Source: Minisyncoccia bacterium (GTDB lineage: Bacteria > Patescibacteriota > Minisyncoccia > Phycocordibacterales > UBA918). From it: a stretch of DNA of 64,000 nt. The translations under genes were made by a program, and so were the position numbers. The notes below the pieces were generated by a model, which was given only the letters and a program-made list of their open reading frames with translations, searched no databases and was not told the DNA's origin. Below, in pieces: positions 1-64,000 of this stretch. The stretch spans positions 69,702 through 133,701 of the forward strand of contig JBKJIT010000004.1 of NCBI GenBank assembly GCA_046598345.1, read 5' to 3'. How positions within the stretch are numbered: the first letter of the stretch is position 1; every line of letters starts with the position of its first letter.

Positions 1-53
1 CCCTGCCGCCGGAGCAGATAGCATTTCGTGGGATTTCTTGGGATAATGACGAC

Positions 54-275
54 GTGACTAAAACATTTACATGTCTGGAATTAGGAGGTATTTGCGACGA
101 AAAGTTTTCCGGAGAAACGTTCATGGATATCGTGAACAAAGGTATGGGACATATGATGTCTGATGAGGCTCACAAAGCGAAGATTATTAACATGGAAGCC
201 GAAACTGGTGAATCCAAAGAGCAATGGATGGAAAAGATGCAAAATGAGTTTGATGGTAAGCCAGAAGATAAATAA
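54..275 (+). CDS. DUF1059-like small metal-binding protein
   Basis: 73 aa; N-terminal 'TFTCLELGGICDEKFSGET' Cys pair resembles the DUF1059 family; recognised from sequence memory only. Confidence 0.45.
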   Translation: MTKTFTCLELGGICDEKFSGETFMDIVNKGMGHMMSDEAHKAKIINMEAETGESKEQWMEKMQNEFDGKPEDK

Positions 276-531
276 CTTGAAAAAAGTCGTTCCAAAAAAG
301 AAGAGCGAGGTAGTTCGTGGATTCACCATTAAGTACCACGCAAGTGGTAGGACCGTTTGGTCAAAAGGAAAGATACAGAACGGTCAACCTAACGGCTATT
401 GGGAATGGTATCGTCCTGATGGTACTCGGAAGCGCTCAGGTACTTTTAAACAAGGAGAACCTGCCGGCAAGTGGACGACATACGATTCAAAAGGAAAGGT
501 ATATAAAGTCACACAGAAAGAAGCTAAGTAA
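253..531 (+). CDS. MORN-variant (YwqK-like) repeat protein
   Basis: Repeated G-x-W/Y-x-x-Y-x-x-x-G motifs ('NGYWEWYRPDGTRKRSGTFKQGEPAGKWTTYDSKGK'); start uncertain, and the longer ORF from 163 overlaps the upstream gene. Confidence 0.45.
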   Translation: MVSQKINNLKKVVPKKKSEVVRGFTIKYHASGRTVWSKGKIQNGQPNGYWEWYRPDGTRKRSGTFKQGEPAGKWTTYDSKGKVYKVTQKEAK

Positions 532-820
532 TCGGCACAAATACCCTATTGGCGGTAAAGAAGGTTCGAAGATTGGAAGCTAAGGGGAGCTAGTGAAAAA
601 GACCTTGTTTTTCAAGGTCTTTTTCTATCACCATTGACTACGTTCGAACCTCCAGCGCGGTAAAGTATAATTCTTAGGTAATGCCACCTGTAAAAGTTTG
701 GATTTTCGTAGGGTCTATCGTATTCATTATCCTTGTGGGGTTACTCTTTTGGGAACCTGAGGATACGAAGCAGTTACCTTGCCCGGATGGGATTCATTCG
801 CATGATGGTAGTCCTGAGCA

Positions 821-1621
821 TTGCGCATAAGCATGAAATTGTTTTTTCTCAGTCTCCTCTTGGCATGTATGGTTGTCATACCTTCTTTGAGCATTGCTCA
901 CGAGGTACTCCCCGCAACATACCTGGAATTTGTTCAAAGTAATCCAAACTATACCGACGCTGAATTTCAAGGATTTATGAATGCATATCCCGAACTACAG
1001 GGAGATGCGAATTTTATGGACCATATCAATACCGTACGAAACACTCCCGCTAGTTGGCTCCATAACGTTCGTGATTTTGTCCGCCTGGGTGTCATCCACA
1101 TTCTCGAAGGTACTGACCATGTGCTTTTCGTTCTTTCTCTCTTGCTCGTCTATACAACGTTTAAACGAGAAGCACTCCTCCTCACGGTATTTACCCTTGC
1201 GCACAGTATTTCACTCATCATTGCCGGGTCTGGCCTACTCACACTCTCATCGAGAGTGGTGGAGCCCATAGTGGCACTCTCCATCACCTATATGGCCATC
1301 ACGAGTGTCTTCCTAAAAAAATATAAAATATTTAAAGCTCACGGCAATAAAATTTCAACAGTGTTTATATTTGGTCTGTTCCACGGTCTTGGTTTTGCAG
1401 GGCTTCTTCGAAACATACAGGTACCTGATGATCGTTTTATCTCATCACTTTTGTCATTCAACGTTGGTATTGAATTGGGTCAATTTGCAATCGTCGCTGC
1501 CGTCTTGCCGTTTATCTATCTCTTCAAAGGACGGAAGTGGTATCCAAAAGTAATAAAAGTAATTGCAGTCATTATTGCGCTTGTTGGACTTTTCTGGGGT
1601 TTTCAAAGAATATTTTTGTAA
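821..1621 (+). CDS. HupE/UreJ-family membrane protein (putative Ni/Co transporter)
   Basis: 266 aa, multi-TM, signal peptide, 'HILEGTDH' HupE/UreJ-type His motif. Confidence 0.55.
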   Translation: MRISMKLFFLSLLLACMVVIPSLSIAHEVLPATYLEFVQSNPNYTDAEFQGFMNAYPELQGDANFMDHINTVRNTPASWLHNVRDFVRLGVIHILEGTDHVLFVLSLLLVYTTFKREALLLTVFTLAHSISLIIAGSGLLTLSSRVVEPIVALSITYMAITSVFLKKYKIFKAHGNKISTVFIFGLFHGLGFAGLLRNIQVPDDRFISSLLSFNVGIELGQFAIVAAVLPFIYLFKGRKWYPKVIKVIAVIIALVGLFWGFQRIFL

Positions 1622-1867
1622 GTCGAACAAAGTTTGATTCCCTACGATATAGGTTTTAACTTCGCTTAATTTACTCTGACAGAATAACAGTCTAGGAGAC
1701 TGCTACGTCAGGATTCGAAGACCTTGCTTGCTATCTTTTGAGCGCTTGACCGAAGCATACCCCGTCTGTTAGCCAGCACTAAACAGGAAAGGGGTCAGGA
1801 AAAGATTTGTTTTGCTGTGTGGGAGAGCGAAAATAGTGTTAAGAATAATACTGGTATAATTTAAGTA

Positions 1868-3211
1868 ATGTCAAAAAGATTACTTTTTACCATTCTCATA
1901 CTACTCATGACCGCAGTCATGATCTTAAGCGGTATTTTGCTTTCTAAGTTTACCCAAGAGCGCCTTAGTGAAAATCTGGTCGATCAATTTTATGAGCAAG
2001 AAGAATTGGCCGCAAAGCAAACAGCATTTACTCTTGAAAACTACACGGCAAACATTACCGACAAGCTCTACATTATTTCACAACTACCGGAGATACGCTT
2101 TGGTGGCACGGACGAGTGTAACAAAAGCTTCGAACAAGTTATTGCTATTACCCAACTCAAGGTAGGAAATCTTGCACGCGTAGGTCAAGATGGTCGATTC
2201 ACATGTTCCTTAAACAAGGCGCTTATTGGTATTGAAGCAGCAACTTTGGGAGACTATATTCCAAAAATATTCAATGACCCAGACCACAAACCTGTACTGA
2301 GTAGGGCTATAATTCCTCCCGGACTAACAAGCCACATTGCCGCCGTACATGTGCCTGTCTATGACGATGAAAAGATATTTATTGGGACATTAGGTGGGGC
2401 AATCTATTTCAACGAGATAGAAGAGAAGATTTTAAAAGATATCAAGCTTTCAGAGGAGGAGGCTGTAGTACTTATTGATGACGACGGCACCATTCTGTAC
2501 CATCCAACTTCAGAGTTAATTGGCAAAAACGCCGAATCTGCTGAAGTTCAAGAACTCAATAACAATAGCCATACGTATAAAAAAATAATTGATTCTACAA
2601 GCAAGAACGAGACTGGAACAATGCGTTACTCATTCGAAGGTACAGAAAAGATCGCCGCATTTGCGCCAGTACATATTTTACCTGATCATAATTGGACAAT
2701 TATAATTTCGGTACCCTTGAGTGAAGTGGATGAAAATCTCGCGGTTCTTGGTGTGCAGTCTCTGTTCAGTTGGCAAATCGGCATCCTTTCAATGATCATA
2801 CTTCTCATGACTTTGTCATTCTTGTGGTATATGATCATTCAATTTTTCAATCCTATTAGCAAAATAACTTTCGCGGCAAAGAAAGTATCAGAGGGAGATT
2901 GGGGGGTAGAGGTGCCCAAGATGAGAAATGACGAGATAGGTACACTCGCTAAAGTTTTTAGTGAAATGGTCGTGCGTCTTAAATCTTATTATCAAAACCT
3001 CGAAAAAGAAGTTGCAGAAAAGACAAAAGAGTCCGAAGAGAGAGTGACGCAAATCAAATCCGTCGCTAAAGCATTGGAAACTTCAAATCAAGAACTTGCT
3101 CAAAAGATGAAGGAGCTGGAAAAGATGAATAGGTTCATGGTTGACCGAGAGATGAAGATGACTGAACTCAAACGTGAGAATAAGGAGCTGAAGATAAAGA
3201 TTTCACAATAA
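1868..3211 (+). CDS. Membrane sensor: TM, extracytoplasmic Cache-like domain, TM, HAMP, C-terminal coiled coil; no output domain
   Basis: N-terminal TM, ~270-aa periplasmic region, second TM (SWQIGILSMIILLMTLSFLWYMII), HAMP-like 'ISKITFAAKKVSEGDWGVEVPKMRNDEIGTLAKVFSEMVVRLK', then coiled coil ending KMNRFMVDREMKMTELKRENKELK; TATAAT at 1854-1859. Confidence 0.6.
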   Translation: MSKRLLFTILILLMTAVMILSGILLSKFTQERLSENLVDQFYEQEELAAKQTAFTLENYTANITDKLYIISQLPEIRFGGTDECNKSFEQVIAITQLKVGNLARVGQDGRFTCSLNKALIGIEAATLGDYIPKIFNDPDHKPVLSRAIIPPGLTSHIAAVHVPVYDDEKIFIGTLGGAIYFNEIEEKILKDIKLSEEEAVVLIDDDGTILYHPTSELIGKNAESAEVQELNNNSHTYKKIIDSTSKNETGTMRYSFEGTEKIAAFAPVHILPDHNWTIIISVPLSEVDENLAVLGVQSLFSWQIGILSMIILLMTLSFLWYMIIQFFNPISKITFAAKKVSEGDWGVEVPKMRNDEIGTLAKVFSEMVVRLKSYYQNLEKEVAEKTKESEERVTQIKSVAKALETSNQELAQKMKELEKMNRFMVDREMKMTELKRENKELKIKISQ

Positions 3212-3464
3212 ACCACTGCGTACCAATTTCCCAAAGTTGAACCGAGGGATTATTCTCAACATCTCGCTGTGGCATTTTACCCCCCCAGGAGGGTATGTGA
3301 CATAATTCAGAAATGAAATTGGATGCAAAAAAAGCGCAATGATTTTGCAAGGATTGAGATAGCTGCTCGCGGAGCTTCCTAATGAATTCGCCCATTTGGG
3401 CAATTTTGTGTTACAAAAACTGGCTGAGAAAGCGATACAAATTGCTGTCTACTGAATTCGAAAA

Positions 3465-4040
3465 GTGTGGACGTATCATAACAATTTGTCAGATGAAGTG
3501 AGATGCTATACTTCACGAATGAATATAATACCTAATCGTATGGAAATCGAGGAAGAACTGAGAGTCAGTAGCGCTGCACTTAAAGTAATTTCTCAGGGAG
3601 TGGTGATTTCAAGGGCGGACCAGTTAATAATTTCAACGAATGTTGCTTTTGCAGACATAACGCAATATTCAATCGAGGAAATCGTGAATAAAAATTGCAG
3701 ATTCCTTCAAGGTCCACTTACCAATATGGAAACAGTACGATCTATACATGATGCACTCAGTAGTGGAAAGGAGTTTGAAGGTGAAATCCTAAACTACCGG
3801 AAAGACGGTACTACTTTTTGGAATGAGCTTACCATTTCTCCTATACATAATGAGCAAGGCGAAATAACTCATTTTATCGGTATCACACGTGATATTACCC
3901 TTCGGAAAAATTTGCAAGACAAATTGGCGGTACAATTGGATCAAGTAGAGAAACTAAATAAATTTATGCAGGATAGAGAGCTCAAGATGATTACACTGAA
4001 GAAGGAAATTGAAGCTTTAAAAGCAGCAAGTCAGAAATAG
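3465..4040 (+). CDS. LOV-domain (PAS) blue-light sensor with C-terminal coiled coil; no output domain
   Basis: Canonical flavin-adduct motif NCRFLQG (Cys codon 3696-3698) within a PAS fold (...GEILNYRKDGTTFWNELTISPIHNEQGEITHFIGITRDIT); true start probably Met at 3519 or 3540. Confidence 0.7.
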   Translation: MWTYHNNLSDEVRCYTSRMNIIPNRMEIEEELRVSSAALKVISQGVVISRADQLIISTNVAFADITQYSIEEIVNKNCRFLQGPLTNMETVRSIHDALSSGKEFEGEILNYRKDGTTFWNELTISPIHNEQGEITHFIGITRDITLRKNLQDKLAVQLDQVEKLNKFMQDRELKMITLKKEIEALKAASQK

Positions 4041-4179
4041 TGTTTCAACAAGTAACGCTACTCTTTCTGACGAGATAAAGGGCTTTTGATCTTTATACTA
4101 CCCACCTTCAAATATCCTTCACAGAGCGGAGCGGTAAAAGACGCTTTATCAAATTACTTTAGTTTGATATTGTCTAAGC

Positions 4180-4617
4180 ATGAAATCAATTAATCCTTGG
4201 ATCAACTTCAATGGTAATGCAGAGGAAGCTTTTGTATTTTACAAGTCTATCTTTGGTGGTGAGTTTACAAAGAGTATACGTTTCAAAGATATTGTGACCG
4301 CAGAATTTCCTGTAGCAGAGAAAGAAGAGAATAAAATAATGTATATTGCGTTGCCAGTTGGTAACGGTAACGTATTAATTGGAAATGATGTCCCAGAGTT
4401 TATGGGAAAAGTTAATGAGGATGAAAACAGAAGCAAAATTTCAATACATACAGAAAGTAAAGAAGAGGCTGACAGAGTATTCAATGGACTTTCGGCTGGA
4501 GGGGCAGTTGAAGGACCAATGGGGGATAGCCCTTGGGGTACGTATTGTGGAATGTTCAGAGACAAATACGGTATTGAATGGATAGTGGAATTTGACTCGA
4601 ATATTAAAGCAAGCTGA
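4180..4617 (+). CDS. VOC/glyoxalase-superfamily protein (PhnB-like)
   Basis: 145 aa; 'EAFVFYKSIFGGEF...MYIALPVGNGNVLIGND...SPWGTYCGMFRDKYGIEW' typical PhnB/YjdN-like. Confidence 0.65.
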   Translation: MKSINPWINFNGNAEEAFVFYKSIFGGEFTKSIRFKDIVTAEFPVAEKEENKIMYIALPVGNGNVLIGNDVPEFMGKVNEDENRSKISIHTESKEEADRVFNGLSAGGAVEGPMGDSPWGTYCGMFRDKYGIEWIVEFDSNIKAS

Positions 4618-5005
4618 TTGTAATTCTGAGGCGGTTTCTTGTTTGTAATTCGTTGTTAGATGCAGGTGCAAACCTTTGTGCTGTTAGGTTACGGATGTGG
4701 TATGGGCACGTACTGCGGCAAAGATTTAGTTCTATAAAGCTTCAGCTCGGGTTCTCGGAATATCTTTTTTTCTCACTTTCGCATGCTTAGTCCGGTTATT
4801 CTTTCATATGAAAACGATTAAAATTTTGAGCTTTGTACTTTTACTAGCATTTGGAGTGTTTATGCTTGTGTTTGGTGGATATACGATAGTCCGGGAGCAC
4901 AGGGGCTGAGACTCTTTGCAGCTCTATTTGCTGTGTGGAAATTATTTAGACTCTTCAAAAAAAATTCGAAGCAAGACTAACGTGTCTGAAGTCAGAGGTA
5001 GTGTA

Positions 5006-5452
5006 TTAAGCATCAGGAATTTCTGGTTCAACTAATTTTGCAAGCTTTTCGAGTGATTCCTGCCAGCCGAGGTAACACATTTCAACTGGGATTTGTGGAG
5101 GAATACCTTCTTGCGTGATCTGGAGTTCAGTACCTCCAATAACTTTCTTAAACGTTACTGTCGTAGTCATCTCGCCGGGCAGATTTGGGTCATCAAACCG
5201 GTCAGAATATTTTACTAATTCATTTTGTTGCATTTCGAGGAAAGTTCCACCAAATGAGCTGCCTTTGCCGGTCGTGAAGTTTGTAAACGTCATTTTGTAG
5301 CTACCACCAACTGTAGCATCGTAACTTTGCACGGTACATATAAATCCATACGGAGGTATCCATGAGGCATGGGCATCGGCCTCTGTGAACGCGCGGTACA
5401 GCTTTTCAGGTATTGTTTTTATAACCCTGTGAAGTTTTATGGTATTTGACAT
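5006..5452 (-). CDS. SRPBCC/AHSA1-like domain protein
   Basis: 148 aa; pattern of Activator-of-Hsp90-ATPase-homolog-like SRPBCC proteins (KLHRVIKTIPEKLYRAFTEADA...WIPP). Confidence 0.6.
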   Translation of the reverse strand: MSNTIKLHRVIKTIPEKLYRAFTEADAHASWIPPYGFICTVQSYDATVGGSYKMTFTNFTTGKGSSFGGTFLEMQQNELVKYSDRFDDPNLPGEMTTTVTFKKVIGGTELQITQEGIPPQIPVEMCYLGWQESLEKLAKLVEPEIPDA

Positions 5453-5714
5453 AGGTATTAGTGTAGATCAATTCATGCAATTTTCAAATCCTGCGGCCAT
5501 ACAATGAGAGAGGTCTGATTGTGCGTGGTTTTTTGTATTCCTATAAATGAATAAAAGTCTGGGGTACTTGGAAAAGGAATTTGGGAATAATAATCTTCGA
5601 TTCAGAGAACATGCTTCAGATACTTACGAAAAAAATAGAAAATTCTCACATCTAGTTAGGGAATCCGTCAGAATAACTGTATTGTTAGAGAATCCCTATT
5701 AGCTAATTTAATAC

Positions 5715-5984
5715 ATGGAACAAAATACATATAAGTACGCTTCAATCGTGCTAGCACTCATCGCTCTTATATTTGCGTACCTCTACTTCTCCAAAGTAGA
5801 ACCAAACGCGGGTGATCTTTATCAAAGTGTTTCTGACAAAGTCGGGGAATGTAGCGAAGATATTACTGAGTGGAAGACTAAATATAGTGATATAGCTTCT
5901 TCAACCGAAAAACAAGCAGACCTTGATAAGATTCTTGAGAACTGTCAGGAAGTAATTACTGAAGGGCAGGCTCAACTTCAATAA
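5715..5984 (+). CDS. hypothetical membrane-anchored small protein
   Basis: 89 aa, single N-terminal TM helix, acidic tail. Confidence 0.3.
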   Translation: MEQNTYKYASIVLALIALIFAYLYFSKVEPNAGDLYQSVSDKVGECSEDITEWKTKYSDIASSTEKQADLDKILENCQEVITEGQAQLQ

Positions 5985-6079
5985 TCCAATTCGTACGTTG
6001 AAAAACCTCAATATTTTTGTATTGAGGTTTTTCATTTCATTTTCCTAGATGAGTGAGATAAGATAACCTTACAGTATAT

Positions 6080-6532
6080 ATGCAACTTTTAAATAATACC
6101 GAGACAACAGAAGTACGGAGCGAAGCTTCACAGTTTCTTATCGATCATAAGAAGATGATTCTTACCGTTTTGGATAAGGATGGGTACCCAAATTCCTCGT
6201 TGGTGCTCTATGTTGCTGATGACTTCACTATTTACTTTGGTACCCGCCGTGCGTTCGGAAAATATGCAGCGCTAACAACAAATCCACACGTTGCGATTGC
6301 CGTTGTACAAGAAAGCATCGATCCACTTCAGGTTCTCGACATACAGGGAATAGCAGAAGAAATACCGGAAGCCGAGACAAAGAAGACCGTGGAGTGGTTT
6401 ATGAGTAAGAATACGTCGAAGTTTTACATTAAAGGCGCCGAAGATCTCGTCATGTTTAAAATCAAACCACTGTGTATTCGATGGTTAAACGCCACTAGTG
6501 GCGATTTCCAAGTCTGCGACATTCAGGTGTAA
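6080..6532 (+). CDS. Pyridoxamine 5'-phosphate oxidase-like FMN-binding protein
   Basis: 150 aa split-barrel-like pattern; start after AT-rich leader. Confidence 0.5.
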   Translation: MQLLNNTETTEVRSEASQFLIDHKKMILTVLDKDGYPNSSLVLYVADDFTIYFGTRRAFGKYAALTTNPHVAIAVVQESIDPLQVLDIQGIAEEIPEAETKKTVEWFMSKNTSKFYIKGAEDLVMFKIKPLCIRWLNATSGDFQVCDIQV

Positions 6533-6536
6533 ATGC

Positions 6537-6563
6537 ATAAAAAAGCCCCCGAGTTAAGGGGGC
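6537..6563 (-). terminator. Rho-independent terminator for the HAD hydrolase gene
   Basis: gccccc-gagttaa-gggggc hairpin preceded by an A-run on + (T-run on - strand). Confidence 0.55.
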
Positions 6564-6593
6564 CAACGAATGGTTGTTTTGCTCCACTTGCTC

Positions 6594-7226
6594 TTATGGA
6601 GAGAGGAAGGCGGGGAGCTCTTCGAATGTGCTGATGTACCCGTCGAATCCTTCTGCTCTTACGATTGTTGGCCGAAGCGTCTGAATCGTACGCATGCCTA
6701 GTTCTTTTCCGGCTTTGAGTTCGGAAAGCGGATTGTCGCCCACGACTACCACTTCTTCTGGCTTCCATCCGTACCTTGTGCGGATGTCTTCGAAGATCTT
6801 CTTCTTGCCTTGTCTTGTCCCCAGATCATCAATCGTGTCGATCACGACCTCAGCAAACAAGTGCTTGATCTTGAGAAGTTGAATCTTCTTCGCTTGCAAC
6901 CGCTCGTACCCGGAGGTGACGAGAAAACGTGGCATTAAAATATCTGCGAGAAGGTTCTCGTCGCCGAAGGTTTCAATGTGATCGGGAACACTGAGCGTTG
7001 CGTGTGCGGCGCGCATTTCTCTTGCTACGCAGGGCGGCAGATAGAATATTTCGATCACGTCCTCGAGACTGGTCGTCCAGAGCACACGATTGATCTCTTT
7101 CTTTGTGGAGAGAGGCACGACGTGTGAAGCGTGAAGGACAGCAAATACGGGGTCAAGGAAGCCTTCACCCAATGTCCGTGTGTCGAACACGCACATGTCG
7201 AGATCCAAAATGATGCCTTTGTACAT
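6594..7226 (-). CDS. HAD-superfamily hydrolase
   Basis: Motif I 'ILDLDMCVFDT', motif IV 'VVVGDNPLSEL'. Confidence 0.65.
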   Translation of the reverse strand: MYKGIILDLDMCVFDTRTLGEGFLDPVFAVLHASHVVPLSTKKEINRVLWTTSLEDVIEIFYLPPCVAREMRAAHATLSVPDHIETFGDENLLADILMPRFLVTSGYERLQAKKIQLLKIKHLFAEVVIDTIDDLGTRQGKKKIFEDIRTRYGWKPEEVVVVGDNPLSELKAGKELGMRTIQTLRPTIVRAEGFDGYISTFEELPAFLSP

Positions 7227-7247
7227 GTTTCCTCCTTTTGAGGTTGG

Positions 7248-7878
7248 TTATTCGTGGCGGATGGGACGGATGATGGGTGCGCGATGACGGAGCATGTTCT
7301 CTCCACGGTTTCCAAATTGCATACGGAAACCGCATACACCGTCACCAAACTGCTTCGCGTACACATTCATGGCATTGAAGTTAAACGCGTACCCCCAGAC
7401 CACAAATGAGATGTGACTCTCGATGCGGTCATTTTTTGTCTGTATCCATTCGACAAGTGTCTGCATGCACTCACGCATGAGACGCGGTGCTAGACCCTTA
7501 CCTTGGTTTGATCGATCGATACCGATCTGGTCAAGCTTCGATGACTGGCTCGGCACGATGAAACCCACCATGCACTTGCCACCCTGCGTAGCCTACCACA
7601 GTTCCTGCATCCTCTACCACAAAGTACTGATACACCGGAAAACTGCGAAAGAGGCAAGTAATCCATTCCCGTGCACCTTCCACACGATCTCGGTCACCGA
7701 GAAAGACCGATGAGTTTATTGTTGCGATACTCGCTATATCGGTCTCTGTTGCTCTCCGTATGATACCCGTTTCCATCACGTTCCTTCCTACTTGTTGGAA
7801 CAAAGTGTCCAAAAGATGTAACGAGTACTTATAGTGATAAGTTTTTAAGATCCGAAGAAACTCTTGATGCGACCCCAC
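7248..7878 (-). pseudogene. GNAT N-acetyltransferase interrupted by a frameshift (or a sequencing error)
   Basis: N-terminal half (7531-7878: ...VVGYAGWQVHGGFHR) and C-terminal half (7248-7571: IGIDRSNQGKGLAPRLMRE, acetyl-CoA motif A) are in different frames and overlap near 7560. Confidence 0.45.
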
Positions 7879-8909
7879 ATACTTTTTTGTGGAGGATTCT
7901 TTCGTTCAGCTCTTCGCTTTTCTTCAACCTCCTTTAGATCTTTTTCTGAAAATGTATCGCGTCCCCCGTATTGATTGTACTCACGGTTCCATCCTGGAGT
8001 CACGAAATGCTTTCCATCTGGGGTGCGCTTCGGAGACGAGGCGTCTCTGCCCACAGTACCCGATTGTGCAAAGTCAGGGTCGCGTTCCGTTTTGTGTATC
8101 GTTGGAAGCCCTAATGCAGTCAGATTCGGGTCTCTCCACTCAAGGTAGGGACGAACAGCTCTTTCTTGTGTGTCGAGTTGAAAATTGCTCGTGTTAGTAT
8201 CTCGCTCCGTTTCGTTTTTAGTAGGGTGTCCGAGAACTTTCTTAGCGGGATCAATCCATTGTCCATTAGTTCTGTCTGCGCCACGGAGTTGATCGTACCA
8301 GCCTGATTCATTATTTTGAGTCTCTTGAGGCGCTTCTTTGATCTCAATGGTTTTCTCCGTGGGAATAGGTCGTTGGTACGAATGACCACCCATTTTTGCC
8401 GTGCCATCTGGATTTGCAGTGTTATATCCTTCTCCTGGTTTTGATGGAACAAAATCTGAAGGAAGTTTAATTGCTGGCGGACGAGTTGAAAGTACTTCTT
8501 GGCTAATATTGTCATTTTTCTCAGATCCGTGGGTTGCGTAACTCTGAATAACACTGAATGCACTTTCAAAGCATTTCTCATTAAAAGCAATATGCTCAGC
8601 GTTTTGAACAAGAATAAATTCAGCTTTAATTTTTTCCTTATTAACGATGCGGCGTGAAAGGAGGTACCTGATGATCTGAATCTTATAATAGAGATCCTGC
8701 ATGAACTCTGAGTGAGGAGCAATTGTAGGATCTTTTTCGGCTGCAGCTAAACGAGTCAGATACTCTGTGCGTTTTTGCAAAAGAAATTTTCCTGTCTCCG
8801 AGTCTGCGGGAAAGACAATTTCAGATGCGTTTAATGGCGTTCGGACATCGTGTGTCTCTCGAGCCTCCACCTTTCTTCCGCCGATAAATCCCTCTTGTTT
8901 CATGTGCAA
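7845..8909 (-). CDS. hypothetical protein, structured N-terminal domain with low-complexity tail
   Basis: 354-aa ORF, no recognisable motif; C-terminal half rich in T/N/P/R/D. Confidence 0.4.
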   Translation of the reverse strand: MHMKQEGFIGGRKVEARETHDVRTPLNASEIVFPADSETGKFLLQKRTEYLTRLAAAEKDPTIAPHSEFMQDLYYKIQIIRYLLSRRIVNKEKIKAEFILVQNAEHIAFNEKCFESAFSVIQSYATHGSEKNDNISQEVLSTRPPAIKLPSDFVPSKPGEGYNTANPDGTAKMGGHSYQRPIPTEKTIEIKEAPQETQNNESGWYDQLRGADRTNGQWIDPAKKVLGHPTKNETERDTNTSNFQLDTQERAVRPYLEWRDPNLTALGLPTIHKTERDPDFAQSGTVGRDASSPKRTPDGKHFVTPGWNREYNQYGGRDTFSEKDLKEVEEKRRAERKNPPQKSMWGRIKSFFGS

Positions 8910-9112
8910 ATCAAGTTACTACTCATTACGATAGCTTAATCATACACGTTTATGAGCCTGGAAACCGGTGTCGTCCCCATGGGGGATTTCTAGGGTTTCC
9001 ACCGTACAGGGGTAGATTTCCCCGGCATAGGGGTTTTCCCCCAGGGAATATGGTACGATTATGAGCGAGAACAGGATTACTACTAATAAATTTTCGTATT
9101 CTCACTAACTAT

Positions 9113-9376
9113 ATGGCTACTGCAAAAAAAGCAAATTCAGCGTTTATGAAACCGATGACGATCAGTCCCGAGCTCGCAGAAGTGGTTGGGAAGGGGCCAA
9201 TGCCTCGCTCAGAGGTGGTTAAGGCACTTTGGATCTATATCAAGAAGCACGATCTTCAGGATCCTACGAACAAGCGGAACATTAACGGTGACGCGGCCCT
9301 CAAGGCAGTCTTTGGTGGAAAGGAGACTGTAAATATGTTTGAAATGACGAAGCTCGTTTCAAAGCATCTTTCGTAA
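9113..9376 (+). CDS. SWIB/MDM2-domain protein
   Basis: 87 aa; 'ISPELAEVVGKGPMPRSEVVKALWIYIKKHDLQDPTNKRNINGDAALKAVFG' is a textbook SWIB domain. Confidence 0.7.
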   Translation: MATAKKANSAFMKPMTISPELAEVVGKGPMPRSEVVKALWIYIKKHDLQDPTNKRNINGDAALKAVFGGKETVNMFEMTKLVSKHLS

Positions 9377-9396
9377 TCTCTATTTCAGAAGAAAAA

Positions 9397-9426
9397 CACC
9401 GCCCGGCCTTGCCGGGCGGTGTTTTC
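9397..9426 (+). terminator. Rho-independent terminator
   Basis: caccgcccggc-ctt-gccgggcggtg followed by TTTTC. Confidence 0.8.
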
Positions 9427-9509
9427 ATGGTGATTTGACATCGCTATTTTTTGGAGTACTTTTTGAGTAGCAAGTTCACAAACCATCGTTACGTCATAGG
9501 AGAGTCATA

Positions 9510-9995
9510 ATGGCGCAAAAGCTTAATCGCAAAGATTTCCTCGTTTCTACCATCCGCAACGTCCGTCAGGTGTGGAAAAACATGAAGCCAGGAACAGCTG
9601 CCGGAGTTCAGGTACATGAGGTTTTCCAGGAAGCTCTGAGTGTGTTCACGGAGAATGAAATGCGGCAAGCCCTCAACGAACTTTTACATGAGGGTGTACT
9701 GCTCATGACTGCCACGACTGATCACTGCGTGAGAGGGAAGGTCATTCACGGCCTCACGTATATACAGGTAATACCTCTTGGGGCGCCGCTTCAGGAGTAC
9801 TACTGGAATCTAAACAATAAGGGAGACGTGGTAAAACCAAGTGAGTTCGAGCACTATGCTAAACGCTTCTCACACATGAGACTGTACGTTACTGCAGACG
9901 GATTGCCGGAACGGGTTAAGAAAAAGGACAGAGTATTCCTGGCTCAGATTGCTGCCGTCTTGCGTGCAACATCAACTAGGTATTCCGCCCAGTAG
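9510..9995 (+). CDS. hypothetical protein
   Basis: 161-aa ORF with RBS-like 'aggagagtcataATG'; followed by a terminator. Confidence 0.4.
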   Translation: MAQKLNRKDFLVSTIRNVRQVWKNMKPGTAAGVQVHEVFQEALSVFTENEMRQALNELLHEGVLLMTATTDHCVRGKVIHGLTYIQVIPLGAPLQEYYWNLNNKGDVVKPSEFEHYAKRFSHMRLYVTADGLPERVKKKDRVFLAQIAAVLRATSTRYSAQ

Positions 9996-10016
9996 AAAAA
10001 CATCACATCGCATGGC

Positions 10017-10046
10017 AAAGCCCCGCCCAATCGCGGGGCTTTTTGT
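10017..10046 (+). terminator. Rho-independent terminator
   Basis: agccccgc-ccaatc-gcggggct + TTTTTG. Confidence 0.8.
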
Positions 10047-10214
10047 TGGCCCTGCTTTAAAAAATGGCTTAAAACCATGTGTGATAAACTAGTGCATGCG
10101 GCAGGCATTCGCACTTCTCGGGCTCACAACCGCTATCATTGCGATCGGTGCATTCATTGCATTTGAATTTAAAGACACACCTGATGAATTGAACTCAGCT
10201 ACACAGTATTCTCA

Positions 10215-10508
10215 ATGATTACACTATTTGGAAAGACGAACTGCAGGTACACGACTGAAGTGGTGGGAATACTCGATGAGTATCGACTTTCGTACGTGAA
10301 GAAAAATATCGCGAACGTTGAGGTGCTCTCTGAACTTCTTGACCTTGGGGGAAAACGGCAGGTCCCGTATCTCATAGATAATGGACTACACCTGTATGAA
10401 TCAGATGCGATTATTGCATATCTCAGAGAAACATATGGGGAAGGGAAGGAACATCCAGTGAAAATGAACATTCATATCGCTGAGGAGGGTACCTGCGCAT
10501 CACTCTAG
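10215..10508 (+). CDS. Glutaredoxin-like / thioredoxin-fold protein
   Basis: 'ITLFGKTNCRYT...RQVPYLIDNGLHLYESDAIIAYL' resembles a glutaredoxin/GST-N fold with a single Cys. Confidence 0.5.
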   Translation: MITLFGKTNCRYTTEVVGILDEYRLSYVKKNIANVEVLSELLDLGGKRQVPYLIDNGLHLYESDAIIAYLRETYGEGKEHPVKMNIHIAEEGTCASL

Positions 10509-10549
10509 GCAAACAACTGAGTGGTATACTGATAAAAGTACCCATACGA

Positions 10550-10951
10550 GTGAGAGTGCTATTACGAGCTAATACATATCCCATGACTATTCCATCAATT
10601 ACAACAAAGGCGACGAATATTACGATTACTCCCAAAATTCACGAGCTTATTGAGCAGAAGTTCGCGCCCTTGGGTAAATTTATTCCGAAAGGAGCAGAAA
10701 ATACTATCTGCGAAGTTGAACTTTCAAAGATAGCTGAACATCAGTCAGGAAAGATTTACAGAGCAGAAGCAAACCTTACCATCTTGGGAAAACTGTATCG
10801 AGCAGAAGCTACAGAAGAGCATATTGAAAAAGCGATTGATGAGGTGCGTGACGAACTTAAGAGGGAATTGGTTCGCGCAAGTGGAAAGCGTGAGAGCCTT
10901 ATCAAGCGCGGCGGTAGAAAGATAAAGGAAATGATGCAGTTTGGAGGGTAG
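10550..10951 (+). CDS. hpf: Ribosome hibernation-promoting factor (HPF/RaiA family)
   Basis: 'ITITPKIHELIEQKFAPLGKF...CEVELSK...YRAEANLTI.GKLYRAEATEEHIEKAIDEVRDELKRELVR' matches the HPF/YfiA fold; start possibly Met at 10583. Confidence 0.7.
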   Translation: MRVLLRANTYPMTIPSITTKATNITITPKIHELIEQKFAPLGKFIPKGAENTICEVELSKIAEHQSGKIYRAEANLTILGKLYRAEATEEHIEKAIDEVRDELKRELVRASGKRESLIKRGGRKIKEMMQFGG

Positions 10952-10957
10952 CTAATA

Positions 10958-11860
10958 TCACACCTCAGGATTGAAATCGCTATATACCATCTCTCTTTTG
11001 CCTTCGGGAACGACTCGGAGTATTTTGAGTGAACCGTTAGGAGCAAGTTCAGCATCCTCAATTTTCACACGAATTCGTTTTCCATTTTTTTCAACAAAAA
11101 AGAATGTTCCTGGCCACCCGTCAAAAGCACGAATTTTTAAAAGATTTTGGTATGGATCATCATCCAGGTTAATTTCACCCATTTCTTTTGTAATTTTCTC
11201 GCAGAATGTAGCACTCCCATGCTGTTGCGGGGTGGGGGACATTTTTCCCTCTACCCAGTCAGGAAGGGTATGGACAAGCAACTGTGCTCCTTCACGTGCG
11301 AGGAGTTCGTCGAGCTCGTTTCCCCGCGGCGGCCATACGGGAGTCTGAATTATTTTCTGTGCCGCGATTGGTCCGTGGTCGAGCTCGTTGTCGAGTTGAA
11401 TGATGGTGACTCCTGTTTCTTTTGCATCCCGTAGGATTGCAGAACGGATAGGACTCGCGCCACGAAAGTGTGGAAGGAGAGACGGGTGCATATTGAGTGT
11501 CTTGTGGGGAGGAATTTGAAGCACACGCTCTGGAATAATTTTTCCATATGCGGCCACAATAAAGAGATCTGCGTTTGCTTCCTGTAGCACTGTGTACACC
11601 GTGTCATCTTTCAGTGTCCCTGGTTCTAGTGTAGGAATGTTCCGAGCTTCTGCCCACACTTTTACCGGAGTGGGAGTGAGTTCCTGATGTCGACCGGTCG
11701 GCCGATCGGGATTTGTGACGACGAGTACAGGAAGGTATCCGTCTTTTTCGAGTTCTTCCAAAACCCACACCGCAATATTTGGTGTGCCAAAAAATACAAA
11801 TCGTATGGATGTATTGTTATTCATCGGTTGCTTCGTGAAATTTCTTTGCTTCCAACTCAT
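10958..11860 (-). CDS. fmt: Methionyl-tRNA formyltransferase
   Basis: 'IRFVFFGTP...', 'NMHPSLLPHFRGASPI', C-terminal domain; directly downstream of def; likely start Met at 11824. Confidence 0.85.
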   Translation of the reverse strand: MSWKQRNFTKQPMNNNTSIRFVFFGTPNIAVWVLEELEKDGYLPVLVVTNPDRPTGRHQELTPTPVKVWAEARNIPTLEPGTLKDDTVYTVLQEANADLFIVAAYGKIIPERVLQIPPHKTLNMHPSLLPHFRGASPIRSAILRDAKETGVTIIQLDNELDHGPIAAQKIIQTPVWPPRGNELDELLAREGAQLLVHTLPDWVEGKMSPTPQQHGSATFCEKITKEMGEINLDDDPYQNLLKIRAFDGWPGTFFFVEKNGKRIRVKIEDAELAPNGSLKILRVVPEGKREMVYSDFNPEV

Positions 11861-12383
11861 CTTTGTCCCAGACCTTTACTGCGCGATCGGTAAACAAAAT
11901 ACCATCCAAGTGGTCTACTTCGTGTTGAAAGATTTGCGCGAGGATACCACTTGCACCGCGTTCATACGGACCCCCTTTTTCATCAAACGCGCGAATCGTT
12001 GTATGGGTTGAGCGCTCCACTGCACCGTAATCTAGGGGCACAGATAGGCAGCCTTCACCCACCACCTTCTTACGTTTTGAAAGCTTGGTGATCTTAGGAT
12101 TGATTGCCACAAGATCCGGGATGACTTTGTCTTTGTCGCGCTCTTTGTTCGTGTCGTGGACGAGAAATATGCGGAGTGGAATTCCGATTTGTGGAGCAGC
12201 AATTGCGACACCGCTAAAACCCTCCACGTTGTACGCGAGGAGAGCTGCACGCATATCCTTTATGACTTTCTGAATCTTCGGAGAGGATATAGTCTCTACA
12301 GGCACCTCATCCGCAATTCCATGCAGGGCGGGGTGGTCTTTTTTTACGAGCTTCATACCCACAATATAGCGCAGATTATGCAT
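11817..12383 (-). CDS. def: Peptide deformylase
   Basis: Motifs GIAAPQIG, EGCLSVP, HEVDHLDG. Confidence 0.9.
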   Translation of the reverse strand: MHNLRYIVGMKLVKKDHPALHGIADEVPVETISSPKIQKVIKDMRAALLAYNVEGFSGVAIAAPQIGIPLRIFLVHDTNKERDKDKVIPDLVAINPKITKLSKRKKVVGEGCLSVPLDYGAVERSTHTTIRAFDEKGGPYERGASGILAQIFQHEVDHLDGILFTDRAVKVWDKDELEAKKFHEATDE

Positions 12384-12521
12384 ACACTACAACTCATTAG
12401 AAGCCATAGTGCTGTCTCAGGTACGCGGAGGCGAGTCATGAAAACAGGAGACGTATGTCTATACGATGACTGTTCGAATGATGAAGTCAACAAAGTAGAT
12501 GGGCGGCAGTATGGCTTCTAA

Positions 12522-14411
12522 CTAGATAATCCGGTCAGGATTGATAACAATCCGAATAGAAGGCGGCAACTCACGAAGCGTCGCAGCAAGTTGTTGGTCA
12601 GGCCACTTATTTGGCGGCAATCGAATGAGTCCAAACTGCATCACTGCACCTTTTGGTGGAAAGGAAGAATTATAAATTGAAATACCATACGGGGCGAGAA
12701 CGGTCTTGATTAGATTTTCCATTTTTTCTACAACATCTTTTTGTCCTTGCCAGGTAAGGTGAACGAAAGTTGCGAAAGGGGGGTACGAGAATGTCTTCCG
12801 AAGCTCGAGTTCTTCGTTATAAAATTGCTCAATCGAACCGCGCGCTGCGAGATCAATGAGTGAGCGTTCTTTTGTTCGCGCCTGCACGTACACCGTCTGC
12901 TTGGTAAGTTCTCGAAGCTTGAGGAGAAGGGCAAAATTCTCTTCTTGAAGTCGCCACGTTGGTGTCGCATTAAGAGAGTCCATATTGACGACGATCGATA
13001 CATCGATCGGCTCATGAATGTACGGCAGCGCCATCGTCGTTCCAATCATGATTGATCCCTTGGTGTTGTAAAACGTATGCGCAAGAAACATTGCTTTCTT
13101 GTGTGTGCTTGCAGTCGTGTGATCGAACAGCGTGATTGCAGTTTTGGGAAGCAGTTTTCCGAGTTCATCATGCACATACTGAATTCCTATGCCGCGTTCA
13201 CGTAGTCGCCACGACCCACACTCATCACAGGTATCCTGCGCCCGCTTCCTTTCGCCGGAGGAAGGGCAGACGAACCAGCGTTCCTCAACTCCATTTTTGT
13301 TTGTTCGTATGAGGGAATACGGCGCGCCACTCTCTTCAGACCTGAAGATATACCCACAGTCGAGACAGGCAACGACGGGCGAGAGACCGCGCCTCGCAGC
13401 AAACAAGAAGACGTGCCCCCTTTTCTTTAAGACTTCTTTAATAGCTTCGATAACCTTGGGAGAAAAGAGTTTAAACGGAGTCGTACCATCTAATTTTTCC
13501 TGCATCAGCACGAGTTCAAGTTTCGCTTTGGTCTCAATGCGTTTTGGATTTTCACCGTAGGTTTGGTACTCATCCGTGCGCCGCATGTATTCTTCTTCGC
13601 TTCGAGGTACGATGTCGGCCATAATGATTCTTCTTCCCGCGTGCTTTGCGTGTACACGATGGACTTCTCGATAATCAAGGTAGGGACGTACCAACTCTTT
13701 GTAATAGGGTGACCGAGCACACTCCATAATAACGAGTGTGATGTCATGGCGTTCGAGAAGGGAATGGGAAGGTGTAGCGATTATAAGTTTTGGTTTACTA
13801 AAGTCATCGAGCGCTTCGTATGCAGCGCGCATATGTGGTTTCCCCATTGTGCTCGTGAGGAGAATCGTGCGGTCGACAATACCCGGGGAAAGATATTTGA
13901 AGAGTTCGTTCGCTTCGCCCGAAGTTGGCACCACACAGACCACCGAACCGCTATGCGCAAATGTCTCGCGGACGAGAGAGCGGTAGGAAAGGTAGCGCTC
14001 TCTCGAATGTGCGGTGAGAACTTCAGGAGTGAATGTCTCAGTTGGTATGACGTGATGGGTATGAGGTAGGGGAATTTCTCCGTTTCGAATATCAGGCGGC
14101 AAAAGGTTATAGAGAATCGCTCCCACGCTCGACGCGTAATAGAGCGACAGTTCTTCAGCTGTTTGTATGTACGCAGGAGAAAGACTTTGCACATTTTCTT
14201 GCGGAGGTAGTTTCTTAAGAGAAAACGTGGCAGCGCGGAGTGCTGTTTTTGCACCGCTCACTTCCTCGGTTCGAGTTACCACCCCCAGAAAAGATTGATT
14301 TCGTACGGGAATCGTAAGAACCGTGCCACATTCATACTTCGTTGCGGAGTAGTAGGAAAGCGTATCAATCTGTACACCGCGTTTAAGTGGAATGACGTCG
14401 ATTACGAACAT
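12522..14411 (-). CDS. priA: Primosomal protein N' (PriA helicase)
   Basis: 629 aa; helicase motifs; Cys-rich zinc region (CLDCG...CPSSGE...CDECG); priA-def-fmt order is conserved in bacteria. Confidence 0.8.
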   Translation of the reverse strand: MFVIDVIPLKRGVQIDTLSYYSATKYECGTVLTIPVRNQSFLGVVTRTEEVSGAKTALRAATFSLKKLPPQENVQSLSPAYIQTAEELSLYYASSVGAILYNLLPPDIRNGEIPLPHTHHVIPTETFTPEVLTAHSRERYLSYRSLVRETFAHSGSVVCVVPTSGEANELFKYLSPGIVDRTILLTSTMGKPHMRAAYEALDDFSKPKLIIATPSHSLLERHDITLVIMECARSPYYKELVRPYLDYREVHRVHAKHAGRRIIMADIVPRSEEEYMRRTDEYQTYGENPKRIETKAKLELVLMQEKLDGTTPFKLFSPKVIEAIKEVLKKRGHVFLFAARRGLSPVVACLDCGYIFRSEESGAPYSLIRTNKNGVEERWFVCPSSGERKRAQDTCDECGSWRLRERGIGIQYVHDELGKLLPKTAITLFDHTTASTHKKAMFLAHTFYNTKGSIMIGTTMALPYIHEPIDVSIVVNMDSLNATPTWRLQEENFALLLKLRELTKQTVYVQARTKERSLIDLAARGSIEQFYNEELELRKTFSYPPFATFVHLTWQGQKDVVEKMENLIKTVLAPYGISIYNSSFPPKGAVMQFGLIRLPPNKWPDQQLAATLRELPPSIRIVINPDRII

Positions 14412-14452
14412 GCCTGCATTCTAGCAAATGGAGGGTGAAGGGAGAAATATAA

Positions 14453-14493
14453 GAGCCCGGCAAGGAAAATGTAGATTTTTCCTTGCCGGGCTC
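14453..14493 (-). terminator. Rho-independent terminator of the XRE gene
   Basis: gagcccggcaaggaaaa...ttttccttgccgggctc, long hairpin. Confidence 0.6.
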
Positions 14494-14505
14494 ATGCCGC
14501 GCGGT

Positions 14506-14883
14506 TCACGTTTTGACGACCTTGGGCTCCAGGATTAACTCGTACTCGGTGTTTCCAACGCACACAACGAATTTGAGTTTACCTCCCATGCCCTCGATGA
14601 GCGACTTAAGTCTTTCTGTGTCGCAGCTCCCACGCTGCTCAACTCGCCAAACGTTTGAACGGTGAACCCCGGATGCACGGCTGAGATCTGGGCGTCCTAG
14701 CCCTAACCTTTCGCGCAGTTCTTCCAAACGTAGCCGGATTCGGTTTTCCGGACGTTCGTCAGAGAGGAGCCTCACCGAGGATTCATGAGCTTTACCTGCG
14801 GGCCGCCAATATAAATCTGAAAGATCACGCATAAGTGCCACATCTGCGGCTGCTTCGTTCTCAGTCATTGCCGTTCCTTTCAC
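14506..14883 (-). CDS. XRE-family helix-turn-helix DNA-binding protein
   Basis: 'LRLEELRERLGLGRPDLSRASGVHRSNVWRVEQ' HTH_XRE; locally GC-rich. Confidence 0.5.
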   Translation of the reverse strand: MKGTAMTENEAAADVALMRDLSDLYWRPAGKAHESSVRLLSDERPENRIRLRLEELRERLGLGRPDLSRASGVHRSNVWRVEQRGSCDTERLKSLIEGMGGKLKFVVCVGNTEYELILEPKVVKT

Positions 14884-14931
14884 TGTGAGTGTCTAAAAAA
14901 AGCCTACCATGCACATTCAAAAACACAACGG

Positions 14932-16434
14932 CTAGAATTCATCATGGTAGGCAATATGTGCCCCGAGCGCGGATAAGCGTTCCACTAAGTTTTCATACCC
15001 ACGATTGATGCTGTAAATGTTGCGTAGGATTGATGTGCCTTTTGCTCCAAGCATGCCAATAAGAAGAATCGTAGCTGGGCGAAGTGCGGGCGGACAAATA
15101 AGCTCTGCTCCACGAAGTGGAGTCTTTCCAGTTACGTAGATTCGATGAGGATCTGCAAGGACGGTTTCAGCACCGAGCTTATCAAGCTCAGTAAAGTAGA
15201 GCGCTCGTTTTTCATACATCCAGTCATGAATAAGCGTTTGGCCCACTGCCTGTGTAGCAATAACAGCAAAGAAGGGAAGATTGTCTGCATTCAGTCCCGG
15301 ATACGGGCGAGCATGTACTTTGTCCGCTGGTGCCATGAGTACTGAAGGATGCGTCGTGATATCGACGAGTCGCGTGAGACCATTTAGAGCGAGGTATGGT
15401 TTGCTCAGTGTATATTTGAATCCCATTTTTTCCAGCACCAGGAGTTCGATTTCAAGAAAATCAATCGGTGAGCGTTTGATTGTGATTTTTGAATTGGTGA
15501 GAATCGCGGCACTGAGAAAAAACATTGTGTCTGTCGGATCTTCTGAAAGGGTGTATTCGATATCCGTATCAATTTTCGCGATGCCGGTTACCGTGAGAGT
15601 AGTTGTGCCCACACCTTCAATCTGTACACCAAGCGCATTTAGAAATGCGCACATTTCTTGCACCATGTAGTTTGCGGACGCGTACTTAATCGTTGTGACG
15701 CAAGGGGCAAGAGCGGCAGCGAGAAGTGCATTTTCAGTAACGGTATCGCCGGATTCATACAGAATAATCTCCTCCGGGCATTTCCCAGCAACTTTGATAT
15801 GGAACGCGTCCTCGGTTGTATCAATATGTACCCCAAAGTGTTCGAGTGCATAAAAGTGGGGGCGTACGGTACGGCTTCCAAGCTTGCATCCACCTGATTG
15901 GGGCAGGCTGAACTCATTCATATAGTGAATGAGCGGTCCAATGAACATTACGATGCTCCGCGTGCGACTTGCAGCCGCTTTGTCGATCTTCTTTAGGTTA
16001 AACCTCTTTGGTGGTGTAATTATGATGTCACTATCACTCCATTCGACGCGTACACCAATTGATTCCAGTACTTCAATGAGTCGATGCACCTCCTCAATGC
16101 GTGGCATCTTTCTAAGCGTAGTTGTGCCACGGTTGAGGAGGGAGGCGCAGAGAAGACCGACAGCCCCATTCTTTGAGGTGCTCGTCGTAACAGTTCCTTT
16201 TAGTTTTTTACCTCCCGTAATTTTAAGATTCACCGTGCCGGGGGACAGTGTCAACAGATTTTTCTTAAGAGCAGCACTTACCTTCTTCAGCATTTCTGCA
16301 CTCACGTTCTGTTTACCTGTTTCAATACGTGCAATCGCGCTTTGCGTCGTCCCGAGCTTTCGAGCGAGATCAGTTTGCGTCATTCCTTGGGTTTCTCGTA
16401 GGTCGGCAATCCGAATTCCAATGTCTTTTTCCAT
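14932..16434 (-). CDS. murA: Fusion: N-terminal HTH_XRE domain + UDP-N-acetylglucosamine 1-carboxyvinyltransferase (MurA)
   Basis: N-terminus 'IRIADLRETQGMTQTDLARKLGTTQSAIARIETGKQNVS' (HTH_XRE); MurA body with 'LKITGGKKLKGTV' and active-site loop 'GGCKLGSRTVRPH' (catalytic Cys retained). Confidence 0.7.
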   Translation of the reverse strand: MEKDIGIRIADLRETQGMTQTDLARKLGTTQSAIARIETGKQNVSAEMLKKVSAALKKNLLTLSPGTVNLKITGGKKLKGTVTTSTSKNGAVGLLCASLLNRGTTTLRKMPRIEEVHRLIEVLESIGVRVEWSDSDIIITPPKRFNLKKIDKAAASRTRSIVMFIGPLIHYMNEFSLPQSGGCKLGSRTVRPHFYALEHFGVHIDTTEDAFHIKVAGKCPEEIILYESGDTVTENALLAAALAPCVTTIKYASANYMVQEMCAFLNALGVQIEGVGTTTLTVTGIAKIDTDIEYTLSEDPTDTMFFLSAAILTNSKITIKRSPIDFLEIELLVLEKMGFKYTLSKPYLALNGLTRLVDITTHPSVLMAPADKVHARPYPGLNADNLPFFAVIATQAVGQTLIHDWMYEKRALYFTELDKLGAETVLADPHRIYVTGKTPLRGAELICPPALRPATILLIGMLGAKGTSILRNIYSINRGYENLVERLSALGAHIAYHDEF

Positions 16435-16442
16435 GGGATCAA

Positions 16443-16460
16443 TATAGCATATATGCTATA
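16443..16460. promoter_or_regulatory. 18-bp perfect palindrome TATAGCATATATGCTATA between divergent HTH-murA and mreB
   Basis: Seen directly; lies 9 bp upstream of the HTH-MurA start codon; candidate operator for the fused HTH domain. Confidence 0.4.
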
Positions 16461-16471
16461 CATCGAACCAC

Positions 16472-17551
16472 GTGGTGTTGATAGATGAGTCACGGGCTAG
16501 TAAATTGTCAAAAAACAGATACCATATGAAGCATTGTATGTTCCAACGTCTCATTCCTAAAGTTGGTATCGATTTAGGTACCACGAATATTCTCGTCTAC
16601 ATACCAGGTAAGGGCATCGTCCTTAATGAGCCTTCAGTCGTTGCAGTTTCTGACTCAAACCAAATTCTTGCGGTGGGTGCTGAGGCAAAGCGTATGATCG
16701 GGCGTACACCGGACACCATCCGTGCGTATCGTCCAATGAAAGACGGTGTGATCGCCGATTACCGTGTAACGGAGGCAATGCTTCGCTATTTTCTTAAAAA
16801 AAGTTTAGGGAGCTACAATTTCTTTAAACCTGAAGTGATGGTGTCCGTGCCCGCGGGAGTGACTTCAACTGAAAAACGCGCGGTAGTGGAGGCTGCGATT
16901 AAAGCTGGCGCACGAAATGCCTACGTCGTGAAGGAGCCGATTCTTGCAGCAATAGGCGCTAACCTTCCTATATATGAAGCGCAGGGACACATGATCGTGG
17001 ACATTGGTGGAGGAACGATTGACGTCGCGGTCATCTCCTTAGGAGGTATTGTTGTCTCAAACTCAGTGAAGTGCGCGGGGAATCGCATTGATGCTGCAAT
17101 TACGGACTATGTAAAGAAAATTCACAATCTCTCTATCGGTGAAAAGACGGCTGAAGATATTAAAATTCAAATAGGGTCAGCACTTCCACTTGAGGAGGAG
17201 TTGCCTATGGAAATAAAAGGGCGCGATCTTTTTTCTGGGCTGCCGCGCACTGTCGAGATAAAGACAAACGAAGTGGTGCGGGCGATCTCTCGTGAGCTCC
17301 ATGAAATGATCAAAGCAATTAAAGACGTCTTTCAAAACACACCACCCGAGCTTGCGTCAGATATTATTGATTGCGGCATTATTATGACCGGGGGCACATC
17401 TCAACTTCGCAATTTTCCTGAACTGGTCAAACGTCGCACGGGAGTGAAGGCAACCTTGGCTGACCAGGCGCTCTTTTGCGTCGTGAAGGGGACTGGTATT
17501 GCACTAGAACATTTAAACGCCTACAAAAAAACCATTATCGCCAAGCGTTAA
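16472..17551 (+). CDS. mreB: Rod shape-determining protein MreB (actin-like), paralogue 1
   Basis: 'VGIDLGTTN...', 'VDIGGGTIDVAVISLGG', 'IIMTGGTSQLRNFPELV'; true start probably Met at 16526 or 16538. Confidence 0.8.
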   Translation: MVLIDESRASKLSKNRYHMKHCMFQRLIPKVGIDLGTTNILVYIPGKGIVLNEPSVVAVSDSNQILAVGAEAKRMIGRTPDTIRAYRPMKDGVIADYRVTEAMLRYFLKKSLGSYNFFKPEVMVSVPAGVTSTEKRAVVEAAIKAGARNAYVVKEPILAAIGANLPIYEAQGHMIVDIGGGTIDVAVISLGGIVVSNSVKCAGNRIDAAITDYVKKIHNLSIGEKTAEDIKIQIGSALPLEEELPMEIKGRDLFSGLPRTVEIKTNEVVRAISRELHEMIKAIKDVFQNTPPELASDIIDCGIIMTGGTSQLRNFPELVKRRTGVKATLADQALFCVVKGTGIALEHLNAYKKTIIAKR

Positions 17552-17667
17552 AATTGTGGCATCTACTTTGTTGCATTCGTCGTGCAGGCAGTCATCGTAT
17601 AGTTTTATACGCCTCCTGCCTACACTCCTCTGCGCCTCGTATCTGACACAAAATTTTAACGCTTGGC
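17540..17667 (+). repeat. Stop-codon-adjacent hairpin-flanked element, copy A (after mreB)
   Basis: Conserved core 17556-17651 (CTACTTTGTTGCATTCG...CGTATAGTTTTATACG...GCGCCTCGTATCTGACAC) flanked by a perfect 16-bp inverted repeat, gccaagcgttaaaatt / aattttaacgcttggc, overlapping the mreB stop. Confidence 0.6.
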
Positions 17668-17801
17668 AGAGCATCTTGAAGCGTAATGGTTCAATAGCTT
17701 GGAAACACCTCCACATTTCTTACAGATCAATATTTGAGTAATATCTAGAAAACCTGGGCACATCTTCTAAATCTGTTGGCTTTGCGAGGTATCATTAGTG
17801 C

Positions 17802-20534
17802 ATGGAATTAGCTGGTGTAAAAAAGTTCTCATCACCTGAGGAAGAAATTTCGTATCTACGTGCTCAGATAGCTGAGCGCGAACAAGAGCTGCTCTCACGC
17901 AATAAAGAGATTGATCACGTTGATCATGAGACTATTGGTAAGGAGGTAATGCGTGAATATGGCGAGCATGATCCGTCAGTCATCTTGCACGATACTCACA
18001 CCCTCAAAGGACAGGAGTTTGCGGAATCGCTCCACATTTCAGAGGTTGCTGGAGACCCGATTGCAGAAGTCGTAAAGATTGCATATGAGAAAGGCGTGAG
18101 AAATGCGATGTCGGTCCTCGAGCGTTTAGGAGATGCGTTTCTTACTGACGAGGTACACAAGCGACTTATTGCGGATATTCGAACAGGGAAGGAGGTTGCG
18201 GATTTGAAGGAAGGTGCTCCCATGTGGAAGCTACTCCACATGACACTTTTTGAAGTTGCCCTTCCCGAGCATGCAGATGAGGGAGCTGAGACAAATTTAA
18301 AGACACTACTTTCTGCCATGGAGCAGTTTTATTCGGGCATGCAGACACTTGGGAGTGGAAAATCCCCAAAGCATTACACGCTCGAAGTTGCGGTAGCAGA
18401 TAACAGCGACGACATTGTGTTTTACGTGGGCGTGCCCAACGAGTTTGTGAATCTGTTTGAAAAGCAGGCGCTCTCACTGTTTCCCACAGCACAGCTCATT
18501 CTTCAGCAGAATGACTACAACATTTTTGTTGAAGGTGGAACGCATGAAGTATCTATAGGAATGCAACGAAAGCATTCTATATATCCACTGAGGCTTTACG
18601 AGCAGTTTGAAAACGATCCCCTCAATGTGATCCTAAACGCGTTCTCGAAGATTGAACGCGTGGGCGGAGGCGCAGCAATGCAACTTCTCATTGAGGGTGG
18701 GGCAAGCAAATATCGTGAGTCGTACACAGGTATTCAAAAGCGAGTAGAGAAAGGGGAGAAGATTGAGATCGCCATTCGAAAGGATTCTTTTGCGGGGAGT
18801 ATGTACGAAAATCTAAAGGATGTGTTTGTGCCGGGGAAAGAAAAAAAGGATGGTGAACCAGAAAAGCCAAAGGAAATAAAGACGGACCTGCTCGAAGAAT
18901 TTAAAAAGAAGATGAATGCGCCGACGCTTGCAACAAACATTCGACTCATTGCCTCAGCGCATACGAAGGAGCGGGCTGACCAGATACTTACTGAACTCGA
19001 ATCGGGTTTTCATCAATTTGAAAACACTTCCGGAAATAAGTTTTCGTGGAAGCGAGCACAGGGAAGTACTAAAGCACGGGTGCTAAAGGCATTCTCATTT
19101 CGAGAGTTTGAACCCTCGCAGATCATGCCGCTCTCTATTGCGGAAATTGCAACGATTCTCCATTTCCCAGCAGAAGGAGTTGAGTCATCACCGCAATTTA
19201 AGCAATCGAAAGCAAAGAAAGCACCAGCACCCGTTGATATGCCACAGCACGGCACCCTCCTTGGGGTGAATGAATTCCGAAATAAGGAGACACAGATATA
19301 CCTCACGCCCGAGGATAGGCTTCGACATTTCTATGTTATTGGACAGACAGGAACTGGAAAGACCACGATCCTTAAAAATATGATCGTGCAGGATATTCTT
19401 GATGGCGGAGGCGTCTGCATGATCGATCCGCATGGCACGGACATTCTCGATGTGCTGTCTGCAATCCCCGAAGCTCGCCTCGATGATGTTATCTACTTTG
19501 ATCCCTCCAATATGGAACGTGTCATGGGGCTTAATATGCTTGAGTTTGATCCAAAATTCCCAGAACAGAAAACCTTTGTGGTGAACGAACTCTTTTCAAT
19601 TTTTCAGAAACTCTACGGTGCGAATCCTGAGTCGATGGGACCGATGTTTGAGCAATATTTCAGAAACGCGACGCTTCTAGTACTTGAGGATCCTGATTCA
19701 GGCAGTACACTTCTCGACATATCTCGCGTTATGGCTGATGCTGACTATCGCAACATGAAGCTCGCGAAGGCGACGAATCCAGTTGTTGTGCAATTCTGGA
19801 AGACGATTGCAACCAAGGCCGGCGGCGAGGCATCGCTTGAGAATATTGTTCCGTATATCGTATCTAAATTTGATGTGTTCACGGCAAACGACTATATGCG
19901 TCCCATAATCGGCCAACAGAAATCATCTTTCAACTTCCGGGACATCATGGATTCACAGAAGATACTGCTCGTTAACCTCTCGAAAGGCCGACTTGGGGAA
20001 ATAAATGCCAACCTCATTGGCATGATCATTGTCGGTAAGATTCTCATGGCAGCTCTCTCGCGTGTGGATGATACTACGAAAGGATATCCACCTTTCTATC
20101 TCTATATAGATGAGTTCCAGAACGTAACAACGAATTCAATTGCATCTATCTTGTCGGAAGCAAGAAAATATAAATTGGGGCTTACTGTCGCGCATCAATT
20201 TATTGCTCAAATTGATGAGAAAATTAAGGATGCAGTGTTTGGTAATGTTGGATCTATGGCAGCCTTCCGCGTGGGTGTAGATGATGCAGAGTATCTCACT
20301 TCACAATTTGCACCGGTGTTTGAACAAACTGACCTAATGAATGTTGAAAATTTCAACGCGTACGTGCGGCTACTTTCAAATGGTTCTCCCACAAAACCAT
20401 TTAGCTTGCGCACGATGTCACCGCACACCACTGATCCTGCGTACGCCGAGAAGGTAATAGAGTACTCACACTTTAAGTACGGAACATCGAGGGAGGAGGT
20501 TGATAGGGCAATACGAGCCAGGTACATGATGTGA
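17802..20534 (+). CDS. Large ATPase with C-terminal VirD4/TraD-like (T4SS-DNA-transfer / DUF87-type) P-loop domain
   Basis: 910 aa; Walker A 'HFYVIGQTGTGKTT', Walker B 'FYLYIDEFQNV'; ~460-aa N-terminal region of unknown function. Confidence 0.5.
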   Translation: MELAGVKKFSSPEEEISYLRAQIAEREQELLSRNKEIDHVDHETIGKEVMREYGEHDPSVILHDTHTLKGQEFAESLHISEVAGDPIAEVVKIAYEKGVRNAMSVLERLGDAFLTDEVHKRLIADIRTGKEVADLKEGAPMWKLLHMTLFEVALPEHADEGAETNLKTLLSAMEQFYSGMQTLGSGKSPKHYTLEVAVADNSDDIVFYVGVPNEFVNLFEKQALSLFPTAQLILQQNDYNIFVEGGTHEVSIGMQRKHSIYPLRLYEQFENDPLNVILNAFSKIERVGGGAAMQLLIEGGASKYRESYTGIQKRVEKGEKIEIAIRKDSFAGSMYENLKDVFVPGKEKKDGEPEKPKEIKTDLLEEFKKKMNAPTLATNIRLIASAHTKERADQILTELESGFHQFENTSGNKFSWKRAQGSTKARVLKAFSFREFEPSQIMPLSIAEIATILHFPAEGVESSPQFKQSKAKKAPAPVDMPQHGTLLGVNEFRNKETQIYLTPEDRLRHFYVIGQTGTGKTTILKNMIVQDILDGGGVCMIDPHGTDILDVLSAIPEARLDDVIYFDPSNMERVMGLNMLEFDPKFPEQKTFVVNELFSIFQKLYGANPESMGPMFEQYFRNATLLVLEDPDSGSTLLDISRVMADADYRNMKLAKATNPVVVQFWKTIATKAGGEASLENIVPYIVSKFDVFTANDYMRPIIGQQKSSFNFRDIMDSQKILLVNLSKGRLGEINANLIGMIIVGKILMAALSRVDDTTKGYPPFYLYIDEFQNVTTNSIASILSEARKYKLGLTVAHQFIAQIDEKIKDAVFGNVGSMAAFRVGVDDAEYLTSQFAPVFEQTDLMNVENFNAYVRLLSNGSPTKPFSLRTMSPHTTDPAYAEKVIEYSHFKYGTSREEVDRAIRARYMM

Positions 20535-20695
20535 CCAGGAATTAACGAGCGCAGCGACTATAGTTCCTCTGTCCGTCATAAAATTTTATTCCTAATAAAT
20601 TTTAGGACGCAGTCCACGTTTATAGTTTCTGAAAATAGGTTATCAACTTATATTTCACGCACGCGAAAGTTCACGAGTGTTATACTGTAGGTGAT

Positions 20696-22645
20696 ATGGC
20701 GGAGGTACGTACGTCTCATAGGAGCGCTCCTTCACATGTGGCTCAGACATCCACATCACCTTTTGATATGCGGAGCTGGCAAGGCTTGACTTCAGTTCTA
20801 CAGATGGGAAGAGATGCAGGATTGAATGCTGGAGAGTATGCACAGTTTCGTGATTTAGTACTTTCATACGCGCAAAGTGGTGGTGATGCAGGAATTAAAA
20901 CAAAGATTGATACTGCAATTGCGGGATTTACTAAAAAGGAGACGAAAGCACCCGTGCAGGAAGAGAAGGATAGAGGGGAGGAGAAGAGAAAGGGTGCATC
21001 TCCTGCTGCTCAAAAACAGAATGTTGAACCACGCGTCGTGACTATTTCAAGCGATCGTATGCGTGGCGGCCGACCAGCTCCTACGTTTGCGGGTACCGGA
21101 GCTACAAGCGCACATCTTCCTGAGGCTACAGAAATAAAAGCTGAACCAATACCGAAACTTGTCCCTTTGATGCCCGTGCCTAGAGAATCGAAGGAGGATT
21201 CTAAAAAAGAACCCAAAGTCACAACGCCGCAATCTTCTTTGCCGACCCCTAGAGAGGAATTACCTACTCAGGAATTAACAGATGCGCCAGTGACTCCCAC
21301 ATCAAATCCCCTAATGATTACTACAGAGCCCATAGCACAAGAAAACTCCAAAGACGCGCGTGCCGAAAAGATCTGGGCTGAAGAGGAAGAGAAAGGTACG
21401 AAGGATGCGCCTCTGCCGGAGGTAGCTCTTCCAATATCTCCGATTCCTGAGGTTGCAACGGTCATTCCACCACAAGCTCCTCCATCCGCTCAGTCTATTG
21501 AGCAATTTAAAGCACGTATTACTGAGATTAAACGTACTGTGCATAGCACAATAGGAAACCCCGTGACGCTCATGGATGCGGGGAATCAGGTGGGACGAGC
21601 GTATATGAACGCGCTACTTGTTGCACTGAAGTCTACCGGAGGAGGTTCACCCGTTCCGGTTGAAGAAGCAATGCGTAAGCTTGAAGATTCGTTTGAAGCG
21701 CTTCAGAAACTAGGAAAACCAGATCGTGCGGAAACGCCAGTCCCGAGAGCTGCATCTGAACCTCGCGTAGAGAAGGAGGTCGTTCCAATTCCCGAACAAA
21801 TATCGAAAGCGGTGCCCGTAGAACCACGAGTTGAGGTTCAAAGTCCACCAAAGGTTCAAGTGCCAATTCCTCCACCTCCTCCAATACTGAAAAAAGAATC
21901 GGCGATAGTTCCTCCTGTGGAAATTAAATCAGCCCCGAAGCGAGCGGAGGAAATTCCCGTTGCGTCACCAAGGGTACGAACCGAGAGCAATCCACCATTG
22001 AATCTTCCGATTGATGAAAAGGAAACGATTGAAATTCCCGTGAAGAAGTCTGCGCCCATTCAACCACCGGTTACATCAGAAAAATTGGATGTGCCCCCCC
22101 GAAAGATTTCTGAAACACCAAACAGTACACCGATTCCAGTAATGCCTGTGAAAGTTGCTGAAGAAATTTCGAGCATGCCCACAGTCACCCCACTTTCGAC
22201 AACAAGACCACCCACATCTAGTGTGGAGCCAAAGATTCCAGTACCCGACCCACTTGTCTCTTCGCCCCACTATAGTACTGTGACAGAACTCAGCACTATT
22301 CCAGTGCATCACACTACGCTAGAAGTGGAACTCGATACTGATGAAATTACAGTTGCACTGTATCAACTCCTCCATGAGTGGAGTATTTTTAGAAGCAGCG
22401 GCATGTTTGGTACAGGTCCAGGCGGCGCGGACCACCCACTCTATAAAAAGATTTCAAACCTACCGATGCTCACGGTCTCAAATGGGGGATGGGGTGATGC
22501 TAAGCCTGACGAGCGACAATCGATTCGGGATTATATTAATGCGTGGCGACACGAACAGAGCATCTCGTACAACCCAATGGAAAGTTTTGAACACTATTTG
22601 CGACGAGTGATTCAGCGTGTACAAAGAAGACAGGCTAGGAACTAA
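20696..22645 (+). CDS. hypothetical proline-rich protein with ordered C-terminal domain
   Basis: 649 aa; long P/E/K/V-rich low-complexity middle; ~150-aa C-terminal domain. Confidence 0.4.
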   Translation: MAEVRTSHRSAPSHVAQTSTSPFDMRSWQGLTSVLQMGRDAGLNAGEYAQFRDLVLSYAQSGGDAGIKTKIDTAIAGFTKKETKAPVQEEKDRGEEKRKGASPAAQKQNVEPRVVTISSDRMRGGRPAPTFAGTGATSAHLPEATEIKAEPIPKLVPLMPVPRESKEDSKKEPKVTTPQSSLPTPREELPTQELTDAPVTPTSNPLMITTEPIAQENSKDARAEKIWAEEEEKGTKDAPLPEVALPISPIPEVATVIPPQAPPSAQSIEQFKARITEIKRTVHSTIGNPVTLMDAGNQVGRAYMNALLVALKSTGGGSPVPVEEAMRKLEDSFEALQKLGKPDRAETPVPRAASEPRVEKEVVPIPEQISKAVPVEPRVEVQSPPKVQVPIPPPPPILKKESAIVPPVEIKSAPKRAEEIPVASPRVRTESNPPLNLPIDEKETIEIPVKKSAPIQPPVTSEKLDVPPRKISETPNSTPIPVMPVKVAEEISSMPTVTPLSTTRPPTSSVEPKIPVPDPLVSSPHYSTVTELSTIPVHHTTLEVELDTDEITVALYQLLHEWSIFRSSGMFGTGPGGADHPLYKKISNLPMLTVSNGGWGDAKPDERQSIRDYINAWRHEQSISYNPMESFEHYLRRVIQRVQRRQARN

Positions 22646-22727
22646 CGAGCGCACTATTGAACGAGTAGCTTGTAAGGATTACATTGGTTCCCTTTGAAGG
22701 AGTTATGGTATCAGGCATAATACAGGA

Positions 22728-23321
22728 ATGACACACCATGCAGTGGGCATAATTGGGGATGCAGAAGGAGCACTTCTCTCAATACCCGAAGAAGATCGGG
22801 AGGCCGGAGTGGATGTTACCGCTTTCAAATACCGACAGCTCACTATCGCTGATGCACGCGCGCTAAATAATCTTGCAGCACAACGACCGTTTCAAAAGCC
22901 AGAACGAATTTTCATCCTGACATTTGAGAGTGCCACAACTGAAGCGCAAAATGCTCTTTTGAAGCTCTTTGAAGAACCCACTCTTACCTCGCGGTTCTAT
23001 CTCATCTTTCCCCTAGAAGATGTTCTTCTACCAACACTTCGTTCGAGACTTATGCTGAAGCAAGTGATTCATACGAATGCGGAAGGCGCATTGGCAAAAG
23101 AATTTCTCCGCGCATCCTACGCAGAACGACTCGAACTGATTGCCGCAAAGCTGAAGGATACAGAAGAAACATGGAGCCTAAATCTGATACGCGAACTAGA
23201 ATATGAAGTACGAGGGAAGGGAAAAACGGGGGCAGAAGCCTTGGTATTTATTGCAGAATATATGCGTGCACCTGGTGCATCCAAGAAAATGCTTCTCGAA
23301 CATCTGGCACTTTCACTTTGA
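22728..23321 (+). CDS. holB: DNA polymerase III delta'-like (HolB family, short form)
   Basis: 'AQNALLKLFEEPTLTSRFYLIFPLEDVLLPTLRSRL' matches the delta' sensor/box motif; lacks the N-terminal Walker A region. Confidence 0.5.
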   Translation: MTHHAVGIIGDAEGALLSIPEEDREAGVDVTAFKYRQLTIADARALNNLAAQRPFQKPERIFILTFESATTEAQNALLKLFEEPTLTSRFYLIFPLEDVLLPTLRSRLMLKQVIHTNAEGALAKEFLRASYAERLELIAAKLKDTEETWSLNLIRELEYEVRGKGKTGAEALVFIAEYMRAPGASKKMLLEHLALSL

Positions 23322-23333
23322 AGACGAGCGAAA

Positions 23334-23903
23334 TTGCGCTACGATAGTGACATGAGATACGATTTTAAGACATTTGATGCACGCGCGAAAGGAGTTACTG
23401 AGTGGCTCGTGAAGGAATTTTCTGCTGTTCGAACGGGACGTGCAACCCCAGCGCTCCTGGATTTAGTGCGTGTCGAATCCTACGGTAGTCGAGTTCCACT
23501 CAATCAAGTTGGGTCAGTTACGATTGAAGATCCTCGAACGCTGCGGGTAGTACCATGGGATGGCTCACAAATTAAAGCCGTCGAACGCGCAATTGTTGAG
23601 GCTGATCTTGGCATTTCTCCGATCACAGATTCAACTGGTATTCGAGTTATGTTTCCGGAACTTACGAGTGAGCGCCGTGAGCAGCTTCTTCGACTTGCTA
23701 AAATGAAACTGGAAGAGGCCCGGGTGTCACTTCGGGGTTCACGTGATGATATCCTTAAAGATATGGAGGCAAAGGAAAAGAATAATGAATTGAGTAAAGA
23801 TGAGCGTTTTGCAGCAAAGGAAGAGCTTCAGAAAAAGATCGATTCCTGTAATGGGGAACTCAACTCAATGTTTGAGGCCAAAGAGAAGGAAATTGTAGAA
23901 TAA
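23334..23903 (+). CDS. frr: Ribosome recycling factor
   Basis: 189 aa; 'LSAVRTGRATPALLDLVRVESYGSRVPLNQVGSVTIEDPRTL...ADLGISPITDSTGIRVMFPELTSERREQL'. Confidence 0.85.
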   Translation: MRYDSDMRYDFKTFDARAKGVTEWLVKEFSAVRTGRATPALLDLVRVESYGSRVPLNQVGSVTIEDPRTLRVVPWDGSQIKAVERAIVEADLGISPITDSTGIRVMFPELTSERREQLLRLAKMKLEEARVSLRGSRDDILKDMEAKEKNNELSKDERFAAKEELQKKIDSCNGELNSMFEAKEKEIVE

Positions 23904-23909
23904 TATCGT

Positions 23910-25004
23910 ATGTCAATTCTTATTTTTATTGCCGTGCTTTTTGCGCTCGTTCTCGTGCATGAATGGGGACATTTTTTTGTTGCAAAGAAGACAGGTATGC
24001 GTGTGGATGAATTCGGTATTGGTTTTCCTCCAAAGCTTTTTGGGATTAAAAAGGGGGAGACACTCTACTCTATAAATGCGCTGCCGATTGGTGGGTTTGT
24101 TAAAATTTTCGGAGAAGATGCAGTTGTGGGAGAGGGAGAAACTTCACAAAGTGGATCCTTCACTTCTAAAAGTAAGTGGGCTCAAACAGCGGTGCTCGTT
24201 GCTGGAGTTGGAATGAACATTCTCTTCGCGTGGTTTTTGTTTGTGATTGCGCTCAGTGTTGGAGTTGAGTCCGCGGTGAGTGAAGCGGAGGCTGGTCCTG
24301 ATGCGAGACTCATTGTTTCCCAAGTGCTTCCTGATTCTCCTGCAGCACTCGCAAAGATTCCAACAGGTGCCATCATTACGAGCGTACAAGATAGCGAGGG
24401 CAATACTCCGAGCGCGCTGTTCCCTTCAGCATTTAGTGAATTTGCAACCTCGCACGGCACAGAAATGCTCACCATCACCTATCAGGTGGGGGATGAAATG
24501 TTCCTCACAACCCTCTCGCCCAAACAGGGAATTATTGCCTCAGATCCAGAGCGTGCGGCGATTGGTGTGCAACTCACTACTATTGAAGTTGTGCGCGAGC
24601 CATTCCATAAAGCTATTACGAAGGGTTTCATGCTTACGGTTACGAGTCTCAAAGAAATCACCGTTGGTATGTGGGGACTTCTTCGCGACGCCGTTACCCT
24701 TAAGGCTGACCTCACGAACGTCGCAGGGCCAGTCGGTATTGTGGGGATGGTGGGCGAAGCGTCCGCTCTTGGCGTGACGTCACTCGTTATGTTTACTGCG
24801 TTCATCTCGCTTAATCTCGCTGTCATTAACCTACTCCCGTTCCCAGCACTCGATGGAGGACGACTTCTATTCGTCATCATTGAAGCGGTGAAACGCTCTC
24901 CGATTAATCCCCGCTATGTCATGATACTTAATACTGTTGGATTTATGATGCTTATGGCTTTGATGGCGGCTATTACCTGGAACGACATCGCTAAAATAAT
25001 CTAA
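23910..25004 (+). CDS. rseP: RIP metalloprotease RseP (site-2 protease, M50) with PDZ domain
   Basis: HExxH 'VHEWGHFFVAKK', PDZ region, C-terminal 'NLLPFPALDGGRL' motif. Confidence 0.85.
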   Translation: MSILIFIAVLFALVLVHEWGHFFVAKKTGMRVDEFGIGFPPKLFGIKKGETLYSINALPIGGFVKIFGEDAVVGEGETSQSGSFTSKSKWAQTAVLVAGVGMNILFAWFLFVIALSVGVESAVSEAEAGPDARLIVSQVLPDSPAALAKIPTGAIITSVQDSEGNTPSALFPSAFSEFATSHGTEMLTITYQVGDEMFLTTLSPKQGIIASDPERAAIGVQLTTIEVVREPFHKAITKGFMLTVTSLKEITVGMWGLLRDAVTLKADLTNVAGPVGIVGMVGEASALGVTSLVMFTAFISLNLAVINLLPFPALDGGRLLFVIIEAVKRSPINPRYVMILNTVGFMMLMALMAAITWNDIAKII

Positions 25005-25119
25005 ATCGCGAGAAAGTATCATCTACTTTGTTGCTTTCGCCATTCACGCATTCACCGTATGTATATACGGCTCACGTGTTAATAGCTTAGCGCCTCGCAT
25101 CTAATACCTTCTCGCGATT
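25004..25119 (+). repeat. Stop-codon-adjacent hairpin-flanked element, copy B (after rseP)
   Basis: Core CATCTACTTTGTTGCTTTCGCC...CCGTATGTATATACGG...GCGCCTCGCATCTAATACC flanked by aatcgcgagaa / ttctcgcgatt inverted repeat. Confidence 0.6.
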
Positions 25120-25343
25120 CAGAAACATACACTTAGGTTATCGCAAACAGTTGGTAAATCCGGCAGTGGCTGGAGCAAATCGAAAGTATCAACGCGTCTA
25201 AGGTCCGTAGGAAAGACAAAAGATCTATACTACAGGCCTTTTGTTATTGTATTTTGACCCTTCCTTCAGTTCCGAGGTAGAATGCTGGGGCAGATGGAGG
25301 TATACACCCCTGTGCGCTTTTATTGTTAACCAACATTTTCATG

Positions 25344-26615
25344 AGACAATCGCAACTCTTCACTAAGACACGAAAAGAAGTCCCTGCTGATGAGGTTTCC
25401 AAAAACGCGCAACTCCTTATAAGTGCAGGCTACATTCATAAAGAAATGGCTGGAGTCTATTCGTATTTGCCACTTGGCATTCGAGTTCTTCAAAATATTG
25501 AAACTGTTGTGCGTGAGGAGATGAATATGATTGGAGGGCAGGAAATTCGGATGGCAACACTTCACCCGTCCGAGCCATGGAAGCAAACGGGCGCGTGGGA
25601 CAGTGTCGACGTGGTTTTTAAAATAATGAGTCGAACAGAAAAGGAATACACTATTGGGCAGAGCGAAGAAGAAATTGTCACACCCATTGCTAAGGAGTAC
25701 GTGAAATCATACAAGGATTTGCCTCTCGCTATTTACCAGATAGGACAGAAGTATCGCGATGAGCTCCGTGCAAAGAGCGGCATCATGCGGGGGCGAGAGT
25801 TCACTATGAAGGACATGTACTCGTTCCATGAAACGCAGGAGGATTTTGATCGATTTTATACTCTCGCAAAAGAGGCGTACCTAAAAGTGTATGAACGACT
25901 TGGTCTCATTGCAAAGGCAACGGAAGCATCTGGGGGAGCTTTCACAAAAAAACTCTCCTATGAATTTATGGTACTTACGAGTGCAGGTGAAGACGATGTT
26001 CTTTACTGCAGTTCTTGTTCATACTGTGTGAATGTAGAAATTAGTGATCAGAAAGAAGGCGATGCGTGCACGCGGTGCGGAAATGGATTCCTCTCTCGTG
26101 CTACTGCATCAGAGGTGGGGAATATATTTGACCTTGGGACTAAGTATGCACAAGACTTCTCCGTAACCTTCAAGGATAGAGAAGGTAACGAACAACACCC
26201 GATAATGGGGTGCTTTGGTATTGGAATCACGAGACTCATGGGAGTTATTGCTGAAACATTTAATGATGATAAAGGAATCATCTGGCCAGAATCAGTGGCA
26301 CCGTTCAAAGTACATCTCGTAGGACTTAATGGCGAAGATGCTGAGATTAAAGATTGGACTGATGGAATCTATGATTCACTTCGTCGCCAGCATGTCGAAG
26401 TTCTCTACGATGATCGCGACGCACGAACGGGAGAGAAATTTGCCGACAGTGATCTCTTGGGTATTCCATATCGTGTAGTTGTGAGTAAGCGTGCGCGGGA
26501 AGAGGGGAAGTTTGAGGTGGTGCGGCGAAGAGACGGAGAAGTGAGCACACTCACTGAGGAAGAACTCTTTGCCCGCTTTAGCCCGGACCAAGTCACAGAC
26601 GAAGAATCAATATAA
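25344..26615 (+). CDS. proS: Proline--tRNA ligase
   Basis: Class II aaRS motifs, 'FTKTRKEVPADEVSKNAQLLISAGYI', anticodon-binding C-terminal domain. Confidence 0.85.
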   Translation, partial: RQSQLFTKTRKEVPADEVSKNAQLLISAGYIHKEMAGVYSYLPLGIRVLQNIETVVREEMNMIGGQEIRMATLHPSEPWKQTGAWDSVDVVFKIMSRTEKEYTIGQSEEEIVTPIAKEYVKSYKDLPLAIYQIGQKYRDELRAKSGIMRGREFTMKDMYSFHETQEDFDRFYTLAKEAYLKVYERLGLIAKATEASGGAFTKKLSYEFMVLTSAGEDDVLYCSSCSYCVNVEISDQKEGDACTRCGNGFLSRATASEVGNIFDLGTKYAQDFSVTFKDREGNEQHPIMGCFGIGITRLMGVIAETFNDDKGIIWPESVAPFKVHLVGLNGEDAEIKDWTDGIYDSLRRQHVEVLYDDRDARTGEKFADSDLLGIPYRVVVSKRAREEGKFEVVRRRDGEVSTLTEEELFARFSPDQVTDEESI

Positions 26616-26636
26616 TGAGAGTGATGGAAATGTGCC

Positions 26637-27710
26637 GTGATTAAAAAACTTCTTACATTAATTGATAAAGGATTGGAGTCAATCTCAACGGATATTGGTA
26701 TTGACTTAGGGACTGCAAATACGCTTGTCTACGTAAAGGGAAAAGGAATCATTCTTAACGAACCGACGATCGTCGCAATTAACCGGAAAACCGGACAGCT
26801 TGTTGCAGTAGGTGCGGAAGCTAAGTCTATGCTTGGTCGCACGCCTGGGCACATTGAGGTAATTCGACCACTTGTCGGGGGAGTTATTTCAGACTTTGAG
26901 GTGACCGAAGAAATGCTTGCGTACTTGATCGCAAAGGTGCGCACGGGCACACGCTCAATTGTTGCGCCGCGCGTTTTGATTGGAGTGCCGTCAGGGATTA
27001 CCAATGTTGAGATGCGCGCAGCGCGTGATGCGGCGAGGAATGCTGGTGCGCGTGATGTGTTTCTCATTGAAGAGCCTGTTGCTGCTGCCATTGGTGCAAA
27101 GCTTCCAGTTCACAAGCCACAGGGGAGCATGATTATTGATATTGGTGGTGGTACGACTGATATCGCCGTCATTTCCTTAAATGGAATTGTGGTTGCTAAG
27201 AATCTAAAGATTGCCGGCGATCGCCTCAATGAAGACATAGTGTCGTACATCCGTGATCAGTTTAAGGTGCTCGTGGGAGATCGGACTGCGGAGGATGCAA
27301 AGATCGCGCTCGCATCTGTGGAGGATAACGGTGAGTCAAAAGAAATTATTGTGCGTGGACGCGATGTGGTCACGGGGCTTCCACGCGAAGTAGTCATTAC
27401 TGATTCAGATATCAGGGAAGCAATTGCGGGGTCGATAAACTCCATTATTGAAGCAGCGCGAGACGTCATTGAAAAAACACCGCCTGAGGTATTGTCCGAC
27501 GTGATGCAACGGGGCATCTACCTCTCAGGCGGAGGTGCGCTCATTCCTGGAGTAGGGAAGCTTCTCGAAGAAATCCTCAAGCTTCCGGTCGTCATTGTGC
27601 CCGATCCACTTCGTGCGGTCGTACGAGGTACAGGAATTGTCCTCGAAAATTTTGAAGAATATGCAGAACTTCTCATTGAAAATGAAGGGGAACTCACCCC
27701 AGAACTCTAG
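26637..27710 (+). CDS. mreB: Rod shape-determining protein MreB, paralogue 2
   Basis: 'IGIDLGTANTLVY', 'IIDIGGGTTDIAVISL', 'IYLSGGGALIPGVGKLLEE'. Confidence 0.85.
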   Translation: MIKKLLTLIDKGLESISTDIGIDLGTANTLVYVKGKGIILNEPTIVAINRKTGQLVAVGAEAKSMLGRTPGHIEVIRPLVGGVISDFEVTEEMLAYLIAKVRTGTRSIVAPRVLIGVPSGITNVEMRAARDAARNAGARDVFLIEEPVAAAIGAKLPVHKPQGSMIIDIGGGTTDIAVISLNGIVVAKNLKIAGDRLNEDIVSYIRDQFKVLVGDRTAEDAKIALASVEDNGESKEIIVRGRDVVTGLPREVVITDSDIREAIAGSINSIIEAARDVIEKTPPEVLSDVMQRGIYLSGGGALIPGVGKLLEEILKLPVVIVPDPLRAVVRGTGIVLENFEEYAELLIENEGELTPEL

Positions 27711-28599
27711 AGTAAAACGGGTAATACGTCTGGCGCTTTTTTGTGTGGGAATATTAGCCCTCGTGTATTTTTTTGAAGGAGTCATAGGTCGATTAGGTGC
27801 CGTTATTACGACTCCGATGTACGCAGTTACAAGCTGGTTTCATGAATCAACAGCACCGCTCCCACAGTATCTCCGCGATCGGAGCGAACTCCTCAGTGAA
27901 ATTGACCGACTGAAGAAAGAGCTCGCTGCACGAACGGGCAGTGATGCAGTCATAGGCCGCCTCGCAGGTGAAAATGAGGCGCTAAGGTCACTCCTTGGGA
28001 ATGGGGATGAGAGTCCCCGCATTGCAGCAGGAGTGATTGCACGACCTCCAGGTATTCCATACGATGCACTTCTTATTGATCAGGGAAGCGTGGATGGTAT
28101 TGAGGAAGGTACGGTCGTGTACCATGCGCACGATGAGACGATTGGATTTGTAAGTAAAGTGTTTGAAAAAAGTGCGCTCGTTACCTTATTTTCCACACCG
28201 GGTGTAAAGGGAACTGCGTACATTTTTGGTCCAAACATTTTTGTGCGAATGTTTGGAGAGGGGGGTGGCGTTTTAAGACTCAGTGTTCCTCAAGGAATTT
28301 CGATTAAGGTAGGTGACGTCGTTGTGCTCCCCACCCTTGAGGCAGGAATTTTGGGGCTCGTGAGTGAGGTGCGATCGGTTCCTACGGAACCTGAACAGGA
28401 AGCATTTGTGACCTTCGAACGTCCGATTCAGTCTATATACCGTGTCGCAGTAAGTACGCGGAAACTCGAAAGCATCACCTTTGAGGAAGCTGAACGTTTT
28501 ATTGCTGCATGGGAATACCATGCGCTAGGAATTGATATTCCTATAACGCCGTATCCCACCCAGGGCGCCACAAGTAGCACAAGTACAGCCCCACAATAA
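27682..28599 (+). CDS. mreC: Rod shape-determining protein MreC
   Basis: N-terminal TM, coiled coil (LLSEIDRLKKELAA), beta-rich C-terminal domain; start chosen at Met 27682 overlapping the mreB end. Confidence 0.7.
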   Translation: MKGNSPQNSRVKRVIRLALFCVGILALVYFFEGVIGRLGAVITTPMYAVTSWFHESTAPLPQYLRDRSELLSEIDRLKKELAARTGSDAVIGRLAGENEALRSLLGNGDESPRIAAGVIARPPGIPYDALLIDQGSVDGIEEGTVVYHAHDETIGFVSKVFEKSALVTLFSTPGVKGTAYIFGPNIFVRMFGEGGGVLRLSVPQGISIKVGDVVVLPTLEAGILGLVSEVRSVPTEPEQEAFVTFERPIQSIYRVAVSTRKLESITFEEAERFIAAWEYHALGIDIPITPYPTQGATSSTSTAPQ

Positions 28600-28602
28600 C
28601 CT

Positions 28603-28857
28603 ATGCGTGTTTCACTCTTCATCCTTTTTATAGTCTCTATCTTCTTCTTTCCGCTGTCACTTACGCTTATTTTTGGATTTATCTATGCGTGCCTGTATGC
28701 TGGATATGAGCTCGTTGTGATTGGGGCCTTTGTCGATGCAACGTTTGGTCAGAGCGGAGGAACAAACATACCCCTCTACACACTTTCATTGACCGGAGTG
28801 ACGCTCGCGGCACTCGTAATTGTGCCGTATCTCAATATTCGATTTCGTAACCCATGA
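28603..28857 (+). CDS. mreD: MreD-like small membrane protein
   Basis: 84 aa, two or three TM helices, positioned between mreC and PBP2. Confidence 0.4.
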   Translation: MRVSLFILFIVSIFFFPLSLTLIFGFIYACLYAGYELVVIGAFVDATFGQSGGTNIPLYTLSLTGVTLAALVIVPYLNIRFRNP

Positions 28858-30542
28858 GATTTTTTAAGAAAAAAAGGAAGGCCGAAATTTCATTCGATGA
28901 GATTCTTCTCGATTCATCAAATTTACCCTCGTTTAATGTAAGTCGCATGGAGGGTCGTATCGAACTGCCACTTGCGGAAAAGAACATTGCAATTGTGGGT
29001 GTCCTTTTTGGTATTATTGCCCTCGTATTTTTTTCACAGACATATAAGTTGCAGATCATAGAAGGAGCGACCCTCACGGAAAAGAGCAATGCAAATATGC
29101 TTGCGGAGAGTCTGATTGTCGCCCCACGTGGCACTGTGTATGACCGGATGGGTGAACTTGTGGCATGGAATGAAATTGATCAAACAGGGCAGTATGATTT
29201 CCCGGTTCGTGCATATACCGACCGGCGCGGATTCGGCCAACTTATTGGGTATGTGAGCTATCCGCAGAAGGATTCTTCTGGGTTCTATTTCAGAAATGAA
29301 TACATTGGCCGAAATGGGGTTGAGGAAACGTATAACGATATCCTGGCTGGAATAAATGGTGAACGAAATGTGGAAATGAATGCGCTTGGCGAAGTTATTT
29401 CTGAAAATAAAGTACATAGTGAAATACCTGGAAAAGAAATTACGTTATCAATCGACGCAGCACTTAGTGAAGTGATGTATGACCTCATAGCAACAACGAC
29501 AGAGACAAATGGGTTCCGGTCGGGTGCTGGAGCGATTATGAACGTGCATACGGGAGAAATTATCGCGCTTTCCAGTTTCCCATCCTACGATCCTGAAGTC
29601 CTTGCAGACGGTGATGAAGTGGCGCTCATTAATTCGTACAATGCCGATTCACGGTTTCCGTTTTTAAATAAAGTTGTGGGGGGCGCATATGTTCCGGGCT
29701 CTATTGTTAAGCCTTTTATGGCGTACGGAGCGCTTAAAGAGAACATCATTGATCCTATGAAGATCATTGTGAGTAATGGTGCGCTCGTGCTGCCGAATAA
29801 GTATGATCCAGAAAAACCCACGGTCTTTAAGGACTGGCGAGTGCAAGGCCCCATGACAATGCGGGACGCAATAGCGTATTCCTCGAATGTGTATTTCTAC
29901 ACGATTGGAGGCGGGTTTGAAGGGCAGGAGGGGCTCGGAATCACACGCATATATAAGTACATGAAACTCTTCGGTCTCGGAGAAAAAACAGGCATCGCGC
30001 TTTCAGGTGAACAAAAAGGAACGGTTCCAAATCCTGAGTGGAAAGAAAAGATATTTCATGATGATTGGCGACTCGGGGACACGTACCACACCTCAATCGG
30101 GCAGTATGGTTTCCAGACTACGCCCCTTCAAATGCTTCGCGCATACGCGGCGATCGCCAATGAAGGTACGCTCGTCACGCCACACGTTGTTAAAGGTGAG
30201 CAGGGTGCAGAGAAAGACATTGCACTTGATCTAGGTGATCTTAAAGTGGTTACCGACGGCATGCGACAAACTGTAATTCAAAATGGGGGTACTGCTCGTT
30301 CACTTGAACGAAAGGATCTTGCGATTGCTGCTAAATCAGGGACTGCTGAGCTTGGAAATGATAACGCGCAGGTAAACTCTTGGATTGCTGGGTATTTCCC
30401 GTATGAGAAACCTGAATATGCCTTTGTTCTTTTCATGGAAAATGGCCCAAGGTCAAATATGGTTGGTGCAGGGTCGGTGATGGGAAAGGTTTTTGATTGG
30501 ATGGCTACAAACCGCCCCGAATATTTTGAACAAAGCCTGTAA
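28854..30542 (+). CDS. mrdA: Penicillin-binding protein 2 (elongasome transpeptidase)
   Basis: SxxK 'SIVKPF', SxN 'SSN', KTG 'KSGTA'; follows mreBCD. Confidence 0.8.
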   Translation: MRFFKKKRKAEISFDEILLDSSNLPSFNVSRMEGRIELPLAEKNIAIVGVLFGIIALVFFSQTYKLQIIEGATLTEKSNANMLAESLIVAPRGTVYDRMGELVAWNEIDQTGQYDFPVRAYTDRRGFGQLIGYVSYPQKDSSGFYFRNEYIGRNGVEETYNDILAGINGERNVEMNALGEVISENKVHSEIPGKEITLSIDAALSEVMYDLIATTTETNGFRSGAGAIMNVHTGEIIALSSFPSYDPEVLADGDEVALINSYNADSRFPFLNKVVGGAYVPGSIVKPFMAYGALKENIIDPMKIIVSNGALVLPNKYDPEKPTVFKDWRVQGPMTMRDAIAYSSNVYFYTIGGGFEGQEGLGITRIYKYMKLFGLGEKTGIALSGEQKGTVPNPEWKEKIFHDDWRLGDTYHTSIGQYGFQTTPLQMLRAYAAIANEGTLVTPHVVKGEQGAEKDIALDLGDLKVVTDGMRQTVIQNGGTARSLERKDLAIAAKSGTAELGNDNAQVNSWIAGYFPYEKPEYAFVLFMENGPRSNMVGAGSVMGKVFDWMATNRPEYFEQSL

Positions 30543-30641
30543 ATGTGTGCAGCTCTTTGTTGCACTCCGCTAAATAATTTTCAGCGTATAGAAATACGTC
30601 TCAAATACTGTTGCTCGTACGCGCAGTCTCCACAAATGTAC
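30539..30641 (+). repeat. Stop-codon-adjacent hairpin-flanked element, copy F (after mrdA)
   Basis: CAGCTCTTTGTTGCACTCCGC...CGTATAGAAATACG...CTCGTACGCGCAG, flanked by gtaaatgtgtgcag / ctccacaaatgtac imperfect inverted repeat that includes the TAA stop. Confidence 0.5.
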
Positions 30642-30822
30642 GGGCTTTGATGAGATGTTTCCCTAAACGAGAGTCATTTCTATGGGTGTTTGACTTACAT
30701 CCACCGCTACGTATAATTGTTGCAATCCGTTAGAGATTTTTGAGAAACGTGAGGACGTTTTAAGAGGTTAACGGGACATTAGTCATCACAACGGATCTCT
30801 AACACATAACGTAAAAAAAATT

Positions 30823-31296
30823 ATGACAGAGCCACATGATTCATTTCTAACACAAGAGAAGTTTGAACAGCTTAAAGCGGAGCTCGAACATTTGAAGACG
30901 GTGCGAAGAAAGGAAGTGGCAGAATCGCTTGAGTACGCACGAAGCTTGGGAGATCTCTCAGAAAATGCTGAGTACCAAGAAGCACGCGATATGCAGGTAG
31001 CGATCGAAGAGCGCATTCAGTATCTCGAGAAAGTGATCAAGGAGGCGAAGATTGTGGCACACATAACGAAGGGTGATGTTGTTGGTCTGGGCTCTCTTGT
31101 AACAATTCAAAAAGCAGATACGCCGGAAAGTCGTTCATATACGATTGTTGGTTCAGAAGAGGCAAACATTCATGAGCACAAACTCTCATACCTTTCTCCA
31201 CTCGGAGAAGCGCTCATGGGAAAGGCGAAAGGAGACGACTTCGAATTTGTCACGCCAAACGGAAAGCAGAACTACAAGATACTTAAAGTCAGTTAG
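30823..31296 (+). CDS. greA: Transcription elongation factor GreA
   Basis: 'LTQEKFEQLKAELEHLKTVRRKEVAESLEYARSLGDLSENAEYQEARDMQ' coiled-coil plus FKBP-like C-terminal domain. Confidence 0.9.
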   Translation: MTEPHDSFLTQEKFEQLKAELEHLKTVRRKEVAESLEYARSLGDLSENAEYQEARDMQVAIEERIQYLEKVIKEAKIVAHITKGDVVGLGSLVTIQKADTPESRSYTIVGSEEANIHEHKLSYLSPLGEALMGKAKGDDFEFVTPNGKQNYKILKVS

Positions 31297-31304
31297 AAAT
31301 GATG

Positions 31305-31342
31305 AAAAGCACCGGCGACAAAGTCGCCGGTGCTTTTCATTT
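31305..31342 (+). terminator. Rho-independent terminator after greA
   Basis: agcaccggcgac-aa-gtcgccggtgct + TTTCATTTTC. Confidence 0.8.
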
Positions 31343-31369
31343 TCTTCATAAAACGATACTATAACGGTC

Positions 31370-32824
31370 ATGTCCGGACTTGATGATATGCGCGCTGAGC
31401 GCGTGAAGAAACTCAACTTGCTAACAGCACGAGGAATTAATCCGTATCCTGCACGAAGTAGCCGGACACACACTATAGCGGACGCACTCGCAGGATTTGA
31501 ATTACTCGCCGCGAAGGGCGACGCAATTGTGCTCGCCGGACGCATTATGGTGGTGCGAGGGCAGGGTGCAATCTTCTTTGCAGATTTTGATGATGGAACG
31601 GGAAGATTTCAGGCTGTACTTAAGGAAGATGAAATGGACAAGGAAAAGTTTGATCTTTTCAAAGATGCTATCGATGCGGGTGATTTTGTAGAAATCACAG
31701 GCACACTCTTTGTTACCCAAAAAGGTCAGCAATCCATTCTCGTGAAGGATTGGACGATCCTTACGAAAAGCCTTTTACCGCTTCCAGATAAATACCACGG
31801 TCTGCAAAATGAGGAAGAACGTTTTCGAAAGCGATATCTTGATTTACTGGTAAATCCTGAACTTCGCGAAATGTTTGCACGCAAAGAAAAATTCTGGCAT
31901 GTAACGCGCTCATTCATGAAAGCAAAAGGTTTTCTCGAAGTGGAAACGCCAACACTCGAGCTTACGACTGGCGGAGCAGAGGCCCGGCCGTTTAAGACGC
32001 ACCACAATGATTTTGACATTGATGTATTCCTCCGTATTTCTGTTGGAGAACTTTGGCAGAAGCGCCTTATGGCGGCAGGATTTCCAAAGACATTTGAAAT
32101 TGGACGCACTTTTAGAAATGAAGGTACGAGCCCCAACCATCTACAAGAATTTACCAACATGGAATTCTATGAGGCTTATGCAAATTATGAAAACGGAATG
32201 GATCTCGTGGAAGAACTGTATACGACGATTGCAAAAGAGGTGTACGGGAGAACGGAGTTTACGCACGGGGATCATACATTTGATTTGAGTAGCGAATGGG
32301 TACGTGTTTCGTATAGTGAAGAGATTCTTCGCCAGACTGGGATTGATACAGTCTCCGCAACGGAGGATGAAATTAAAGATACACTCCGCGAGCTCAATGT
32401 GTCATACGAAGGGGATACCAAAGAACGACTCCTTGATACACTTTGGAAATATTGCAGAAAAAATATTGCCGGCCCTGCGTTTCTCGTCAACCATCCAAAG
32501 CTTGTTTCTCCACTCGCGAAAGAAGTTGAAGGTGACGAAACAAGTACACAAAGGTTTCAGCCGATCATTGCTGGTACCGAGGTGGGGAATGGATATTCAG
32601 AACTAAATAATCCTGAAGAGCAGCGTAAACGATTCGAGGTGCAACAGGATCTCCTCAAAGGAGGTGATGAGGAAGCGATGATGGCGGATCATGAATTTAT
32701 TGAAATGCTCGAACATGGTATGCCACCTGCGTGCGGATTTGGTTTTGGTGAACGACTTTTTGCAATTTTAGAAGGGAAGCCAATCCGAGAGACACAGCTG
32801 TTTCCGCTCATGCGTCCTAAATAA
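31370..32824 (+). CDS. lysS: Lysine--tRNA ligase (class II)
   Basis: OB-fold N-terminal domain, class II motifs (FLEVETP, FRNEG, GFGFGERL). Confidence 0.9.
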   Translation: MSGLDDMRAERVKKLNLLTARGINPYPARSSRTHTIADALAGFELLAAKGDAIVLAGRIMVVRGQGAIFFADFDDGTGRFQAVLKEDEMDKEKFDLFKDAIDAGDFVEITGTLFVTQKGQQSILVKDWTILTKSLLPLPDKYHGLQNEEERFRKRYLDLLVNPELREMFARKEKFWHVTRSFMKAKGFLEVETPTLELTTGGAEARPFKTHHNDFDIDVFLRISVGELWQKRLMAAGFPKTFEIGRTFRNEGTSPNHLQEFTNMEFYEAYANYENGMDLVEELYTTIAKEVYGRTEFTHGDHTFDLSSEWVRVSYSEEILRQTGIDTVSATEDEIKDTLRELNVSYEGDTKERLLDTLWKYCRKNIAGPAFLVNHPKLVSPLAKEVEGDETSTQRFQPIIAGTEVGNGYSELNNPEEQRKRFEVQQDLLKGGDEEAMMADHEFIEMLEHGMPPACGFGFGERLFAILEGKPIRETQLFPLMRPK

Positions 32825-32925
32825 GCAAATGCACTAATCTGCTTCGTTGTCTTTTTTTTGCTTAAACAGTCACCGTATACGCATACGCCTCTTGTTTGTT
32901 TCGACGCATTGCATCGCATCAGATT
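32825..32925 (+). repeat. Stop-codon-adjacent conserved element, copy E (after lysS)
   Basis: GCTTCGTTGTC...CAGTCACCGTATACGCATACGCCTCTTG closely resembles copy A (CAGTCATCGTATAGTTTTATACGCCTCCTG); flanking inverted repeat is weak here. Confidence 0.4.
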
Positions 32926-33036
32926 TTTCGTATTTTGAACAGAAATTGACATTCTATATAAATATTGTATCATATTGTCAGGTGCACTTCTATATTAGTA
33001 GTAAACCCTGTTTCCAATCTTTAATAGGAGGACGTA

Positions 33037-33681
33037 ATGTCCACAACAAGTATCCTGCAGCGTCCGCAAGGGTCAGTCTTTATGGCTCTCTTTTCGGCAG
33101 ACGGCCTCGGTGTTGCTACAGGCTTCAGTCCTGGTGATGGCCCCAAAAAATTAGGGGTACGAAAATTGTTCGGTGGCGAAATGGAGGATGAGGACTTCGC
33201 ACTTTCACAAAGCGTGGAGGAGGGAATACGGGTCTGTGTCTTCCGCGAACTCCTTCAGGAGGCGGGTGTAAGAGAGACTAATCTTCAGTTTTTTGCACCG
33301 GCCTACGTCCAAAAAGTCTCCGGCACTAATCGTAGGACAGGCAAGGACTATGCATACGAGAATCATACGTGGCTCGGCGTTGCAGAAGAAGGACTGGTGT
33401 TGCCGAGCGAAGTCGAGGACAGGGCGGAGATGCTTGATCGACGATTTGATCCAGTCCCAGATGTACTCAAATCATACGGGTTGGAACACGGACACAAGGA
33501 AAAGTTCAATCCGTACCATGCAATCGCCCTCGTACGCTGCCTTATCAAGCTCGAAAAGTTACTTGGCAGAAGCTCAGAAGGAACTCCATTCCACCGCATG
33601 ATGGAAGACATGAGACGGCGTATGAATCTGGATTCTCTTACAGAGGAGATTCAAGACAAGATCAACGCACGCTTCGTGTGA
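33037..33681 (+). CDS. hypothetical protein (possible degenerate Nudix-like)
   Basis: 214 aa; 'GGEMEDEDFALSQSVEEGIRVCVFRELLQEAGV' partially fits a Nudix box (RELLQEAG); weak. Confidence 0.3.
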   Translation: MSTTSILQRPQGSVFMALFSADGLGVATGFSPGDGPKKLGVRKLFGGEMEDEDFALSQSVEEGIRVCVFRELLQEAGVRETNLQFFAPAYVQKVSGTNRRTGKDYAYENHTWLGVAEEGLVLPSEVEDRAEMLDRRFDPVPDVLKSYGLEHGHKEKFNPYHAIALVRCLIKLEKLLGRSSEGTPFHRMMEDMRRRMNLDSLTEEIQDKINARFV

Positions 33682-33697
33682 TCAACCTCAGAACTCC

Positions 33698-33731
33698 AGA
33701 CGCTCGCCCTCAGGGACGAGCGTCTTTTTTT
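33698..33731 (+). terminator. Rho-independent terminator
   Basis: agacgctcgccc-tcag-ggacgagcgtct + TTTTTTT. Confidence 0.8.
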
Positions 33732-33871
33732 ATTCATATCTTCTTCATACTACGGTGTGTATAACTATGGCGTAGGGTGGGATGGAGTGGTATATAATGT
33801 ACTTGTGGTGGGAGATAGTGGTATACTGTAGAAATGCAGTTAATCAGTATCAAGTTTGAACAATCATTCAC

Positions 33872-34309
33872 ATGTTGATTGGAGAGTACACACATAATAT
33901 CGATGCCAAGAAACGGCTGTCCTTACCTTCTAAATGGAGGAAGGAACTTGGTAAGAAGCTAGTGGTTACTCGGGGGCTTGATAACTGTCTCTTTGTATAT
34001 CCCTTGAAGGAGTGGGAGAAGATCACCTTAAAAATTGGTCAACTCCCGCTCGGACAAGCGGATACACGTGGGTTCAATCGATTCTTCCTTTCGGGAGCAG
34101 TCGAGGTGGAGGTAGATAGTGTCGGACGAATTCTTGTTCCGGATTTCTTAAAGGTATTCGCAAAGTTGCAAGAAGGAAAAGTAGTTCTTGCAGGAATACA
34201 TGATCGTATAGAAATTTGGGAAGAGAAGCACTGGACTGAATACAAACGAAACATTGAGGAGCAGGCTGATGCACTTGCTGAAAAACTCGGCGAAATAGGC
34301 ATTCTCTAA
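33872..34309 (+). CDS. mraZ: Transcriptional regulator MraZ
   Basis: 145 aa, duplicated SpoVT/AbrB-like halves, 'DAKKRLSLPSKWRKEL' and 'EVDSVGRILVPDFL'. Confidence 0.9.
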   Translation: MLIGEYTHNIDAKKRLSLPSKWRKELGKKLVVTRGLDNCLFVYPLKEWEKITLKIGQLPLGQADTRGFNRFFLSGAVEVEVDSVGRILVPDFLKVFAKLQEGKVVLAGIHDRIEIWEEKHWTEYKRNIEEQADALAEKLGEIGIL

Positions 34310-34336
34310 AGACGCGACCAAAAAGTTTCAGAAAGA

Positions 34337-35227
34337 TTGTATATGGAAGAACAGAAACACATCACGGTATTCAGGAACGAGGCAGTCGACGCACTTCGTC
34401 TAAGCCCAGATTCAACGGTAGTTGATGCCACTGTGGGGAGCGGAGGACATACTCAACATATAACATCCAAGCTCGACGAGCGTGGACTTTTTATTGGCTT
34501 AGACGCCGATAAAACTGCACTCGATGCACTTTCAAAGCTCGAGACAAAGGCAACCGTCTATCTTGAAGTTGCAAACTTCAGAAACATCGACGCAGTACTC
34601 AAAAAATTAGAGATTGACGGAGTTGACGGCATTCTCGCAGACCTCGGGTGGCGAATCGAGCAGTTTAGTGGGGGAGGGAAAGGGTTTTCATTCAATGACG
34701 ATGAGCCCCTCCGTATGACCTATGGAGACCCGGGAAGCTACCCCTTTACAGCAGAGGACATAGTGAATGATTGGCATGAAGAAGATCTCGAGAATGTGCT
34801 CAAGGGATACGGTGAAGAACGTTCCTACAAAAAAATTGTGCGCACTATCGTGGAAGGCCGAGAAAAAAAACGAATTTCAACCTCAAAAGAACTTGGAGAA
34901 CTCATAGAAAAAGCGATGGGGAGGCGTGGAAAGATTCATCCAGCGACGAAGACCTTCCAGGCACTCCGTATTGCGGTGAACGATGAACTCGACGCACTAA
35001 GTGAACTCATCCAAAAGGGATTCATCGCACTTAAGTCTGGGGGACGAATGGCGATCATTACGTTCCATAGTCTTGAAGATCGAATTGTGAAGCAGGCTTT
35101 CCGGGCCTACGAAAAAGAGATGTGTGCGCAAATACTCACGAAGAAACCGATCGTACCAAGTAGGGAAGAGCAAAAGGAAAATAGACGCGCACGAAGTGCA
35201 AAACTACGAATACTTGAAAAACTATGA
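34337..35227 (+). CDS. rsmH: 16S rRNA (cytosine1402-N4)-methyltransferase
   Basis: 'DATVGSGGHTQHI' SAM motif, 'ITFHSLEDRIVK'. Confidence 0.9.
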   Translation: MYMEEQKHITVFRNEAVDALRLSPDSTVVDATVGSGGHTQHITSKLDERGLFIGLDADKTALDALSKLETKATVYLEVANFRNIDAVLKKLEIDGVDGILADLGWRIEQFSGGGKGFSFNDDEPLRMTYGDPGSYPFTAEDIVNDWHEEDLENVLKGYGEERSYKKIVRTIVEGREKKRISTSKELGELIEKAMGRRGKIHPATKTFQALRIAVNDELDALSELIQKGFIALKSGGRMAIITFHSLEDRIVKQAFRAYEKEMCAQILTKKPIVPSREEQKENRRARSAKLRILEKL

Positions 35228-35544
35228 GAACTAAAGCAATAGCATTATATAGAGAGGAACGAAGATGGCTTTTTGGAGCACTCATCTTTGTGGCGTTTTC
35301 CTCAATGGCATACATGTATTTTCTTTGCGCCTCCGTATCGCATGTGGTTATGCGGAAAGAGCTGGGCAAGGACATTTCTGAACTCTCCTCAAACATAAGT
35401 GAACTTGAATCTACGTATATCCTTGCGCAGCATGCGGTGAGCGCTGATATCGCCTATTTACGTGGATACACACTCACTGATTCGAAGATTTTTATTGACC
35501 CAGCTGCTCCAACCGTTGCGTTGGGAAAGAACAACGACAGCTGA
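35224..35544 (+). CDS. ftsL: FtsL-like cell-division membrane protein
   Basis: 106 aa, single TM then coiled coil, position between rsmH and ftsI. Confidence 0.45.
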   Translation: MRTKAIALYREERRWLFGALIFVAFSSMAYMYFLCASVSHVVMRKELGKDISELSSNISELESTYILAQHAVSADIAYLRGYTLTDSKIFIDPAAPTVALGKNNDS

Positions 35545-35574
35545 TTTAGCTATTGCATAGGGTAATATGTACCA

Positions 35575-37284
35575 ATGAGAGGAAGCGCCGTACAGAGGAT
35601 TCGAATAATCACGGGAGTGGTTATTTTTTGTATGCTCATCCTTATTGGGCGTCTCTACCATGTACAGGTTGCCAATGGGGACAGGTACAGGGAAGAGGCA
35701 GAAAGTCAGTATGTGCACACTGTGCGTGAGCTATTTAAACGCGGAAGTATCTTTTTTGAAACGAAAGACGGCGAGAAGGTCTCAGCTGCAACAGTGCAAT
35801 CTGGTTTTGTACTTGCGATTGACCCAACTCGCATAGAAGATGCCGAGGCGACGTATACGGCATTGAATGCCCTTATTCAACTTGATCATGATGAGTTCGT
35901 CTCAAGGGCGAGTCGAGAGGACAGGACCTATCAAGAAATAAAGCGGCAAGTGAGTAATGAGATTGCAGAAGCAATTAAGAAGCTTGAACTTACAGGTGTG
36001 TCACTCTATCGCGATGATTGGCGGTATTACCCTGGCGCCTCGCTTGCTGCACGCACCGTAGGGTTTGTAGGGTACCAAGGGGACTCGCTTGTTGGTAAGT
36101 ATGGTCTTGAGCGCTATTACGAAGATGTCCTCAAACGAGATAGCGAACGACTCTTTGTAAATTTCTTTGCAGAAATTTTTAGTAATTTTAGCAGTATGGT
36201 TTTTGACGCGGGAGAAGCGACACAGGGAGATATTGTTACTACGATTGAGCCGACGGTTGCGCGAATACTTGATAAGACACTTGAGGAAGTGAATGCGAAA
36301 TACGAGAGTGCGCTTACTGGTGGAATTATCATTAATCCTCAAAATGGGGAAGTGTATGCGCTTTCTGTTGCACCCGCATTTAATCTAAATGATCGTTCAT
36401 CCGTAGATATTCAGACCTTCAATAATCCACTTGTTGAAAATGTGTATGAACTTGGATCTATTATTAAAGCGCTAACCATGGCTGCGGGGATTGATGCCGG
36501 TGCTGTAATGCCATACTCGACCTACTACGATCCTGGATTTATCGAGCTTGATGGGCGCACCATAAATAACTTTGACAAGCGCGGCCGAGGCACGGTCGAC
36601 ATGCAAACAGTGCTCAATCAATCCCTCAACACTGGCGTTGCATATGTGGTAGCTAAGATGGGAAAAGATCGATTTCGAGAATACTTTACGAAACTGAAGC
36701 TGGGTACTGAAACAGGGATTGATCTTCCGAGTGAAGCACACGGTCTTGTTAAAAACTTACAGAGCCCGCGTGACGTTGAGTACGCAACGGCTTCTTTCGG
36801 TCAGGGAATTTCTTTGACTCCCATTGCTGCGACCCGGGCACTCTCAACGCTCGCTAATGGGGGGACACTCATCACCCCCCACATTGCCAAGCGGATTGAG
36901 TATGAGAACGGAAACGATCATGAAGTTGGTTTTCCACCCGGGGAACGTGTATTTAGTGAGAAAACGAGTGAGGAAATCACGAGTATGCTTGTCAATGTCG
37001 TCGACAAGGCTCTAAAAGGGGGGACTGTCGCCATGGAACACTACTCAATCGCTGCCAAAACGGGTACCGCCCAGATTTCAAATGAAGGAGGGAGGGGGTA
37101 TTCAGAGGATAAATTCCTACACTCATTTTTTGGCTATTTTCCCGCCTATGATCCGCAATTCCTCATTTTCCTGTATACTGTGGAGCCGAAGGGGGTCAAT
37201 TTCGCATCAGAAACCCTCACGGATCCCTTCATCGACTTGGCTCACTTTTTGATCAATTACTACAATATTCCGCCTGACAGATAA
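35575..37284 (+). CDS. ftsI: Peptidoglycan D,D-transpeptidase FtsI (PBP3)
   Basis: SxxK 'SIIK', SxN 'SLN', KTG 'KTGTA'; dcw-cluster position. Confidence 0.8.
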   Translation: MRGSAVQRIRIITGVVIFCMLILIGRLYHVQVANGDRYREEAESQYVHTVRELFKRGSIFFETKDGEKVSAATVQSGFVLAIDPTRIEDAEATYTALNALIQLDHDEFVSRASREDRTYQEIKRQVSNEIAEAIKKLELTGVSLYRDDWRYYPGASLAARTVGFVGYQGDSLVGKYGLERYYEDVLKRDSERLFVNFFAEIFSNFSSMVFDAGEATQGDIVTTIEPTVARILDKTLEEVNAKYESALTGGIIINPQNGEVYALSVAPAFNLNDRSSVDIQTFNNPLVENVYELGSIIKALTMAAGIDAGAVMPYSTYYDPGFIELDGRTINNFDKRGRGTVDMQTVLNQSLNTGVAYVVAKMGKDRFREYFTKLKLGTETGIDLPSEAHGLVKNLQSPRDVEYATASFGQGISLTPIAATRALSTLANGGTLITPHIAKRIEYENGNDHEVGFPPGERVFSEKTSEEITSMLVNVVDKALKGGTVAMEHYSIAAKTGTAQISNEGGRGYSEDKFLHSFFGYFPAYDPQFLIFLYTVEPKGVNFASETLTDPFIDLAHFLINYYNIPPDR

Positions 37285-37294
37285 GCACACTGGC

Positions 37295-38587
37295 ATGAAA
37301 TCACTTTTTAAAAAAATTGTTGTTGCGCTCATTACTCTGGAGGCAAAAGCGCTTCTTCGTCGGACTAAGCCGGTCATTATTGCTGTAACCGGAAGCGTTG
37401 GAAAGACATCGGTTAAAGATGCGATTTATTCAGTGTGCAAGAATCATGTGTACACGAGAAAGAGCGAAAAAAGTTTTAATTCAGATATTGGAGTTCCTCT
37501 TACCGTGCTCGGACTTCAAAATGCGTGGAGCAATCCATTTCTTTGGATAAAGAACATTGTGGACGGTGCTATGCTCGCACTCCATCCGCACGATTACCCG
37601 AAGCTCCTCATTCTTGAAATGGGGGTTGATCGCCCTGGAGACATGGACAAGCTCACCTCGTGGATTAAGCCAGACGTCGTTGTGCTCACGAGGCTTCCTG
37701 ATGTGCCTGTGCATGTTGAATACTTTGAATCCCCAGAGCAAGTCATTGAGGAAAAGGTTAAACTTGTTGCGGCCCTTAAACCCGATGGTGTTTTTGTCTA
37801 TAACCAAGACGATGAAAAGGTACTCAAAGTTGCGGAGGGTGTGATTACGCGGAAGATAGGGTACAGCCGGTATTCACTTTCTCCGTACACTGCTTCCGCA
37901 GATCGGATCGTGTATGAGAATGGTACGGCTGTTGGCTTTGAGTTTACACTCACTCATCTCAATACAGCTAAGATTATGCGTGTGAACGGCTCTCTGGGAA
38001 TCCAGCATGCATATAATTATGCAGCAGCAACTGCGGTTGGTTCTATTTTTGATGTGGGACTCGATGATGTGGATGTGGCACTTCGTGAGCATGTTCCGCC
38101 AGCCGGTCGCATGCGCCTTCTTTCTGGAATTAAAGATACACTCATTATTGATGATACGTATAACGCTTCTCCGGTTGCGTGTGAGCAAGCGCTTCAGACA
38201 CTCAGGGAATTAAAAGGGGTGCAGCGAAAAGTCGCTATTTTAGGTGACATGATGGAACTTGGTCAATTTTCAATCAAAGAACATGAGCGTATTGGAAGGC
38301 TCGCGGCGGCGTCGTGCGACCTCCTCATTACTATGGGTGTGCGTGCACGCGGGTTCGCAGAAGGCGCACTTGAAAATAGCATGTCCGAGAAAAGTATTCT
38401 TCAGTATGATGATACAGAAAGTATTCGACGAGAGATTGAATCTCTTATAAAACAGGGCGACGCAATACTCGTGAAAGGTTCACAATCCATTCGAGGGGAA
38501 CGCATAGTTGAAGAAATTATGGCTGAGCCTGATAGAAAAGATGAGCTGCTTGTGCGGCAGAGTGAGGTCTGGCGTTCGATCGCTTAG
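37295..38587 (+). CDS. murF: Mur ligase, most likely UDP-MurNAc-tripeptide--D-Ala-D-Ala ligase
   Basis: P-loop 'IIAVTGSVGKTSVK', Mur ligase middle and C-terminal domains, dcw position; MurE versus MurF not fully resolved. Confidence 0.65.
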   Translation: MKSLFKKIVVALITLEAKALLRRTKPVIIAVTGSVGKTSVKDAIYSVCKNHVYTRKSEKSFNSDIGVPLTVLGLQNAWSNPFLWIKNIVDGAMLALHPHDYPKLLILEMGVDRPGDMDKLTSWIKPDVVVLTRLPDVPVHVEYFESPEQVIEEKVKLVAALKPDGVFVYNQDDEKVLKVAEGVITRKIGYSRYSLSPYTASADRIVYENGTAVGFEFTLTHLNTAKIMRVNGSLGIQHAYNYAAATAVGSIFDVGLDDVDVALREHVPPAGRMRLLSGIKDTLIIDDTYNASPVACEQALQTLRELKGVQRKVAILGDMMELGQFSIKEHERIGRLAAASCDLLITMGVRARGFAEGALENSMSEKSILQYDDTESIRREIESLIKQGDAILVKGSQSIRGERIVEEIMAEPDRKDELLVRQSEVWRSIA

Positions 38588-38696
38588 AATTCATTTAAAA
38601 GCCCATCTTCTTCCTTCAAACATTCATCATATGTGCTATATGTCTCATGTTTTCAGTCCTTGATTCCTCGTACCTGAGACTTTTAATAAATTCTAA
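38584..38696 (+). repeat. Stop-codon-adjacent hairpin-flanked element, copy D (after murF; most diverged)
   Basis: Flanking inverted repeat ttagaattcatttaaaag / cttttaataaattctaa; internal CATATgtgctATATG hairpin; 3' box GATTCCTCGTACCTGAGAC matches copy C (GATGCCTCGTACCTGAGGTC). Confidence 0.45.
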
Positions 38697-38867
38697 ATAT
38701 GTGAGAGTGTAATGATTCGATGTAATGACTCCAAATAACCTGCGGCTTTAAAAAGGTGCAGAGTACCCAGTATGAAAGTGCGTATTCTCGTGCTTTCTAA
38801 AGATCAAAAGAGCAGATTTTTTGGTAACTGCACAGGGTCAGATTATTAATACGTAATAGTAAAAAAT

Positions 38868-39119
38868 ATGGGAATCATTCTATGGGTCATCTTCGGAGCC
38901 CTTGTTGGTTGGATAGCTTCACTCATAATGAAGACTGATGCAGAACAGGGAGCACTTCTCAATATCATTGTTGGTGTTGTTGGAGCAGTCCTCGGCGGAT
39001 GGCTTATGAGTGTTCTAGGGCAAGGCGGGGTATCAGGCTTTAACATCTACAGTTTTGTTGTAGCACTTGTAGGAGCTGTAGCACTCATCGCCATTGTAAA
39101 AGCAGTGCGACGAGCCTAA
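38868..39119 (+). CDS. GlsB/YeaQ/YmgE-family transglycosylase-associated membrane protein
   Basis: 83 aa; '[20 protein letters not shown]...[19 protein letters not shown]'. Confidence 0.75.
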
Positions 39120-39161
39120 CCATACACCGACATATAGTTACTCATTTTAAACAATAATCCT

Positions 39162-39389
39162 ATGGCAACAGTCATCAATAATCCAAGTGGAACAACTGAC
39201 TCATCTGGGTCAGGAGCACTTCTCGGTATTCTTGTTGCGGTCGTGTTGGGTATCCTCTTCTTCGTATACCTACTTCCAGCAATACAGGGAACTGATCGAA
39301 CAAATACCTCAACGACTGAAATTAAAGTTGATCTTCCAAGTACAGCAGGAACAGGTGCGACAGGAGGCGACACCCCAACGAATCCATAA
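39162..39389 (+). CDS. hypothetical small membrane protein
   Basis: 75 aa, one TM, Thr/Gly-rich tail. Confidence 0.3.
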   Translation: MATVINNPSGTTDSSGSGALLGILVAVVLGILFFVYLLPAIQGTDRTNTSTTEIKVDLPSTAGTGATGGDTPTNP

Positions 39390-39751
39390 AGGATCCCAAA
39401 CTTCCTAGGAAGGGAAACAATTGCATATTTTTTAAGAAACAGAAATGGGTTCACTCCCATTTCTGTTTTATTTTATAAGTTGAACAGATGTTTGCGCATT
39501 CATAATATGTGAGATACGTGAGAGTTAATGGAAATCACATGAATATGAAAAATCACTATGTATTGCAATGGATTTCGATGAGTCACGGCAGGGAAGTACA
39601 GCGTTCGCGTGGAGGTATACTCACGTTCACCACAGTATTTCTCTATGTATGTAGAGCGCTCCTACACCCCGCTTATACATGTGCACTGTCGAGCTCATTG
39701 TTTCGTGGGATGCATAAGTACCTATTCATTACACATAAACCCTATATTAGT

Positions 39752-41722
39752 ATGAACTTATACACGTTTAAATCTGAGCAACTTTCGCACAGGTTGAAGA
39801 AAGCATGGGGTGGAGGAGCACTCACGCCCCAACTTATTGCTATAACACTCACCATATCAATTCTAGGTACATTTGGTTTCTTAATGGCACTCGTAAGCCC
39901 ACTCGCGGCAGAGGCAGCTGAAAGTTGTACTGCCCTCACGATTACGAGCGGGGGAGATACAAACACAGCGGGCTGGACTGCTACTAATCCAGTAGCGAAT
40001 CCGCTTAGTGACGCTGCATATAGTGGTGGATCCCAAAGTGATGCATTTGCTACAGAAGCAGTGATCCCACCGTGGGTTAATCCAGCGACTGCGCCAACAT
40101 TTGTAGGGTCTGGAGCACTCTGGGTATCGAGCGATGACTCGTGGCCAGGAGGCACGGGAAATACTGAAGGAGCAGCCACCACAAGTCAGTGGCGACTCTT
40201 TGAACATACCTTTGCACTTCCTTCTGGCGCAACTGTAGCCTCAGCAACACTCTGGTATGCAGCAGACAATGCAGCAGCAGTATATGTAGATGGAAATGCT
40301 ACACCAATTGATTACACAGGAAGCATGGCGGATGTGTTCGGTGCTACGACAAGTGCTGCGTCACACTACGATGAGGTCTATATGACCAACTTCGATGCAA
40401 GTGCTGGTACAAATACACTCAATTTCGTAGTGCGCAATTGGTCAACTGATGCGTCTACAAATCCAACAGGTCTACTCTACAAAGCAGTCGTGAACTATTG
40501 CGTGCCCGTAACACCCGATGATGTTACGGTAACAGTTTTGAAATACGTTGACGGCATGATGGCTACAGGAAGCTCTACAGGCAATGCAGACTTCACTATG
40601 CAGTCAACATGGGATGCAGACAACATTGGTACGGGAACCGGAAGCTTTGTTCTTAACGAGAATAATAGTCCGACACCCTACAAGGCAGTGACCGCAACAA
40701 TGACGCCAGGCGCAAACTACACTGTGTCAGAGACCATGAACGATACTGTGGGAGCAAATTGTGCTGCGGGTAAACCATTTGCCTTCACGGGTTACAGCGT
40801 GGGTGATAGCCAAAGCAGCGCAGCGTCAGCAACGCCGACTACCACGGCACCAAACCTTACAAATATAATGACTGACAAGACGATCATTATTTGGAACGAA
40901 GAATGTGACGCAACGACTACACCCGGCACCGTCATGGTCTCTATTCACAAGTTTGTAGAAGGAATGATGGCGACCGCAAGTAGTTCTAACAACCTGAGTT
41001 TCCCACTTCGCTCAGAATGGGATGCGACAAATATCGGGACAGGGACTGCACAGTTCACATTGAACGCTTCTACAACGATGGCGTATATGGCAACAAGCGC
41101 TGCTATGAGCCTTGGTGCTGACTACCAAGTGAAGGAGCTTGTGAATGGTGGAACTGTTGGTGCGCAATGCGCTAACGGCAAGCCCTACGCTCTTCTTGGA
41201 TACACAACTGGAAACACCTATGCCGAAGCGGCATCAAAGACACCTACAATGTCACAGCCAGTCTTTGAAAATCTTCAGTCAAATAAGCATGTAATCGTAT
41301 GGAACGACGACTGTAGTATCACAAACGGCGAGCTTCAGGTAACAAGTATCGATTCTGTCGATACGACCGCCAAGGCGAATGGTTCGTTCGCTGATGGATG
41401 GGTATATGTCTTCAATATCACTGCTCCAACCAATGAACCAAATCTCGCAATGCGTTTCAGTGATTGGCTGAAGAATGGAGGTAACGGTACTATCCCGGTT
41501 GCAAACAATATGCGCATTTCGTCTGCCCAAGCAAATAATGGAGGAGCAACGATCCTCCTTACGGGGTCAAACATCTACTCAAGTCCCGCACTTCACATGA
41601 CTGGAGATCTCTCCACAACGACTGTGGGACGACAGGTTCAAATTACAGTTGAAGTTGCTGTTCCGTCAGGAACACCGAATGGGTCGTATACAACAAATTA
41701 TGGTGTTCGGTCAACACCCTAA
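39752..41722 (+). CDS. Secreted protein with two ~130-aa tandem repeats
   Basis: Signal-anchor at probable start MNLYTF...; repeat 1 'VTVLKYVDGMMATGSS...WNEEC', repeat 2 'VMVSIHKFVEGMMATASS...WNDDC'; the ORF from 39509 carries an unlikely N-terminal extension. Confidence 0.45.
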   Translation: MNLYTFKSEQLSHRLKKAWGGGALTPQLIAITLTISILGTFGFLMALVSPLAAEAAESCTALTITSGGDTNTAGWTATNPVANPLSDAAYSGGSQSDAFATEAVIPPWVNPATAPTFVGSGALWVSSDDSWPGGTGNTEGAATTSQWRLFEHTFALPSGATVASATLWYAADNAAAVYVDGNATPIDYTGSMADVFGATTSAASHYDEVYMTNFDASAGTNTLNFVVRNWSTDASTNPTGLLYKAVVNYCVPVTPDDVTVTVLKYVDGMMATGSSTGNADFTMQSTWDADNIGTGTGSFVLNENNSPTPYKAVTATMTPGANYTVSETMNDTVGANCAAGKPFAFTGYSVGDSQSSAASATPTTTAPNLTNIMTDKTIIIWNEECDATTTPGTVMVSIHKFVEGMMATASSSNNLSFPLRSEWDATNIGTGTAQFTLNASTTMAYMATSAAMSLGADYQVKELVNGGTVGAQCANGKPYALLGYTTGNTYAEAASKTPTMSQPVFENLQSNKHVIVWNDDCSITNGELQVTSIDSVDTTAKANGSFADGWVYVFNITAPTNEPNLAMRFSDWLKNGGNGTIPVANNMRISSAQANNGGATILLTGSNIYSSPALHMTGDLSTTTVGRQVQITVEVAVPSGTPNGSYTTNYGVRSTP

Positions 41723-41748
41723 TTTATAAGCCCTAATTCTCACCTCAC

Positions 41749-42234
41749 ATGACTAGAAAACTTACAACATTCGCATTCGCTCTACTCTTCTTTGGAGTCG
41801 CATGGCTTAGCTTCTCATACGTGAACTTTGCACATGCCTCTGAGGTGACTGGTACGCTTTCTTCGGGTGGAGTAACAGCAACTACTACTGCAACAACTTC
41901 TGGAACAATTGGTGGCACTGTGACAGATGGGAGTGCATCCGGCAGCATTTCTGGTACCGTCACGGGCGGCGGTGGAGGCAGTAGTAGTGGAGGAGGAGGT
42001 CGCGGTAATAGTAGTGGTAGTGGAAGTAGTAGTGGGGGAAGTAGTGGAAATAATGGTGGAGGCGGTGGAGCCGTTCTCGGTGAATCGACTTCAATTCCTA
42101 CGTTTCCTAACGCTGGATTTGAACCCACATCTCTACCAGGCGTGATTGGTGCAATGGCACTCACTACCGCAATCATGTCGTTCCTACTCTACTTTGGATT
42201 CCGAAACAGGGAGGAAGAACTGCTTGAAGTGTAA
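41749..42234 (+). CDS. Gly/Ser/Thr-rich secreted protein with C-terminal TM anchor and charged tail (putative sortase substrate)
   Basis: Signal peptide; (G/S/T)n low-complexity region; C-terminus '...FPNAGFEPTSLPGVIGAMALTTAIMSFLLYFGFRNREEELLEV'. Confidence 0.45.
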   Translation: MTRKLTTFAFALLFFGVAWLSFSYVNFAHASEVTGTLSSGGVTATTTATTSGTIGGTVTDGSASGSISGTVTGGGGGSSSGGGGRGNSSGSGSSSGGSSGNNGGGGGAVLGESTSIPTFPNAGFEPTSLPGVIGAMALTTAIMSFLLYFGFRNREEELLEV

Positions 42235-42250
42235 ACGCGATTATTAGCCA

Positions 42251-42280
42251 CAAAAAATCCCGCGCACGCGGGATTTTTTG
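42251..42280. terminator. Bidirectional Rho-independent terminator
   Basis: AAAAAA-atcccgcg-cac-gcgggat-TTTTTT between convergent genes. Confidence 0.8.
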
Positions 42281-42296
42281 TGGCTCCTGGTTTCTC

Positions 42297-42950
42297 TTAC
42301 AGAGCTACCTCACTCATTGCATCAACACGCTCCGTAAATACAACTGTGCGCTTACTGTACACCTGCTCATTTGTAAGAAACTCCCCACCACAGGTAATCA
42401 AATTGAGCCGTGCAACACTCAAATCTCCTACAAACACCTCTCGTGGATCTGCGGTGTAATCATACGTGCGAACCTTTACTACACGAAAGACAATCGCCTC
42501 ACCATTTTCATCTGTCACTTCAACAAGGTCGCCAATATTCAGTTCATCTAGTCTATAAAATACTGCGCGCGGGACGCCTTTCCAGTTGAGATGCCCGTCT
42601 ATGACCGCGTTCCCAAGTGCACCGGGGACAGGCCCGTGCTTGTACCATGCAACATCTATTAAGTTGGTTGGTACACCCATCTCACCCGGTGTCGTTGTTG
42701 AAAGTCCTACATGCTGAATATGCGCGTCTACTTCAATCGCAGGGATAACGAGACGCATGGGAAGCGCAGGAAGGACTTCCGATAACGTTGCTTCCTCGGT
42801 ATTAAAGATAAGTATGCGAGATTCGCTTGCATGCCAAGCGTCTAGATAGAAGTATGCGAGATATGTAGAAAATATAATTGTGAGCGTTACAAAGCACGAA
42901 AGGAGGACCTGTCGCAGGATTGAAATTCGTCTAAATATGTAGGCCATCAC
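42297..42950 (-). CDS. Sortase-family transpeptidase
   Basis: N-terminal TM; catalytic His 'NAVIDGH', 'NLITCGG' (TLxTC Cys), Arg in 'SKRTVVF'. Confidence 0.7.
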   Translation of the reverse strand: MMAYIFRRISILRQVLLSCFVTLTIIFSTYLAYFYLDAWHASESRILIFNTEEATLSEVLPALPMRLVIPAIEVDAHIQHVGLSTTTPGEMGVPTNLIDVAWYKHGPVPGALGNAVIDGHLNWKGVPRAVFYRLDELNIGDLVEVTDENGEAIVFRVVKVRTYDYTADPREVFVGDLSVARLNLITCGGEFLTNEQVYSKRTVVFTERVDAMSEVAL

Positions 42951-43085
42951 AAAGCTAGCCGCACTCTTCCTCGTAGCATTATATTGACGTTTTTAGTCTC
43001 GTGTGTTGAAAAATAATACTCGTCTCTGCATTGGTACTATGCGTATGAGGAGTTGGAGTAGGAAGCTCACTTCAAAACTCCAAAT

Positions 43086-43115
43086 AAAAACAAACGCGAC
43101 CAGCTAGGTCGCGTT
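43086..43115 (-). terminator. Rho-independent terminator
   Basis: aacgcgac-cagctag-gtcgcgtt with an A-run on + (T-run on -). Confidence 0.6.
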
Positions 43116-43123
43116 CAGGTACA

Positions 43124-43393
43124 TTACCTTTTCGGCAAGCCGAAAAATGCAATGATGTGCTCGAGGGCCGCTTCTTTTGTAGTTACGATCGTGGCACGCT
43201 CCACCATGTAGGTAGCTCCTGTGAAAAATCCGAAACCACTTCCGCAGCGCCACTCGACCAGCATACAGGTACGCTCTTTCCAGATATCAATCCAGTGGAT
43301 TTGCTTTTGGTGAGAAACTTCAATCTGTGCCACAACTCCATTGAACTGTTTAAGTTTTTCGACAATCCATTCAGGTTCCGTGTGCTCACTCAT
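43124..43393 (-). CDS. hypothetical protein
   Basis: 89 aa ORF bounded by terminators on both sides. Confidence 0.3.
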   Translation of the reverse strand: MSEHTEPEWIVEKLKQFNGVVAQIEVSHQKQIHWIDIWKERTCMLVEWRCGSGFGFFTGATYMVERATIVTTKEAALEHIIAFFGLPKR

Positions 43394-43475
43394 CGTTGTA
43401 TCCTTTCATTAGAAATACAGTCTGACGTTATCCTACCCAAGTTGCCGAAAAAGGCAAATGCAGTTCATTCGCACA

Positions 43476-43507
43476 GAAAAAACGGCCCGTGCGCGGGCCG
43501 CTTTTTC
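43476..43507. terminator. Bidirectional terminator
   Basis: AAAAAA-cggcccg-tgcg-cgggccg-CTTTTT. Confidence 0.7.
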
Positions 43508-43527
43508 ACTATGCGATTGTGTCCGGA

Positions 43528-44478
43528 TTAGTACCCGTCGTATCCGCTTGGTACATCAATCTCCACACCATCAGCATTTCGAAGACGGTAGCTACCATCT
43601 GGGTTCGTTTCCACACTCCGTCCATCCGCAGCATTAATGCTCGCATCGCTTCCATTAATATTAGCTGAGCCGTTATCTCCGCTTGAGTTCACGTTACCCA
43701 TAATGTCGACGCTTGCGTTGAACTCACTCCGATCAATACTGTTTCCTCCAATTTCCATAAATGCATTTTGGATCTCAGTATTGCTGTCGGTGTCGTAATA
43801 TTTCCCGCATCCATTTTCTGCGATGTCACTGAGCTGAGCCTCCACCATGCCTCCTACACCAAGTCCAATAACCTGCGTTTTAATACCCATTTCACAGAGC
43901 ATTTTAGCCACCTGGATTGGATTTCCTCCACAGGTTTCTTCACCGTCGCTGAGGAGTACTACCGTATTGTCATCACCTCCTGCGCGTTTCAGAATATCGT
44001 GCGCCTTTGTAAGCGAATCAGCAATTGGTGTCCATCCTGTAGGCATAAGATTGTTGATGTACCCTTGTGCTACAGAAACATTCACTGGACCCAATGGAAA
44101 TACTTCCTCAATTCCTGCACATGAAATATTCTTCTTAGCCTGTGAATTATCTCCCTTGTGGCCGTACACCACGACACTGAGTCGGACATTTTCTGTGAGA
44201 CCTGCAATAAATTTTGAAGCAGCAGTCTTAGCTACGTTAATCCGACTTTCTCCGGATGGAACCTTTTCTGCCATACTTCCTGAGTCATCAAATACAAGTA
44301 CCATGTGTTTTACTGGATCGTTCGCATCGTCCTTCATGGCCAAATCTCCTTCGCCCGTCTTGGTATTCGTAGTAACCCCTGTATCTAAGCTGACGTTCGG
44401 GAAAAACATTTTGAGTGCAATCGCGCCAAGCAAAATGACAACAATGACTCCTATTCCTATAACTACCTTCGAATTCAT
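43528..44478 (-). CDS. von Willebrand factor type A (VWA) domain protein, membrane-anchored
   Basis: N-terminal TM; MIDAS 'LVFDDSGSM', '...LLSDGEETCGG'. Confidence 0.75.
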   Translation of the reverse strand: MNSKVVIGIGVIVVILLGAIALKMFFPNVSLDTGVTTNTKTGEGDLAMKDDANDPVKHMVLVFDDSGSMAEKVPSGESRINVAKTAASKFIAGLTENVRLSVVVYGHKGDNSQAKKNISCAGIEEVFPLGPVNVSVAQGYINNLMPTGWTPIADSLTKAHDILKRAGGDDNTVVLLSDGEETCGGNPIQVAKMLCEMGIKTQVIGLGVGGMVEAQLSDIAENGCGKYYDTDSNTEIQNAFMEIGGNSIDRSEFNASVDIMGNVNSSGDNGSANINGSDASINAADGRSVETNPDGSYRLRNADGVEIDVPSGYDGY

Positions 44479-44700
44479 GATGAAAAAACTAAATGATAAT
44501 CTTCATAATCTAGTATACCAGGTCAAATCCTTGGGAATTCTACTTCATTTCCTCAATCATTGTGGCACTGATGATCCCGATAATATCGTATTTTTGAATG
44601 CTGCTTAGCATTTCTACTCCCGTCACGACGCCCGAAACACGAACCAGGGTTCCTGTGGGGAAGTCGACAGGATACTGAGACATGAGTGAGGTGTTGAGTG

Positions 44701-45330
44701 CTATCGGTCTTCACTATTTGCTACCTTAATGCCAATTGCACATTCAAGTGTTTGCTCTCTTTGGGTATTTTTGTGCGGCAAACATTCAGTGTAACCAATG
44801 ATCGTCTCATGTTTCGGAAGCTCACTATATGTACCTTTCATAGCTCCCACTATGAGCCATGCACCACTCCGCTCTTCAAGCATGAGCGTAACAGGTAAGA
44901 CCGCTACAACAGCTTTACCAGTGCCCGCCTCTTCATTCATAACTTCAATAATATTTCCTTCCACTACAAACTGATCTCCCGTCCTTCGCACTTCAACAAT
45001 ATCAATACGCTCAGGCCACGGGCTCGAAGTACTTCGCCCGAGTGCCGCAGCATTGTCTTTCGCCCATGCTTCAATGAGTTCTGGCGAAATATAAGGAGAA
45101 TAGTGTTCCATCATCGTCGCTCGGCGCGCATCAGTCGGTGCAACAAGAGAAACCATTTGCAGTTTGGTGCCAAACGCAGTTACGAGTTTCCGAACTTCAG
45201 TTTCGGCGGAGTTCGATACGGTAGGTGAGAGCGGGGAAGATTCGTTTGTATTTTTCGTATACCAATAGCTGAGCGCAATAAGTATGAGTAACCCCAAGAT
45301 ACCAACTTGCATTTTAACTCTCTGTGTCAT
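44701..45330 (-). CDS. hypothetical secreted/membrane-anchored protein
   Basis: 209 aa, N-terminal TM/signal. Confidence 0.35.
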   Translation of the reverse strand: MTQRVKMQVGILGLLILIALSYWYTKNTNESSPLSPTVSNSAETEVRKLVTAFGTKLQMVSLVAPTDARRATMMEHYSPYISPELIEAWAKDNAAALGRSTSSPWPERIDIVEVRRTGDQFVVEGNIIEVMNEEAGTGKAVVAVLPVTLMLEERSGAWLIVGAMKGTYSELPKHETIIGYTECLPHKNTQREQTLECAIGIKVANSEDR

Positions 45331-45518
45331 ACGAACAGTATAGCAAAACGAGGTTTCGAGTCGTCATTTCAACACCATGTGTTTATCCCACCCATACTGT
45401 CGTAAAAATAAGTCTTGAGGTGTGTTGCTCCAGGTCTCATTATATGACAGTATGCGTGCTGGTTTCGTGAACTGAGTCCATCCATTACTGTTAGGCTTCA
45501 ATATGAAGGAGATCTCCT

Positions 45519-45956
45519 GTGATCATCTTGCAACTGCTGCTGTTTCCATTTTGCGTACTGTTCTTTCATTTGCACTGGGTCGGGCTCGTCTTTGCCGGCT
45601 CACTTGTCCTCGCACTTCTCGTTAACGTAGTGACGAGCATCCCCATTCTTTCTCTGTATCTTGCCGTGGGTGGTTGGATATATCTCGGCATGGTGATGTT
45701 TACATTCTGTTTCAATATTGCTCAGTACTACGAAGCGTGCAGAATAAAGCCGTGTCGGAATCTGCTGGGGCATTGGCATCACTACTCGACTGGGGAAATA
45801 CTCATGGATGTATTGTTCGGAGCCATATGGCCGATCTATATGTGGAAGGTACACCAAGAAGCGTGTGAGCGCAGAGAAAGTCTATCTGGTCTCATCATGA
45901 GGACGACGAAGTTCTGTTTCGGTCGTCTCAAAAATCGAGTGAGAAATAGTGACTGA
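45519..45956 (+). CDS. hypothetical membrane protein
   Basis: 145 aa, 3-4 TM helices. Confidence 0.3.
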   Translation: MIILQLLLFPFCVLFFHLHWVGLVFAGSLVLALLVNVVTSIPILSLYLAVGGWIYLGMVMFTFCFNIAQYYEACRIKPCRNLLGHWHHYSTGEILMDVLFGAIWPIYMWKVHQEACERRESLSGLIMRTTKFCFGRLKNRVRNSD

Positions 45957-46541
45957 ACAACGAAGGGTTCCAATCGCTTGAGGAAAGACTCCTCCGGCGA
46001 TTTTTTTTTGCAATCTTTCCTGAGGCACAGTAGCGAATTGGATTCAGATTTTTATAAGCGCTCAAAATTCCCCACTCCAGTCTCAAAAGAAGAAATTTCA
46101 TAGAGATTTTATTTCTTTTTGTGGAGCACACACAGGGTAACCCTGTGTGTGCTCCATATAAATCACCTTCATGATGCTTAAAAAAAGTAATCTCGTTATT
46201 GTGGTATAATGAGCTGTGATTAAGAAAGGAAACGAAAAACCAGTCGACGTTCAGTTATCCTTAGCAGCTTTTATCCAGTCGTATAACGAGAATATGCCAG
46301 AAGGGTATGCTCGTGCCTCTGAGGAACAACTTCTCCAATTTAAGGATGACCACGGAACACTTTTCAAAAATGGTGACATGTGGTCTATCGATCAACATCG
46401 CAAAAGAATCATTGATTGGCTGCCTCAGGCTAATCGAGTACGATAAAGGAAGGGTACAGACAAAAGAAGAACGCCTCTAGAGATGCATTTTTTGTGATAC
46501 CAGCATATTTTGAGAGATTGGAATCAAGTAGTTATTCTGTG

Positions 46542-47078
46542 CTAACCCTGACGGGCTGCCAGAATGGCAGCAATGTCAATTTTCTGCATGGTCATCATCG
46601 CGTCGAAGGCGCGCTTTGCCTCGGCCCCACCAATCGCCAACGCTTCAATTAAGACGCGCGGCGTAATTTGCCACGACACGCCCCACTTGTCCTTGCACCA
46701 ACCACACTGGCTTTCTTGTCCGCCATTCTGTACGATTGCGTTCCAGTAACGATCTGTCTCTTCTTGGTCATCTGTTGCAATCTGAAAAGAAAAGGCCTCG
46801 CTTTGCTTGAAGGTCGGTCCACCATTTAGTCCTACACAGGGAACTCCACAAACAGTAAACTCAACAGTGAGCACATCGCCTTCCTTGCCGTCCGGAAAAT
46901 TTGACGGGGCTGTACGAACGGCAGTTACGTTACTGTCCGGGAACGTAGCAGCATAAAACTCAGCTGCCGCTTGTGCATCTTTTTCGTACCAGATGCAAAT
47001 GGTATTTTTTGGTTGTGTATTCATGAGTACATTGTAACAATCTTTTATGTAGCTGACATTAATGAAAGTTGGAATCAA
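46542..47078 (-). CDS. VOC-family protein (PhnB / 3-demethylubiquinone-9 3-methyltransferase-like domain)
   Basis: 'YWNAIVQNGGQESQCGWCKDKWGVSWQI' hallmark; probable start Met at 47024. Confidence 0.7.
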   Translation of the reverse strand: MIPTFINVSYIKDCYNVLMNTQPKNTICIWYEKDAQAAAEFYAATFPDSNVTAVRTAPSNFPDGKEGDVLTVEFTVCGVPCVGLNGGPTFKQSEAFSFQIATDDQEETDRYWNAIVQNGGQESQCGWCKDKWGVSWQITPRVLIEALAIGGAEAKRAFDAMMTMQKIDIAAILAARQG

Positions 47079-47146
47079 ATAATTTCCTATTTATTAAAGC
47101 CCCGAAGCAACTAAATGCTTGACGGGGCTTGCCGGGAGACGGCTTA

Positions 47147-47398
47147 TTAGAAAACTTCAATAATGTGCATGGTCTTCGGCATGTGGGAGGGAACACCATC
47201 ACGAAGCATCATGGCATTCGCACTCGGGGTGATATATGGTTTCGATTCATCCTCACCAAATTTGATGAAAATGTTGAACCCTCCCCGAAATCCACCGTGT
47301 CCTGAGTCGTCACCATCGATTGGAAAACCGATGAATTTCTTGCCCACCTTAAGTTCGCCGAAAGTTAACGGTTTGCTCTGGGTATTTTGAGTGCTCAC
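47147..47398 (-). CDS. hypothetical protein
   Basis: 83 aa; preceded ~75 nt upstream by the conserved 28-nt motif shared with the GAF-kinase promoter. Confidence 0.3.
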   Translation of the reverse strand: MSTQNTQSKPLTFGELKVGKKFIGFPIDGDDSGHGGFRGGFNIFIKFGEDESKPYITPSANAMMLRDGVPSHMPKTMHIIEVF

Positions 47399-47470
47399 TA
47401 CATTTCTCCTTCGTTATGAAAAACTCTTAAGCTAAGAAGAGAATAACATACTAAACATGTTTGTCAAGTT

Positions 47471-47498
47471 GTGACCAACGTTAGAGTGAATTGGAACC
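47471..47498 (-). promoter_or_regulatory. Conserved 28-nt upstream motif (copy 1) GTGACCAACGTTAGAGTGAATTGGAACC
   Basis: 24/28 identical to 49399-49426; both lie 70-76 nt upstream of - strand gene starts. Confidence 0.35.
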
Positions 47499-47508
47499 GG
47501 TTATTTAA

Positions 47509-47952
47509 CTACCGGATTCTGCTTTTGAATTGAGGATCGTTTCGCAAATCTGAAGATACTAAGGTGATTAAAATTGGAGCGCGCGTTACTACCACAGAAG
47601 CTATTTCTCTATCACCTCGAAGCTCTGTAGATGCCCAATTAAAGGCGTAGGGCGCCTGTTTTACCGCTTCAAGCACAACCTCACGATCGTTTTGAAGATT
47701 TTCAGAGGCATACTGAAGTAAAGCGCCGTCTATTTTTACTCTTTCTAATACAAATTTTTTATCATCAGCATACTTTTCCCAGTCCCGAGCTTCATTTTCT
47801 GAAAGTGCTTCGGTCTGAGCATCTGCATATTTTTCTGCATTTTCAAATGCCTCTTTAGCAGCATCAAATTCATCACTTGTAACTTGGCGAATCTGTTCAG
47901 GTTTTTCTGGTGTCATATATTCTATTGAATCATACAACTTCAAAATGTACAC
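47509..47952 (-). CDS. DUF4116-repeat protein
   Basis: 'LQNDREVVLEAVKQAPYAFNWASTELRGDREIASVVV...LRNDPQF' repeats. Confidence 0.45.
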   Translation of the reverse strand: MYILKLYDSIEYMTPEKPEQIRQVTSDEFDAAKEAFENAEKYADAQTEALSENEARDWEKYADDKKFVLERVKIDGALLQYASENLQNDREVVLEAVKQAPYAFNWASTELRGDREIASVVVTRAPILITLVSSDLRNDPQFKSRIR

Positions 47953-48062
47953 CTCAGTGAGTGGAGTAGAATCGAAGCTTACAGCTTCAGTACCCGTTAC
48001 GGCTACTTTTCTTCACTGCGCTCTAAAAGATAGCTTGCAACGGCTTCGATTCCCTGGACTAT

Positions 48063-48089
48063 GCTCCATTGGTCAGCCCTATGACAACA
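48063..48089 (+). repeat. 27-bp motif GCTCCATTGGTCAGCCCTATGACAACA (copy 1), left boundary of the KaiC cassette
   Basis: 26/27 identical to copies at 55979, 56034 and 56531; contains the stop codon of the GAF kinase. Confidence 0.6.
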
Positions 48090-49323
48090 TCTCAACCCTC
48101 GCAGCCTCTCTATGGTCATTCTTTTGAAGTGGAAGTGAAAATGAAAATATCGAACCTACCCCTAGCTCACTCTGGACATCCAGTGTTCCATTATGAGCCT
48201 TAATGATATCGCTACAAATATAAAGGCCGAGACCTAGGCCAATCGTTTTCGTGTCAGTTCGTACTCGGTAGAATCGATCAAATATTTTAGTACAATCTGC
48301 TTTAGCGATACCGTGACCAAAATCCTTTACACTTACTATAGCTTCAGAACTTGTCTGATTAACAGTAATTTCGATTCTTTCTGATTGTGGAGCATATTTA
48401 ATTGCATTGCCTAGCAAGTTAGTTAACACTTGGGTTATTTTATCTTTGTCTGCGTGAACAATAAGGTTTGTATGCGAATACATGAGTACAAATTTTTGCG
48501 ATGAGTGATTTTGAAAATAGTTAACTGCATCGTTAACAAGCTGATTTAGATCGAAGTTTTCTTTTTGCAGATGTACTTCTCCATTTTTGAGGGCACGTAT
48601 ATCAAAAAGACGAGTCACAAGCGAGTCGAGATGATCTATTTGGGTATCAATGTTCCCAACATCCATATCTAAATCCTCGGAATTGTTTGTGGAAAGTTTG
48701 TGTTGCAACAATTGTGTATATGCTTTCAAACTTGTAAGAGGTGTTCTAATTTCATGAGCAGCTATTAAGACAAACTCGTCCAATGCGGATGCTGCTTGAC
48801 GTAATTCAATTTCAGTCAGCACGGATTTCGACAGTTCGACTAAGATTTCTAATTCATCTTCAGTCCAGATTCTTTTCTTATAATCAACTACACAGCACGT
48901 ACCAAGAATAAGCCCTTGTTTTGTGATAAGCGGAATGCCTGCGTACGCAACTACACCTAGGTAATGCACCGAGGGGAAGTGACGAAAAATTTCTGATTCG
49001 CGTGCGTCCTCCAAGACAAGTGGTTCACCACTGTCGACAATATGCTGGCAAAATGATGGGTGGGCAGTAATTTCTCTACTTTCCGCAAGTGGAGCAGGGA
49101 GCCCGAAATGACTCTTTAAAAAATCACGATCCTTTTCAAGTATTGTCACAAACGAAATGGGGGTTTTAAGGAGTTTCGATGCTAATCGTGTAAGCCGGTC
49201 AAACGCCTCTTCTTCGCCAGTATCAATTAAATTTATTTTCTTTACAGCATTTAATCGACGCGCATTATTGACCGTATCACGAATTTTTTTGATGTGACCA
49301 TCTATGGGAGAATCATTCGACAT
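48079..49323 (-). CDS. GAF-domain sensor histidine kinase
   Basis: GAF region; HisKA 'IAAHEIRTPLTSLKAYTQLL'; HATPase_c 'LLGNAIKYAP...VKDFGHGI...GLGLGLYICSDIIKAHNG'. Confidence 0.8.
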   Translation of the reverse strand: MSNDSPIDGHIKKIRDTVNNARRLNAVKKINLIDTGEEEAFDRLTRLASKLLKTPISFVTILEKDRDFLKSHFGLPAPLAESREITAHPSFCQHIVDSGEPLVLEDARESEIFRHFPSVHYLGVVAYAGIPLITKQGLILGTCCVVDYKKRIWTEDELEILVELSKSVLTEIELRQAASALDEFVLIAAHEIRTPLTSLKAYTQLLQHKLSTNNSEDLDMDVGNIDTQIDHLDSLVTRLFDIRALKNGEVHLQKENFDLNQLVNDAVNYFQNHSSQKFVLMYSHTNLIVHADKDKITQVLTNLLGNAIKYAPQSERIEITVNQTSSEAIVSVKDFGHGIAKADCTKIFDRFYRVRTDTKTIGLGLGLYICSDIIKAHNGTLDVQSELGVGSIFSFSLPLQKNDHREAARVEMLS

Positions 49324-49398
49324 AAAGCAATTATATATTAAAACGAGTATTTGAGGTAAAAATGAAAATTTTCATCTCGTATTCATTTTTCCCTATAG

Positions 49399-49426
49399 GT
49401 GACCCACATTAGTGCGAATTGGAACC
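49399..49426 (-). promoter_or_regulatory. Conserved 28-nt upstream motif (copy 2) GTGACCCACATTAGTGCGAATTGGAACC
   Basis: See copy 1; 76 nt upstream of the GAF-kinase start, in the divergent region shared with kaiC. Confidence 0.35.
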
Positions 49427-49614
49427 AACTATTCAAAAACATGTTGATATTTGATTAATCGAGAACAGACGATTCATGATTATTTCATCGGAGTCGAGTA
49501 AACTACTTTAGTGTGATCGCACTGTCGAAAGAAGAATGGCGTACCTTCTCGTGAAACAAGCATTAATCGGAACATTATCAGAGCACAACGATTCCCTAAG
49601 ATTATGATTATTGT

Positions 49615-51123
49615 ATGCCTAAAACTCCTAAGAAAAAACTTGCCTCTAACCAGAAGCACTTAGACAAATGCCCCACTGGCATCAAAGGCTTAGACGAGGT
49701 TACCGAAGGCGGGTTTCCGAAAAATAGAACCACATTAATTTCCGGAGGTGCCGGCTCTGGAAAAACCCTTTTGGGGATTGATTTTCTTATCAAAGGTGCA
49801 AGCGATTTTAACGAGCCAGGCGTCTTCATGTCCTTTGAGGAGACACAAGATGACCTGTATAAAGATGTGGCTTCTCTAAGCCTTGATTTACCAGGACTTG
49901 TTTCACGAAAAAAGATTCTGATTGAGCATGTGATTCTCGATCGCAAAGATATTCGAGAGGGCGACTTCAATCTTGAGGGGATACTCGTTCGTCTGGAACA
50001 TGCCATTGATTCGATTGGAGCAAAACGCATTGTTTTAGATTCTATCGAATCTCCCTTTGCAAGCATCGCCGATGCCGGCATTCTTCGAATAGAGATCAAA
50101 AGACTTTTTAAGTGGCTTAAAGACAAACACGTTACAGCAATCGTTACTGGCGAGCCAGGACGAGGTGCGTATACTCGTCATGGCCTCGAGGAGTTCGTCT
50201 CCGACTGCATTATTCTGCTCGATAATAGAGTTAAAGAACAAATTGCTATCCGTAGACTTCGTATCGTCAAATATCGGGGTTCAAACCATGGAACAAACGA
50301 ATATCCATTCGTCATTGATCAATCGGGGCTTTCTGTAATTCCGATCACCTCAGCAGGACTTAATCAGCCGGGCATTGCCAAAAAAGTCTCAACAGGAATT
50401 CCATCGTTGGACAAAATGTTTAAGGGAAAACCCGGATATACCAAAGGCAGCACGATACTGGTTTCGGGCACTGCAGGCACAGGCAAAACAAGCCTGGCTG
50501 CTGCATTCGCACTAGCGAGCTGTAAACGGGGAGAGCGGTGTCTATTCTTGTCGTATGAAGAATCTTCCGGGCAACTCATACAAAACATGAGTTCTATAGG
50601 TATTCATTTTGAGCCCTGGGTAAAAAAAGGACTCTTAAAGATTGTCTCGGTGAGGCCTTCTTTTTTTGGCCTAGAGATGCACTTGCTTGATTTATACAAG
50701 CTTGTTGACAGTTTTAAACCAAAATCTGTCGTCATAGATCCTCTGACGAGTCTCATTGGAGAGGGGGACGAGCGTGAAATCAGATCTATGATCACTCGCA
50801 TGATTGACCTCTTAAAGTCGAAAGCCATCACTACGTTTTTCACATCTCTTGTTTCTGCATCACAGTATAATGACACGAGCGGTGAGATCGGCGTTTCTTC
50901 CCTAATAGACACGTGGATCGTAGTGAGAGAATTAGAAGAAGAAGTAGGAAAAAAACGTATTCGTGGAATCTTCATTGTGAAGTCTCGTGGCACTGGGCAT
51001 GAGAGTGACGTCCATAAGTTGATTTTGAGTGATGATGGAATTAGCATAATACCCATGGATCTTGCGAGCGCCAATGCGAAAAACAAGAATGACAAGAAGT
51101 TTACCCCTACCCCCCCCTCATGA
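49615..51123 (+). CDS. kaiC: KaiC-like double-RecA-domain ATPase
   Basis: Two Walker A motifs (ISGGAGSGKTLLG; VSGTAGTGKTSLA); catalytic-Glu-like 'SFEETQDD' and 'SYEESSGQ'; C-terminal 'GVSSLIDTWIVVRELEE' aligns with the KaiC phosphosite loop. Confidence 0.8.
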   Translation: MPKTPKKKLASNQKHLDKCPTGIKGLDEVTEGGFPKNRTTLISGGAGSGKTLLGIDFLIKGASDFNEPGVFMSFEETQDDLYKDVASLSLDLPGLVSRKKILIEHVILDRKDIREGDFNLEGILVRLEHAIDSIGAKRIVLDSIESPFASIADAGILRIEIKRLFKWLKDKHVTAIVTGEPGRGAYTRHGLEEFVSDCIILLDNRVKEQIAIRRLRIVKYRGSNHGTNEYPFVIDQSGLSVIPITSAGLNQPGIAKKVSTGIPSLDKMFKGKPGYTKGSTILVSGTAGTGKTSLAAAFALASCKRGERCLFLSYEESSGQLIQNMSSIGIHFEPWVKKGLLKIVSVRPSFFGLEMHLLDLYKLVDSFKPKSVVIDPLTSLIGEGDEREIRSMITRMIDLLKSKAITTFFTSLVSASQYNDTSGEIGVSSLIDTWIVVRELEEEVGKKRIRGIFIVKSRGTGHESDVHKLILSDDGISIIPMDLASANAKNKNDKKFTPTPPS

Positions 51124-51145
51124 GCAAGGAGTAATGTCGTAACAC

Positions 51146-51733
51146 ATGAAAACACTACGACCCAACTTCATTGTCGGTATTGGGGGCTCGGCCGGAGCTC
51201 TTAACGCATATAAGGCGCTCTTGGATGCCACGCCGCCCAAAACAGGGATGGCCTTAGTCATTATTTCTCATATGAATCCCGCCGCCAGCAGTGAGTTAGC
51301 GCACATTCTGTCGCGTCACACGAAAATGCCGGTCATGGTTGCTACCCAAGCGATGCCAGTCCGAAAGAATCACATCTACGTTATCGCCCCGAACTCGGAT
51401 ATTTACATTGAAAAATATACTTTCAAAGTCGTCTCCCCGCGCACAGAGAGGAATAAGCAAATAGATCTGTTTTTGACTTCGTTAGCAGAGGCTATGGGGG
51501 CACATGCTATCGGCGTTATCCTTTCGGGATTTGGTGGTGACGGTACGGAAGGATGCAAAAACATCAAAGCAAACAGGGGAACAACCTTTGCTCAGGACAA
51601 CTCGGCCGAAGTAGACGACATGCCGCTCAGTGCCCAGGCTTCAGGCTGTATTGATTTCGTTCTGCCACCTGACAAAATTTCAGTTGAACTACAAAAAATA
51701 GTAGGGACACACCTACGCGCCAACCGGGTTTAG
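51146..51733 (+). CDS. Stand-alone CheB-type protein-glutamate methylesterase (catalytic domain only)
   Basis: 'IVGIGGSAGA' Ser, 'ISHMNP' His, 'GFGGDGTEG' Asp; no receiver domain. Confidence 0.7.
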   Translation: MKTLRPNFIVGIGGSAGALNAYKALLDATPPKTGMALVIISHMNPAASSELAHILSRHTKMPVMVATQAMPVRKNHIYVIAPNSDIYIEKYTFKVVSPRTERNKQIDLFLTSLAEAMGAHAIGVILSGFGGDGTEGCKNIKANRGTTFAQDNSAEVDDMPLSAQASGCIDFVLPPDKISVELQKIVGTHLRANRV

Positions 51734-52105
51734 CGTGCCCGTACCCAAATGCTTTCCGACTGTAGTTAGCATATCCTGCATGGTATACGGCTTTTCCATA
51801 AAACCGTTTGCACCCGCTTCAAGTGCTGAGGCAGATGCATCAGGGTATGCCGAAATCATGATGATGGGAATATGTTTTGTGACTTGACGTGTTTTCAAAT
51901 GCCTGCAAACGTCAAGTCCGTTTACTCCTGCCATCCAGATGTCGAGGAGAATGAGATCGGGAAACGGGGCGTTTATTTTTTTGACCTCTTCTCCATTCAT
52001 GATCGAAGTTACTTCATACCCGCCATATTGAAGGACCATGGTAAGAGAAGCGACAATACCGTCATTGTCATCTGCCACTAAAACTTTTTTCTTTTGTTTA
52101 GCCAT
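51713..52105 (-). CDS. Single-domain response regulator (CheY-like receiver)
   Basis: 'KKVLVADDN', phospho-acceptor in 'LILLDIWMAG', 'IIMISAY', 'GFMEKPY'; 21-nt convergent overlap with the CheB gene. Confidence 0.85.
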   Translation of the reverse strand: MAKQKKKVLVADDNDGIVASLTMVLQYGGYEVTSIMNGEEVKKINAPFPDLILLDIWMAGVNGLDVCRHLKTRQVTKHIPIIMISAYPDASASALEAGANGFMEKPYTMQDMLTTVGKHLGTGTLNPVGA

Positions 52106-52147
52106 ATTGACCTTTTCATCTATTCAACAGAGGTGTTCATGTAGATG

Positions 52148-55100
52148 TCATGAATTTGCAGTGGCCTTACGTTTTGTTAGCTGTGGGAGGGGAAGTGTAA
52201 AGGTGAATGTAGAACCTTTACCTAAGATACTTTCGACCAGTATCTTGCCCTCGTGTTTCTCGATGATCTGGGCCGCAATAAATAATCCGAGCCCGAATCC
52301 TTCTGCTTTTTCACTCTTTGCAAAGCCGTTCTTTTCTTTTCCTCGGTAAAAGCGCTCAAAGATCGTTTTATGATCTGCCTTTTCAATCCCCAAGCCGAAG
52401 TCCTGAATGCTTACCACTGCATCTCCCGCATGTTCGCCCACGTGTACAATTACTTTTTTTCCGACAGGCGAATATTTGATTGCATTCGTGAGTAAGTTTA
52501 TCACCACCTGCTCAATGCGACTTGCATCAGCTACGACATGTCGTTTTACTCTGCCTTCTAGCGTAATCGTATGGTGCAGCGTGGTTTCCTTGATCGCACT
52601 TACAGTGCGTTCCATGAGTTTGTTGAGATCAAACTCTTCTTTATTAATTAAAAATTTTCCTGCTTGCATTTGGCTGAAACTCAGTAGATCACCGACCAAG
52701 TTCGTAAGCCTATCGCTCTGAGTGATGATGTGCTCAAGAATGACTGCGCTCTCTTTCTTTACGCTGCCTGAGAGCTTTTTTTGCAAAAGCTCGGTAAATG
52801 TCTTGATAGTTGTGACGGGCGTCTTTATTTCATGCGAGGCAATACCGATAAACTCCTCTTTCTGTTGCTCAAGTTCTTTGCGTCCGGTGATGTCGACAAA
52901 ACAATTAATCGCTCCGGTTATTTCTTCTTTTTCATTTTTAATTGGACGAATATTGATGATGACAGTGACCCGCGAACCATCGGGGCGCGCAATCTGAACT
53001 TCCAGATCACGTGCCTCGGGAATCTTGCCAGATAACACCTCGGCCATCGGAGTTACCTCGTGGGGCATGAACGTGCCGTCGGAGCGGTACAATTTGAACG
53101 AACCCCAGAAGCGCTCGTCGGTATCGCCACGCTGCGGGCTGCGGCCCCACAATTCCGTAGCATTGTGGTTGAAATCCCGAATCACGCCGTTTGCATCGCA
53201 GGAATAGAGCGCGATGGGGCCTAAGTCGAATAAAATGCGGTAGCGCTCTTCATTCTCTATAATTTTTTGATGAGCGAGAGCTTGTTCGGTTATATCCTCA
53301 ATGGCAAGTAGAATAAGCCCCGTTTTCCCTGCATCTTGAATCAGTTTGCGAGCATTCAAAAGGAGTACCTTGTGACCAATTGAGGGAAAGGTGTGCTCAA
53401 TCTCAAAGTTTTCCAATTTCGTATTTTTGGGTAGGATCTCCGTCAAAAGTGTGCGTAATTTTGGAATGTCCCACTGCCCATTGCCCAATTCGTAGAGGAA
53501 ATTTCCTTCCGTTTGCTCCTTTGATACCTGGAATGTCCGAAAAAAAGATTCATTCGCGCTTCTCACTCGCAAGTCGCTGTTGATGACGATTAACGACCCT
53601 CGCACCGTTTCAATAATCGCCTCAGTATATGCGCGGGACTCGTTCAGTTGCTCATTGCGTGTTTGCAGCTCTTGATTAATCGTGTTGAGCTCTTCGTTGG
53701 TTGACTCAAGTTCTTCACCGGACGTTTCCAATTCCTCATTGATACTCTGCAGCTCTTCGTTGCTTGAAAGGATTTCCTCGTTTGCAGATTGCAGCTCCTC
53801 AACTGCAGCTTCCTGTTCTTCCGCGAGGGATCGCTCGTTGTCACGTACCTGAGCAAGTTCTTTCTCGAGCACAGCGCTCCTACGGCTCTCCGTCTTCGAC
53901 CTACGAACGTTAGAGGCAGTCTGGCGGAGTGGAGAGTCCGCGGTATCGACTCTCTCTGGAGCCGTATGAAATATAACTAGGAAATGACGCTCTGCAGAAG
54001 TTTTATTTAAAGGAATCACTTCAATCGAGATGGCGTGTGCATGTGTTTCTGTCAGCAGCGTAACTTCTCTTTTAATAGAAAGACTGGTCCTTTTTGCTTT
54101 TAGAATTGCGCCGCGAAGCTCGGATATCAACCCTGCTCGCGCTACTTTTAAAAGATTGAATGTCGCTTTTCCCGTTGGAAATTGGAGATATTCCCCCGTG
54201 TCGCCTCGGAACTGCAGGATCTCATACTCGGCGTTAACCAGAACGCTCGCCGGCGCAAAGCGCCCGACCAGAATGGCATCAGCCTCATCTTGAATTCCAA
54301 TCGTCCGTGCAAGGGGAGTAGTCTCTCGGCTTGAGGGAGTGCGCTGTCGGCCCATCGCGCGCTCCTCGCGCGGAATAACGTCGGGTAATACTTTTCTCGT
54401 CCCAGTTTTTTTTGTGAAGACTTTACTTTTTTTCACAACCGGAATGAAGAGCTTTGGCGTCACCCCCACTGATTCTGATTTTCCTAGGATCAATACTCCC
54501 TCGCTCACAAGTGCATAATGAAGAGCCGACAAAATCCTATACTGCAAGCTCGTGTCCATATAGATAAGAACATTGCAGCAACTAACGATATCAATCCGCG
54601 AAAACGGCGGATCTTTCAGCAGATTGTGCAATGAAAAAACGCACATATCCCGTACATCCCTTCGTATTTGATATGCGCCATTTGTTTCGACGAAGTACCG
54701 CTCGAGACGTTGCGGTGACACGCCAATCACATCGCTTTTCGTGTATGTTCCGTGACGAGCCTTCGCAATTGCGACTTGGGCCAAATCAGTGCCAAATATT
54801 TGTAGAGGGATAGAGAGCGATTTGCTACTCATGAAGTCCAAAACAGTGATAGCAAGTGAATAGACCTCTTCTCCAGTTGCGCATCCCGCCACCCAGATGC
54901 GCAGAGGTTCTTTAGCGGTCTTGGCTTTAATCAGCTTCGGGAGAAGCTTTTGAGTTAAGGTGTTCAATGCAACTGGGTCTCGGAAGAAATCAGTAACATG
55001 TATGAGAATATCATTAAAGAGCGCGTCAGCTTCGGTGCCATTTCCCCGCAGAAAATTGAGGTAGTCTGCTGCAGTTTCCATCTTATTGATGATCATCCTG

Positions 55101-55900
55101 CGAGTGATACGTCGCGTCAGAGTTGTCTCTTTATAGTGGCTGAAGTCCACGCCGGTAGCCCGCAGAAGCTCCGCGATAATCCGCCGGTAATCGTCGAGTT
55201 TATGCAACTCTGTTTTAGAAAGTTCCGAATCACCCATCGTTACAAGCGGATGCTCGCTGAGGAGAGCGAGCTCTTCCGCTATTCTTTGCGGGGACAGCAC
55301 ATAATCAACGACGCTCGCTGAAATGGCAGATTGCGGCATGCTCTGATATTTTGCCGTAGTATCTTGCGCGAACGTGAGTCCGCCAGCCTCTTTTATCGCT
55401 CGCAGTCCTACCGTGCCATCGCTCGCAGTCCCCGAGAGCACAACTCCGATAGCTTTCTCCTGCCTTTCACTGACGAGCGAGATAAAAAAGTCATCGATGG
55501 GCATATTGAGCAATCCTTTTTCTTTCGGACGTGACAAGAGCATAAGCCTTTCTCCCTTGAGGGTCATGCACTTACCCGGCGGAATAACATAAATATGATC
55601 CGATGTAACGAGCGTTCCATTTTTCACTTCTGTGACAGGAATCTGAGTAAATCGTGCGAGTAACTCCACAAGCATACTTTTGTGGAGTGGGTCCAAATGT
55701 TGTATGAGGACATACGCCATGCCGGTTTTGAGCGGCAGAGATTCAATAAGGTTGCCAAATGCCTCGAGCCCACCCGCCGAAGCTCCTATACCAACAATGG
55801 GAACCGGTTGTAGGGTTTGTGTTTTCCTGCTACGCCGTACAAGAGCAGGTCTTTTTTTGCTTTTCTTGTCTAGCATACTCCTCGGTTTCATACCACCCAT
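52148..55900 (-). CDS. Multidomain CheB methylesterase / CheR methyltransferase / PAS / coiled-coil / histidine kinase fusion
   Basis: CheB 'IVGIGASAGGLEAF...IQHLDP...SGTASDGTVG'; CheR 'LRIWVAGCATGEEVYSLAI'; 'EELQSANEEILSSNEELQSINEELETSGEELESTNEEL' heptad repeat; HisKA 'IASHEIKTPVTTI'; HATPase_c 'LLTNAIKYSP...IQDFGLGI...GFGLGLFIAAQ'. Confidence 0.8.
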   Translation of the reverse strand: MGGMKPRSMLDKKSKKRPALVRRSRKTQTLQPVPIVGIGASAGGLEAFGNLIESLPLKTGMAYVLIQHLDPLHKSMLVELLARFTQIPVTEVKNGTLVTSDHIYVIPPGKCMTLKGERLMLLSRPKEKGLLNMPIDDFFISLVSERQEKAIGVVLSGTASDGTVGLRAIKEAGGLTFAQDTTAKYQSMPQSAISASVVDYVLSPQRIAEELALLSEHPLVTMGDSELSKTELHKLDDYRRIIAELLRATGVDFSHYKETTLTRRITRRMIINKMETAADYLNFLRGNGTEADALFNDILIHVTDFFRDPVALNTLTQKLLPKLIKAKTAKEPLRIWVAGCATGEEVYSLAITVLDFMSSKSLSIPLQIFGTDLAQVAIAKARHGTYTKSDVIGVSPQRLERYFVETNGAYQIRRDVRDMCVFSLHNLLKDPPFSRIDIVSCCNVLIYMDTSLQYRILSALHYALVSEGVLILGKSESVGVTPKLFIPVVKKSKVFTKKTGTRKVLPDVIPREERAMGRQRTPSSRETTPLARTIGIQDEADAILVGRFAPASVLVNAEYEILQFRGDTGEYLQFPTGKATFNLLKVARAGLISELRGAILKAKRTSLSIKREVTLLTETHAHAISIEVIPLNKTSAERHFLVIFHTAPERVDTADSPLRQTASNVRRSKTESRRSAVLEKELAQVRDNERSLAEEQEAAVEELQSANEEILSSNEELQSINEELETSGEELESTNEELNTINQELQTRNEQLNESRAYTEAIIETVRGSLIVINSDLRVRSANESFFRTFQVSKEQTEGNFLYELGNGQWDIPKLRTLLTEILPKNTKLENFEIEHTFPSIGHKVLLLNARKLIQDAGKTGLILLAIEDITEQALAHQKIIENEERYRILFDLGPIALYSCDANGVIRDFNHNATELWGRSPQRGDTDERFWGSFKLYRSDGTFMPHEVTPMAEVLSGKIPEARDLEVQIARPDGSRVTVIINIRPIKNEKEEITGAINCFVDITGRKELEQQKEEFIGIASHEIKTPVTTIKTFTELLQKKLSGSVKKESAVILEHIITQSDRLTNLVGDLLSFSQMQAGKFLINKEEFDLNKLMERTVSAIKETTLHHTITLEGRVKRHVVADASRIEQVVINLLTNAIKYSPVGKKVIVHVGEHAGDAVVSIQDFGLGIEKADHKTIFERFYRGKEKNGFAKSEKAEGFGLGLFIAAQIIEKHEGKILVESILGKGSTFTFTLPLPQLTKRKATANS

Positions 55901-55976
55901 TGTACGCGCGCCCGTGGAAATAGATAGGGTTTATTTTAAGCTAATTCGAGCCGTACACGGGCATGCTTGGAGAACC

Positions 55977-56090
55977 TAGCTCCATAGGTCAGCCCTATGA
56001 CAACAGAAAAAATTAATACGTCAAGATTTGTTAGCTCCATAGGTCAGCCCTATGACAACAGAAAAAATTAATACGTCAAGATTTGTGACC
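55977..56090 (+). repeat. Two tandem 57-bp units, each beginning with the 27-bp GCTCCATAGGTCAGCCCTATGACAACA motif
   Basis: 55977-56033 and 56034-56090 near-identical; third copy at 56530-56586. Confidence 0.7.
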
Positions 56091-56246
56091 TCCCGGAAAA
56101 TCGGGGTCAAGTTCCTAAGCTCGTTGCGACTCGCTAAGAACTTTCTCCCCGGTCTCCCTCGAGTAGGCTCTCAGTCCGACTTTCGATTCTCCTGGACTAA
56201 AATAGTAAAACCCCGCACAAGGCGAGGCTTTACTATTTCAGTGACC
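56085..56246 (+). repeat. Distal copy of ~160-bp unit: degenerate tRNA-Glu 3'-end copy (gtgacctcccggaaaatcg) + terminator-containing segment
   Basis: Near-identical to 56582-56737; ends with a partial 'gtgacc'. Confidence 0.6.
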
Positions 56247-56339
56247 CAATAGCGTGGCTTTCAGAACTTTATAAGGACCAACAATATATCAAATCGAGTA
56301 TTCAGTTATTAAGCGATTTTGTATCTTAATGATGTGTGA

Positions 56340-56537
56340 CTATAGAGAGTTATATGCCTCAACTTGATTATCATATTCAAACTTCACCATCTGAAAGTTC
56401 ATACCCCACTTATTTTTTGCTTTTACCATAATGTTTGGGTGCGCTGTTTGAGCCATTACCCAATCATATGCCTCAACTTGATTATCATATTCAAACTTCA
56501 CCATCTGGTAGTTGTCACCCCATTTTTGTAGCTCCAT
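56340..56537 (-). CDS. doubtful small ORF with internal repeat (YQMVKFEYDNQVEAY x2)
   Basis: 41-bp DNA direct repeat at 56353 and 56468; start codon lies inside the 27-bp motif; may be non-coding. Confidence 0.15.
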   Translation of the reverse strand: MELQKWGDNYQMVKFEYDNQVEAYDWVMAQTAHPNIMVKAKNKWGMNFQMVKFEYDNQVEAYNSL

Positions 56538-56581
56538 AGGTCAGCCCTATGACAACAGATAAATTTAATACGTCAAGTTTT

Positions 56582-56737
56582 GTGACCTCACGGAGAATCG
56601 GGGTCAAGTTCCTAAGCTCGTTGCGACTAGCTAAGAACTTTCTCCCCGGTCTCCCTCGAGAAGGCTCTCAGTCCGACTTTCGATTCTCCTAGACTAAAAT
56701 AGTAAAACCCCGCACAAGGCGAGGCTTTACTATTTCA
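56582..56737 (+). repeat. Proximal copy of ~160-bp unit beginning with an exact 19-nt copy of the tRNA-Glu 3' end
   Basis: gtgacctcacggagaatcg at 56582-56600 equals 56738-56756; remainder equals 56104-56246. Confidence 0.6.
56703..56724 (-). terminator. Rho-independent terminator just 3' of tRNA-Glu
   Basis: On - strand: CCTCGC-CTTGT-GCGGGG + TTTT; duplicated at 56204-56225. Confidence 0.55.
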
Positions 56738-56738
56738 G

Positions 56739-56810
56739 TGACCTCACGGAGAATCGAACTCCGATTTGCTGGATGAGAACCAGCTGTCCTAACCGTTAGA
56801 CGATGAGGCC
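56739..56810 (-). tRNA. tRNA-Glu (anticodon CUC)
   Basis: Manual fold: acceptor GGCCTCA/TGAGGTC, D-arm TCGTCTAACGGTTAGGACA, anticodon stem-loop GCTGG-TTCTCAT-CCAGC, T-arm CGGAG-TTCGATT-CTCCG, discriminator A; no encoded CCA. Confidence 0.8.
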
Positions 56811-57045
56811 GTATATTTGATTTTCACTAAACCGCAAGTTTATAAGAATGAGTGAGAAGTGATTTTATATCACTTCGCAAGACTTTGACAGATATTTTGT
56901 TAAAAATATCTGTCAAAGTGGACAGTCGCTGTAAGCGATCGTAAAAGAGTATCCCACACTCTTTTACTCCCATCCGTTGACGATCATGCCGACTTGATTT
57001 GAACGGCATAGTTATACCAGATTTACTCTCTTTATTAAAGAGAGG

Positions 57046-58758
57046 ATGGACTCCTGTATACTAGAGGACATGACACAGAAACAGGCGCTTGAGATACTTA
57101 AAACGGGAGCAAATGTGTTCCTAACCGGAGAACCCGGAGCAGGAAAGACGTATGTTCTGAACGAGTACATCGAGTGGCTCATGGACCACGACATCAGTGT
57201 GGCCATTACCGCATCGACCGGAATCGCAGCGACGCATATTGGCGGTATGACTATCCACTCGTGGAGTGGTATTGGCGCGAGAGACACCTTGAATCAGTAC
57301 GACTTAGACGCAATCATCAGCAAAGAAAAAACCATGAAGCGTCTTCAGAAGGCGAAGGTCTTGGTGATTGATGAAATCTCCATGCTCGATGGGAGGGTGC
57401 TCGATATGGTCGAAACAGTGTGCCGGGTTGGCCGGGGAAATGGAGATTCGTTTGGTGGACTCCAAATCATTCTCGTTGGGGATTTTTTTCAGCTGCCACC
57501 AATCGCAGGGAGGGGAGAGATGTCTCGTTTTGCGTTTGAGTCACGCTCGTGGGAAAGTGCAAAATTCCTCACGAGTTATCTCACAGAGCAGCATCGCCAA
57601 GAAGACGATCTCCTCCTTGGGCTTCTGTCGTCCATCCGCAAAAATGACGTTGAGGAATCTCACTACACACTCCTTTCTGAGCAAACAGAAATTGGGTTTC
57701 CTGATATCGAACCTACGAAGCTCTACACGCACAACAGCGATGTCGATGCGGTCAATTTAGAAAAACTGCGAGGGCTCACCACTTCTGGTGCAACATTCAA
57801 AATGGCTGCACGAGGGAATAAGCAGCTCCTCGTTGGACTCGTAAAGAATTGCCTCTCACCCGAAGTACTCGAACTCAGAAAGGATGCGATGGTGATGTGT
57901 ACGAAGAATAATTTTGAGGTTGGGTATGTAAACGGAACACTCGGTCGTGTCACCGCTTTTGACAAGGAAGACGGGTACCCAATTATCGAGACGAGTGACG
58001 GACGTTCGCTTAAGATTTTACCGACTACGTGGACTATCGGAGAAGATGGAAAGCTTCTCGCTGAGATTTCTCAGGTACCACTTCGTCTTGCGTGGGCTAT
58101 CACGATACATAAGAGTCAGGGAATGTCGCTCGACGCTGCTGAAATTGATCTTCGGAATGCGTTCACGTACGGGCAAGGCTACGTTGCGTTATCACGTGTA
58201 CGCACACTTACGGGGATGAAAGTGCTCGGTCTTAACTCCCAAGCGCTTCTTGTGGATCCTCGGGTCGTGCATCGTGACGCGCGCTTCCGCGAGGAGTCAG
58301 AAGATGGTGAGTCTGCGTTCAATGAAATGGAAGAAGGCGAGATCGAGGGTATGCAAAAGAGCTTTGTACTTGCAACTGGTGGCACATGGGAAGTTGAAGA
58401 GAGAAAGGAGCGTGGGAATCGTGCTGTTTCCTCTCGCCTTGAAAAAGAAAACACCTTTCTTACCACTAAAGCCCTCATTGAAAAGAGACTTACTCCTGAG
58501 GCTATTGCACGCGAGCGAAAAATGGCACTTTCCACTATTTGGTCACACATCGAAAAGCTTTCCGACGAAGGGGCAATTTCAAAAGACGACCTTCAGGGTC
58601 TCATTCCATCAAACATTTCGTGGCCCGCGATTTACCCAGACATCGCCTCCGCATTTCTGAAACACGGCACAGAAAAACTTAAGCCAGTCTATGAAGAGCT
58701 CAAGGAGGCGTATGATTATGATTTAATTCGCCTTGGACGTATTCTCTACAAGAAATAA
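57046..58758 (+). CDS. Pif1/RecD-family ATP-dependent DNA helicase with C-terminal HTH-like domain
   Basis: Walker A 'LTGEPGAGKTY', Walker B 'VLVIDEISM', 'ILVGDFFQLPP', 'ITIHKSQGMS'. Confidence 0.7.
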   Translation: MDSCILEDMTQKQALEILKTGANVFLTGEPGAGKTYVLNEYIEWLMDHDISVAITASTGIAATHIGGMTIHSWSGIGARDTLNQYDLDAIISKEKTMKRLQKAKVLVIDEISMLDGRVLDMVETVCRVGRGNGDSFGGLQIILVGDFFQLPPIAGRGEMSRFAFESRSWESAKFLTSYLTEQHRQEDDLLLGLLSSIRKNDVEESHYTLLSEQTEIGFPDIEPTKLYTHNSDVDAVNLEKLRGLTTSGATFKMAARGNKQLLVGLVKNCLSPEVLELRKDAMVMCTKNNFEVGYVNGTLGRVTAFDKEDGYPIIETSDGRSLKILPTTWTIGEDGKLLAEISQVPLRLAWAITIHKSQGMSLDAAEIDLRNAFTYGQGYVALSRVRTLTGMKVLGLNSQALLVDPRVVHRDARFREESEDGESAFNEMEEGEIEGMQKSFVLATGGTWEVEERKERGNRAVSSRLEKENTFLTTKALIEKRLTPEAIARERKMALSTIWSHIEKLSDEGAISKDDLQGLIPSNISWPAIYPDIASAFLKHGTEKLKPVYEELKEAYDYDLIRLGRILYKK

Positions 58759-58884
58759 TTTTAAGACTCAGCTACTTTGTTATCTTCGTCATTCAAAACT
58801 TATGTAGTTCGTAAAACATGCCCCCATCATGTTTTACTGCCTCAGCTTTTCTTTCCTCGATGCCTCGTACCTGAGGTCTTAAAA
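58759..58884 (+). repeat. Stop-codon-adjacent hairpin-flanked element, copy C (after helicase)
   Basis: AGCTACTTTGTTATCTTCGTC...GTAAAACATGcccccatCATGTTTTAC...GATGCCTCGTACCTGAGGTC flanked by ttttaagactcag / ctgaggtcttaaaa. Confidence 0.55.
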
Positions 58885-58905
58885 TGATTTCTTGTTAGTA
58901 TAGAT

Positions 58906-59355
58906 ATGCAATTCAAGTGGTTTAGCGGAAAGAGAAGAAAAAGAGTGCGTCGTGTGCGCAAGCTTTCCCGTGCTGCTACCCTGCATTACGAAACGCATAA
59001 AGAACACGCTCGCAGCGTCGTACACGAGCGCCTCACGCACTGGAATCAGTTTTATGGGTTTACCTATGGGCGTGTGTCTATCAAGAATCAGCGCTCCTGC
59101 TGGGGAAGCTGTTCAGCTAAAGGGAATTTAAATTTCAACTACAAAATTATTTTTCTCCCTGAGGTGCTCATGGATTACATTATTGTCCACGAGCTTTGTC
59201 ATTTGGCAGAGTTGAATCACGGAGCTTCATTTTGGTCGCAGGTTGCGCACGTTATCCCTAATTTCACCCTGCACAAATCATCTCTTCGCCTCATACGCAT
59301 TGTCCCTGAGAATGGGTTTGAGACCAGTGTTCATCAGCTCATGCACGGAAATTAA
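58906..59355 (+). CDS. YgjP-like (DUF45/WLM-type) metal-dependent hydrolase
   Basis: 'YIIVHELCHLAELNHGASFW' HExxH...H zinc motif. Confidence 0.55.
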   Translation: MQFKWFSGKRRKRVRRVRKLSRAATLHYETHKEHARSVVHERLTHWNQFYGFTYGRVSIKNQRSCWGSCSAKGNLNFNYKIIFLPEVLMDYIIVHELCHLAELNHGASFWSQVAHVIPNFTLHKSSLRLIRIVPENGFETSVHQLMHGN

Positions 59356-59356
59356 T

Positions 59357-60016
59357 ATGGAATCAAAAACCATTCTGCTTATTGATAAGCCAAAAGGAAT
59401 CACGTCATTTGATGTCATTCGAAGATTGCGCCGTACGCTTAACATTAAAAAAATGGGGCATGCTGGTACTCTGGATCCGCTTGCCACAGGGCTCATGATA
59501 ATCGGAGTGGGTGAGGGTACAAAGCGTCTTACTGAATATATAAAGTTACCCAAAGAGTACCTCGCTGAAGCTCTTATCGGTGAACGGCGAAGCACCGGGG
59601 ATATGGAGGGAGAGATTTTGGAATCCGCTCATGTTCCTGAAATTCCAAAAGAATTAATTCAGAAGACAGTAGAAAGTATGGTTGGCACAATGCTGCTCCC
59701 CGTCTCTGCCTACTCTGCAATTAAGAAAGATGGAGTTCCGATGTACAAACGGGCACGAAAGGCAGAGAAGAGCGGGGAAGTCGTCCTGGATGTTCCGCTT
59801 CGAAGTATGACGGTCACCGGAGCAGAGCTCGAAGGAGTTTCGTACAAAGATTCAAAATATGTGTTCACCATTCGATTCAATGTTGAAAGCGGTACCTACA
59901 TTCGATCTCTCGCTGAGGAAATAGGGAAGCGGTTGGGTTATCCTGCAACGCTTCAAAACCTGCGACGCACAAGAGTGGGGGATTTTAAAATCGAAGATGC
60001 GGAAATTTTAGAATAA
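59357..60016 (+). CDS. truB: tRNA pseudouridine(55) synthase
   Basis: 'ILLIDKPKGITSFDVIRRLRR...KMGHAGTLDPLATGLMIIGVGEGTK'; start set at ATG 59357, directly after the upstream stop. Confidence 0.85.
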   Translation: MESKTILLIDKPKGITSFDVIRRLRRTLNIKKMGHAGTLDPLATGLMIIGVGEGTKRLTEYIKLPKEYLAEALIGERRSTGDMEGEILESAHVPEIPKELIQKTVESMVGTMLLPVSAYSAIKKDGVPMYKRARKAEKSGEVVLDVPLRSMTVTGAELEGVSYKDSKYVFTIRFNVESGTYIRSLAEEIGKRLGYPATLQNLRRTRVGDFKIEDAEILE

Positions 60017-60066
60017 GAAAAGCACCTCGATGAAAAGGTGCTTCCTCAAAATAAAAACTTGTCGCA

Positions 60067-60408
60067 TTAGATGACAACGTATTTGATCGGCGGACGCCGT
60101 TCGAGGAGCACTTCAAGTGCGCTCACAAACGCTGCATGTTGATCACAGAAGAACTTGTAGCCTTTCACAAGACGGGTGGCAAACCAAATGCATACCATAT
60201 CCCCGATCTTTTGGAAGTGGTAGTTGAATTCAACGGTTTGGCGAAATCGCAGTTCCTCCAGTTTCTTGTTGAATTCGCAGATTTTCTCGTACGTAATCAT
60301 ACTGGCTTCGAGTATGATGCCTTCGACATATCCGTAACTTCCTACAGCACACTTACATTGGATAATGACTCCTTTACATCCGTTACAGAGTTCCAGGGGA
60401 ATTTCCAT
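60067..60408 (-). CDS. hypothetical Cys-rich protein
   Basis: 113 aa, CxxC and CxC pairs. Confidence 0.3.
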   Translation of the reverse strand: MEIPLELCNGCKGVIIQCKCAVGSYGYVEGIILEASMITYEKICEFNKKLEELRFRQTVEFNYHFQKIGDMVCIWFATRLVKGYKFFCDQHAAFVSALEVLLERRPPIKYVVI

Positions 60409-60526
60409 TTCTTCTCCTTCTCTTGTTAAACGAACCTACTCGAGCATTATTAAGTATATCCGCCTATGAAGTCAATAGAATTAAAAAACAGGCGATCCGA
60501 AGACCGCCTGCTACTGTTGTGCGCTG

Positions 60527-60826
60527 TTAGTGGACAGGGCGGAGGTTCGTGCAGTCGATCGTCTCAATCCCAAGGGGTGAGAGGATAGCGAGCATGACTG
60601 CGAGGTCCACGTTGTTGCTTGGCACGTGACGATTCATGACAAGCGAACATACAAGTGGTGATCCGGTCTGGTCGCCATCGACATGGCAATCGAGATGATT
60701 CCCGTGGTCCAGTGCTTGATGCAGAGCAGCTGTCGCGCGATACATTTGCTCGAGTGCAATGTTGGCCGTCACAGTCGCCGTTGCAAAAAGTACTCCTCCT
60801 TCTTGTTTCAAAACTATCTTGCTCAT
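60527..60826 (-). CDS. hypothetical protein
   Basis: 99-aa ORF. Confidence 0.3.
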   Translation of the reverse strand: MSKIVLKQEGGVLFATATVTANIALEQMYRATAALHQALDHGNHLDCHVDGDQTGSPLVCSLVMNRHVPSNNVDLAVMLAILSPLGIETIDCTNLRPVH

Positions 60827-61005
60827 CGTGTTCTCCTTTGTAAAAACATGTAGGTGGAAGGATTGTCGTTGTCATGCACGAAACCGCTGACGAGGACGAA
60901 TCCGGGAATATTATTCTATATAAAACATGAGCTGTCAATGAAGTTTAAAAGCGAAGGAAAAAAAGAGGAGCGCGTTTAAGGCGCTCCTGGTGTCCTGCAA
61001 CTCGA

Positions 61006-61428
61006 TCAGCGGTCGTCTTCCGGGATACCTGCCATGAGTTGCATTTCATGGAGGGCCGCATCTCGCCGCATTACACGTGTGATGATGACCTTTGCAGTTT
61101 CGCCTGCGTGGGTCTCCGCCTTCTGTTGGTCGCGTATGCTTTTCCTTACACGCCGCTTCAATTCGTTGAAGAGATAATGGTACCTCGCTCCAAACTGAAT
61201 GCCGACAAGTGCCTTCTGCACCGCATTGTCGATCTCTTTGAGATCGGTGCCGGCAAATTTCTTTGCTTTTGCCAGCCGTGCGCGTCCGTCGTCGTCGAGC
61301 GTCGATTTATGCTTGGTAAGCAACACGATATTTCCTTTCTCCTCCTGATGGGGAGGGACGTGGTCTAAGGGTTTGCAGTCGGCGATGTTACTCGCTTGCT
61401 GCAGTTTCAGCTTAAGCTGTTCAGACAT
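61006..61428 (-). CDS. hypothetical protein
   Basis: 140-aa ORF, basic. Confidence 0.3.
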   Translation of the reverse strand: MSEQLKLKLQQASNIADCKPLDHVPPHQEEKGNIVLLTKHKSTLDDDGRARLAKAKKFAGTDLKEIDNAVQKALVGIQFGARYHYLFNELKRRVRKSIRDQQKAETHAGETAKVIITRVMRRDAALHEMQLMAGIPEDDR

Positions 61429-61510
61429 GGTTTTCTCCTGTTGAACTCCAATCTATATTATACCATATTTGGTGTTTTTGTCGACCTTATTGTGACAGGA
61501 AGCGGATAAG

Positions 61511-61543
61511 AAAATACCTCGGAAAGCTTAGCTTTCCGAGGTA
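61511..61543 (-). terminator. Rho-independent terminator after the GatB/YqeY gene
   Basis: tacctcggaaagc-tta-gctttccgaggta with a T-run on the - strand. Confidence 0.65.
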
Positions 61544-61556
61544 ATTTCAAGAGGGT

Positions 61557-62012
61557 CTAACTCAACAGTTCTTCAACAACCTTCTTCACATCAGCACCAT
61601 CTGCTTTTCCAGCTAAGTCTTTCATGAGTGAGCCAATGAGTTGTCCCATCTTTGATTTGTCTACCACGCCCATTTCAGCAATCTTGGCTTCTACTACTGG
61701 TCGAATTTCTTCAGCGGTCATCATCTTTGGAAGGTATGATTCGAGGATAATAAGTTCTTCCTTTTCTGGATCCGCGAGCTCATTTCGTCCTGCTGCCTCA
61801 AACTGAACAATGGATTCCTTCCGTTGCTTCGAAAGACGCTTTATTACTGAAAGTACCCCTTCGTCAGTAAGCGTTCCTTGCGGGGTACTGCCGGTTGCCA
61901 CTAGCTCATTAGTGAATGCCGTAAGCATGCTGCGCACTGTACGCAGTTTCGTCGCATCCTTGGCTTTCATTGCGGTTTTTAGCTCGCCTTTGATCTGGTT
62001 ATGTAGTTCCAT
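61557..62012 (-). CDS. GatB/YqeY-domain protein
   Basis: 151 aa, typical YqeY pattern (LKTAMKAKD...LTDEGVLSVIKRLSKQRKESI...GRNELADPEKEE). Confidence 0.8.
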   Translation of the reverse strand: MELHNQIKGELKTAMKAKDATKLRTVRSMLTAFTNELVATGSTPQGTLTDEGVLSVIKRLSKQRKESIVQFEAAGRNELADPEKEELIILESYLPKMMTAEEIRPVVEAKIAEMGVVDKSKMGQLIGSLMKDLAGKADGADVKKVVEELLS

Positions 62013-62065
62013 ATGTAAAAATTAGTTTTTCCATAGTAGCACATAACTCATGCTAAAATACGCAC

Positions 62066-63157
62066 ATGGAAAATCTCCAGATTCTTATTGTGATTCTGCT
62101 TCTCGCGGTGCTTGGAGTACTCATCTACGTTTTCTTCTTTAAAAAAGAAGAAAAAAAGGAGGACACTACAGCACCGGGCCTTATGCTTCTCCAGCAACAA
62201 CTTCAAGAACTCACGCGCACTATGGACGAACGAATGGGGGAGAGTAACAAGGCGATGATGGAGGGTGCGCATACGCAATCTCGTGAAAGCAGACAGCTCA
62301 TCCAAGAAATCAACAAAGAAGTGAACGAACAGCTCCGAAATGTGGTGAAAGGGGTAACAGAAGTCTCAGAATCATCGAAGCACGTTTTTCTTGTTGCTGA
62401 GCAACTTCAAAGTCTTGAGAAAGTGCTGAAGCATCAGAAGCAGCGAGGGAACCTTGGAGAGGCATCACTTCAGCTCGCGCTTGAGAATATGTTGCCACCC
62501 ACTGCATACAAGCTCCAATATCTCTTCCCAGGAGGCGATATGGTGGATGCAGTCATTATGACTAAAGATGGCATGATCACGGTTGATGCGAAGTTTTCAC
62601 TCGATAACTACAGGCGGCTCGTCGACGAGACAGACGATCTTCGGAGAGCAGATCTTGAAAAGGAATTTAAGAACGACCTAAAGAAGCGAATCGATGAAAC
62701 CGCGAAGTACATTCGTCCTCAGGATGGAACACTTCCGTTTGCGTTCATGTACATTCCTGCTGAAGCCATTTACTACGATCTTCTTGTGAACGAAGTGGGA
62801 GCAGTAAAGGTAAATACACGCTCGCTCATTGATTATGCATACAAGGACAAGAATGTCATTATTGTCTCGCCCACAACATTTGCTGCATACCTACAATCAG
62901 TCCTCTATGGTTTCCGTGCATTCAAGGTTGAGGAATCGGCAAAACAAATAGGGAAGCATGTTGAGAGTCTTTCTAGGCATCTTAAGGCGTATGATGACTA
63001 TTTTAAAAAGGTGGGAGCTTCGCTCGGGACGACTGTAAACCATTATAATACGGCTCAAAAAGAGCTTGGAAAGGTAGATAAGGATGTAATGAAAATTACC
63101 GGTTCTAGCCTTGAAATTGAACAGATTGCAATCGAGAAGCCTGTGGCTATAGAATAG
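62066..63157 (+). CDS. rmuC: DNA recombination protein RmuC
   Basis: N-terminal TM, long coiled coil, C-terminal RmuC domain. Confidence 0.7.
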   Translation: MENLQILIVILLLAVLGVLIYVFFFKKEEKKEDTTAPGLMLLQQQLQELTRTMDERMGESNKAMMEGAHTQSRESRQLIQEINKEVNEQLRNVVKGVTEVSESSKHVFLVAEQLQSLEKVLKHQKQRGNLGEASLQLALENMLPPTAYKLQYLFPGGDMVDAVIMTKDGMITVDAKFSLDNYRRLVDETDDLRRADLEKEFKNDLKKRIDETAKYIRPQDGTLPFAFMYIPAEAIYYDLLVNEVGAVKVNTRSLIDYAYKDKNVIIVSPTTFAAYLQSVLYGFRAFKVEESAKQIGKHVESLSRHLKAYDDYFKKVGASLGTTVNHYNTAQKELGKVDKDVMKITGSSLEIEQIAIEKPVAIE

Positions 63158-63253
63158 GTTCATTACTGACTCTTGACAAACTAATTTCATCTTGTACTAT
63201 GTTTTTCGGTAAAGCGTATCCCAATCGTTCGTTGAAACCACGTGAGGCAAAAA

Positions 63254-64000
63254 ATGCAGAATTTTTGGCCATTCCCAACAAAGGAGAACAAATTGAAAGT
63301 AGGATTCAAGGAAGAAAAAGGTTTCTGTATCCAAGTCAGCAAGGGACGTGACCACAATACACCAGTCCCAATCAATATCGTAGACATGTTTCATCAAGTC
63401 CTCGAAGTTGCGGGAGTGAAAAAAGGCAATTTTAGTTTTCAGGTAACGGGAATAAGCACTGTTCGTTTTGACAACTCGAAGATTGGCATGCTTTTTGCGG
63501 ATTCAATTAATAACAACGAAGTTCGCGTGCATGTGAAGTCAGGACGCGGTGACGCGGTCGTAGGAATGTTTAGGATTCCCGTCGAGTACCACATCCCAAG
63601 TAATCTTCTTCCCTTGCTTAAACAAGCAGCTGAAAGGATTCGGGGAGGGAAAGCTATTGTTGTTGCAAAACCGGAATTCCAGGAGCTTCCAACTACCCCG
63701 CAATTGCATGTTGTGTCTGTCGCACCTCCCGATATAGAAAGGAATCCAGTAATGAATGAAAGTTCATCGCATCCTGCTGAGGGATCAAGTAGCACACATG
63801 ATGTCGGTCGATACGACAAAGACACCCTAAAGCTTTTAGTGGCTGACATGGATCATGATGCAGATCCAAATGGATTGTTTTTGCTCACTGACGTGATTAT
63901 CGAAAAGATCTATCGGACGTTTCCCGGGCTTTCTCGTCACGGACTCTCAACAGGCGTTATGTTCAAATTGGTGCATTTCGGACTGATTACAAAGGTCGGG
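63254..64000 (+). CDS. hypothetical protein (3'-partial, runs off the window end)
   Basis: Open frame from ATG 63254 to position 64000 without a stop; not in the supplied ORF track because it has no stop; preferred over the antisense 63439-63849 ORF. Confidence 0.35.
   Translation, partial: MQNFWPFPTKENKLKVGFKEEKGFCIQVSKGRDHNTPVPINIVDMFHQVLEVAGVKKGNFSFQVTGISTVRFDNSKIGMLFADSINNNEVRVHVKSGRGDAVVGMFRIPVEYHIPSNLLPLLKQAAERIRGGKAIVVAKPEFQELPTTPQLHVVSVAPPDIERNPVMNESSSHPAEGSSSTHDVGRYDKDTLKLLVADMDHDADPNGLFLLTDVIIEKIYRTFPGLSRHGLSTGVMFKLVHFGLITKVG

Follow-up and report, generated by a model that had tools for sequence, protein, structure and literature searches.

A kaiC-cheB gene pair in a five-gene signalling block beside tRNA-Glu of a Paceibacterota chromosome

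This locus raises two questions: how a block of five signalling genes came to lie beside a tRNA-Glu gene in a reduced genome, and what a KaiC homologue might do there in the company of CheB- and CheR-type enzymes. The DNA analysed here (the window, 64 kb) is a stretch of the chromosome of a member of the Paceibacterota, in the candidate phyla radiation (CPR). The workings of KaiC homologues outside cyanobacteria are poorly understood, and their partners have largely been guessed from gene context. An earlier note on this DNA had called the following five genes; the last line gives a segment of the fifth.

48079..49323, minus strand: histidine kinase, GAF-HisKA-HATPase_c, 414 aa
49615..51123, plus strand: two-domain KaiC, 502 aa
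51146..51733, plus strand: stand-alone CheB methylesterase domain, 195 aa, without a receiver domain; starts 22 nt after kaiC
51713..52105, minus strand: single-domain response-regulator receiver, 130 aa
52148..55900, minus strand: fusion kinase, CheB-CheR_N-CheR-PAS-PAS-HisKA-HATPase_c, 1250 aa
53636..53827, minus strand: heptad coil of the fusion kinase (residues 692-755), nine xxEELxS heptads including QE and EQ pairs

All five gene calls and their domains were confirmed by domain searches. KaiC matched PF06745 in two stretches (E = 4.7e-110). Its score with the NCBIfam model NF006799 (611.6 bits) was above the cut-off of 408, and that with the cyanobacterial model TIGR02655 (304) was below the cut-off of 546. 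Walker A motifs are found at residues 47 (GSGKT) and 288 (GTGKT), and the catalytic glutamate pairs at 75-76 (SFEET at 73) and 315-316 (SYEES at 313). The best solved relative is KaiC of Rhodobacter sphaeroides (E = 6e-148), with the SS of which the phosphosite pair Ser428/Ser429 (GVSSLIDTW at 426) is aligned. The stand-alone CheB matched PF01339 (E = 8.7e-48), and its Ser-His-Asp triad is present: GGSAG, SHMNP, and GGDG align with the chains 6ymz and 3sft. In the fusion kinase, the CheB_methylest, CheR_N, CheR SAM, PAS, and HisKA/HATPase_c domains were all recognised (E values between 6e-51 and 1e-12). The reported absence of classical partners also holds: KaiB, CheA, CheW, and chemoreceptor genes were not found among the annotated window ORFs of at least 150 aa, and a search with a KaiB query gave no match either here or at any of 84 related loci.

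The five genes had been regarded as a single cassette. The conserved unit is, however, a two-gene operon of kaiC and a receiver-less cheB. Among the 84 related loci counted, 73 have enough sequence downstream of kaiC, and in all 73 cheB follows on the same strand. Nucleotide conservation of 77-85% covers exactly 49606-51704, and no neighbour family but this pairing recurs in the 84 loci. In a second Paceibacterota contig (L001), the FtsZ of which is 73-77% identical to named Patescibacteria FtsZ matches, the pair is at another locus, beside a Y1 transposase; elsewhere it lies in unrelated gene contexts. CheR is adjacent to the pair in 7 of the 84 loci (1 of 7 among those that extend 5 kb or more to each side), which means that the tie between kaiC-cheB and the fusion kinase is loose. 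The pairing was not found in the literature searched.

The heptads of the fusion kinase are visible as a repeat at the DNA level, and their conservation extends to the L002, L114, and L119 fusion kinases. Judging from the sequence pattern, this segment is a candidate built-in methyl-accepting coiled coil, and the fusion kinase is a likely target of the methylation enzymes that it carries.

With regard to the origin of the block, the surroundings of the tRNA were compared with related genomes. For the PIF1 helicase and the genes next to it, the top matches all came from Patescibacteria MAGs (50-87% amino acid identity), and the gene order tRNA-Glu-PIF1-YgjP-TruB-YqeY-RmuC is kept in the relatives. 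Genes to the right of tRNA-Glu are thus syntenic; the left side, 38.6-56.7 kb, is variable. The ftsI and Mur-ligase backbone lies 1.2-8 kb from tRNA-Glu in L010, L013, L014, and L015 and 18 kb from it in the window. The non-syntenic DNA left of the tRNA is this entire 18 kb, more than the signalling block alone. The five-gene block was present in none of 80 related PIF1 loci, in which no KaiC, CheB, or CheBR matches were found. It should be mentioned that these relatives are distant (PIF1 50-76% amino acid identity), so that absence of the block from them could also reflect loss. The databases searched held no closer relative, and a close homologue of the left-flank protein was absent among 5.8 billion proteins; for these reasons, a true empty site was not seen. 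The elements around the block are as follows.

47957..48062, minus strand: X element, relic of the structured element seen immediately downstream of tRNA-Glu in relatives
48063..48089, plus strand: left 27-mer copy (reverse complement TGTTGT-CATAGG-GCTGA-CCAATG-GAGC)
49399..49426, minus strand: 28-nt motif GGTTCCAATTCnCnCTAAnGTnGGTCAC, upstream of the GAF kinase
55977..56086, plus strand: A1 and A2, tandem 55-bp units with a 27-mer in each
56085..56246, minus strand: B1, 162-nt element ending in a copy of the tRNA-Glu 3' end (17/19; 56085-56103)
56340..56537, minus strand: 65-aa ORF with its ATG inside A3 and a 19-aa internal duplication
56529..56583, plus strand: A3, third 55-bp unit, which holds the fourth 27-mer copy
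56582..56743, minus strand: B2, 95% identical to B1, ending in a copy of the tRNA-Glu 3' end (19/19; 56582-56600)
56738..56810, minus strand: tRNA-Glu(CTC); its synteny with the PIF1 helicase is shared by relatives

The 27-mer GCTCCAT(T/A)GGTCAGCCCTATGACAACA lies at both borders of the block, at 48063-48089 and 55979-56005. As the earlier note had stated, these two copies are 26/27 identical; 0.00 chance matches are expected. The window, however, contains four copies and not two, the others being at 56034-56060 and 56531-56557. The left copy is indeed fused to the stop of the GAF kinase: it overlaps the final three codons and the stop codon of this minus-strand gene (48079-49323), and lies 7-9 nt from where the homology of the X element stops. 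The 27-mer contains a 6-5-6 palindrome, CATAGG-GCTGA-CCTATG, which is the layout of the core site of a site-specific recombinase. On the right side, A1 ends 78 nt from the start codon of the fusion kinase, upstream of it. The tandem repeat described beside this copy is present at 55977-56086, but the copies of the tRNA-Glu 3' end belong to a 220-nt dispersed repeat (56027-56246 and 56524-56743, 95% identical) and not to the tandem. The start of B1 copies the terminator hairpin of the tRNA, and B2 comes after tRNA-Glu and its own terminator hairpin. The right-hand 27-mers are nested in the 55-bp units and the 220-nt repeat, so that the two copies at the block borders are the innermost members of a small family of local repeats. 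On the far side of the block, the tRNA 3' end is represented only by a decayed copy at 47957-47978, within X. The 28-nt motif, which has its sole second copy within the window at 47471-47498, loosely resembles a tRNA 3' end. Imperfect palindromes are formed by the B and X elements, for which no Rfam family match was obtained; the 65-aa ORF gave no family match.

The X element provides the clearest view of the left junction. A profile search placed it directly downstream of tRNA-Glu in L010, L013, L017, L018, and L019. In the window, positions 47969-48050 are 87% identical to the sequence just downstream of tRNA-Glu in L019 and 82% identical to that in L017, and a 25-nt stretch is identical to both. 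The stretch homologous to X is 47966-48054, and the profile match stops at 48054-48056, near the left 27-mer. The internal hairpin of X covaries between genomes. The L017 copy folds with -76.8 kcal/mol (z = -9.85); the window copy is decayed (folding z = -0.9). Since X adjoins tRNA-Glu in the five relatives, the block here stands between the tRNA and the element normally next to it, an arrangement that speaks for insertion. The 27-mer was also considered as the 5' arm of X; this lacked statistical support, as 96 of 1000 shuffles matched the L019 alignment and the other alignments were at chance level.

No integrase, recombinase, or transposase gene was found among the annotated ORFs in 38.6-57 kb or in the rest of the window, and none among ten ORFs Pfam-scanned from the variable zones of L005, L010, L013, L015, L017, and L018. 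Integron features (integrase, attI, attC) were not found. The comparison of composition that had been proposed along with the insertion did not mark the block as an outlier: its tetranucleotide z values were -0.2 to 1.5, and its GC content was like that of the flanks. The idea of an insertion or recombination module near a tRNA is upheld by the comparison with relatives, X being displaced in the window and the block absent from all 80 related loci, but not by the checks that had been proposed with it. As no such gene is present and the composition is typical, the mechanism of insertion is one that we infer.

The most likely reading of these arrangements is that an 8-kb block was inserted between tRNA-Glu and the X element of about 100 nt. 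The 27-mer might instead be a cis-regulatory site, serving in a promoter or as the operator bound by a dimeric protein, which was copied upstream of the fusion kinase, the 65-aa ORF, and a DUF4116 gene. Each of the four copies is upstream of a minus-strand ORF, the core is an inverted repeat, and a weak -35/-10-like match overlaps the left copy. Yet the distances to the start codons differ (78 nt, overlap with the ATG, and 110-147 nt), the region is no richer in promoter-like matches than shuffles are (11 against 14.9), and the left copy is partly coding; moreover, the tRNA-proximal X, here 8.7 kb from the tRNA, is left unexplained, and we regard this explanation as unlikely. It also seems improbable that there was no insertion and that the block is old and vertically inherited, lost or unsampled in the distant relatives, with the repeats produced by local duplication and slippage. 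The uniform composition, the absence of a mobility gene, the distance of the relatives, and the evident local duplication (seen in the tandem 55-bp units, in the 220-nt repeat, and as a 114-nt internal duplication in the small ORF) would fit such a history. It does not agree with the displacement of X, with the occurrence of kaiC-cheB at a different locus in L001 and in unrelated contexts elsewhere, or with a 26/27 copy that lies 7.9 kb from the other copies, exactly at the far border of the block, which slippage does not give. An assembly chimera, in which the block was joined to a CPR contig via short repeats, is very improbable. The contig is metagenome-assembled and repeats are present at both borders, but a chimera would require two separate false joins, the left and right copies share no exact run longer than 19 nt (too short for the usual final assembly k-mers), the composition is that of the host, CPR-syntenic genes lie on both flanks, and kaiC-cheB is also found in a second Paceibacterota contig.

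As to function, the earlier suggestion that CheB/CheR chemistry acts on a KaiC/kinase system is borne out in so far as a CheB-like enzyme is strictly linked to KaiC; CheR, however, is seldom adjacent and the fusion kinase has a coil of its own. Modification of KaiC itself by CheB and CheR (glutamate methylation, demethylation, or deamidation), by which these enzymes and not KaiA and KaiB would adjust the KaiC ATPase and phosphorylation cycle, is conceivable but rather unlikely. The strict kaiC-cheB linkage, the absence of KaiB, the intact CheB triad, and the invariant acidic runs of this KaiC subfamily (for example RELEEE, residues 438-443) are in line with it. On the other hand, CheR is mostly not adjacent, and an array of EE/QE heptads of the kind seen in known methyl-acceptors is lacking in KaiC but present, with nine heptads, in the fusion kinase; the heptad coil would be a more economical substrate than KaiC.

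We return to insertion of the block beside tRNA-Glu, combined with a functional model of KaiC, CheB, and a self-methylated kinase, an account which we consider to have, as a whole, somewhat better than an even chance of being correct. The zone downstream of tRNA-Glu(CTC), the content of which varies between related genomes, would here have received the five signalling genes. At the left junction, the 27-mer joins the 3' end of the kinase to X; at the right junction, it lies upstream of the fusion kinase. A recombinase may have acted at the 27-mer core site, and since none is encoded here, it would have worked in trans. Later local amplification of the tRNA-side junction might have produced the 55-bp tandem and the 220-nt repeat with its partial tRNA 3' ends, and this would account for the four 27-mer copies. 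The roles of the proteins are proposed from sequence features. KaiC would be an autophosphorylating ATPase of the Rhodobacter type that operates without KaiB. It may govern the free CheB esterase/deamidase, so as to stand in for the receiver domain of classical CheB. The fusion kinase would be methylated on its own coil, and the methylation level would tune the output of the kinase to the receiver protein.

A broader view can be offered only tentatively, and we do not expect it to hold in full: kaiC-cheB may be a distinct, horizontally mobile module that has passed between phyla and into reduced CPR bacteria, in which a timer ATPase of the KaiC type is coupled to glutamate methyl-ester/deamidation chemistry instead of KaiB/KaiA, KaiC either gates the receiver-less CheB or is modified by it, and the methylation memory of kinases with chemoreceptor-like coils is set in this way. 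If so, a clock component would have merged with adaptation of the chemotaxis type. A widespread and highly conserved KaiC subfamily now has a strict, testable partner, a CheB-like esterase/deamidase, and the EE/QE heptad coil of CheB-CheR fusion kinases offers a concrete candidate substrate. Occurrence of kaiC-cheB at different loci in at least two Paceibacterota genomes means that reduced, episymbiont-type bacteria acquire elaborate timing or adaptation circuits. The tRNA-Glu region may serve as a worked case of CPR gene gain without a resident recombinase. The island itself is ordinary; the KaiC-CheB pairing in a CPR genome is the interesting part.

The locus has features in common with several known systems. 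Integrase-less tRNA-linked genomic islets, which are cis-mobilisable and accrete at att sites, likewise lie on the tRNA 3' side, carry partial tRNA 3' ends starting in the T-loop, are absent from relatives, and have no integrase. Here, in contrast, a separate 27-mer and not clean tRNA-end repeats marks the borders, the tRNA-end copies delimit merely 156- and 497-nt segments, and the composition is typical.

Rhodobacter sphaeroides and Rhodopseudomonas palustris have a KaiBC hourglass timer (PDB 8db3, 8dba), which shares with this locus the two KaiC domains, the Walker A motifs, the glutamates, the SS pair, and a nearby histidine kinase. No KaiB was found in the window or the 84 related loci, and a CheB-like gene takes the operon position instead. 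The KaiC described here has 502 aa, whereas the solved full-length Rhodobacter chains have 568 aa; the extra C-terminal part of Rhodobacter KaiC is a coiled-coil extension. De Luca et al. 2011 (PMC3164672) described three kaiC contexts: kaiC-kaiB with a kinase, kaiC with an 'Nt_HK' kinase, and kaiC with a receiver or further signalling genes. A non-cyanobacterial kaiC among two-component genes and without KaiA is common to these and to our locus, but a CheB methylesterase appears in none of the three, and here cheB is the sole invariant neighbour.

Compared with the chemotaxis adaptation system of CheR, CheB, and methyl-accepting chemoreceptors, the enzyme domains are the same and the CheB triad is intact. 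The differences are that this CheB has no receiver, that CheA, CheW, and chemoreceptor genes are absent among the annotated window ORFs, and that a PAS histidine kinase carries CheB, CheR, and a putative acceptor coil in the same protein. The heptad-spaced EE and QE pairs in the predicted coil resemble the methylation helices of receptors (Tar and Tsr sites). CheB/CheR fusion proteins, which we take to be the KEGG cheBR orthologue K13924, are widely annotated but are not known to have been characterised. The same CheB-CheR-PAS-kinase architecture is found in L002, L096, L114, L119, and L127; what sets the present locus apart is that the fusion kinase accompanies a kaiC-cheB operon and that its conserved heptad coil is proposed as the candidate substrate.

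The five genes that the earlier note had called in the block, the approximately 8-kb signalling segment between the 27-mer copies at 48063 and 55979, were all recovered by Pfam with the domains proposed:

48079-49323, minus strand, GAF-HisKA-HATPase kinase
49615-51123, plus strand, two-domain KaiC
51146-51733, plus strand, CheB catalytic domain alone
51713-52105, minus strand, single receiver
52148-55900, minus strand, CheB-CheR_N-CheR-PAS-PAS-HisKA-HATPase fusion kinase (1250 aa)

The KaiC retains both Walker A motifs, both catalytic glutamate pairs, and the SS phosphosite pair, and satisfies NCBIfam NF006799. It is nearest to KaiC from Rhodobacter sphaeroides (E = 6e-148), that from Synechococcus being farther (E = 5e-82). 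More than 8000 strong homologues exist; the best 120 of these are 77-100% identical and carry the MAG labels Oligoflexia, Fibrobacterota, Gammaproteobacteria, Methylotenera, and Arcicella. The absence of KaiB claimed earlier holds for the window, in which no KaiB-like ORF was found, as none was in 84 related kaiC loci, with an approximate KaiB sequence as the query.

Of these 84 loci, four came from protein look-ups and the other 80 from a metagenome scan; they reveal a strict pairing. A stand-alone cheB lies directly downstream of kaiC on the same strand in all 73 loci whose sequence continues for 650 nt or more past kaiC, at 60-76% amino acid identity, and the cheB start is visible in eight of the 11 loci that end less than 650 nt past kaiC. 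Nucleotide conservation of 77-85% spans exactly 49606-51704, that is, from the kaiC ribosome-binding site to the cheB end. No other recurring neighbour family was found around kaiC among the 84 loci; neither the GAF kinase nor the receiver is a conserved partner. The co-occurrence of KaiC with CheB/CheR, a check proposed in the earlier note, is thus complete for CheB but restricted for CheR, which is found in only seven of the 84 loci, each time within a CheB-CheR-kinase fusion, which lies to one side of kaiC or the other.

In three loci with KaiC 90% identical (L002:11417-12268, L003, and L004), a second stand-alone cheB in divergent orientation and an ice-binding protein gene are located just past kaiC-cheB. 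Some contigs with related KaiC (L109 and L134) are labelled microbial-mat metagenome.

The pair is also present in another Paceibacterota, the source of loci L001 and L085, in which KaiC is 92% identical. The FtsZ of this genome is 73-77% identical to FtsZ from named Paceibacterota, Adlerbacteria, and Patescibacteria. Here the kaiC-cheB pair lies within a few kb of ftsZ and ftsA and has a Y1 transposase as its neighbour. The module thus occupies different sites in two genomes of the candidate phyla radiation (CPR). The Y1 transposase gene (L001:3656-4279; IS200/IS605 or REP-associated type) immediately follows cheB.

The free CheB has an intact Ser-His-Asp triad and is without a receiver domain. 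In the fusion kinase, residues 692-755 form nine consecutive heptads, including AVEELQS, ANEEILS, SNEELQS, INEELET, SGEELES, TNEELNT, INQELQT, and RNEQLNE, and these are kept in the fusions of L002, L114, and L119. Pairs such as EE, QE, and EQ at heptad spacing are a hallmark of the methylation helices of chemoreceptors (Tar, Tsr). The fusion kinase might therefore be a self-contained methylation-adaptation unit, in which the coil would be methylated by its own CheR domain and demethylated by its own CheB domain; the methylation level, together with the PAS input, would set the output to the receiver protein. The kaiC-cheB operon would supply a second eraser, the activity or access of which might be gated by the state of KaiC. 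KaiC would then stand in for the receiver domain missing from the free CheB. Alternatively, the free CheB may act on KaiC itself, rather than being gated by it.

The 27-mer GCTCCATWGGTCAGCCCTATGACAACA that was reported at both block borders is indeed present there, but two further copies exist: the four are at 48063, 55979, 56034, and 56531. The match is beyond chance, as had been stated, since none is expected at random in the 64-kb window. One base sets the left copy apart from the other three; this copy overlaps the final codons and the TAG stop of ORF 48079-49323 on the minus strand, in agreement with the description of a 27-mer touching the kinase stop. Two of the right-hand copies are held in a 55-bp tandem at 55977-56086 (units A1 and A2), and the third in a further unit at 56529-56583 (A3). 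A 220-nt direct repeat (56027-56246 and 56524-56743, 95% identical) includes the last two 55-bp units. Tandem repeats duplicating the tRNA-Glu 3' end had been noted beside the right 27-mer; both the tandem and the tRNA-end copies are present, but the latter belong to the 220-nt repeat. Each 220-nt copy contains a partial 3' end of tRNA-Glu(CTC), matching 19/19 at 56582-56600 and 17/19 at 56085-56103, with identity beginning within the T-loop and extending to the discriminator base. The elements are as follows:

56085-56246, B element, 162 nt
56582-56743, B element, 162 nt, 95% identical to the other
56738-56810, minus strand, tRNA-Glu(CTC)

Read along the minus strand, the region runs tRNA, terminator hairpin, B2 (tRNA-end copy last), A3 with its 27-mer, a 65-aa ORF, a terminator copy, B1 (tRNA-end copy last), A2, A1, the fusion kinase gene, the remaining block, the left 27-mer, a structured element designated X, and a DUF4116 gene. 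Each B element opens with a T-arm-complement box common to X (AGTCyAGGrGAATCGAA) and closes with the tRNA 3' end copy. The B elements had no match beyond the window among 2 Mb of fetched loci, and the 27-mer had none in the searched genome collection or in viral contigs. An Rfam search of the B and X elements recovered the tRNA alone, the remaining matches being at chance level. An origin of the 27-mer as the complement of the tRNA 3' end, or as the 5' arm of X itself, is not claimed, since it was not significant in a shuffle test. In a promoter scan of the region, matches were no commoner than in shuffled sequence.

The 65-aa ORF (56340-56537, minus strand) starts within a 27-mer copy, contains an internal duplication of KWGxNxQMVKFEYDNQVEAY (DNA repeat of 60 nt at a spacing of 114 nt), and matches nothing in Pfam; it is perhaps a fragment of a gene. 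Between tRNA-Glu and the adjacent helicase gene, a perfect 17-bp inverted repeat (ACTTTGACAGATATTTT / AAAATATCTGTCAAAGT, 56882-56919) is located 72-109 nt upstream of the tRNA. A 28-nt motif, GGTTCCAATTCnCnCTAAnGTnGGTCAC, has only two copies in the window, both on the minus strand (47471-47498 and 49399-49426), upstream of an 83-aa ORF and of the GAF kinase, respectively. It shows a loose likeness to the tRNA T-arm and acceptor end. This is no more than suggestive of old att scars; a shared promoter element could be the explanation.

X is a strongly structured element of 100-150 nt, conserved directly downstream of tRNA-Glu(CTC) across several Paceibacterota genomes. Its copies are as follows:

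L017:6288-6432, minus strand, X
L019:1-108, X
L010:8370-8446, X
L013:2849-2930, X
L018:6269-6320, X
window 47957-48062, X

The window sequence 47969-48050 is 87% identical to L019:7-88 and 82% identical to L017:6306-6360, both directly downstream of tRNA-Glu, and this homology ends about a dozen bases before the left 27-mer. A stretch of 25 nt is identical in the three, though their helicases are only 53-57% identical; it had zero matches in viral contigs. A profile built from these three copies located the element beside tRNA-Glu in L010, L013, and L018 too, and once more in L069, without a tRNA nearby. The profile match in the window ends at 48054-48056. For the L017 copy the folding energy is -76.8 kcal/mol (z = -9.85), against z = -0.9 for the window copy, which has decayed. 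An internal hairpin covaries between the window (CTATCTTTT/AGAAAAGTAG) and L017 (CAGATTGG/CCAATCTG), with a conserved loop, GAGCGCAGCGAA. In L017, X includes the tRNA 3' end of its own genome twice, once in direct and once in inverted orientation, and L005 has another form of this arrangement. X matches no Rfam family and could be an RNA of a new kind, a recombination site, or a miniature mobile element.

The surrounding genome is that of a divergent lineage, as most of the housekeeping genes in the window (priA, murA, mrdA, lysS, ftsI, two mreB, mreC, greA, frr, and def) score under curated cut-offs. The PIF1 helicase gene beside the tRNA (57046-58758) has relatives solely in Patescibacteria MAGs (labelled Paceibacterota, Kaiserbacteria, and "Saccharibacteria"), with amino acid identity up to 76%. 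To its right, YgjP-like, TruB, YqeY, and RmuC-like genes are syntenic in relatives (50-87% identity), and in L005, L009, L010, L012, L015, L017, and L018 the helicase has tRNA-Glu(CTC) upstream of it on the opposite strand. The left backbone, ftsI and a Mur ligase (35575-38587), is 18 kb away in the window, whereas in L010, L013, L014, and L015 the distance to the tRNA or helicase is no more than 1.2-8 kb. No homologue of 38.6-56.7 kb was found in the corresponding position of any relative. The gap in relatives contains genes unrelated to the block, for a GNAT acetyltransferase, a U32 peptidase, a serine hydrolase, an AIPR abortive-infection protein, and a surface protein, with no integrase among these accessory genes. 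The AIPR defence gene (L018:4213-5967) is in the variable zone downstream of tRNA-Glu, which suggests that this zone gathers accessory genes. In the search for an empty site, KaiC, CheB, and the fusion kinase proved absent from all 80 helicase loci, and X adjoins tRNA-Glu in five relatives, but a true empty site was not found; for the left-flank DUF4116 protein, the only matches were itself and one at 47%.

The block and the A and B repeats sit between tRNA-Glu and X, its normal neighbour in relatives, and the 27-mer is at the junction of block and X. Identity is lost sharply on both sides of the 27-mer copies. At its core the 27-mer has a 6-5-6 palindrome, arranged as recombinase core sites are. 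At A1, "spacer" sequence is joined to the upstream region of the fusion kinase, whereas at the left 27-mer the kinase 3' end is joined to X; as sequence, these flanks fit a reciprocal exchange. The displacement of X from the tRNA, the sharp 27-mer ends, the flanks, and the 6-5-6 core together favour insertion of the block downstream of tRNA-Glu, probably by site-specific recombination acting in trans; local amplification of the tRNA-side junction would then have followed. The insertion or recombination module near a tRNA that had been proposed is therefore retained as to position, but no recombinase gene is encoded within the 64-kb window, and the compositional comparison gave no signal, the block being not atypical. 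The labels integron, IS, and MITE were rejected, because there is no integrase or transposase and there are no extra copies in 2 Mb of related loci. Acquisition next to a tRNA is an ordinary kind of event, here with unusual repeat anatomy.

Several other features of the window should be mentioned. At 14932-16434 (minus strand), MurA (residues 69-496) is apparently fused to an N-terminal XRE-type helix-turn-helix (residues 3-66), an unusual architecture for MurA, provided that the start codon is correct. Amid housekeeping genes, 17802-20534 encodes a 910-aa protein with weak matches to VirD4/TraD-type coupling proteins and HerA-like ATPases, followed by a 649-aa protein without a family match. 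The strongest tetranucleotide outlier (39509-44478, z up to 2.5) comprises a 737-aa protein without a family match, short tandem repeats (41878-42060), a sortase, and a VWA-domain protein, and is probably a variable cell-surface cluster. A second compositional outlier, 1-6000 (low GC of 0.38-0.41, z up to 3.1), encodes a HupE/UreJ protein, a stand-alone PAS protein, and a protein of 447 aa whose matches to SiaA-type phosphatase and sensor histidine kinases are weak and sub-threshold.

Three findings are worth pursuing: the strict pairing of KaiC with CheB, its occurrence in CPR genomes, and the fusion-kinase heptad coil. Neither a description of a kaiC-cheB operon nor a link between KaiC and Patescibacteria was found in the non-subscription literature searched; the operon may have been described elsewhere. 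In De Luca et al. 2011 (PMC3164672), kaiC contexts are classified as kaiBC with a kinase, kaiC with Nt_HK, or mixed, and CheB is in none of these classes, whereas in the loci described here it is the constant partner of kaiC.

Follow-up and report, generated by a model that had tools for sequence, protein, structure and literature searches.

Cyanobacterial KaiC, as in the KaiABC oscillator of Synechococcus elongatus, sequesters KaiB, SasA and CikA, and canonical CheB, the receiver-plus-methylesterase protein of chemotaxis, is gated in cis by its own receiver domain. The KaiC of Rhodobacter sphaeroides (KaiC-RS) is a KaiC2 protein of a KaiBC hourglass; two serine phospho-sites are the hallmark of the KaiC2 subgroup (PMC5520375; PMC10076222), KaiB2 is the usual companion of KaiC2-type proteins (PMC5520375), and in KaiBC systems kaiB is as a rule clustered with kaiC (PMC10076222). 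A coil-deletion construct of this KaiC carries out nucleotide exchange and autophosphorylation at wild-type-like rates without KaiA (PMC10076222). Stand-alone KaiC proteins beside kinases and regulators are not new, since they have been described in Pseudomonas: Terrettaz et al. (bioRxiv 10.1101/2022.01.26.477890) place KaiC-like groups I-III, which lack KaiA and KaiB, in non-photosynthetic hosts amid two-component genes.

The window (the whole 64-kb stretch of DNA that was analysed) carries a double-domain kaiC homologue at 49615-51123 on the + strand, preceded by a divergent intergenic region of 291 bp (49324-49614). Its product of 502 amino acids comprises CI (approximately residues 18-245) and CII (approximately 255-480), and is matched in two stretches by Pfam PF06745 (E 4.7e-110), corresponding to two tandem KaiC/RecA-like domains. 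NCBIfam NF006799, "circadian clock protein KaiC", gives it 611.6 bits, above the cutoff of 408, but the cyanobacterial equivalog TIGR02655 gives only 304.3 bits, below the cutoff of 546.25. The protein was aligned with R. sphaeroides KaiC and with S. elongatus (Se) KaiC, the latter sequence being identical to PDB 1U9I, and all feature coordinates were confirmed through translation. A first-pass annotation had proposed that Walker A motifs and paired glutamates are kept in both RecA-like domains and that the segment GVSSLIDTWIV is the counterpart of the cyanobacterial S431/T432 loop, and the alignment bears out both proposals. In CI, the Walker A sequence GGAGSGKT (49744-49767, +) places K50 on Se K52, and the catalytic glutamates E75-E76 of SFEETQDD (49837-49842, +) fall on Se E77-E78; in CII, GTAGTGKT (50467-50490, +) places K291 on Se K294, and E315-E316 of SYEESSGQ (50557-50562, +) fall on Se E318-E319. 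The arginine fingers are R221 and R458, and these, the Walker A lysines and the Glu-Glu pairs are unchanged across the three aligned KaiCs in both CI and CII.

The predicted autophosphorylation sites S428-S429 (50896-50901, +), within GVSSLIDTW, lie exactly on Se S431-T432 and on KaiC-RS S413-S414, and the phosphomimetic KaiC-RS entry 8FWI has EE at the matching positions. The surrounding loop, GEIGVSSLIDTW (50881-50916, +), is essentially invariant among 71 relatives. Across the relatives 40% of KaiC positions are at least 98% invariant; the relatives, of which the closest are from Bdellovibrionia MAGs, are mostly 500-530 amino acids long with variable tails. In the window the chain stops about 20 residues past the last conserved block, in a short Lys-rich tail of the kind that varies among relatives. 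The protein is an ordinary member of the KaiC family, with its catalytic and phospho-acceptor residues all intact.

R. sphaeroides KaiC (PDB 8DBA, 8DB3, 8FWI and 8FWJ) is the best solved match, at E ~1e-148 and 48% identity. The two proteins share the double-domain layout, the Ser-Ser pair in G(V/L)SSL(I/M)D and the lack of KaiA, and neither has a cyanobacterial-type R-linker or A-loop. The Ser-Ser pair is thus not peculiar to this KaiC but the KaiC2 hallmark. Unlike R. sphaeroides KaiC, the window protein lacks the C-terminal coiled coil of about 50 amino acids, so that no dodecamer is expected, and it has no adjacent kaiB but a CheB-type gene in that place. It is KaiC2-like by its Ser-Ser pair, without the coiled coil or the clustered kaiB of that subgroup. 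By analogy with its 48%-identical relative, it would assemble into a hexamer, hydrolyse ATP and phosphorylate itself at S428/S429 with no need of KaiA. S. elongatus KaiC aligns at the Walker A motifs, Glu pairs, arginine fingers and phospho-acceptor position, but identity is 34%, the acceptor pair is Ser-Ser rather than Ser-Thr, Gly423 occupies the position of T426, the conserved A-loop is absent, and KaiC in the 64-kb window is accompanied by no KaiA, KaiB or SasA.

The gene that follows kaiC, starting 22 nt after its stop codon, encodes a receiver-less CheB-type protein-glutamate methylesterase/deamidase of 195 amino acids (51146-51733, +), here called solo CheB. It is matched by Pfam PF01339 (E 8.7e-48) and consists of the catalytic domain alone, the N-terminal receiver domain being absent; the NCBIfam CheB models give it 93-108 bits, under their cutoffs of 293-342. 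The predicted catalytic triad is S15 (51188-51190), H42 (51269-51271) and D132 (51539-51541), all on the + strand. Among 71 orthologues the serine is conserved in all, the aspartate in 70 and the histidine in 67, being replaced in the other four. An AlphaFold model (pLDDT 75) compared by Foldseek with the CheB catalytic domains 6YMZ, 3SFT and 1CHD gives TM scores of 0.78-0.82. Solo CheB thus has the catalytic fold (TM ~0.8) and the Ser-His-Asp triad of chemotaxis CheB (PDB 1A2O, 1CHD, 3SFT, 6YMZ); unlike that protein it has no receiver, lies outside any che operon, and is nearer to the CheB domain of a fusion sensor kinase encoded close by (42% identity) than to E. coli CheB (30%). JGI labels solo CheB proteins "two-component system CheB/CheR fusion protein", the KEGG-style name of the fusion kinases. 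An exact-sequence search matched the solo CheB of the window to a single 5-kb Logan contig that carries this locus, and matched its KaiC to no indexed contig.

The pairing of the two genes was followed through 80 orthologous kaiC loci taken from genomes of more than ten phyla, 76 of them with room downstream for cheB. At every one of the 76, solo cheB comes directly 3' of kaiC and shares its strand; its identity is 58-77% in 75. The median gap is 11 nt, and in many pairs the genes overlap by 1-8 nt; these stop/start overlaps indicate co-translation. Reciprocally, when four CheB relatives were chosen on CheB similarity alone, KaiC was immediately upstream of all four. Pairwise identities of KaiC and CheB are correlated (r 0.56, Mantel p 0.001), as simple co-inheritance would also make them. 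When the neighbours at orthologous loci were clustered, solo cheB was the only conserved neighbour of kaiC, and no cheA, cheW or MCP genes were seen among the conserved neighbours of solo cheB itself. A larger conserved operon including a kinase or regulator was considered and rejected, as the clustering shows no third conserved gene. A scan of 47900-57100 for promoters and terminators found sites no more numerous than in shuffled sequence and is uninformative on transcription units. The hosts are bacteria from soil and fresh water that belong to many phyla, with cultured Flavobacterium and Mucilaginibacter, such as Mucilaginibacter aurantiaciroseus RB4R14 (locus L045), among them, and several MAGs hold the cassette twice, with a separate CheB for each copy (locus pairs L019/L020, L015/L023 and L043/L055, the last in one Nitrospiraceae MAG). 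kaiC and solo cheB are co-operonic, and the pair has been passed on jointly in more than ten phyla. In the limited literature searched, no paper was found that describes the pairing, whether as KaiC with CheB, with a methylesterase or with CheR, and within those bounds the cassette looks like an undescribed variant.

A rival reading makes the pair a mobile or defence cassette with no part in signalling. From phylum to phylum the cassette does turn up in unrelated surroundings, at 65-87% identity, and at one metagenomic locus (L084) an integrase and a resolvase stand beside it; mobility genes nevertheless do not recur among its neighbours, the window is ordinary chromosome (MreB, PBPs, tRNA synthetases, TruB), and its base composition is unremarkable. 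PADLOC models matched KaiC only in short, P-loop-level hits and the CheB-like protein not at all, and because of this negative scan the defence reading is rejected; the reading as a whole is very hard to credit. MreB is represented in the window by two paralogues, in keeping with Bdellovibrionia MAGs as the source of the closest KaiC relatives.

That KaiA and KaiB are missing from the vicinity was a further claim of the first-pass annotation, and the searches agree with it. By tblastn, none was detected in the 64-kb window with an S. elongatus KaiB query (best E 0.93) or with a KaiA query of unverified sequence (best E 3.8). The KaiB query is sensitive enough, since it recovers KaiB2-type proteins of Rhodobacter (3e-23) and Legionella (2e-17). 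Around the 80 orthologous loci a search of 1.03 Mb turned up no kaiB (best E 3.2), and within 10 kb of kaiC neither kaiA nor kaiB was detected. The usual co-occurrence of KaiC2-type proteins and KaiB2 would be in keeping with an ordinary KaiBC hourglass timer, in which kaiB lies elsewhere in the genome and the CheB-like gene is a mere output or accessory. So would the presence in this KaiC of a partly invariant stretch (D..FNLEG) that lines up with the KaiB-binding B-loop of cyanobacteria, and at the source the kaiB search covered 64 kb of a 407-kb contig. Such a timer is nonetheless quite improbable, for KaiBC systems normally keep kaiB clustered with kaiC, whereas here it is missing from the window and from the roughly 1 Mb around the orthologues, the slot beside kaiC is always filled by the CheB-like gene, and the coiled-coil tail typical of the KaiB-linked KaiC2 clade is lacking.

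Two histidine kinases and a response regulator also surround kaiC in the window. A GAF-HisKA-HATPase_c kinase (48079-49323, -) is divergent from kaiC, and has no counterpart adjoining kaiC at the other loci. On the far side of solo cheB is a single-domain response regulator of 130 amino acids (51713-52105, -), whose 3' end overlaps that of solo cheB by 21 nt. It lies downstream of a CheB-CheR fusion sensor kinase of 1250 amino acids (52148-55900, -), in which a CheB methylesterase and a CheR methyltransferase domain are combined with a Glu-rich coiled coil of heptads, a pair of PAS domains, HisKA and HATPase_c. Residues 701-756 of this kinase (53633-53800, -) are EELxSxN heptad repeats, with Glu-Glu every seven residues followed by small residues, and resemble a methyl-accepting helix; read by eye, the heptads fit only the short methylation consensus Glu-Glu-x-x-Ala-Ser/Thr, and miss the first position of the 10-residue consensus. 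To our knowledge no function is known for the CheB/CheR fusion kinase family, and no paper on its function was found.

The first-pass annotation had named histidine kinases and methylation enzymes as the neighbours, solo CheB being grouped with the latter, and had suggested that KaiC may be an ATPase/phospho-timer input to a two-component pathway. These neighbours are indeed present in the window, but what is conserved is solo CheB and not the kinase: a histidine kinase lies within 3 kb of kaiC at only 13 of the 80 loci, a CheR-containing fusion kinase within 5 kb at 12 of the 80 and in the window (in varying orientations, always with the EELxSxN heptads), and about 80% of cassettes have no CheB-CheR kinase, nor any kinase, nearby. 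Fusion kinases of the 52148-55900 type are in this way tied to KaiC at only ~15-20% of loci. Since cheB always accompanies kaiC and kinases seldom do, any model must put solo CheB, not a kinase, beside KaiC. As a class of function, a KaiA/KaiB-independent ATPase/phospho-timer feeding a signalling pathway is still the most reasonable assignment by analogy with KaiC-RS, which autophosphorylates without KaiA; it is the link to histidine kinases that is not conserved, the constant partner being CheB.

The same counts bear on another rival, in which KaiC serves by itself in the stress response and communicates directly with adjacent histidine kinases in the manner of Pseudomonas, CheB having no specific role with KaiC. 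Besides the two kinases and the regulator of the window, the precedent itself speaks for it: in the portion of the preprint cited, Pseudomonas KaiC-like proteins nearly always adjoin kinases and affect stress resistance, and KaiC-kinase pairs were put through a two-hybrid assay (bioRxiv 10.1101/2022.01.26.477890). The constant neighbour reported in that portion, however, is a histidine kinase, in some cases joined by a single-domain regulator, and CheB does not figure there, whereas in the present clade the receiver-less CheB is constant and the kinases are optional (bioRxiv 10.1101/2022.01.26.477890). With a kinase within 3 kb at 13 of 80 loci against the CheB-like gene at 76 of 76, with the GAF kinase of the window absent beside kaiC elsewhere, and with stop/start overlaps that indicate co-translation of KaiC with CheB, this explanation seems unlikely.

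The reading preferred here, held at about even chances, is that this KaiC works without KaiA and KaiB and that its state either governs the methylesterase or finds its output in it, CheB/CheR-fused sensor kinases being the probable targets of the enzyme. KaiC would supply in trans the control that the receiver-less CheB lacks in cis, through state-dependent binding, sequestration or delivery; the sequestration of partner proteins by cyanobacterial KaiC offers a model for such control. Solo CheB would then determine how far the Glu-rich heptad helix is methylated in fusion kinases such as that at 52148-55900, which in turn would signal via the single-domain regulator at 51713-52105. The outcome may be that a two-component pathway carries a methylation "memory" coupled to an energy-, time- or temperature-dependent state of KaiC. 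Fusion kinases are suggested as targets because solo CheB is a paralogue of their first domain, the CheB domain; since about 80% of cassettes have no nearby kinase, this choice of substrate is backed by paralogy and by only a minority of loci, and the need for a second esterase is unclear, as the fusion kinases already hold a CheB domain of their own. A KaiC-CheB contact remains putative, the case for it being made from gene pairing. While the partnership is well supported, the direction of control and the substrate of the esterase are guesses.

Another candidate substrate is KaiC itself, on which the CheB-like enzyme might deamidate Gln or demethylate methyl-Glu and so place a second covalent mark. 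The strict 1:1 pairing with co-translation, the one CheB per KaiC in MAGs with two cassettes, the many cassettes with no other obvious substrate gene nearby and the extreme conservation of KaiC would all suit this idea. It is weakened by the lack of a methyltransferase accompanying the cassette, so that no writer of the mark is seen, by the lack of any MCP-like methylation motif in KaiC as read by eye, and by the paralogy of solo CheB with the fusion-kinase CheB domain, which points to kinases as targets; on this balance modification of KaiC is distinctly improbable. A further reading can be put forward only tentatively: that the partner role of KaiB has passed to a receiver-less CheB throughout this very widespread, strongly conserved clade of KaiC. 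The result would be a signalling module not recognised before, wiring the phospho/ATPase timer to protein-glutamate methylation, as an adaptation memory, rather than to KaiB fold-switching, and possibly controlling the poorly understood CheB/CheR-fused sensor kinases.

If the pairing is incidental, the locus is one more stand-alone KaiC. Otherwise, the kaiC-cheB clade provides a testable handle on the roles of KaiC homologues in non-photosynthetic bacteria without KaiA and KaiB, in the form of a unit of two proteins, KaiC and a CheB-type enzyme of known chemistry. Should KaiC indeed gate the methylesterase, a phospho/ATPase timer would be joined to methylation-based adaptation, two principles that have so far been studied separately, and the family of CheB/CheR-fused sensor kinases would gain its first functional lead.

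The gene at 49615-51123 (+) of the window, the longest open reading frame at its site, encodes a 502-residue protein with two KaiC domains (PF06745, E 4.7e-110 in Pfam). It passes the NCBIfam model NF006799, "circadian clock protein KaiC" (611.6 bits against a cutoff of 408), and falls well under the cyanobacterial equivalog TIGR02655 (304 bits against a cutoff of 546). Its top matches among solved structures are the three of Rhodobacter sphaeroides KaiC (8DB3, 8DBA, 8FWI), with E values of about 1e-148 to 1e-147; cyanobacterial KaiC structures rank far lower, at E about 1e-82 to 1e-87. In an alignment that sets the protein beside Synechococcus elongatus KaiC (reference sequence identical to PDB 1U9I), R. 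sphaeroides KaiC and four relatives, identity is 48% to R. sphaeroides and 34% to S. elongatus. The first-pass annotation had held that both RecA-like domains keep their Walker A motifs and paired glutamates, and that GVSSLIDTWIV is the KaiC S431/T432 loop in Ser-Ser form; the alignment bears this out. Walker A motifs GGAGSGKT (K50) of CI and GTAGTGKT (K291) of CII align with S. elongatus K52 and K294; the catalytic pairs E75-E76 (in SFEETQDD) and E315-E316 (in SYEESSGQ) with E77-E78 and E318-E319; and the predicted phospho-acceptors S428-S429 (in GVSSLIDTW) with S431-T432, while arginine fingers R221 and R458 are conserved. The nucleotide coordinates of every motif were confirmed by translation. 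S428-S429 also occupies the position of R. sphaeroides S413-S414, a pair that is EE in entry 8FWI, the published phosphomimetic. The gene is a regular KaiC family member, which public annotations already label "circadian clock protein KaiC".

Ser-Ser in place of Ser-Thr is no new feature: the literature already gives it as the hallmark of KaiC2 proteins (PMC5520375; PMC10076222). The KaiC2 subgroup is also described with a C-terminal extension of about 50 amino acids (PMC5520375; PMC10076222), which in R. sphaeroides is a coiled coil linking two hexamers (PMC10076222). The window KaiC shares the Ser-Ser pair but lacks this tail, stopping about 20 residues past the final conserved block; its relatives are mostly 500-530 residues long. 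Since removing the coil from R. sphaeroides KaiC leaves nucleotide exchange and autophosphorylation close to wild-type rates (PMC10076222), KaiA-independent autokinase activity may fairly be predicted for the window protein. Gly423 takes the place of S. elongatus T426, and the R-linker departs from the cyanobacterial type. Conservation within the clade is striking: pairs of sequences are on average 77% identical, 40% of positions show at least 98% invariance from phylum to phylum, and only the N-terminal 16 residues and the tail past residue 480 are poorly conserved.

The absence of nearby KaiA and KaiB noted at first pass holds under tblastn across the 64-kb window (of a 407-kb contig), where the best matches are E 0.93 for S. 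elongatus KaiB and E 3.8 for KaiA, the latter with an approximate query sequence. The KaiB query, checked against PDB 4KSO, is adequately sensitive, because it reaches the KaiB2-type proteins of Rhodobacter (3e-23) and Legionella (2e-17). That a kaiB gene lies elsewhere in the genome is unlikely, given that no KaiB-like sequence occurs across 1.03 Mb of 80 orthologous loci (best E 3.2) and that the window KaiC has no coiled coil.

These 80 genomic loci encode close KaiC relatives (68-87% identity) and, by record titles that are only as reliable as the binning of the metagenome-assembled genomes (MAGs), come from Bdellovibrionota, Bacteroidota, Acidobacteriota, Verrucomicrobiota, Planctomycetota, Nitrospirota, Gemmatimonadota, Myxococcota, Elusimicrobiota, Fibrobacterota and Alpha-, Beta- and Gammaproteobacteria. 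In the window, kaiC lies between a GAF histidine kinase (48079-49323, -) and a 195-residue, receiver-less CheB-type methylesterase, or solo CheB (51146-51733, +), followed by a single-domain response regulator (51713-52105, -) and a 1250-residue CheB-CheR-PAS-PAS-HisKA-HATPase fusion kinase (52148-55900, -). The kinases and methylation enzymes first reported as neighbours are present, but only solo CheB is conserved: a homologue is the next same-strand gene in 76 of 76 loci whose contig extends beyond kaiC (58-77% identity in 75, a partial, divergent copy in one), whereas only 13 of 80 loci have a histidine kinase no more than 3 kb from kaiC. Unsupervised clustering of all open reading frames in the loci likewise returned solo CheB as the sole conserved neighbour, the next clusters being a kinase (21 loci) and a regulator (12). 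Stand-alone KaiCs amid two-component genes are described for Pseudomonas (bioRxiv 10.1101/2022.01.26.477890); a module of that style, with CheB incidental, is fairly unlikely here in view of these counts. No mention of KaiC-CheB pairing was found within the literature that could be searched.

The two genes form a cassette in one operon, separated by 22 nt in the window and by a median of 11 nt, with many pairs overlapping by 1-8 nt, which fits co-translation. Reciprocally, KaiC is immediately upstream in all four solo-CheB relatives picked by CheB similarity alone. Pairwise identity among the KaiC proteins rises and falls with that among their CheB partners (Mantel test, r 0.56, p 0.001), and three MAGs (L019/L020, Terriglobales; L015/L023, Acidobacteriota; L043/L055, Nitrospiraceae) each hold two cassettes, every KaiC with its own CheB, which suggests specific pairing of paralogues. 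This strict 1:1 pairing would also suit a KaiC that is itself the esterase or deamidase substrate of solo CheB, but no methyltransferase accompanies the cassette, and that reading is improbable. In one of the four loci picked by CheB similarity, L085 (4499-6020), the kaiC that precedes the solo cheB (76-78% identical) is broken into two open reading frames of 198 and 179 residues; the gene may be decaying there, or the assembly may contain a frameshift. MAGs titled Halobacteriales archaeon (L054) and Parcubacteria group, of the candidate phyla radiation (L048), carry the cassette at 73-76% identity, more likely through mis-binning than true presence. In the window, solo cheB and the response regulator converge and share 21 nt at their 3' ends (51713-51733); a scan of 47900-57100 found no convincing terminator between them, and transcription from one operon may run into the other there.

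Solo CheB matches PF01339 along its full length (E 8.7e-48 in Pfam) and has no receiver domain. The Ser-His-Asp triad is retained in orthologues (S15 in 71/71, H42 in 67/71, D132 in 70/71), aligned with an approximate E. coli CheB sequence, though there is no ambiguity in how the triad motifs line up. The AlphaFold prediction, built on 27 aligned sequences and with a mean pLDDT of 75, resembles the CheB catalytic domains 6YMZ, 3SFT and 1CHD at TM 0.78-0.82. Because identity is 42% to the CheB domain of the adjacent fusion kinase against 30% to this E. coli CheB, and because many members carry the JGI name "CheB/CheR fusion protein", solo CheB is a paralogue of the CheB found in fusion kinases.

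Of the 80 loci, 12 have a CheR-containing fusion kinase no further than 5 kb from kaiC, as does the window; among the 25 loci that extend 5 kb or more to each side, 5 do. The placement of these kinases varies (upstream, downstream, convergent or divergent). All those near kaiC (window, L002, L016, L038, L041, L042, L045, L052, L054, L058, L061, L065, L066 and L068) carry 3-8 consecutive EELxSxN heptads, e.g. EELQSANEEILSSNEELQSINEELETSGEELESTNEEL; in the window these are residues 701-756 (nt 53633-53800, -). Chemoreceptors have the methyl-accepting motif Glu-Glu-x-x-Ala-Ser/Thr, which the heptads, Glu-Glu pairs at seven-residue spacing followed by small residues, resemble, although by eye they match the longer 10-residue methylation consensus only partly. 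The heptads are putative methylation sites, and a candidate built-in methyl-accepting helix for the kinases' own CheR and CheB domains.

In L084, one metagenomic contig, a phage-type integrase and a resolvase (2052-3035 and 6827-7384) flank the cassette, which is adjoined by a further CheB-CheR-PAS fusion and two PAS kinases; this hints that the whole signalling island is occasionally mobile. A mobile or defence cassette is nevertheless very improbable as a general account: there are no PADLOC matches, the window is ordinary chromosome, and mobility genes adjoin the cassette in that locus only.

Elsewhere in the window, a 500-residue protein (14932-16434, -) joins an N-terminal XRE-type helix-turn-helix (HTH_3, residues 9-60) to a full EPSP-synthase/MurA-fold domain (PF00275, residues 73-487), which looks like an unusual fusion of a DNA-binding domain to an enolpyruvyl transferase. 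Two full-length MreB paralogues (16472-17551, + and 26637-27710, +; both E about 1e-131) lie about 9 kb apart, in a region with two PBP2-type transpeptidases (28854-30542 and 35575-37284); a chromosome like that of Bdellovibrio would match this, and the nearest KaiC relatives point the same way. Upstream of kaiC are a sortase (42297-42950, -), a von Willebrand A-domain protein (43528-44478, -) and a DUF4116 repeat protein (47509-47952, -), with no apparent connection to it.

That KaiC and a CheB-like enzyme form a signalling pair without KaiB has, in our judgement, an even chance of being correct. The unit would be the kaiC-cheB cassette, in which KaiC is most likely a hexameric autokinase/ATPase independent of KaiA and KaiB. 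Canonical CheB is gated by its receiver domain; because solo CheB has lost this domain, the state of KaiC would most likely govern it in trans, with KaiC binding, sequestering or delivering it. More tentatively, and with less than even odds, solo CheB might then target the methylated heptad helix in CheB/CheR-fused kinases, the one in the window signalling to the single-domain regulator. Gene content, intact motifs, operon structure, co-inheritance and paralogy are what the sequences show; contact between the two proteins, the direction of control and the substrate are inferred. While the KaiC as first noted is ordinary, the conserved kaiC-cheB cassette offers a promising lead that can be tested.

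Follow-up and report, generated by a model that had tools for sequence, protein, structure and literature searches.

Small structured modules bearing copies of a tRNA end, and their possible part in gene capture, at a tRNA-Glu locus of Patescibacteria

The 3′ end of the tRNA-Glu gene in the 64-kb stretch of DNA analysed here (the window) is repeated nearby, and we suggest that these tail copies close small structured insertion modules that contain no genes, which would be stacked at the 3′ end of tRNA-Glu, with one more at its 5′ side. In the reading that we lean towards, at slightly less than an even chance, these modules are non-autonomous, carry an attachment (att) site and build up by accretion at the tRNA end, trapping cargo genes, with a recombinase provided in trans. 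We describe the anatomy of the modules, a covarying family of such elements located after numerous tRNA genes of Patescibacteria and their match to the cognate tRNA, the absence of a linked recombinase from the ORFs surveyed around them, and the recurrence of the same grammar at other loci. Patescibacteria have tiny genomes and few recognisable mobile elements, and gene flow among them is poorly understood.

Units bounded by copies of the tRNA-Glu end

The repeated sequence corresponds to the final 19 nt of tRNA-Glu (56738–56756); GTGACCTCACGGAGAATCG, as read on the plus strand, is the tRNA sequence from the T-loop to the 3′ end in reverse complement. As the earlier note had reported, this tail recurs once exactly (56582–56600) and once in degenerate form (56085–56103, two mismatches), and none of 100 shuffles gave a match. 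That note had also recognised a direct duplication from T-loop to 3′ end as the type of junction made by site-specific integration into a tRNA gene, and this stands. Both tail copies lie within a 220-nt repeat (56027–56246 and 56524–56743; 95.5% identity), and the 10 differences between its copies argue against a duplicate made by the assembler. An artefact of assembly, by repeat expansion or by chimeric joining at a repeat, could be suspected in a metagenome-assembled genome whose relatives often have contigs that break at tRNA-Glu; in view of the 10 differing positions of 220 and of like tandem layouts in independent assemblies (L006, L014, L171, L188 and L276), we regard it as extremely improbable.

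The two 220-nt copies share one grammar, a terminator followed by a unit of ~114 nt (U1 and U2; Table 1), in which an inverted piece of the tRNA T-loop and 3′ end comes first and the direct 19-mer comes last. The segment of ~140 bp previously said to follow each tail copy is indeed repeated and does carry the terminator hairpin, but it resolves into a 42-nt hairpin and a 114-nt unit that itself contains the 19-mer. The inverted partial copy of the T-loop and T-stem that opens the units, GGAGAATCGAA (56689–56679 and 56192–56182), had been missed; the start of U1, AGTCTAGGAGAATCGAA, is such a copy. The unit ends in the window read AGTCYAGGAGAATCG ... CGATTCTCCGTGAGGTCAC. The tRNA-derived content of the units is confined to the final 19 nt and the inverted 11-mer. 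ARAGORN and the Rfam tRNA model find a single tRNA in the window and neither a second tRNA nor a cloverleaf in the repeats, which are not tRNA pseudogenes by either tool; the check for a second tRNA-like fold that had been proposed thus comes out negative with ARAGORN.

Together, the tRNA 3′ end, terminator T1 and the inverted copy are predicted to form a single long hairpin: in the fold of 56578–56762, the T-loop and 3′ end of the tRNA pair with 56679–56689 around the hairpin (z-score −6.4). In U2, a C at 56194 (inverted copy) and a G at 56093 (direct copy) turn a T•T mismatch into a C–G pair, and a T at 56098 yields a G•U pair.

Table 1. Features of the tRNA-Glu locus in the window.
Feature	Position	Strand	Evidence and remarks
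tRNA-Glu(CUC)	56738–56810	−	ARAGORN (ctc); Rfam tRNA 59.2 bits; without encoded CCA
Terminator hairpin T1	56696–56737	−	Directly after tRNA-Glu; inverted repeat I3
Unit U1, subtype C	56582–56695	−	Opens with AGTCTAGGAGAATCGAA; interior hairpins; closes with exact 19-mer (56582–56600)
55-nt unit '57c'	56529–56581	−	Repeat family D2, motif search; −35-like TTGACG
ORF65	56340–56537	−	Gene fragment; two copies of KWGxNYQMVKFEYDNQVEAY motif
tRNA-end remnant and terminator T2	56199–56246	−	6-nt GGTCAC at 56241–56246; T2 identical to T1
Unit U2, subtype C	56085–56198	−	Copy of U1; closes with two-mismatch 19-mer (56085–56103)
55-nt unit '57b', in tandem with '57a'	56032–56084	−	Repeat family D2; upstream of CheB-CheR-PAS-histidine kinase gene
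55-nt unit '57a', in tandem with '57b'	55977–56031	−	As '57b'
KaiC/Che cargo	48079–55900	.	Pfam: GAF histidine kinase, KaiC, CheB, response regulator, CheB-CheR-PAS-HK hybrid
Degenerate 27-bp motif	48061–48087	−	Overlaps GAF histidine kinase stop codon; abuts U3
Unit U3, subtype A	47945–48060	−	nhmmer E 6.8e-29; model R1 55 bits, E 5e-13 at 47966–48056
Subtype-B element	56850–56947	+	Model R1 38.9 bits, E 1.5e-8 at 56869–56947; inverted repeat I4
Probable displaced copy of tRNA-Glu positions 1–24	56968–56990	−	Local alignment, 19/24 identical, one gap

Between and beyond these units lie shorter repeats and genes. The 57-bp units of the earlier note are real, and occur three times with a 55-nt period (55977–56031, 56032–56084 and 56529–56581). 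The 27-bp motif has three exact copies and one with three mismatches (48061–48087), and was not found in shuffles; '57c' closes in this hairpin motif, which provides the ATG of ORF65. Likewise, the unique stretch of ~280 bp with a repeat-containing ORF is recovered as ~277 nt, with an ORF that encodes 65 aa and has a 60-nt repeat inside it. ORF65 is the counterpart of a longer protein's C-terminal domain; its single homologue (P0001 on contig L281; 77% identity, E 1.5e-25) has 98 aa, with an N-terminal extension relative to ORF65.

A third and older unit, U3, had been overlooked beyond the KaiC/Che cassette, directly after the degenerate 27-bp motif. It comprises an inverted copy, AGTCCAGGGAATCGAA, a conserved core and, near 47945–47976, a direct copy of the tRNA end that is degenerate and contains an insertion (TTCGATTCT...TGAGGTGTAC). 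No partial tRNA end and terminator precede U3, so the cassette grammar is not uniform. At the 5′ side of tRNA-Glu, on the opposite strand, the subtype-B element consists of GAGTGAG, a hairpin, CGCAAGAC and the core. Sequence at 56968–56990 is probably a displaced copy of the 5′ end of tRNA-Glu (6 of 300 shuffles reach an equal score), and the same layout of tRNA 5′ fragment, element and intact tRNA is present in L005, L163 and L270.

In principle, local slippage or unequal crossing-over of one tRNA–terminator–unit, the outer copies being decayed duplicates with neither mobility nor function, could yield the two 95.5% identical 220-nt repeats and their identical terminators, and tandem arrays of identical copies are found elsewhere (for example, in L276). 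We hold this to be very unlikely, as it accounts neither for the foreign gene fragment (277 nt) that separates the copies nor for the 8 kb of cassette that separate U2 from U3, and leaves unexplained the different subtype of U3, and the 5′-side element together with a parallel layout in L188.

The KaiC/Che cassette has a unit and a repeat on both flanks. Its KaiC–CheB core is 85% identical in nucleotide sequence to an unrelated contig (L282), and the KaiC protein is 82–92% identical to proteins in records named in several other phyla; judged by these identities, the KaiC–CheB module is horizontally spread. The composition of the cassette shows no anomaly and is host-like, which counts against an insertion reading. 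The suggestion that the tRNA-end copies may mark how the adjacent KaiC cassette arrived is consistent with the paired flanks and the cross-phylum identity. An exact-protein look-up of the Pif1 and KaiC of the window retrieved no contigs.

A covarying family beyond the window

The conserved core is present in at least 120 metagenome contigs, in addition to nine sites in relatives' genomes. It has the form GAA-R-R-CCUU...AAGG-UGUACUG-hairpin(UGUAA), with helices P2, P3 and P4, and two elements of the window, U3 and that at 56850–56947, belong to the family, both U3 and the 56869–56947 copy being matched by its model R1. Subtypes A and B have this three-helix core as their interior, whereas subtype C (U1 and U2) has other, putative interior hairpins: R1 gives no match in U1 or U2 at E up to 10, and all that they share with the R1 family is where they lie, how they begin (AGTCYAGGAGAATCGAA), the repeat with which they end and the general grammar. 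By sequence, U1 and U2 are a divergent subtype of the family design, an assignment that rests on only four homologues; behind tRNA-Glu, homologues are found in two relatives (L001 and L006) and in a metagenome contig (L188).

Across 94 aligned sequences, 78% of cells are paired (shuffles, 60%). Covariation scores 0.372 in the alignment and 0.120 in shuffles, none of 500 of which reaches 0.372. Three pairs of helix P4 have 49, 54 and 29 double changes with 0–3 breaks. In P2–P4, G•U pairs outnumber A•C pairs (60 versus 27), which points to a strand-specific fold. A T-loop-like UGUAA pentaloop with a U–A closing pair is found in 92 of the 94 sequences. P1, the pairing of the inverted with the direct copy, holds in ~57% of cells, essentially in the tRNA-linked subtype. 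The alignment was gathered with a fixed sequence pattern, and the 'invariant' core positions are therefore invariant by construction. We note that the loop motifs (the T-loop-like UGUAA and the small conserved P3 loops) resemble RNA tertiary motifs, which counts against an insertion reading.

Of the 124 listed copies, 49 lie at most 200 nt downstream of a co-oriented tRNA, and the tRNAs represent at least 26 isoacceptors; 61 have no tRNA within 200 nt, some of these being cut by contig ends. For the inverted copy, the match to the element's own tRNA has a median length of 12 nt (at least 8 nt in 44 of 49), and for the direct copy one of 9 nt (at least 10 nt in 22 of 49), compared with 5 nt for mismatched tRNAs in each case. 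One protein-recognised site cannot explain 26 targets, while a copied or base-paired site can. The duplicated target segments measure 9–27 nt, and subtype B has no tRNA-derived ends. Elements stand 30–50 nt upstream or ~40–100 nt downstream of co-oriented tRNAs, neighbouring genes show no bias of orientation, and copies within one contig are diverged, except for tandem copies such as those of L276.

Integration sites in tRNA genes reportedly fall into sublocation classes, set out by Williams in 2002. Several elements are flanked by displaced pieces of a tRNA or other gene, with crossover points elsewhere: in the anticodon loop in L005 and L188, in the variable region in L163, and, in L065, beside 27 duplicated nucleotides of the rpsI 3′ end.

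No recombinase or transposase family recurs near the elements, either among the 148 nearest ORFs (Pfam) or among 757 ORFs within 2.5 kb (all-versus-all clustering). The only recurrent neighbours are YraN-like genes (six loci) and GIY-YIG genes (three loci), in a survey that also covered 44 ORFs downstream of tRNA-Glu in relatives. Housekeeping genes are neighbours of family members.

The units have no match in Rfam 15 (the window and L013 at E up to 10, and 18 further loci at E up to 0.05); across the searched loci, the matches comprise tRNAs, an unrelated group I intron and a single rRNA, and in the window the tRNA only. We found no description of the family or its motif in the searched literature. 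Viral contigs gave no match to the 27-bp motif and 80 matches to the core pattern, all of them chance matches by profile re-scoring. Hammerhead, twister and other ribozymes were rejected, as the order of junctions and the sequences misfit by inspection and no model matched, and group I and group II introns were rejected on size and for want of model matches.

A structured non-coding or cis-acting RNA, co-transcribed with tRNAs as a 3′ trailer or 5′ leader, is the main alternative, a possible one though we would bet against it. Its stem of inverted and direct copies would mimic an acceptor/T-arm minihelix, so that RNase P and RNase Z could release the unit and define the ends of downstream transcripts; alternatively, the inverted copy would toggle between the tRNA end and its decoy copy. 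Arrays would then arise by local duplication and unequal crossing-over, with no insertion. In tRNA-like modules of the mascRNA type, RNase P and RNase Z could be drawn to a helix that resembles an acceptor/T-arm and lies downstream of a transcript; here, however, ARAGORN predicts no cloverleaf, and mascRNA-type processing needs no identity with the neighbouring tRNA.

Much of the evidence above would suit an RNA: the strong covariation, the strand-specific G•U pairs on the tRNA-sense strand, the closed pentaloop, the divergence of copies within a genome, the set distances from co-oriented tRNAs and the lack of a protein partner among neighbouring ORFs, together with the long hairpin of tRNA end, terminator and inverted copy and the correlated changes of U2, which preserve the pairing of inverted and direct copies. 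Other observations are harder to reconcile with it. A T-run terminator stands between tRNA and unit, with scant room for a separate promoter, and exact identity with the tRNA end over 26 isoacceptors requires copying at the DNA level anyway. Some elements adjoin tRNA fragments that have been displaced, one interrupts a tRNA copy, and others are inverted or follow a protein gene with the 27-nt end duplication; at the same tRNA site, subtypes and copy numbers differ among relatives, some of which have none; and the unbiased orientation of neighbouring genes and the lack of a match in Rfam 15 also count against an RNA.

The tRNA-Glu site in relatives

At the tRNA-Glu gene beside the Pif1 helicase gene, the window, L001 and L006 carry subtype C, and L013, L015 and L009 carry subtype A. 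L006 and L014 have two units each; L005 has none on the 3′ side, and L011 has none but a large serine recombinase gene instead, which ends at the same tRNA-Glu end. Both the window and L006 have subtype C nearer to the tRNA and subtype A farther from it, the order that accretion predicts. The conserved dcw-cluster neighbour lies 18.1 kb from tRNA-Glu in the window and 1.2–7.9 kb from it in relatives, and no gene between tRNA-Glu and the dcw cluster is common to the window and the relatives: the 3′ flank of tRNA-Glu is a hypervariable zone. The contigs of four relatives break at tRNA-Glu. At this site, L014 has an AIPR defence gene.

In L188, tRNA-Glu is followed by PPase-like and ASCH genes, then by 'GGGGTCAC', a terminator, a subtype-C unit and a direct repeat, and finally by further units, a tRNA-Glu 3′ half with the same terminator, and the core genes SMC and RNase III. 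The motif of partial tRNA end, terminator and unit thus follows cargo genes in both the window and L188. By its gene and repeat order, L188 is an independent replicate of the window arrangement, with cargo between modules.

The earlier note had seen here the scar of repeated integration and excision, with no integrase present, a reading that the data support in part only. The scanned ORFs of the 64-kb window do lack an integrase or recombinase domain (in one scan, among the best 25 families listed), but a missing linked integrase is the rule for the family and hence no sign of local loss. Nor do decaying scars describe the modules: two of those in the window belong to a covarying family of at least 120 contigs, whose copies carry the end of their own tRNA in inverted and direct form. 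As for an integrase-bearing element in relatives, a serine recombinase stands at the tRNA end in L011 only, and the 148 ORFs next to family members include no recombinase domain.

It is improbable, in our view, that the repeats are attL/attR footprints of integrase-encoding islands whose integrase and most other content were later deleted or excised. Direct repeats of the tRNA 3′ end at both ends, an intact tRNA and variable occupancy are all found, as expected of an island, and a resident recombinase is not. The span of the duplication from T-loop to 3′ end, the hypervariable flank, the serine recombinase and AIPR genes at the same tRNA in L011 and L014, and the horizontal spread of the KaiC module would all fit; yet the material between the repeats is a conserved, covarying module rather than random remnants, and the same gene-less module recurs at least 120 times beside housekeeping genes. 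In addition, an attP × attB exchange should not yield the tRNA end in inverted form, nothing remains after precise excision, and 55.9–56.8 kb holds no integrase pseudogene, its sole ORF being the fragment of an unrelated protein.

Comparison with known systems

Phages of the CTX-phi type (IMEX) carry two inverted target copies ~90 nt apart that fold into a mimic of the duplex target, and use host recombinases in trans. The modules share the tandem arrays and would also share a folded single-stranded attP with inverted target copies, but IMEX are gene-carrying phages that target dif, and no Xer-type site is recognisable in the modules.

Tandem integration at tRNA/tmRNA genes is known from the ssrA islands of Dehalococcoides (PMC3146451). 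Such islands likewise have direct repeats of an RNA-gene 3′ end, a restored gene, successive elements piled at one site and a flank that varies among relatives; they are kilobases long and encode their own integrase, whereas the window modules are ~110–190 nt long and gene-less, with a conserved covarying fold and an inverted target copy as well. Cis-mobilizable elements (CIMEs), reviewed with the accretion of ICEs and IMEs (PMC5704250), resemble the modules as proposed: they are att-bounded, lack recombination genes of their own, use an enzyme in trans and build arrays by accretion. They are, however, deletion derivatives of a specific ICE whose ends they share, while the module family is conserved over many tRNA targets; no parent ICE or IME was seen in the loci fetched, and the viral-contig scan gave chance matches only.

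An integron attC site (PMC3053210) is a single-strand-folding imperfect palindrome at the end of a cassette, with structure conserved above sequence and extra-helical insertions on one arm. In the modules, the inverted and direct copies pair and covary (P1), and cargo lies between units in the window and L188; a comparable folded palindrome may close each cassette. Like the module arrays as modelled, integron arrays hold small cargo genes, with the newest cassette beside a fixed attachment site, and CALINs, as the concept is cited in PMC7923331, are arrays with no nearby integrase. The modules differ in having no IntI, attI or RYYYAAC/GTTRRRY cores, in their anchor, a tRNA gene, and in paired arms that copy the tRNA end and are capped by a conserved three-helix core. 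We rejected an attC assignment, as there are no R''/R' cores (RYYYAAC ... GTTRRRY) at the unit ends, no intI or attI, and no integrase in the scanned ORFs of the window.

MITEs and REPINs (PMC3184786) are also small and non-coding, with inverted hairpin-forming termini, and are intergenic, often near terminators, and mobilised in trans. Their termini are fixed, their target duplications are short, and their numerous copies, nearly identical, stand at unrelated sites, in contrast to the modules, whose termini change with the target tRNA and whose copies are site-specific and diverged. A classical MITE or REPIN was rejected, since the termini follow the cognate tRNA and copies within a contig are diverged.

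A model of accretion at the tRNA end

In the insertion model, each module has three parts: the tRNA sequence from T-loop to 3′ end as an inverted copy, a structured interior, and that end again as a direct copy. Once single-stranded, the inverted copy could pair either with the tRNA end, bridging the terminator, or with the module's own direct copy, and either pairing would re-form a duplex resembling the end of the tRNA gene. This modelled duplex may serve as the attachment site. Recombination with the tRNA end would involve a circular or single-stranded form of the module, cargo-bearing or not, and would restore the tRNA and displace the older copy outward, by means of an enzyme acting from trans. 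Repeated events could have produced the observed order: tRNA; terminator and U1; a 55-nt unit, the ORF65 fragment, terminator and U2; 55-nt units, the KaiC/Che genes and U3. The newest modules would be those nearest the tRNA. We infer mobility, the single-stranded intermediate and the enzyme; the scanned ORFs of the window and those neighbouring family members yield no recombinase candidate, neither a circular junction nor a pair of occupied and empty alleles of a single population came to light, and the diverged copies within contigs could equally be old elements, perhaps functional, or active ones.

Implications for Patescibacteria

The family is now defined by a consensus, a covariance model, a covariation-backed structure and more than 120 loci. 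If the units are RNAs instead, they constitute a large structured class tied to tRNA maturation, found neither in Rfam 15 nor in the searched literature. If the modules are mobile, widespread gene-less arrays that copy tRNA ends and flank accessory genes would be a concrete route of gene gain in Patescibacteria, and would account for the frequent breaks of assemblies at tRNA genes. More speculatively, and with odds that we put clearly on the low side, Patescibacteria may practise tRNA-anchored gene capture with no resident integrase, in which cassette ends are folded single-stranded modules that re-create the tRNA end. As the stem of the module re-creates the end of its target tRNA, the attachment site would be set by a copied or base-paired nucleic acid and not by a fixed protein-recognised sequence. 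Such a system, a functional analogue of integron attC/attI or of a folded phage attP, would have been re-targeted to no fewer than 26 tRNA species, and would combine a conserved core that is new with an enzyme acting in trans.

Anatomy of the tRNA-Glu array

The one tRNA gene of the window, tRNA-Glu(CUC), does not encode CCA, and its last 19 nt start within the T-loop and finish at the discriminator base. This 19-nt end recurs once exactly and once with two mismatches, and gave zero matches in shuffles of the window. Two 220-nt segments, differing at 10 positions, enclose these copies, and a 27-bp hairpin motif closes each of three 55-nt units. The tail copies and repeat units are thus as the earlier note had described them, except that the repeat period, given there as 57, is 55 nt.

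Every unit opens with an inverted partial copy of the tRNA T-loop/T-stem (GGAGAATCGAA in U1 and U2, the units next to tRNA-Glu) and closes with a direct copy. A single long hairpin is predicted to run from the tRNA 3' end through the terminator to the inverted copy (fold z -6.4). Between U1 and U2, paired changes in the inverted and direct copies replace a T.T mismatch by a C-G pair, and a third difference yields a G.U pair. The 65-codon ORF (ORF65) between them, whose ATG start codon comes from the 27-bp motif, is a genuine coding fragment; its sole homologue, at 77% identity, is a longer protein that it matches in the C-terminal part. Purely local duplication of the units is very improbable because this foreign fragment lies between the copies, and an assembly error is hardly credible, given the 10 differences between the 220-nt copies and the same layouts in independent assemblies.

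The 27-bp motif holds a 6-bp/5-nt hairpin (CATAGG-TCAGC-CCTATG), borders the 7.9-kb KaiC/Che cassette on both sides as direct repeats, and in its degenerate fourth copy overlaps the GAF kinase stop codon. The motif and the 55-nt units have a promoter-like appearance, and the motif, which was absent from the viral contigs scanned and from all other loci examined, could act as a second site for recombination, or else as a portable promoter/RBS piece.

Features of the array (numbered in order on the tRNA's strand) and of related loci; positions without a contig label are in the window
Feature	Location	Strand	Array position
tRNA-Glu	56738-56810	-	1
42-nt terminator hairpin		-	2, directly after tRNA-Glu
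Unit U1	56695 to 56582	-	3
55-nt unit		-	4, after U1
65-codon ORF		-	5
GGTCAC remnant and terminator identical to the first		-	6
Unit U2	56198 to 56085	-	7
Two 55-nt units		-	8, after U2
CheB-CheR-PAS-kinase, response regulator, CheB, KaiC, GAF kinase (cargo, in that order)			9
Degenerate 27-bp motif	48061-48087		10, after GAF kinase
Unit U3	48060 to 47945	-	11
DUF4116 gene			12, beyond U3
Exact 19-nt copy	56582-56600
19-nt copy, two mismatches	56085-56103
220-nt segments	56027-56246, 56524-56743
Other 27-bp motif copies	55977-56003, 56032-56058, 56529-56555
Subtype-B element	56869-56947	+
Candidate truncated 5' half	~1690-1757	+
TTAGTAACTCGTGAC-type motif sites	L006 ~8490-8520; L180; L244; L188 ~1170-1180 and ~1330-1345
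KaiC-CheB	49615-51733; L282 1449-3542
Y1 transposase gene	L282 3656-4279
tRNA-Ala array	L163 12631-12968	-
Inverted end elements	L269 280-353; 4855-4928	-; +
Group I intron	L226 1571-1809	+
N run	L009 2751-~2848
Serine recombinase ORF	L011 5046-6632	+
tRNA-Glu of L011	L011 6571-6643	-
Nuclease-type neighbours (examples)	L166 4571-4966; L192 2331-2582

A family of structured units

A core-pattern scan of metagenome contigs gave matches in at least 120 contigs, and 124 copies, drawn from the metagenome and from genome loci, were analysed. In the common design an inverted tRNA end, into which a hairpin is often inserted, is followed by GAA-R-R-CCUU, helices P2/P3 and AAGG-UGUACUG, and then by helix P4 with the loop UGUAA and the direct tRNA end; subtype B has GGUGAG and a hairpin in place of the tRNA-derived ends. 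The proposed structure was written by hand and tested on a 94-sequence alignment, in which the search pattern itself made the core positions it contains invariant. Pairing was found in 78% of pairing cells versus 60% after shuffling, with a covariation score of 0.372 versus 0.120 (reached by 0 of 500 shuffles), and fell to 31–47% when partners were shifted by 1–3 columns. For three P4 pairs the double substitutions number 49, 54 and 29, and none of the three has more than 3 breaks; RNAalifold independently recovered P4, plus a U-A pair closing the pentaloop. Across P2–P4, G.U outnumbers A.C by 60 to 27, and the fold therefore lies on the strand that is sense for the linked tRNA.

The covariance model from this alignment (family R1) scored the far unit, U3 (subtype A), at 55 bits, and a new subtype-B element just 5' of tRNA-Glu at 38.9 bits; a probable displaced copy of tRNA-Glu positions 1–24 follows the latter, on modest evidence (6 of 300 shuffles did equally well). 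U1 and U2 went undetected by the model and form a third subtype, C, defined by only four homologues, found at the same tRNA in the relatives' loci L001 and L006 and also on metagenome contig L188. Rfam 15 holds no family matching the units, and our literature search found no description of one.

The stretch AGTCTAGGAGA...GGATTCGAAGACCTTGC...TTTTGAGCGC, between the HupE/UreJ and dCache-HAMP genes of the window, may represent the 5' half of a truncated family member (nhmmer E 0.02; unreported by the covariance model). A short conserved motif, TTAGTAACTCGTGAC, with variants TAGTGACC and TTAGTAACTGCGGG, occurs in or between subtype-C units and some other units.

Association with tRNA genes

Forty-nine of the 124 copies lie at most 200 nt downstream of a co-oriented tRNA and 11 just upstream of one, spanning 26 isoacceptors. 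Exact complementarity between the inverted copy and its own tRNA end extends over a median of 12 nt, versus 5 nt for non-cognate ends; for the direct copy the exact match has a median length of 9 nt versus 5 nt, and an insertion often splits this copy. The earlier note had read the repeats as the scar of integrase-borne islands. It named the right kind of junction, but that reading is improbable, accounting neither for a conserved gene-less module recurring more than 100 times nor for the inverted copy. The main rival holds that the units are structured RNA transcribed together with tRNAs, possibly a minihelix mimic that RNase P and RNase Z would cut. This would agree with the strand-specific covariation, with a pentaloop resembling a T-loop and with the divergence among copies. 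We consider it possible, if somewhat unlikely; alone it would leave unexplained the copying of 26 different tRNA ends, the displaced gene fragments and the subtype turnover at one site.

On contig L163, the intact tRNA-Ala(CGC) gene is preceded by two tandem copies of its first ~46 nt, both with a subtype-B element behind them, a 5'-side mirror image of the window's array. Near-identical elements with identical flanks, inverted at the ends of the 4.9-kb contig L269, enclose six ORFs. The arrangement could represent a composite mobile unit; alternatively, inverted repeats could have produced it during assembly. Contig L226, with one element and two tRNAs, also has a group I intron (56.2 bits, over the gathering score), not adjacent to the element.

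The same tRNA site in relatives

The neighbouring Pif1-type helicase has its best matches in Paceibacterota/Kaiserbacteria-type MAGs (at most 76% amino-acid identity), and the window is therefore assigned to Patescibacteria. The right flank is syntenic in relatives (Pif1, YgjP-like, TruB, YqeY, RmuC); on the 3' side of tRNA-Glu, no gene is common to the window and those relatives. Six relatives carry the same construction behind their own tRNA-Glu (L001, L009, L013 and L015, with two units each in L006 and L014), the inverted and direct copies fitting each species' own tRNA sequence. A unit-derived profile detects U3 (E 6.8e-29) and finds further copies in L031, within a disrupted second tRNA-Glu in L005, and behind rpsI in L065, where a 27-nt duplicate of the rpsI end flanks the copy. 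In the window and in L006, subtype C is proximal to the tRNA and subtype A distal, as insertion of new modules at the tRNA would predict. Several observations point to DNA building up at this tRNA. The conserved neighbour to its left in relatives, the end of the dcw cluster, is separated from tRNA-Glu by 1.2–7.9 kb there and by 18.1 kb in the window. L014 has an AIPR gene at tRNA-Glu, and four relatives' contigs stop in or beside this tRNA, one within the direct repeat.

In L009, an N run falls right after tRNA-Glu, where terminator and inverted copy would lie; the remainder of the unit follows, without a direct repeat. L011, which has no structured unit, carries at this site an integrative element of conventional type: its 528-aa large serine recombinase ORF (Resolvase, Recombinase and Zn ribbon) extends into the tRNA-Glu 3' end.

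Cargo and a replicate of the layout

The KaiC protein has homologues of 82–92% identity under the names of other phyla (Fibrobacterota, Oligoflexia, Gammaproteobacteria, Bacteroidota). At the nucleotide level KaiC-CheB is 85% identical to JGI contig L282, on which the next gene downstream encodes an IS200-type Y1 transposase. These matches suggest that the module moves between phyla; the cassette composition is host-like.

The clearest replicate of the layout is L188. Its order is tRNA-Glu, two small accessory genes (PPase-like, ASCH), remnant GGGGTCAC and terminator; a subtype-C unit closing with tRNA 3' sequence, more units and a tRNA-Glu 3' half; then a subtype-A unit, the same terminator once more, SMC and RNase III. 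L188 and the window share one grammar: cargo, partial tRNA end, terminator, inverted copy-core, direct copy.

Enzyme search and proposed mechanism

No recombinase domain was found in those ORFs of the window that were scanned. Housekeeping genes and no recurrent recombinase were found among the 148 nearest ORFs (Pfam), 757 neighbouring ORFs (clustering) and the 44 ORFs that relatives carry downstream of tRNA-Glu. Small nuclease-type genes alone recur mildly as neighbours (YraN/UPF0102 at 5–6 loci, GIY-YIG at 3); a functional link need not be involved, as ordinary synteny with tRNA genes may account for them.

The most economical account, which we favour tentatively, is that the units are non-autonomous, att-carrying insertion modules for tRNA ends. 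A putative enzyme would act on them in trans, and the paired inverted and direct copies would reconstruct the duplex of the target. In this they resemble integron attC sites and the folded attP of CTX-type phages, a likeness that makes a single-stranded intermediate plausible. Such modules would accrete at the tRNA, at times with cargo.
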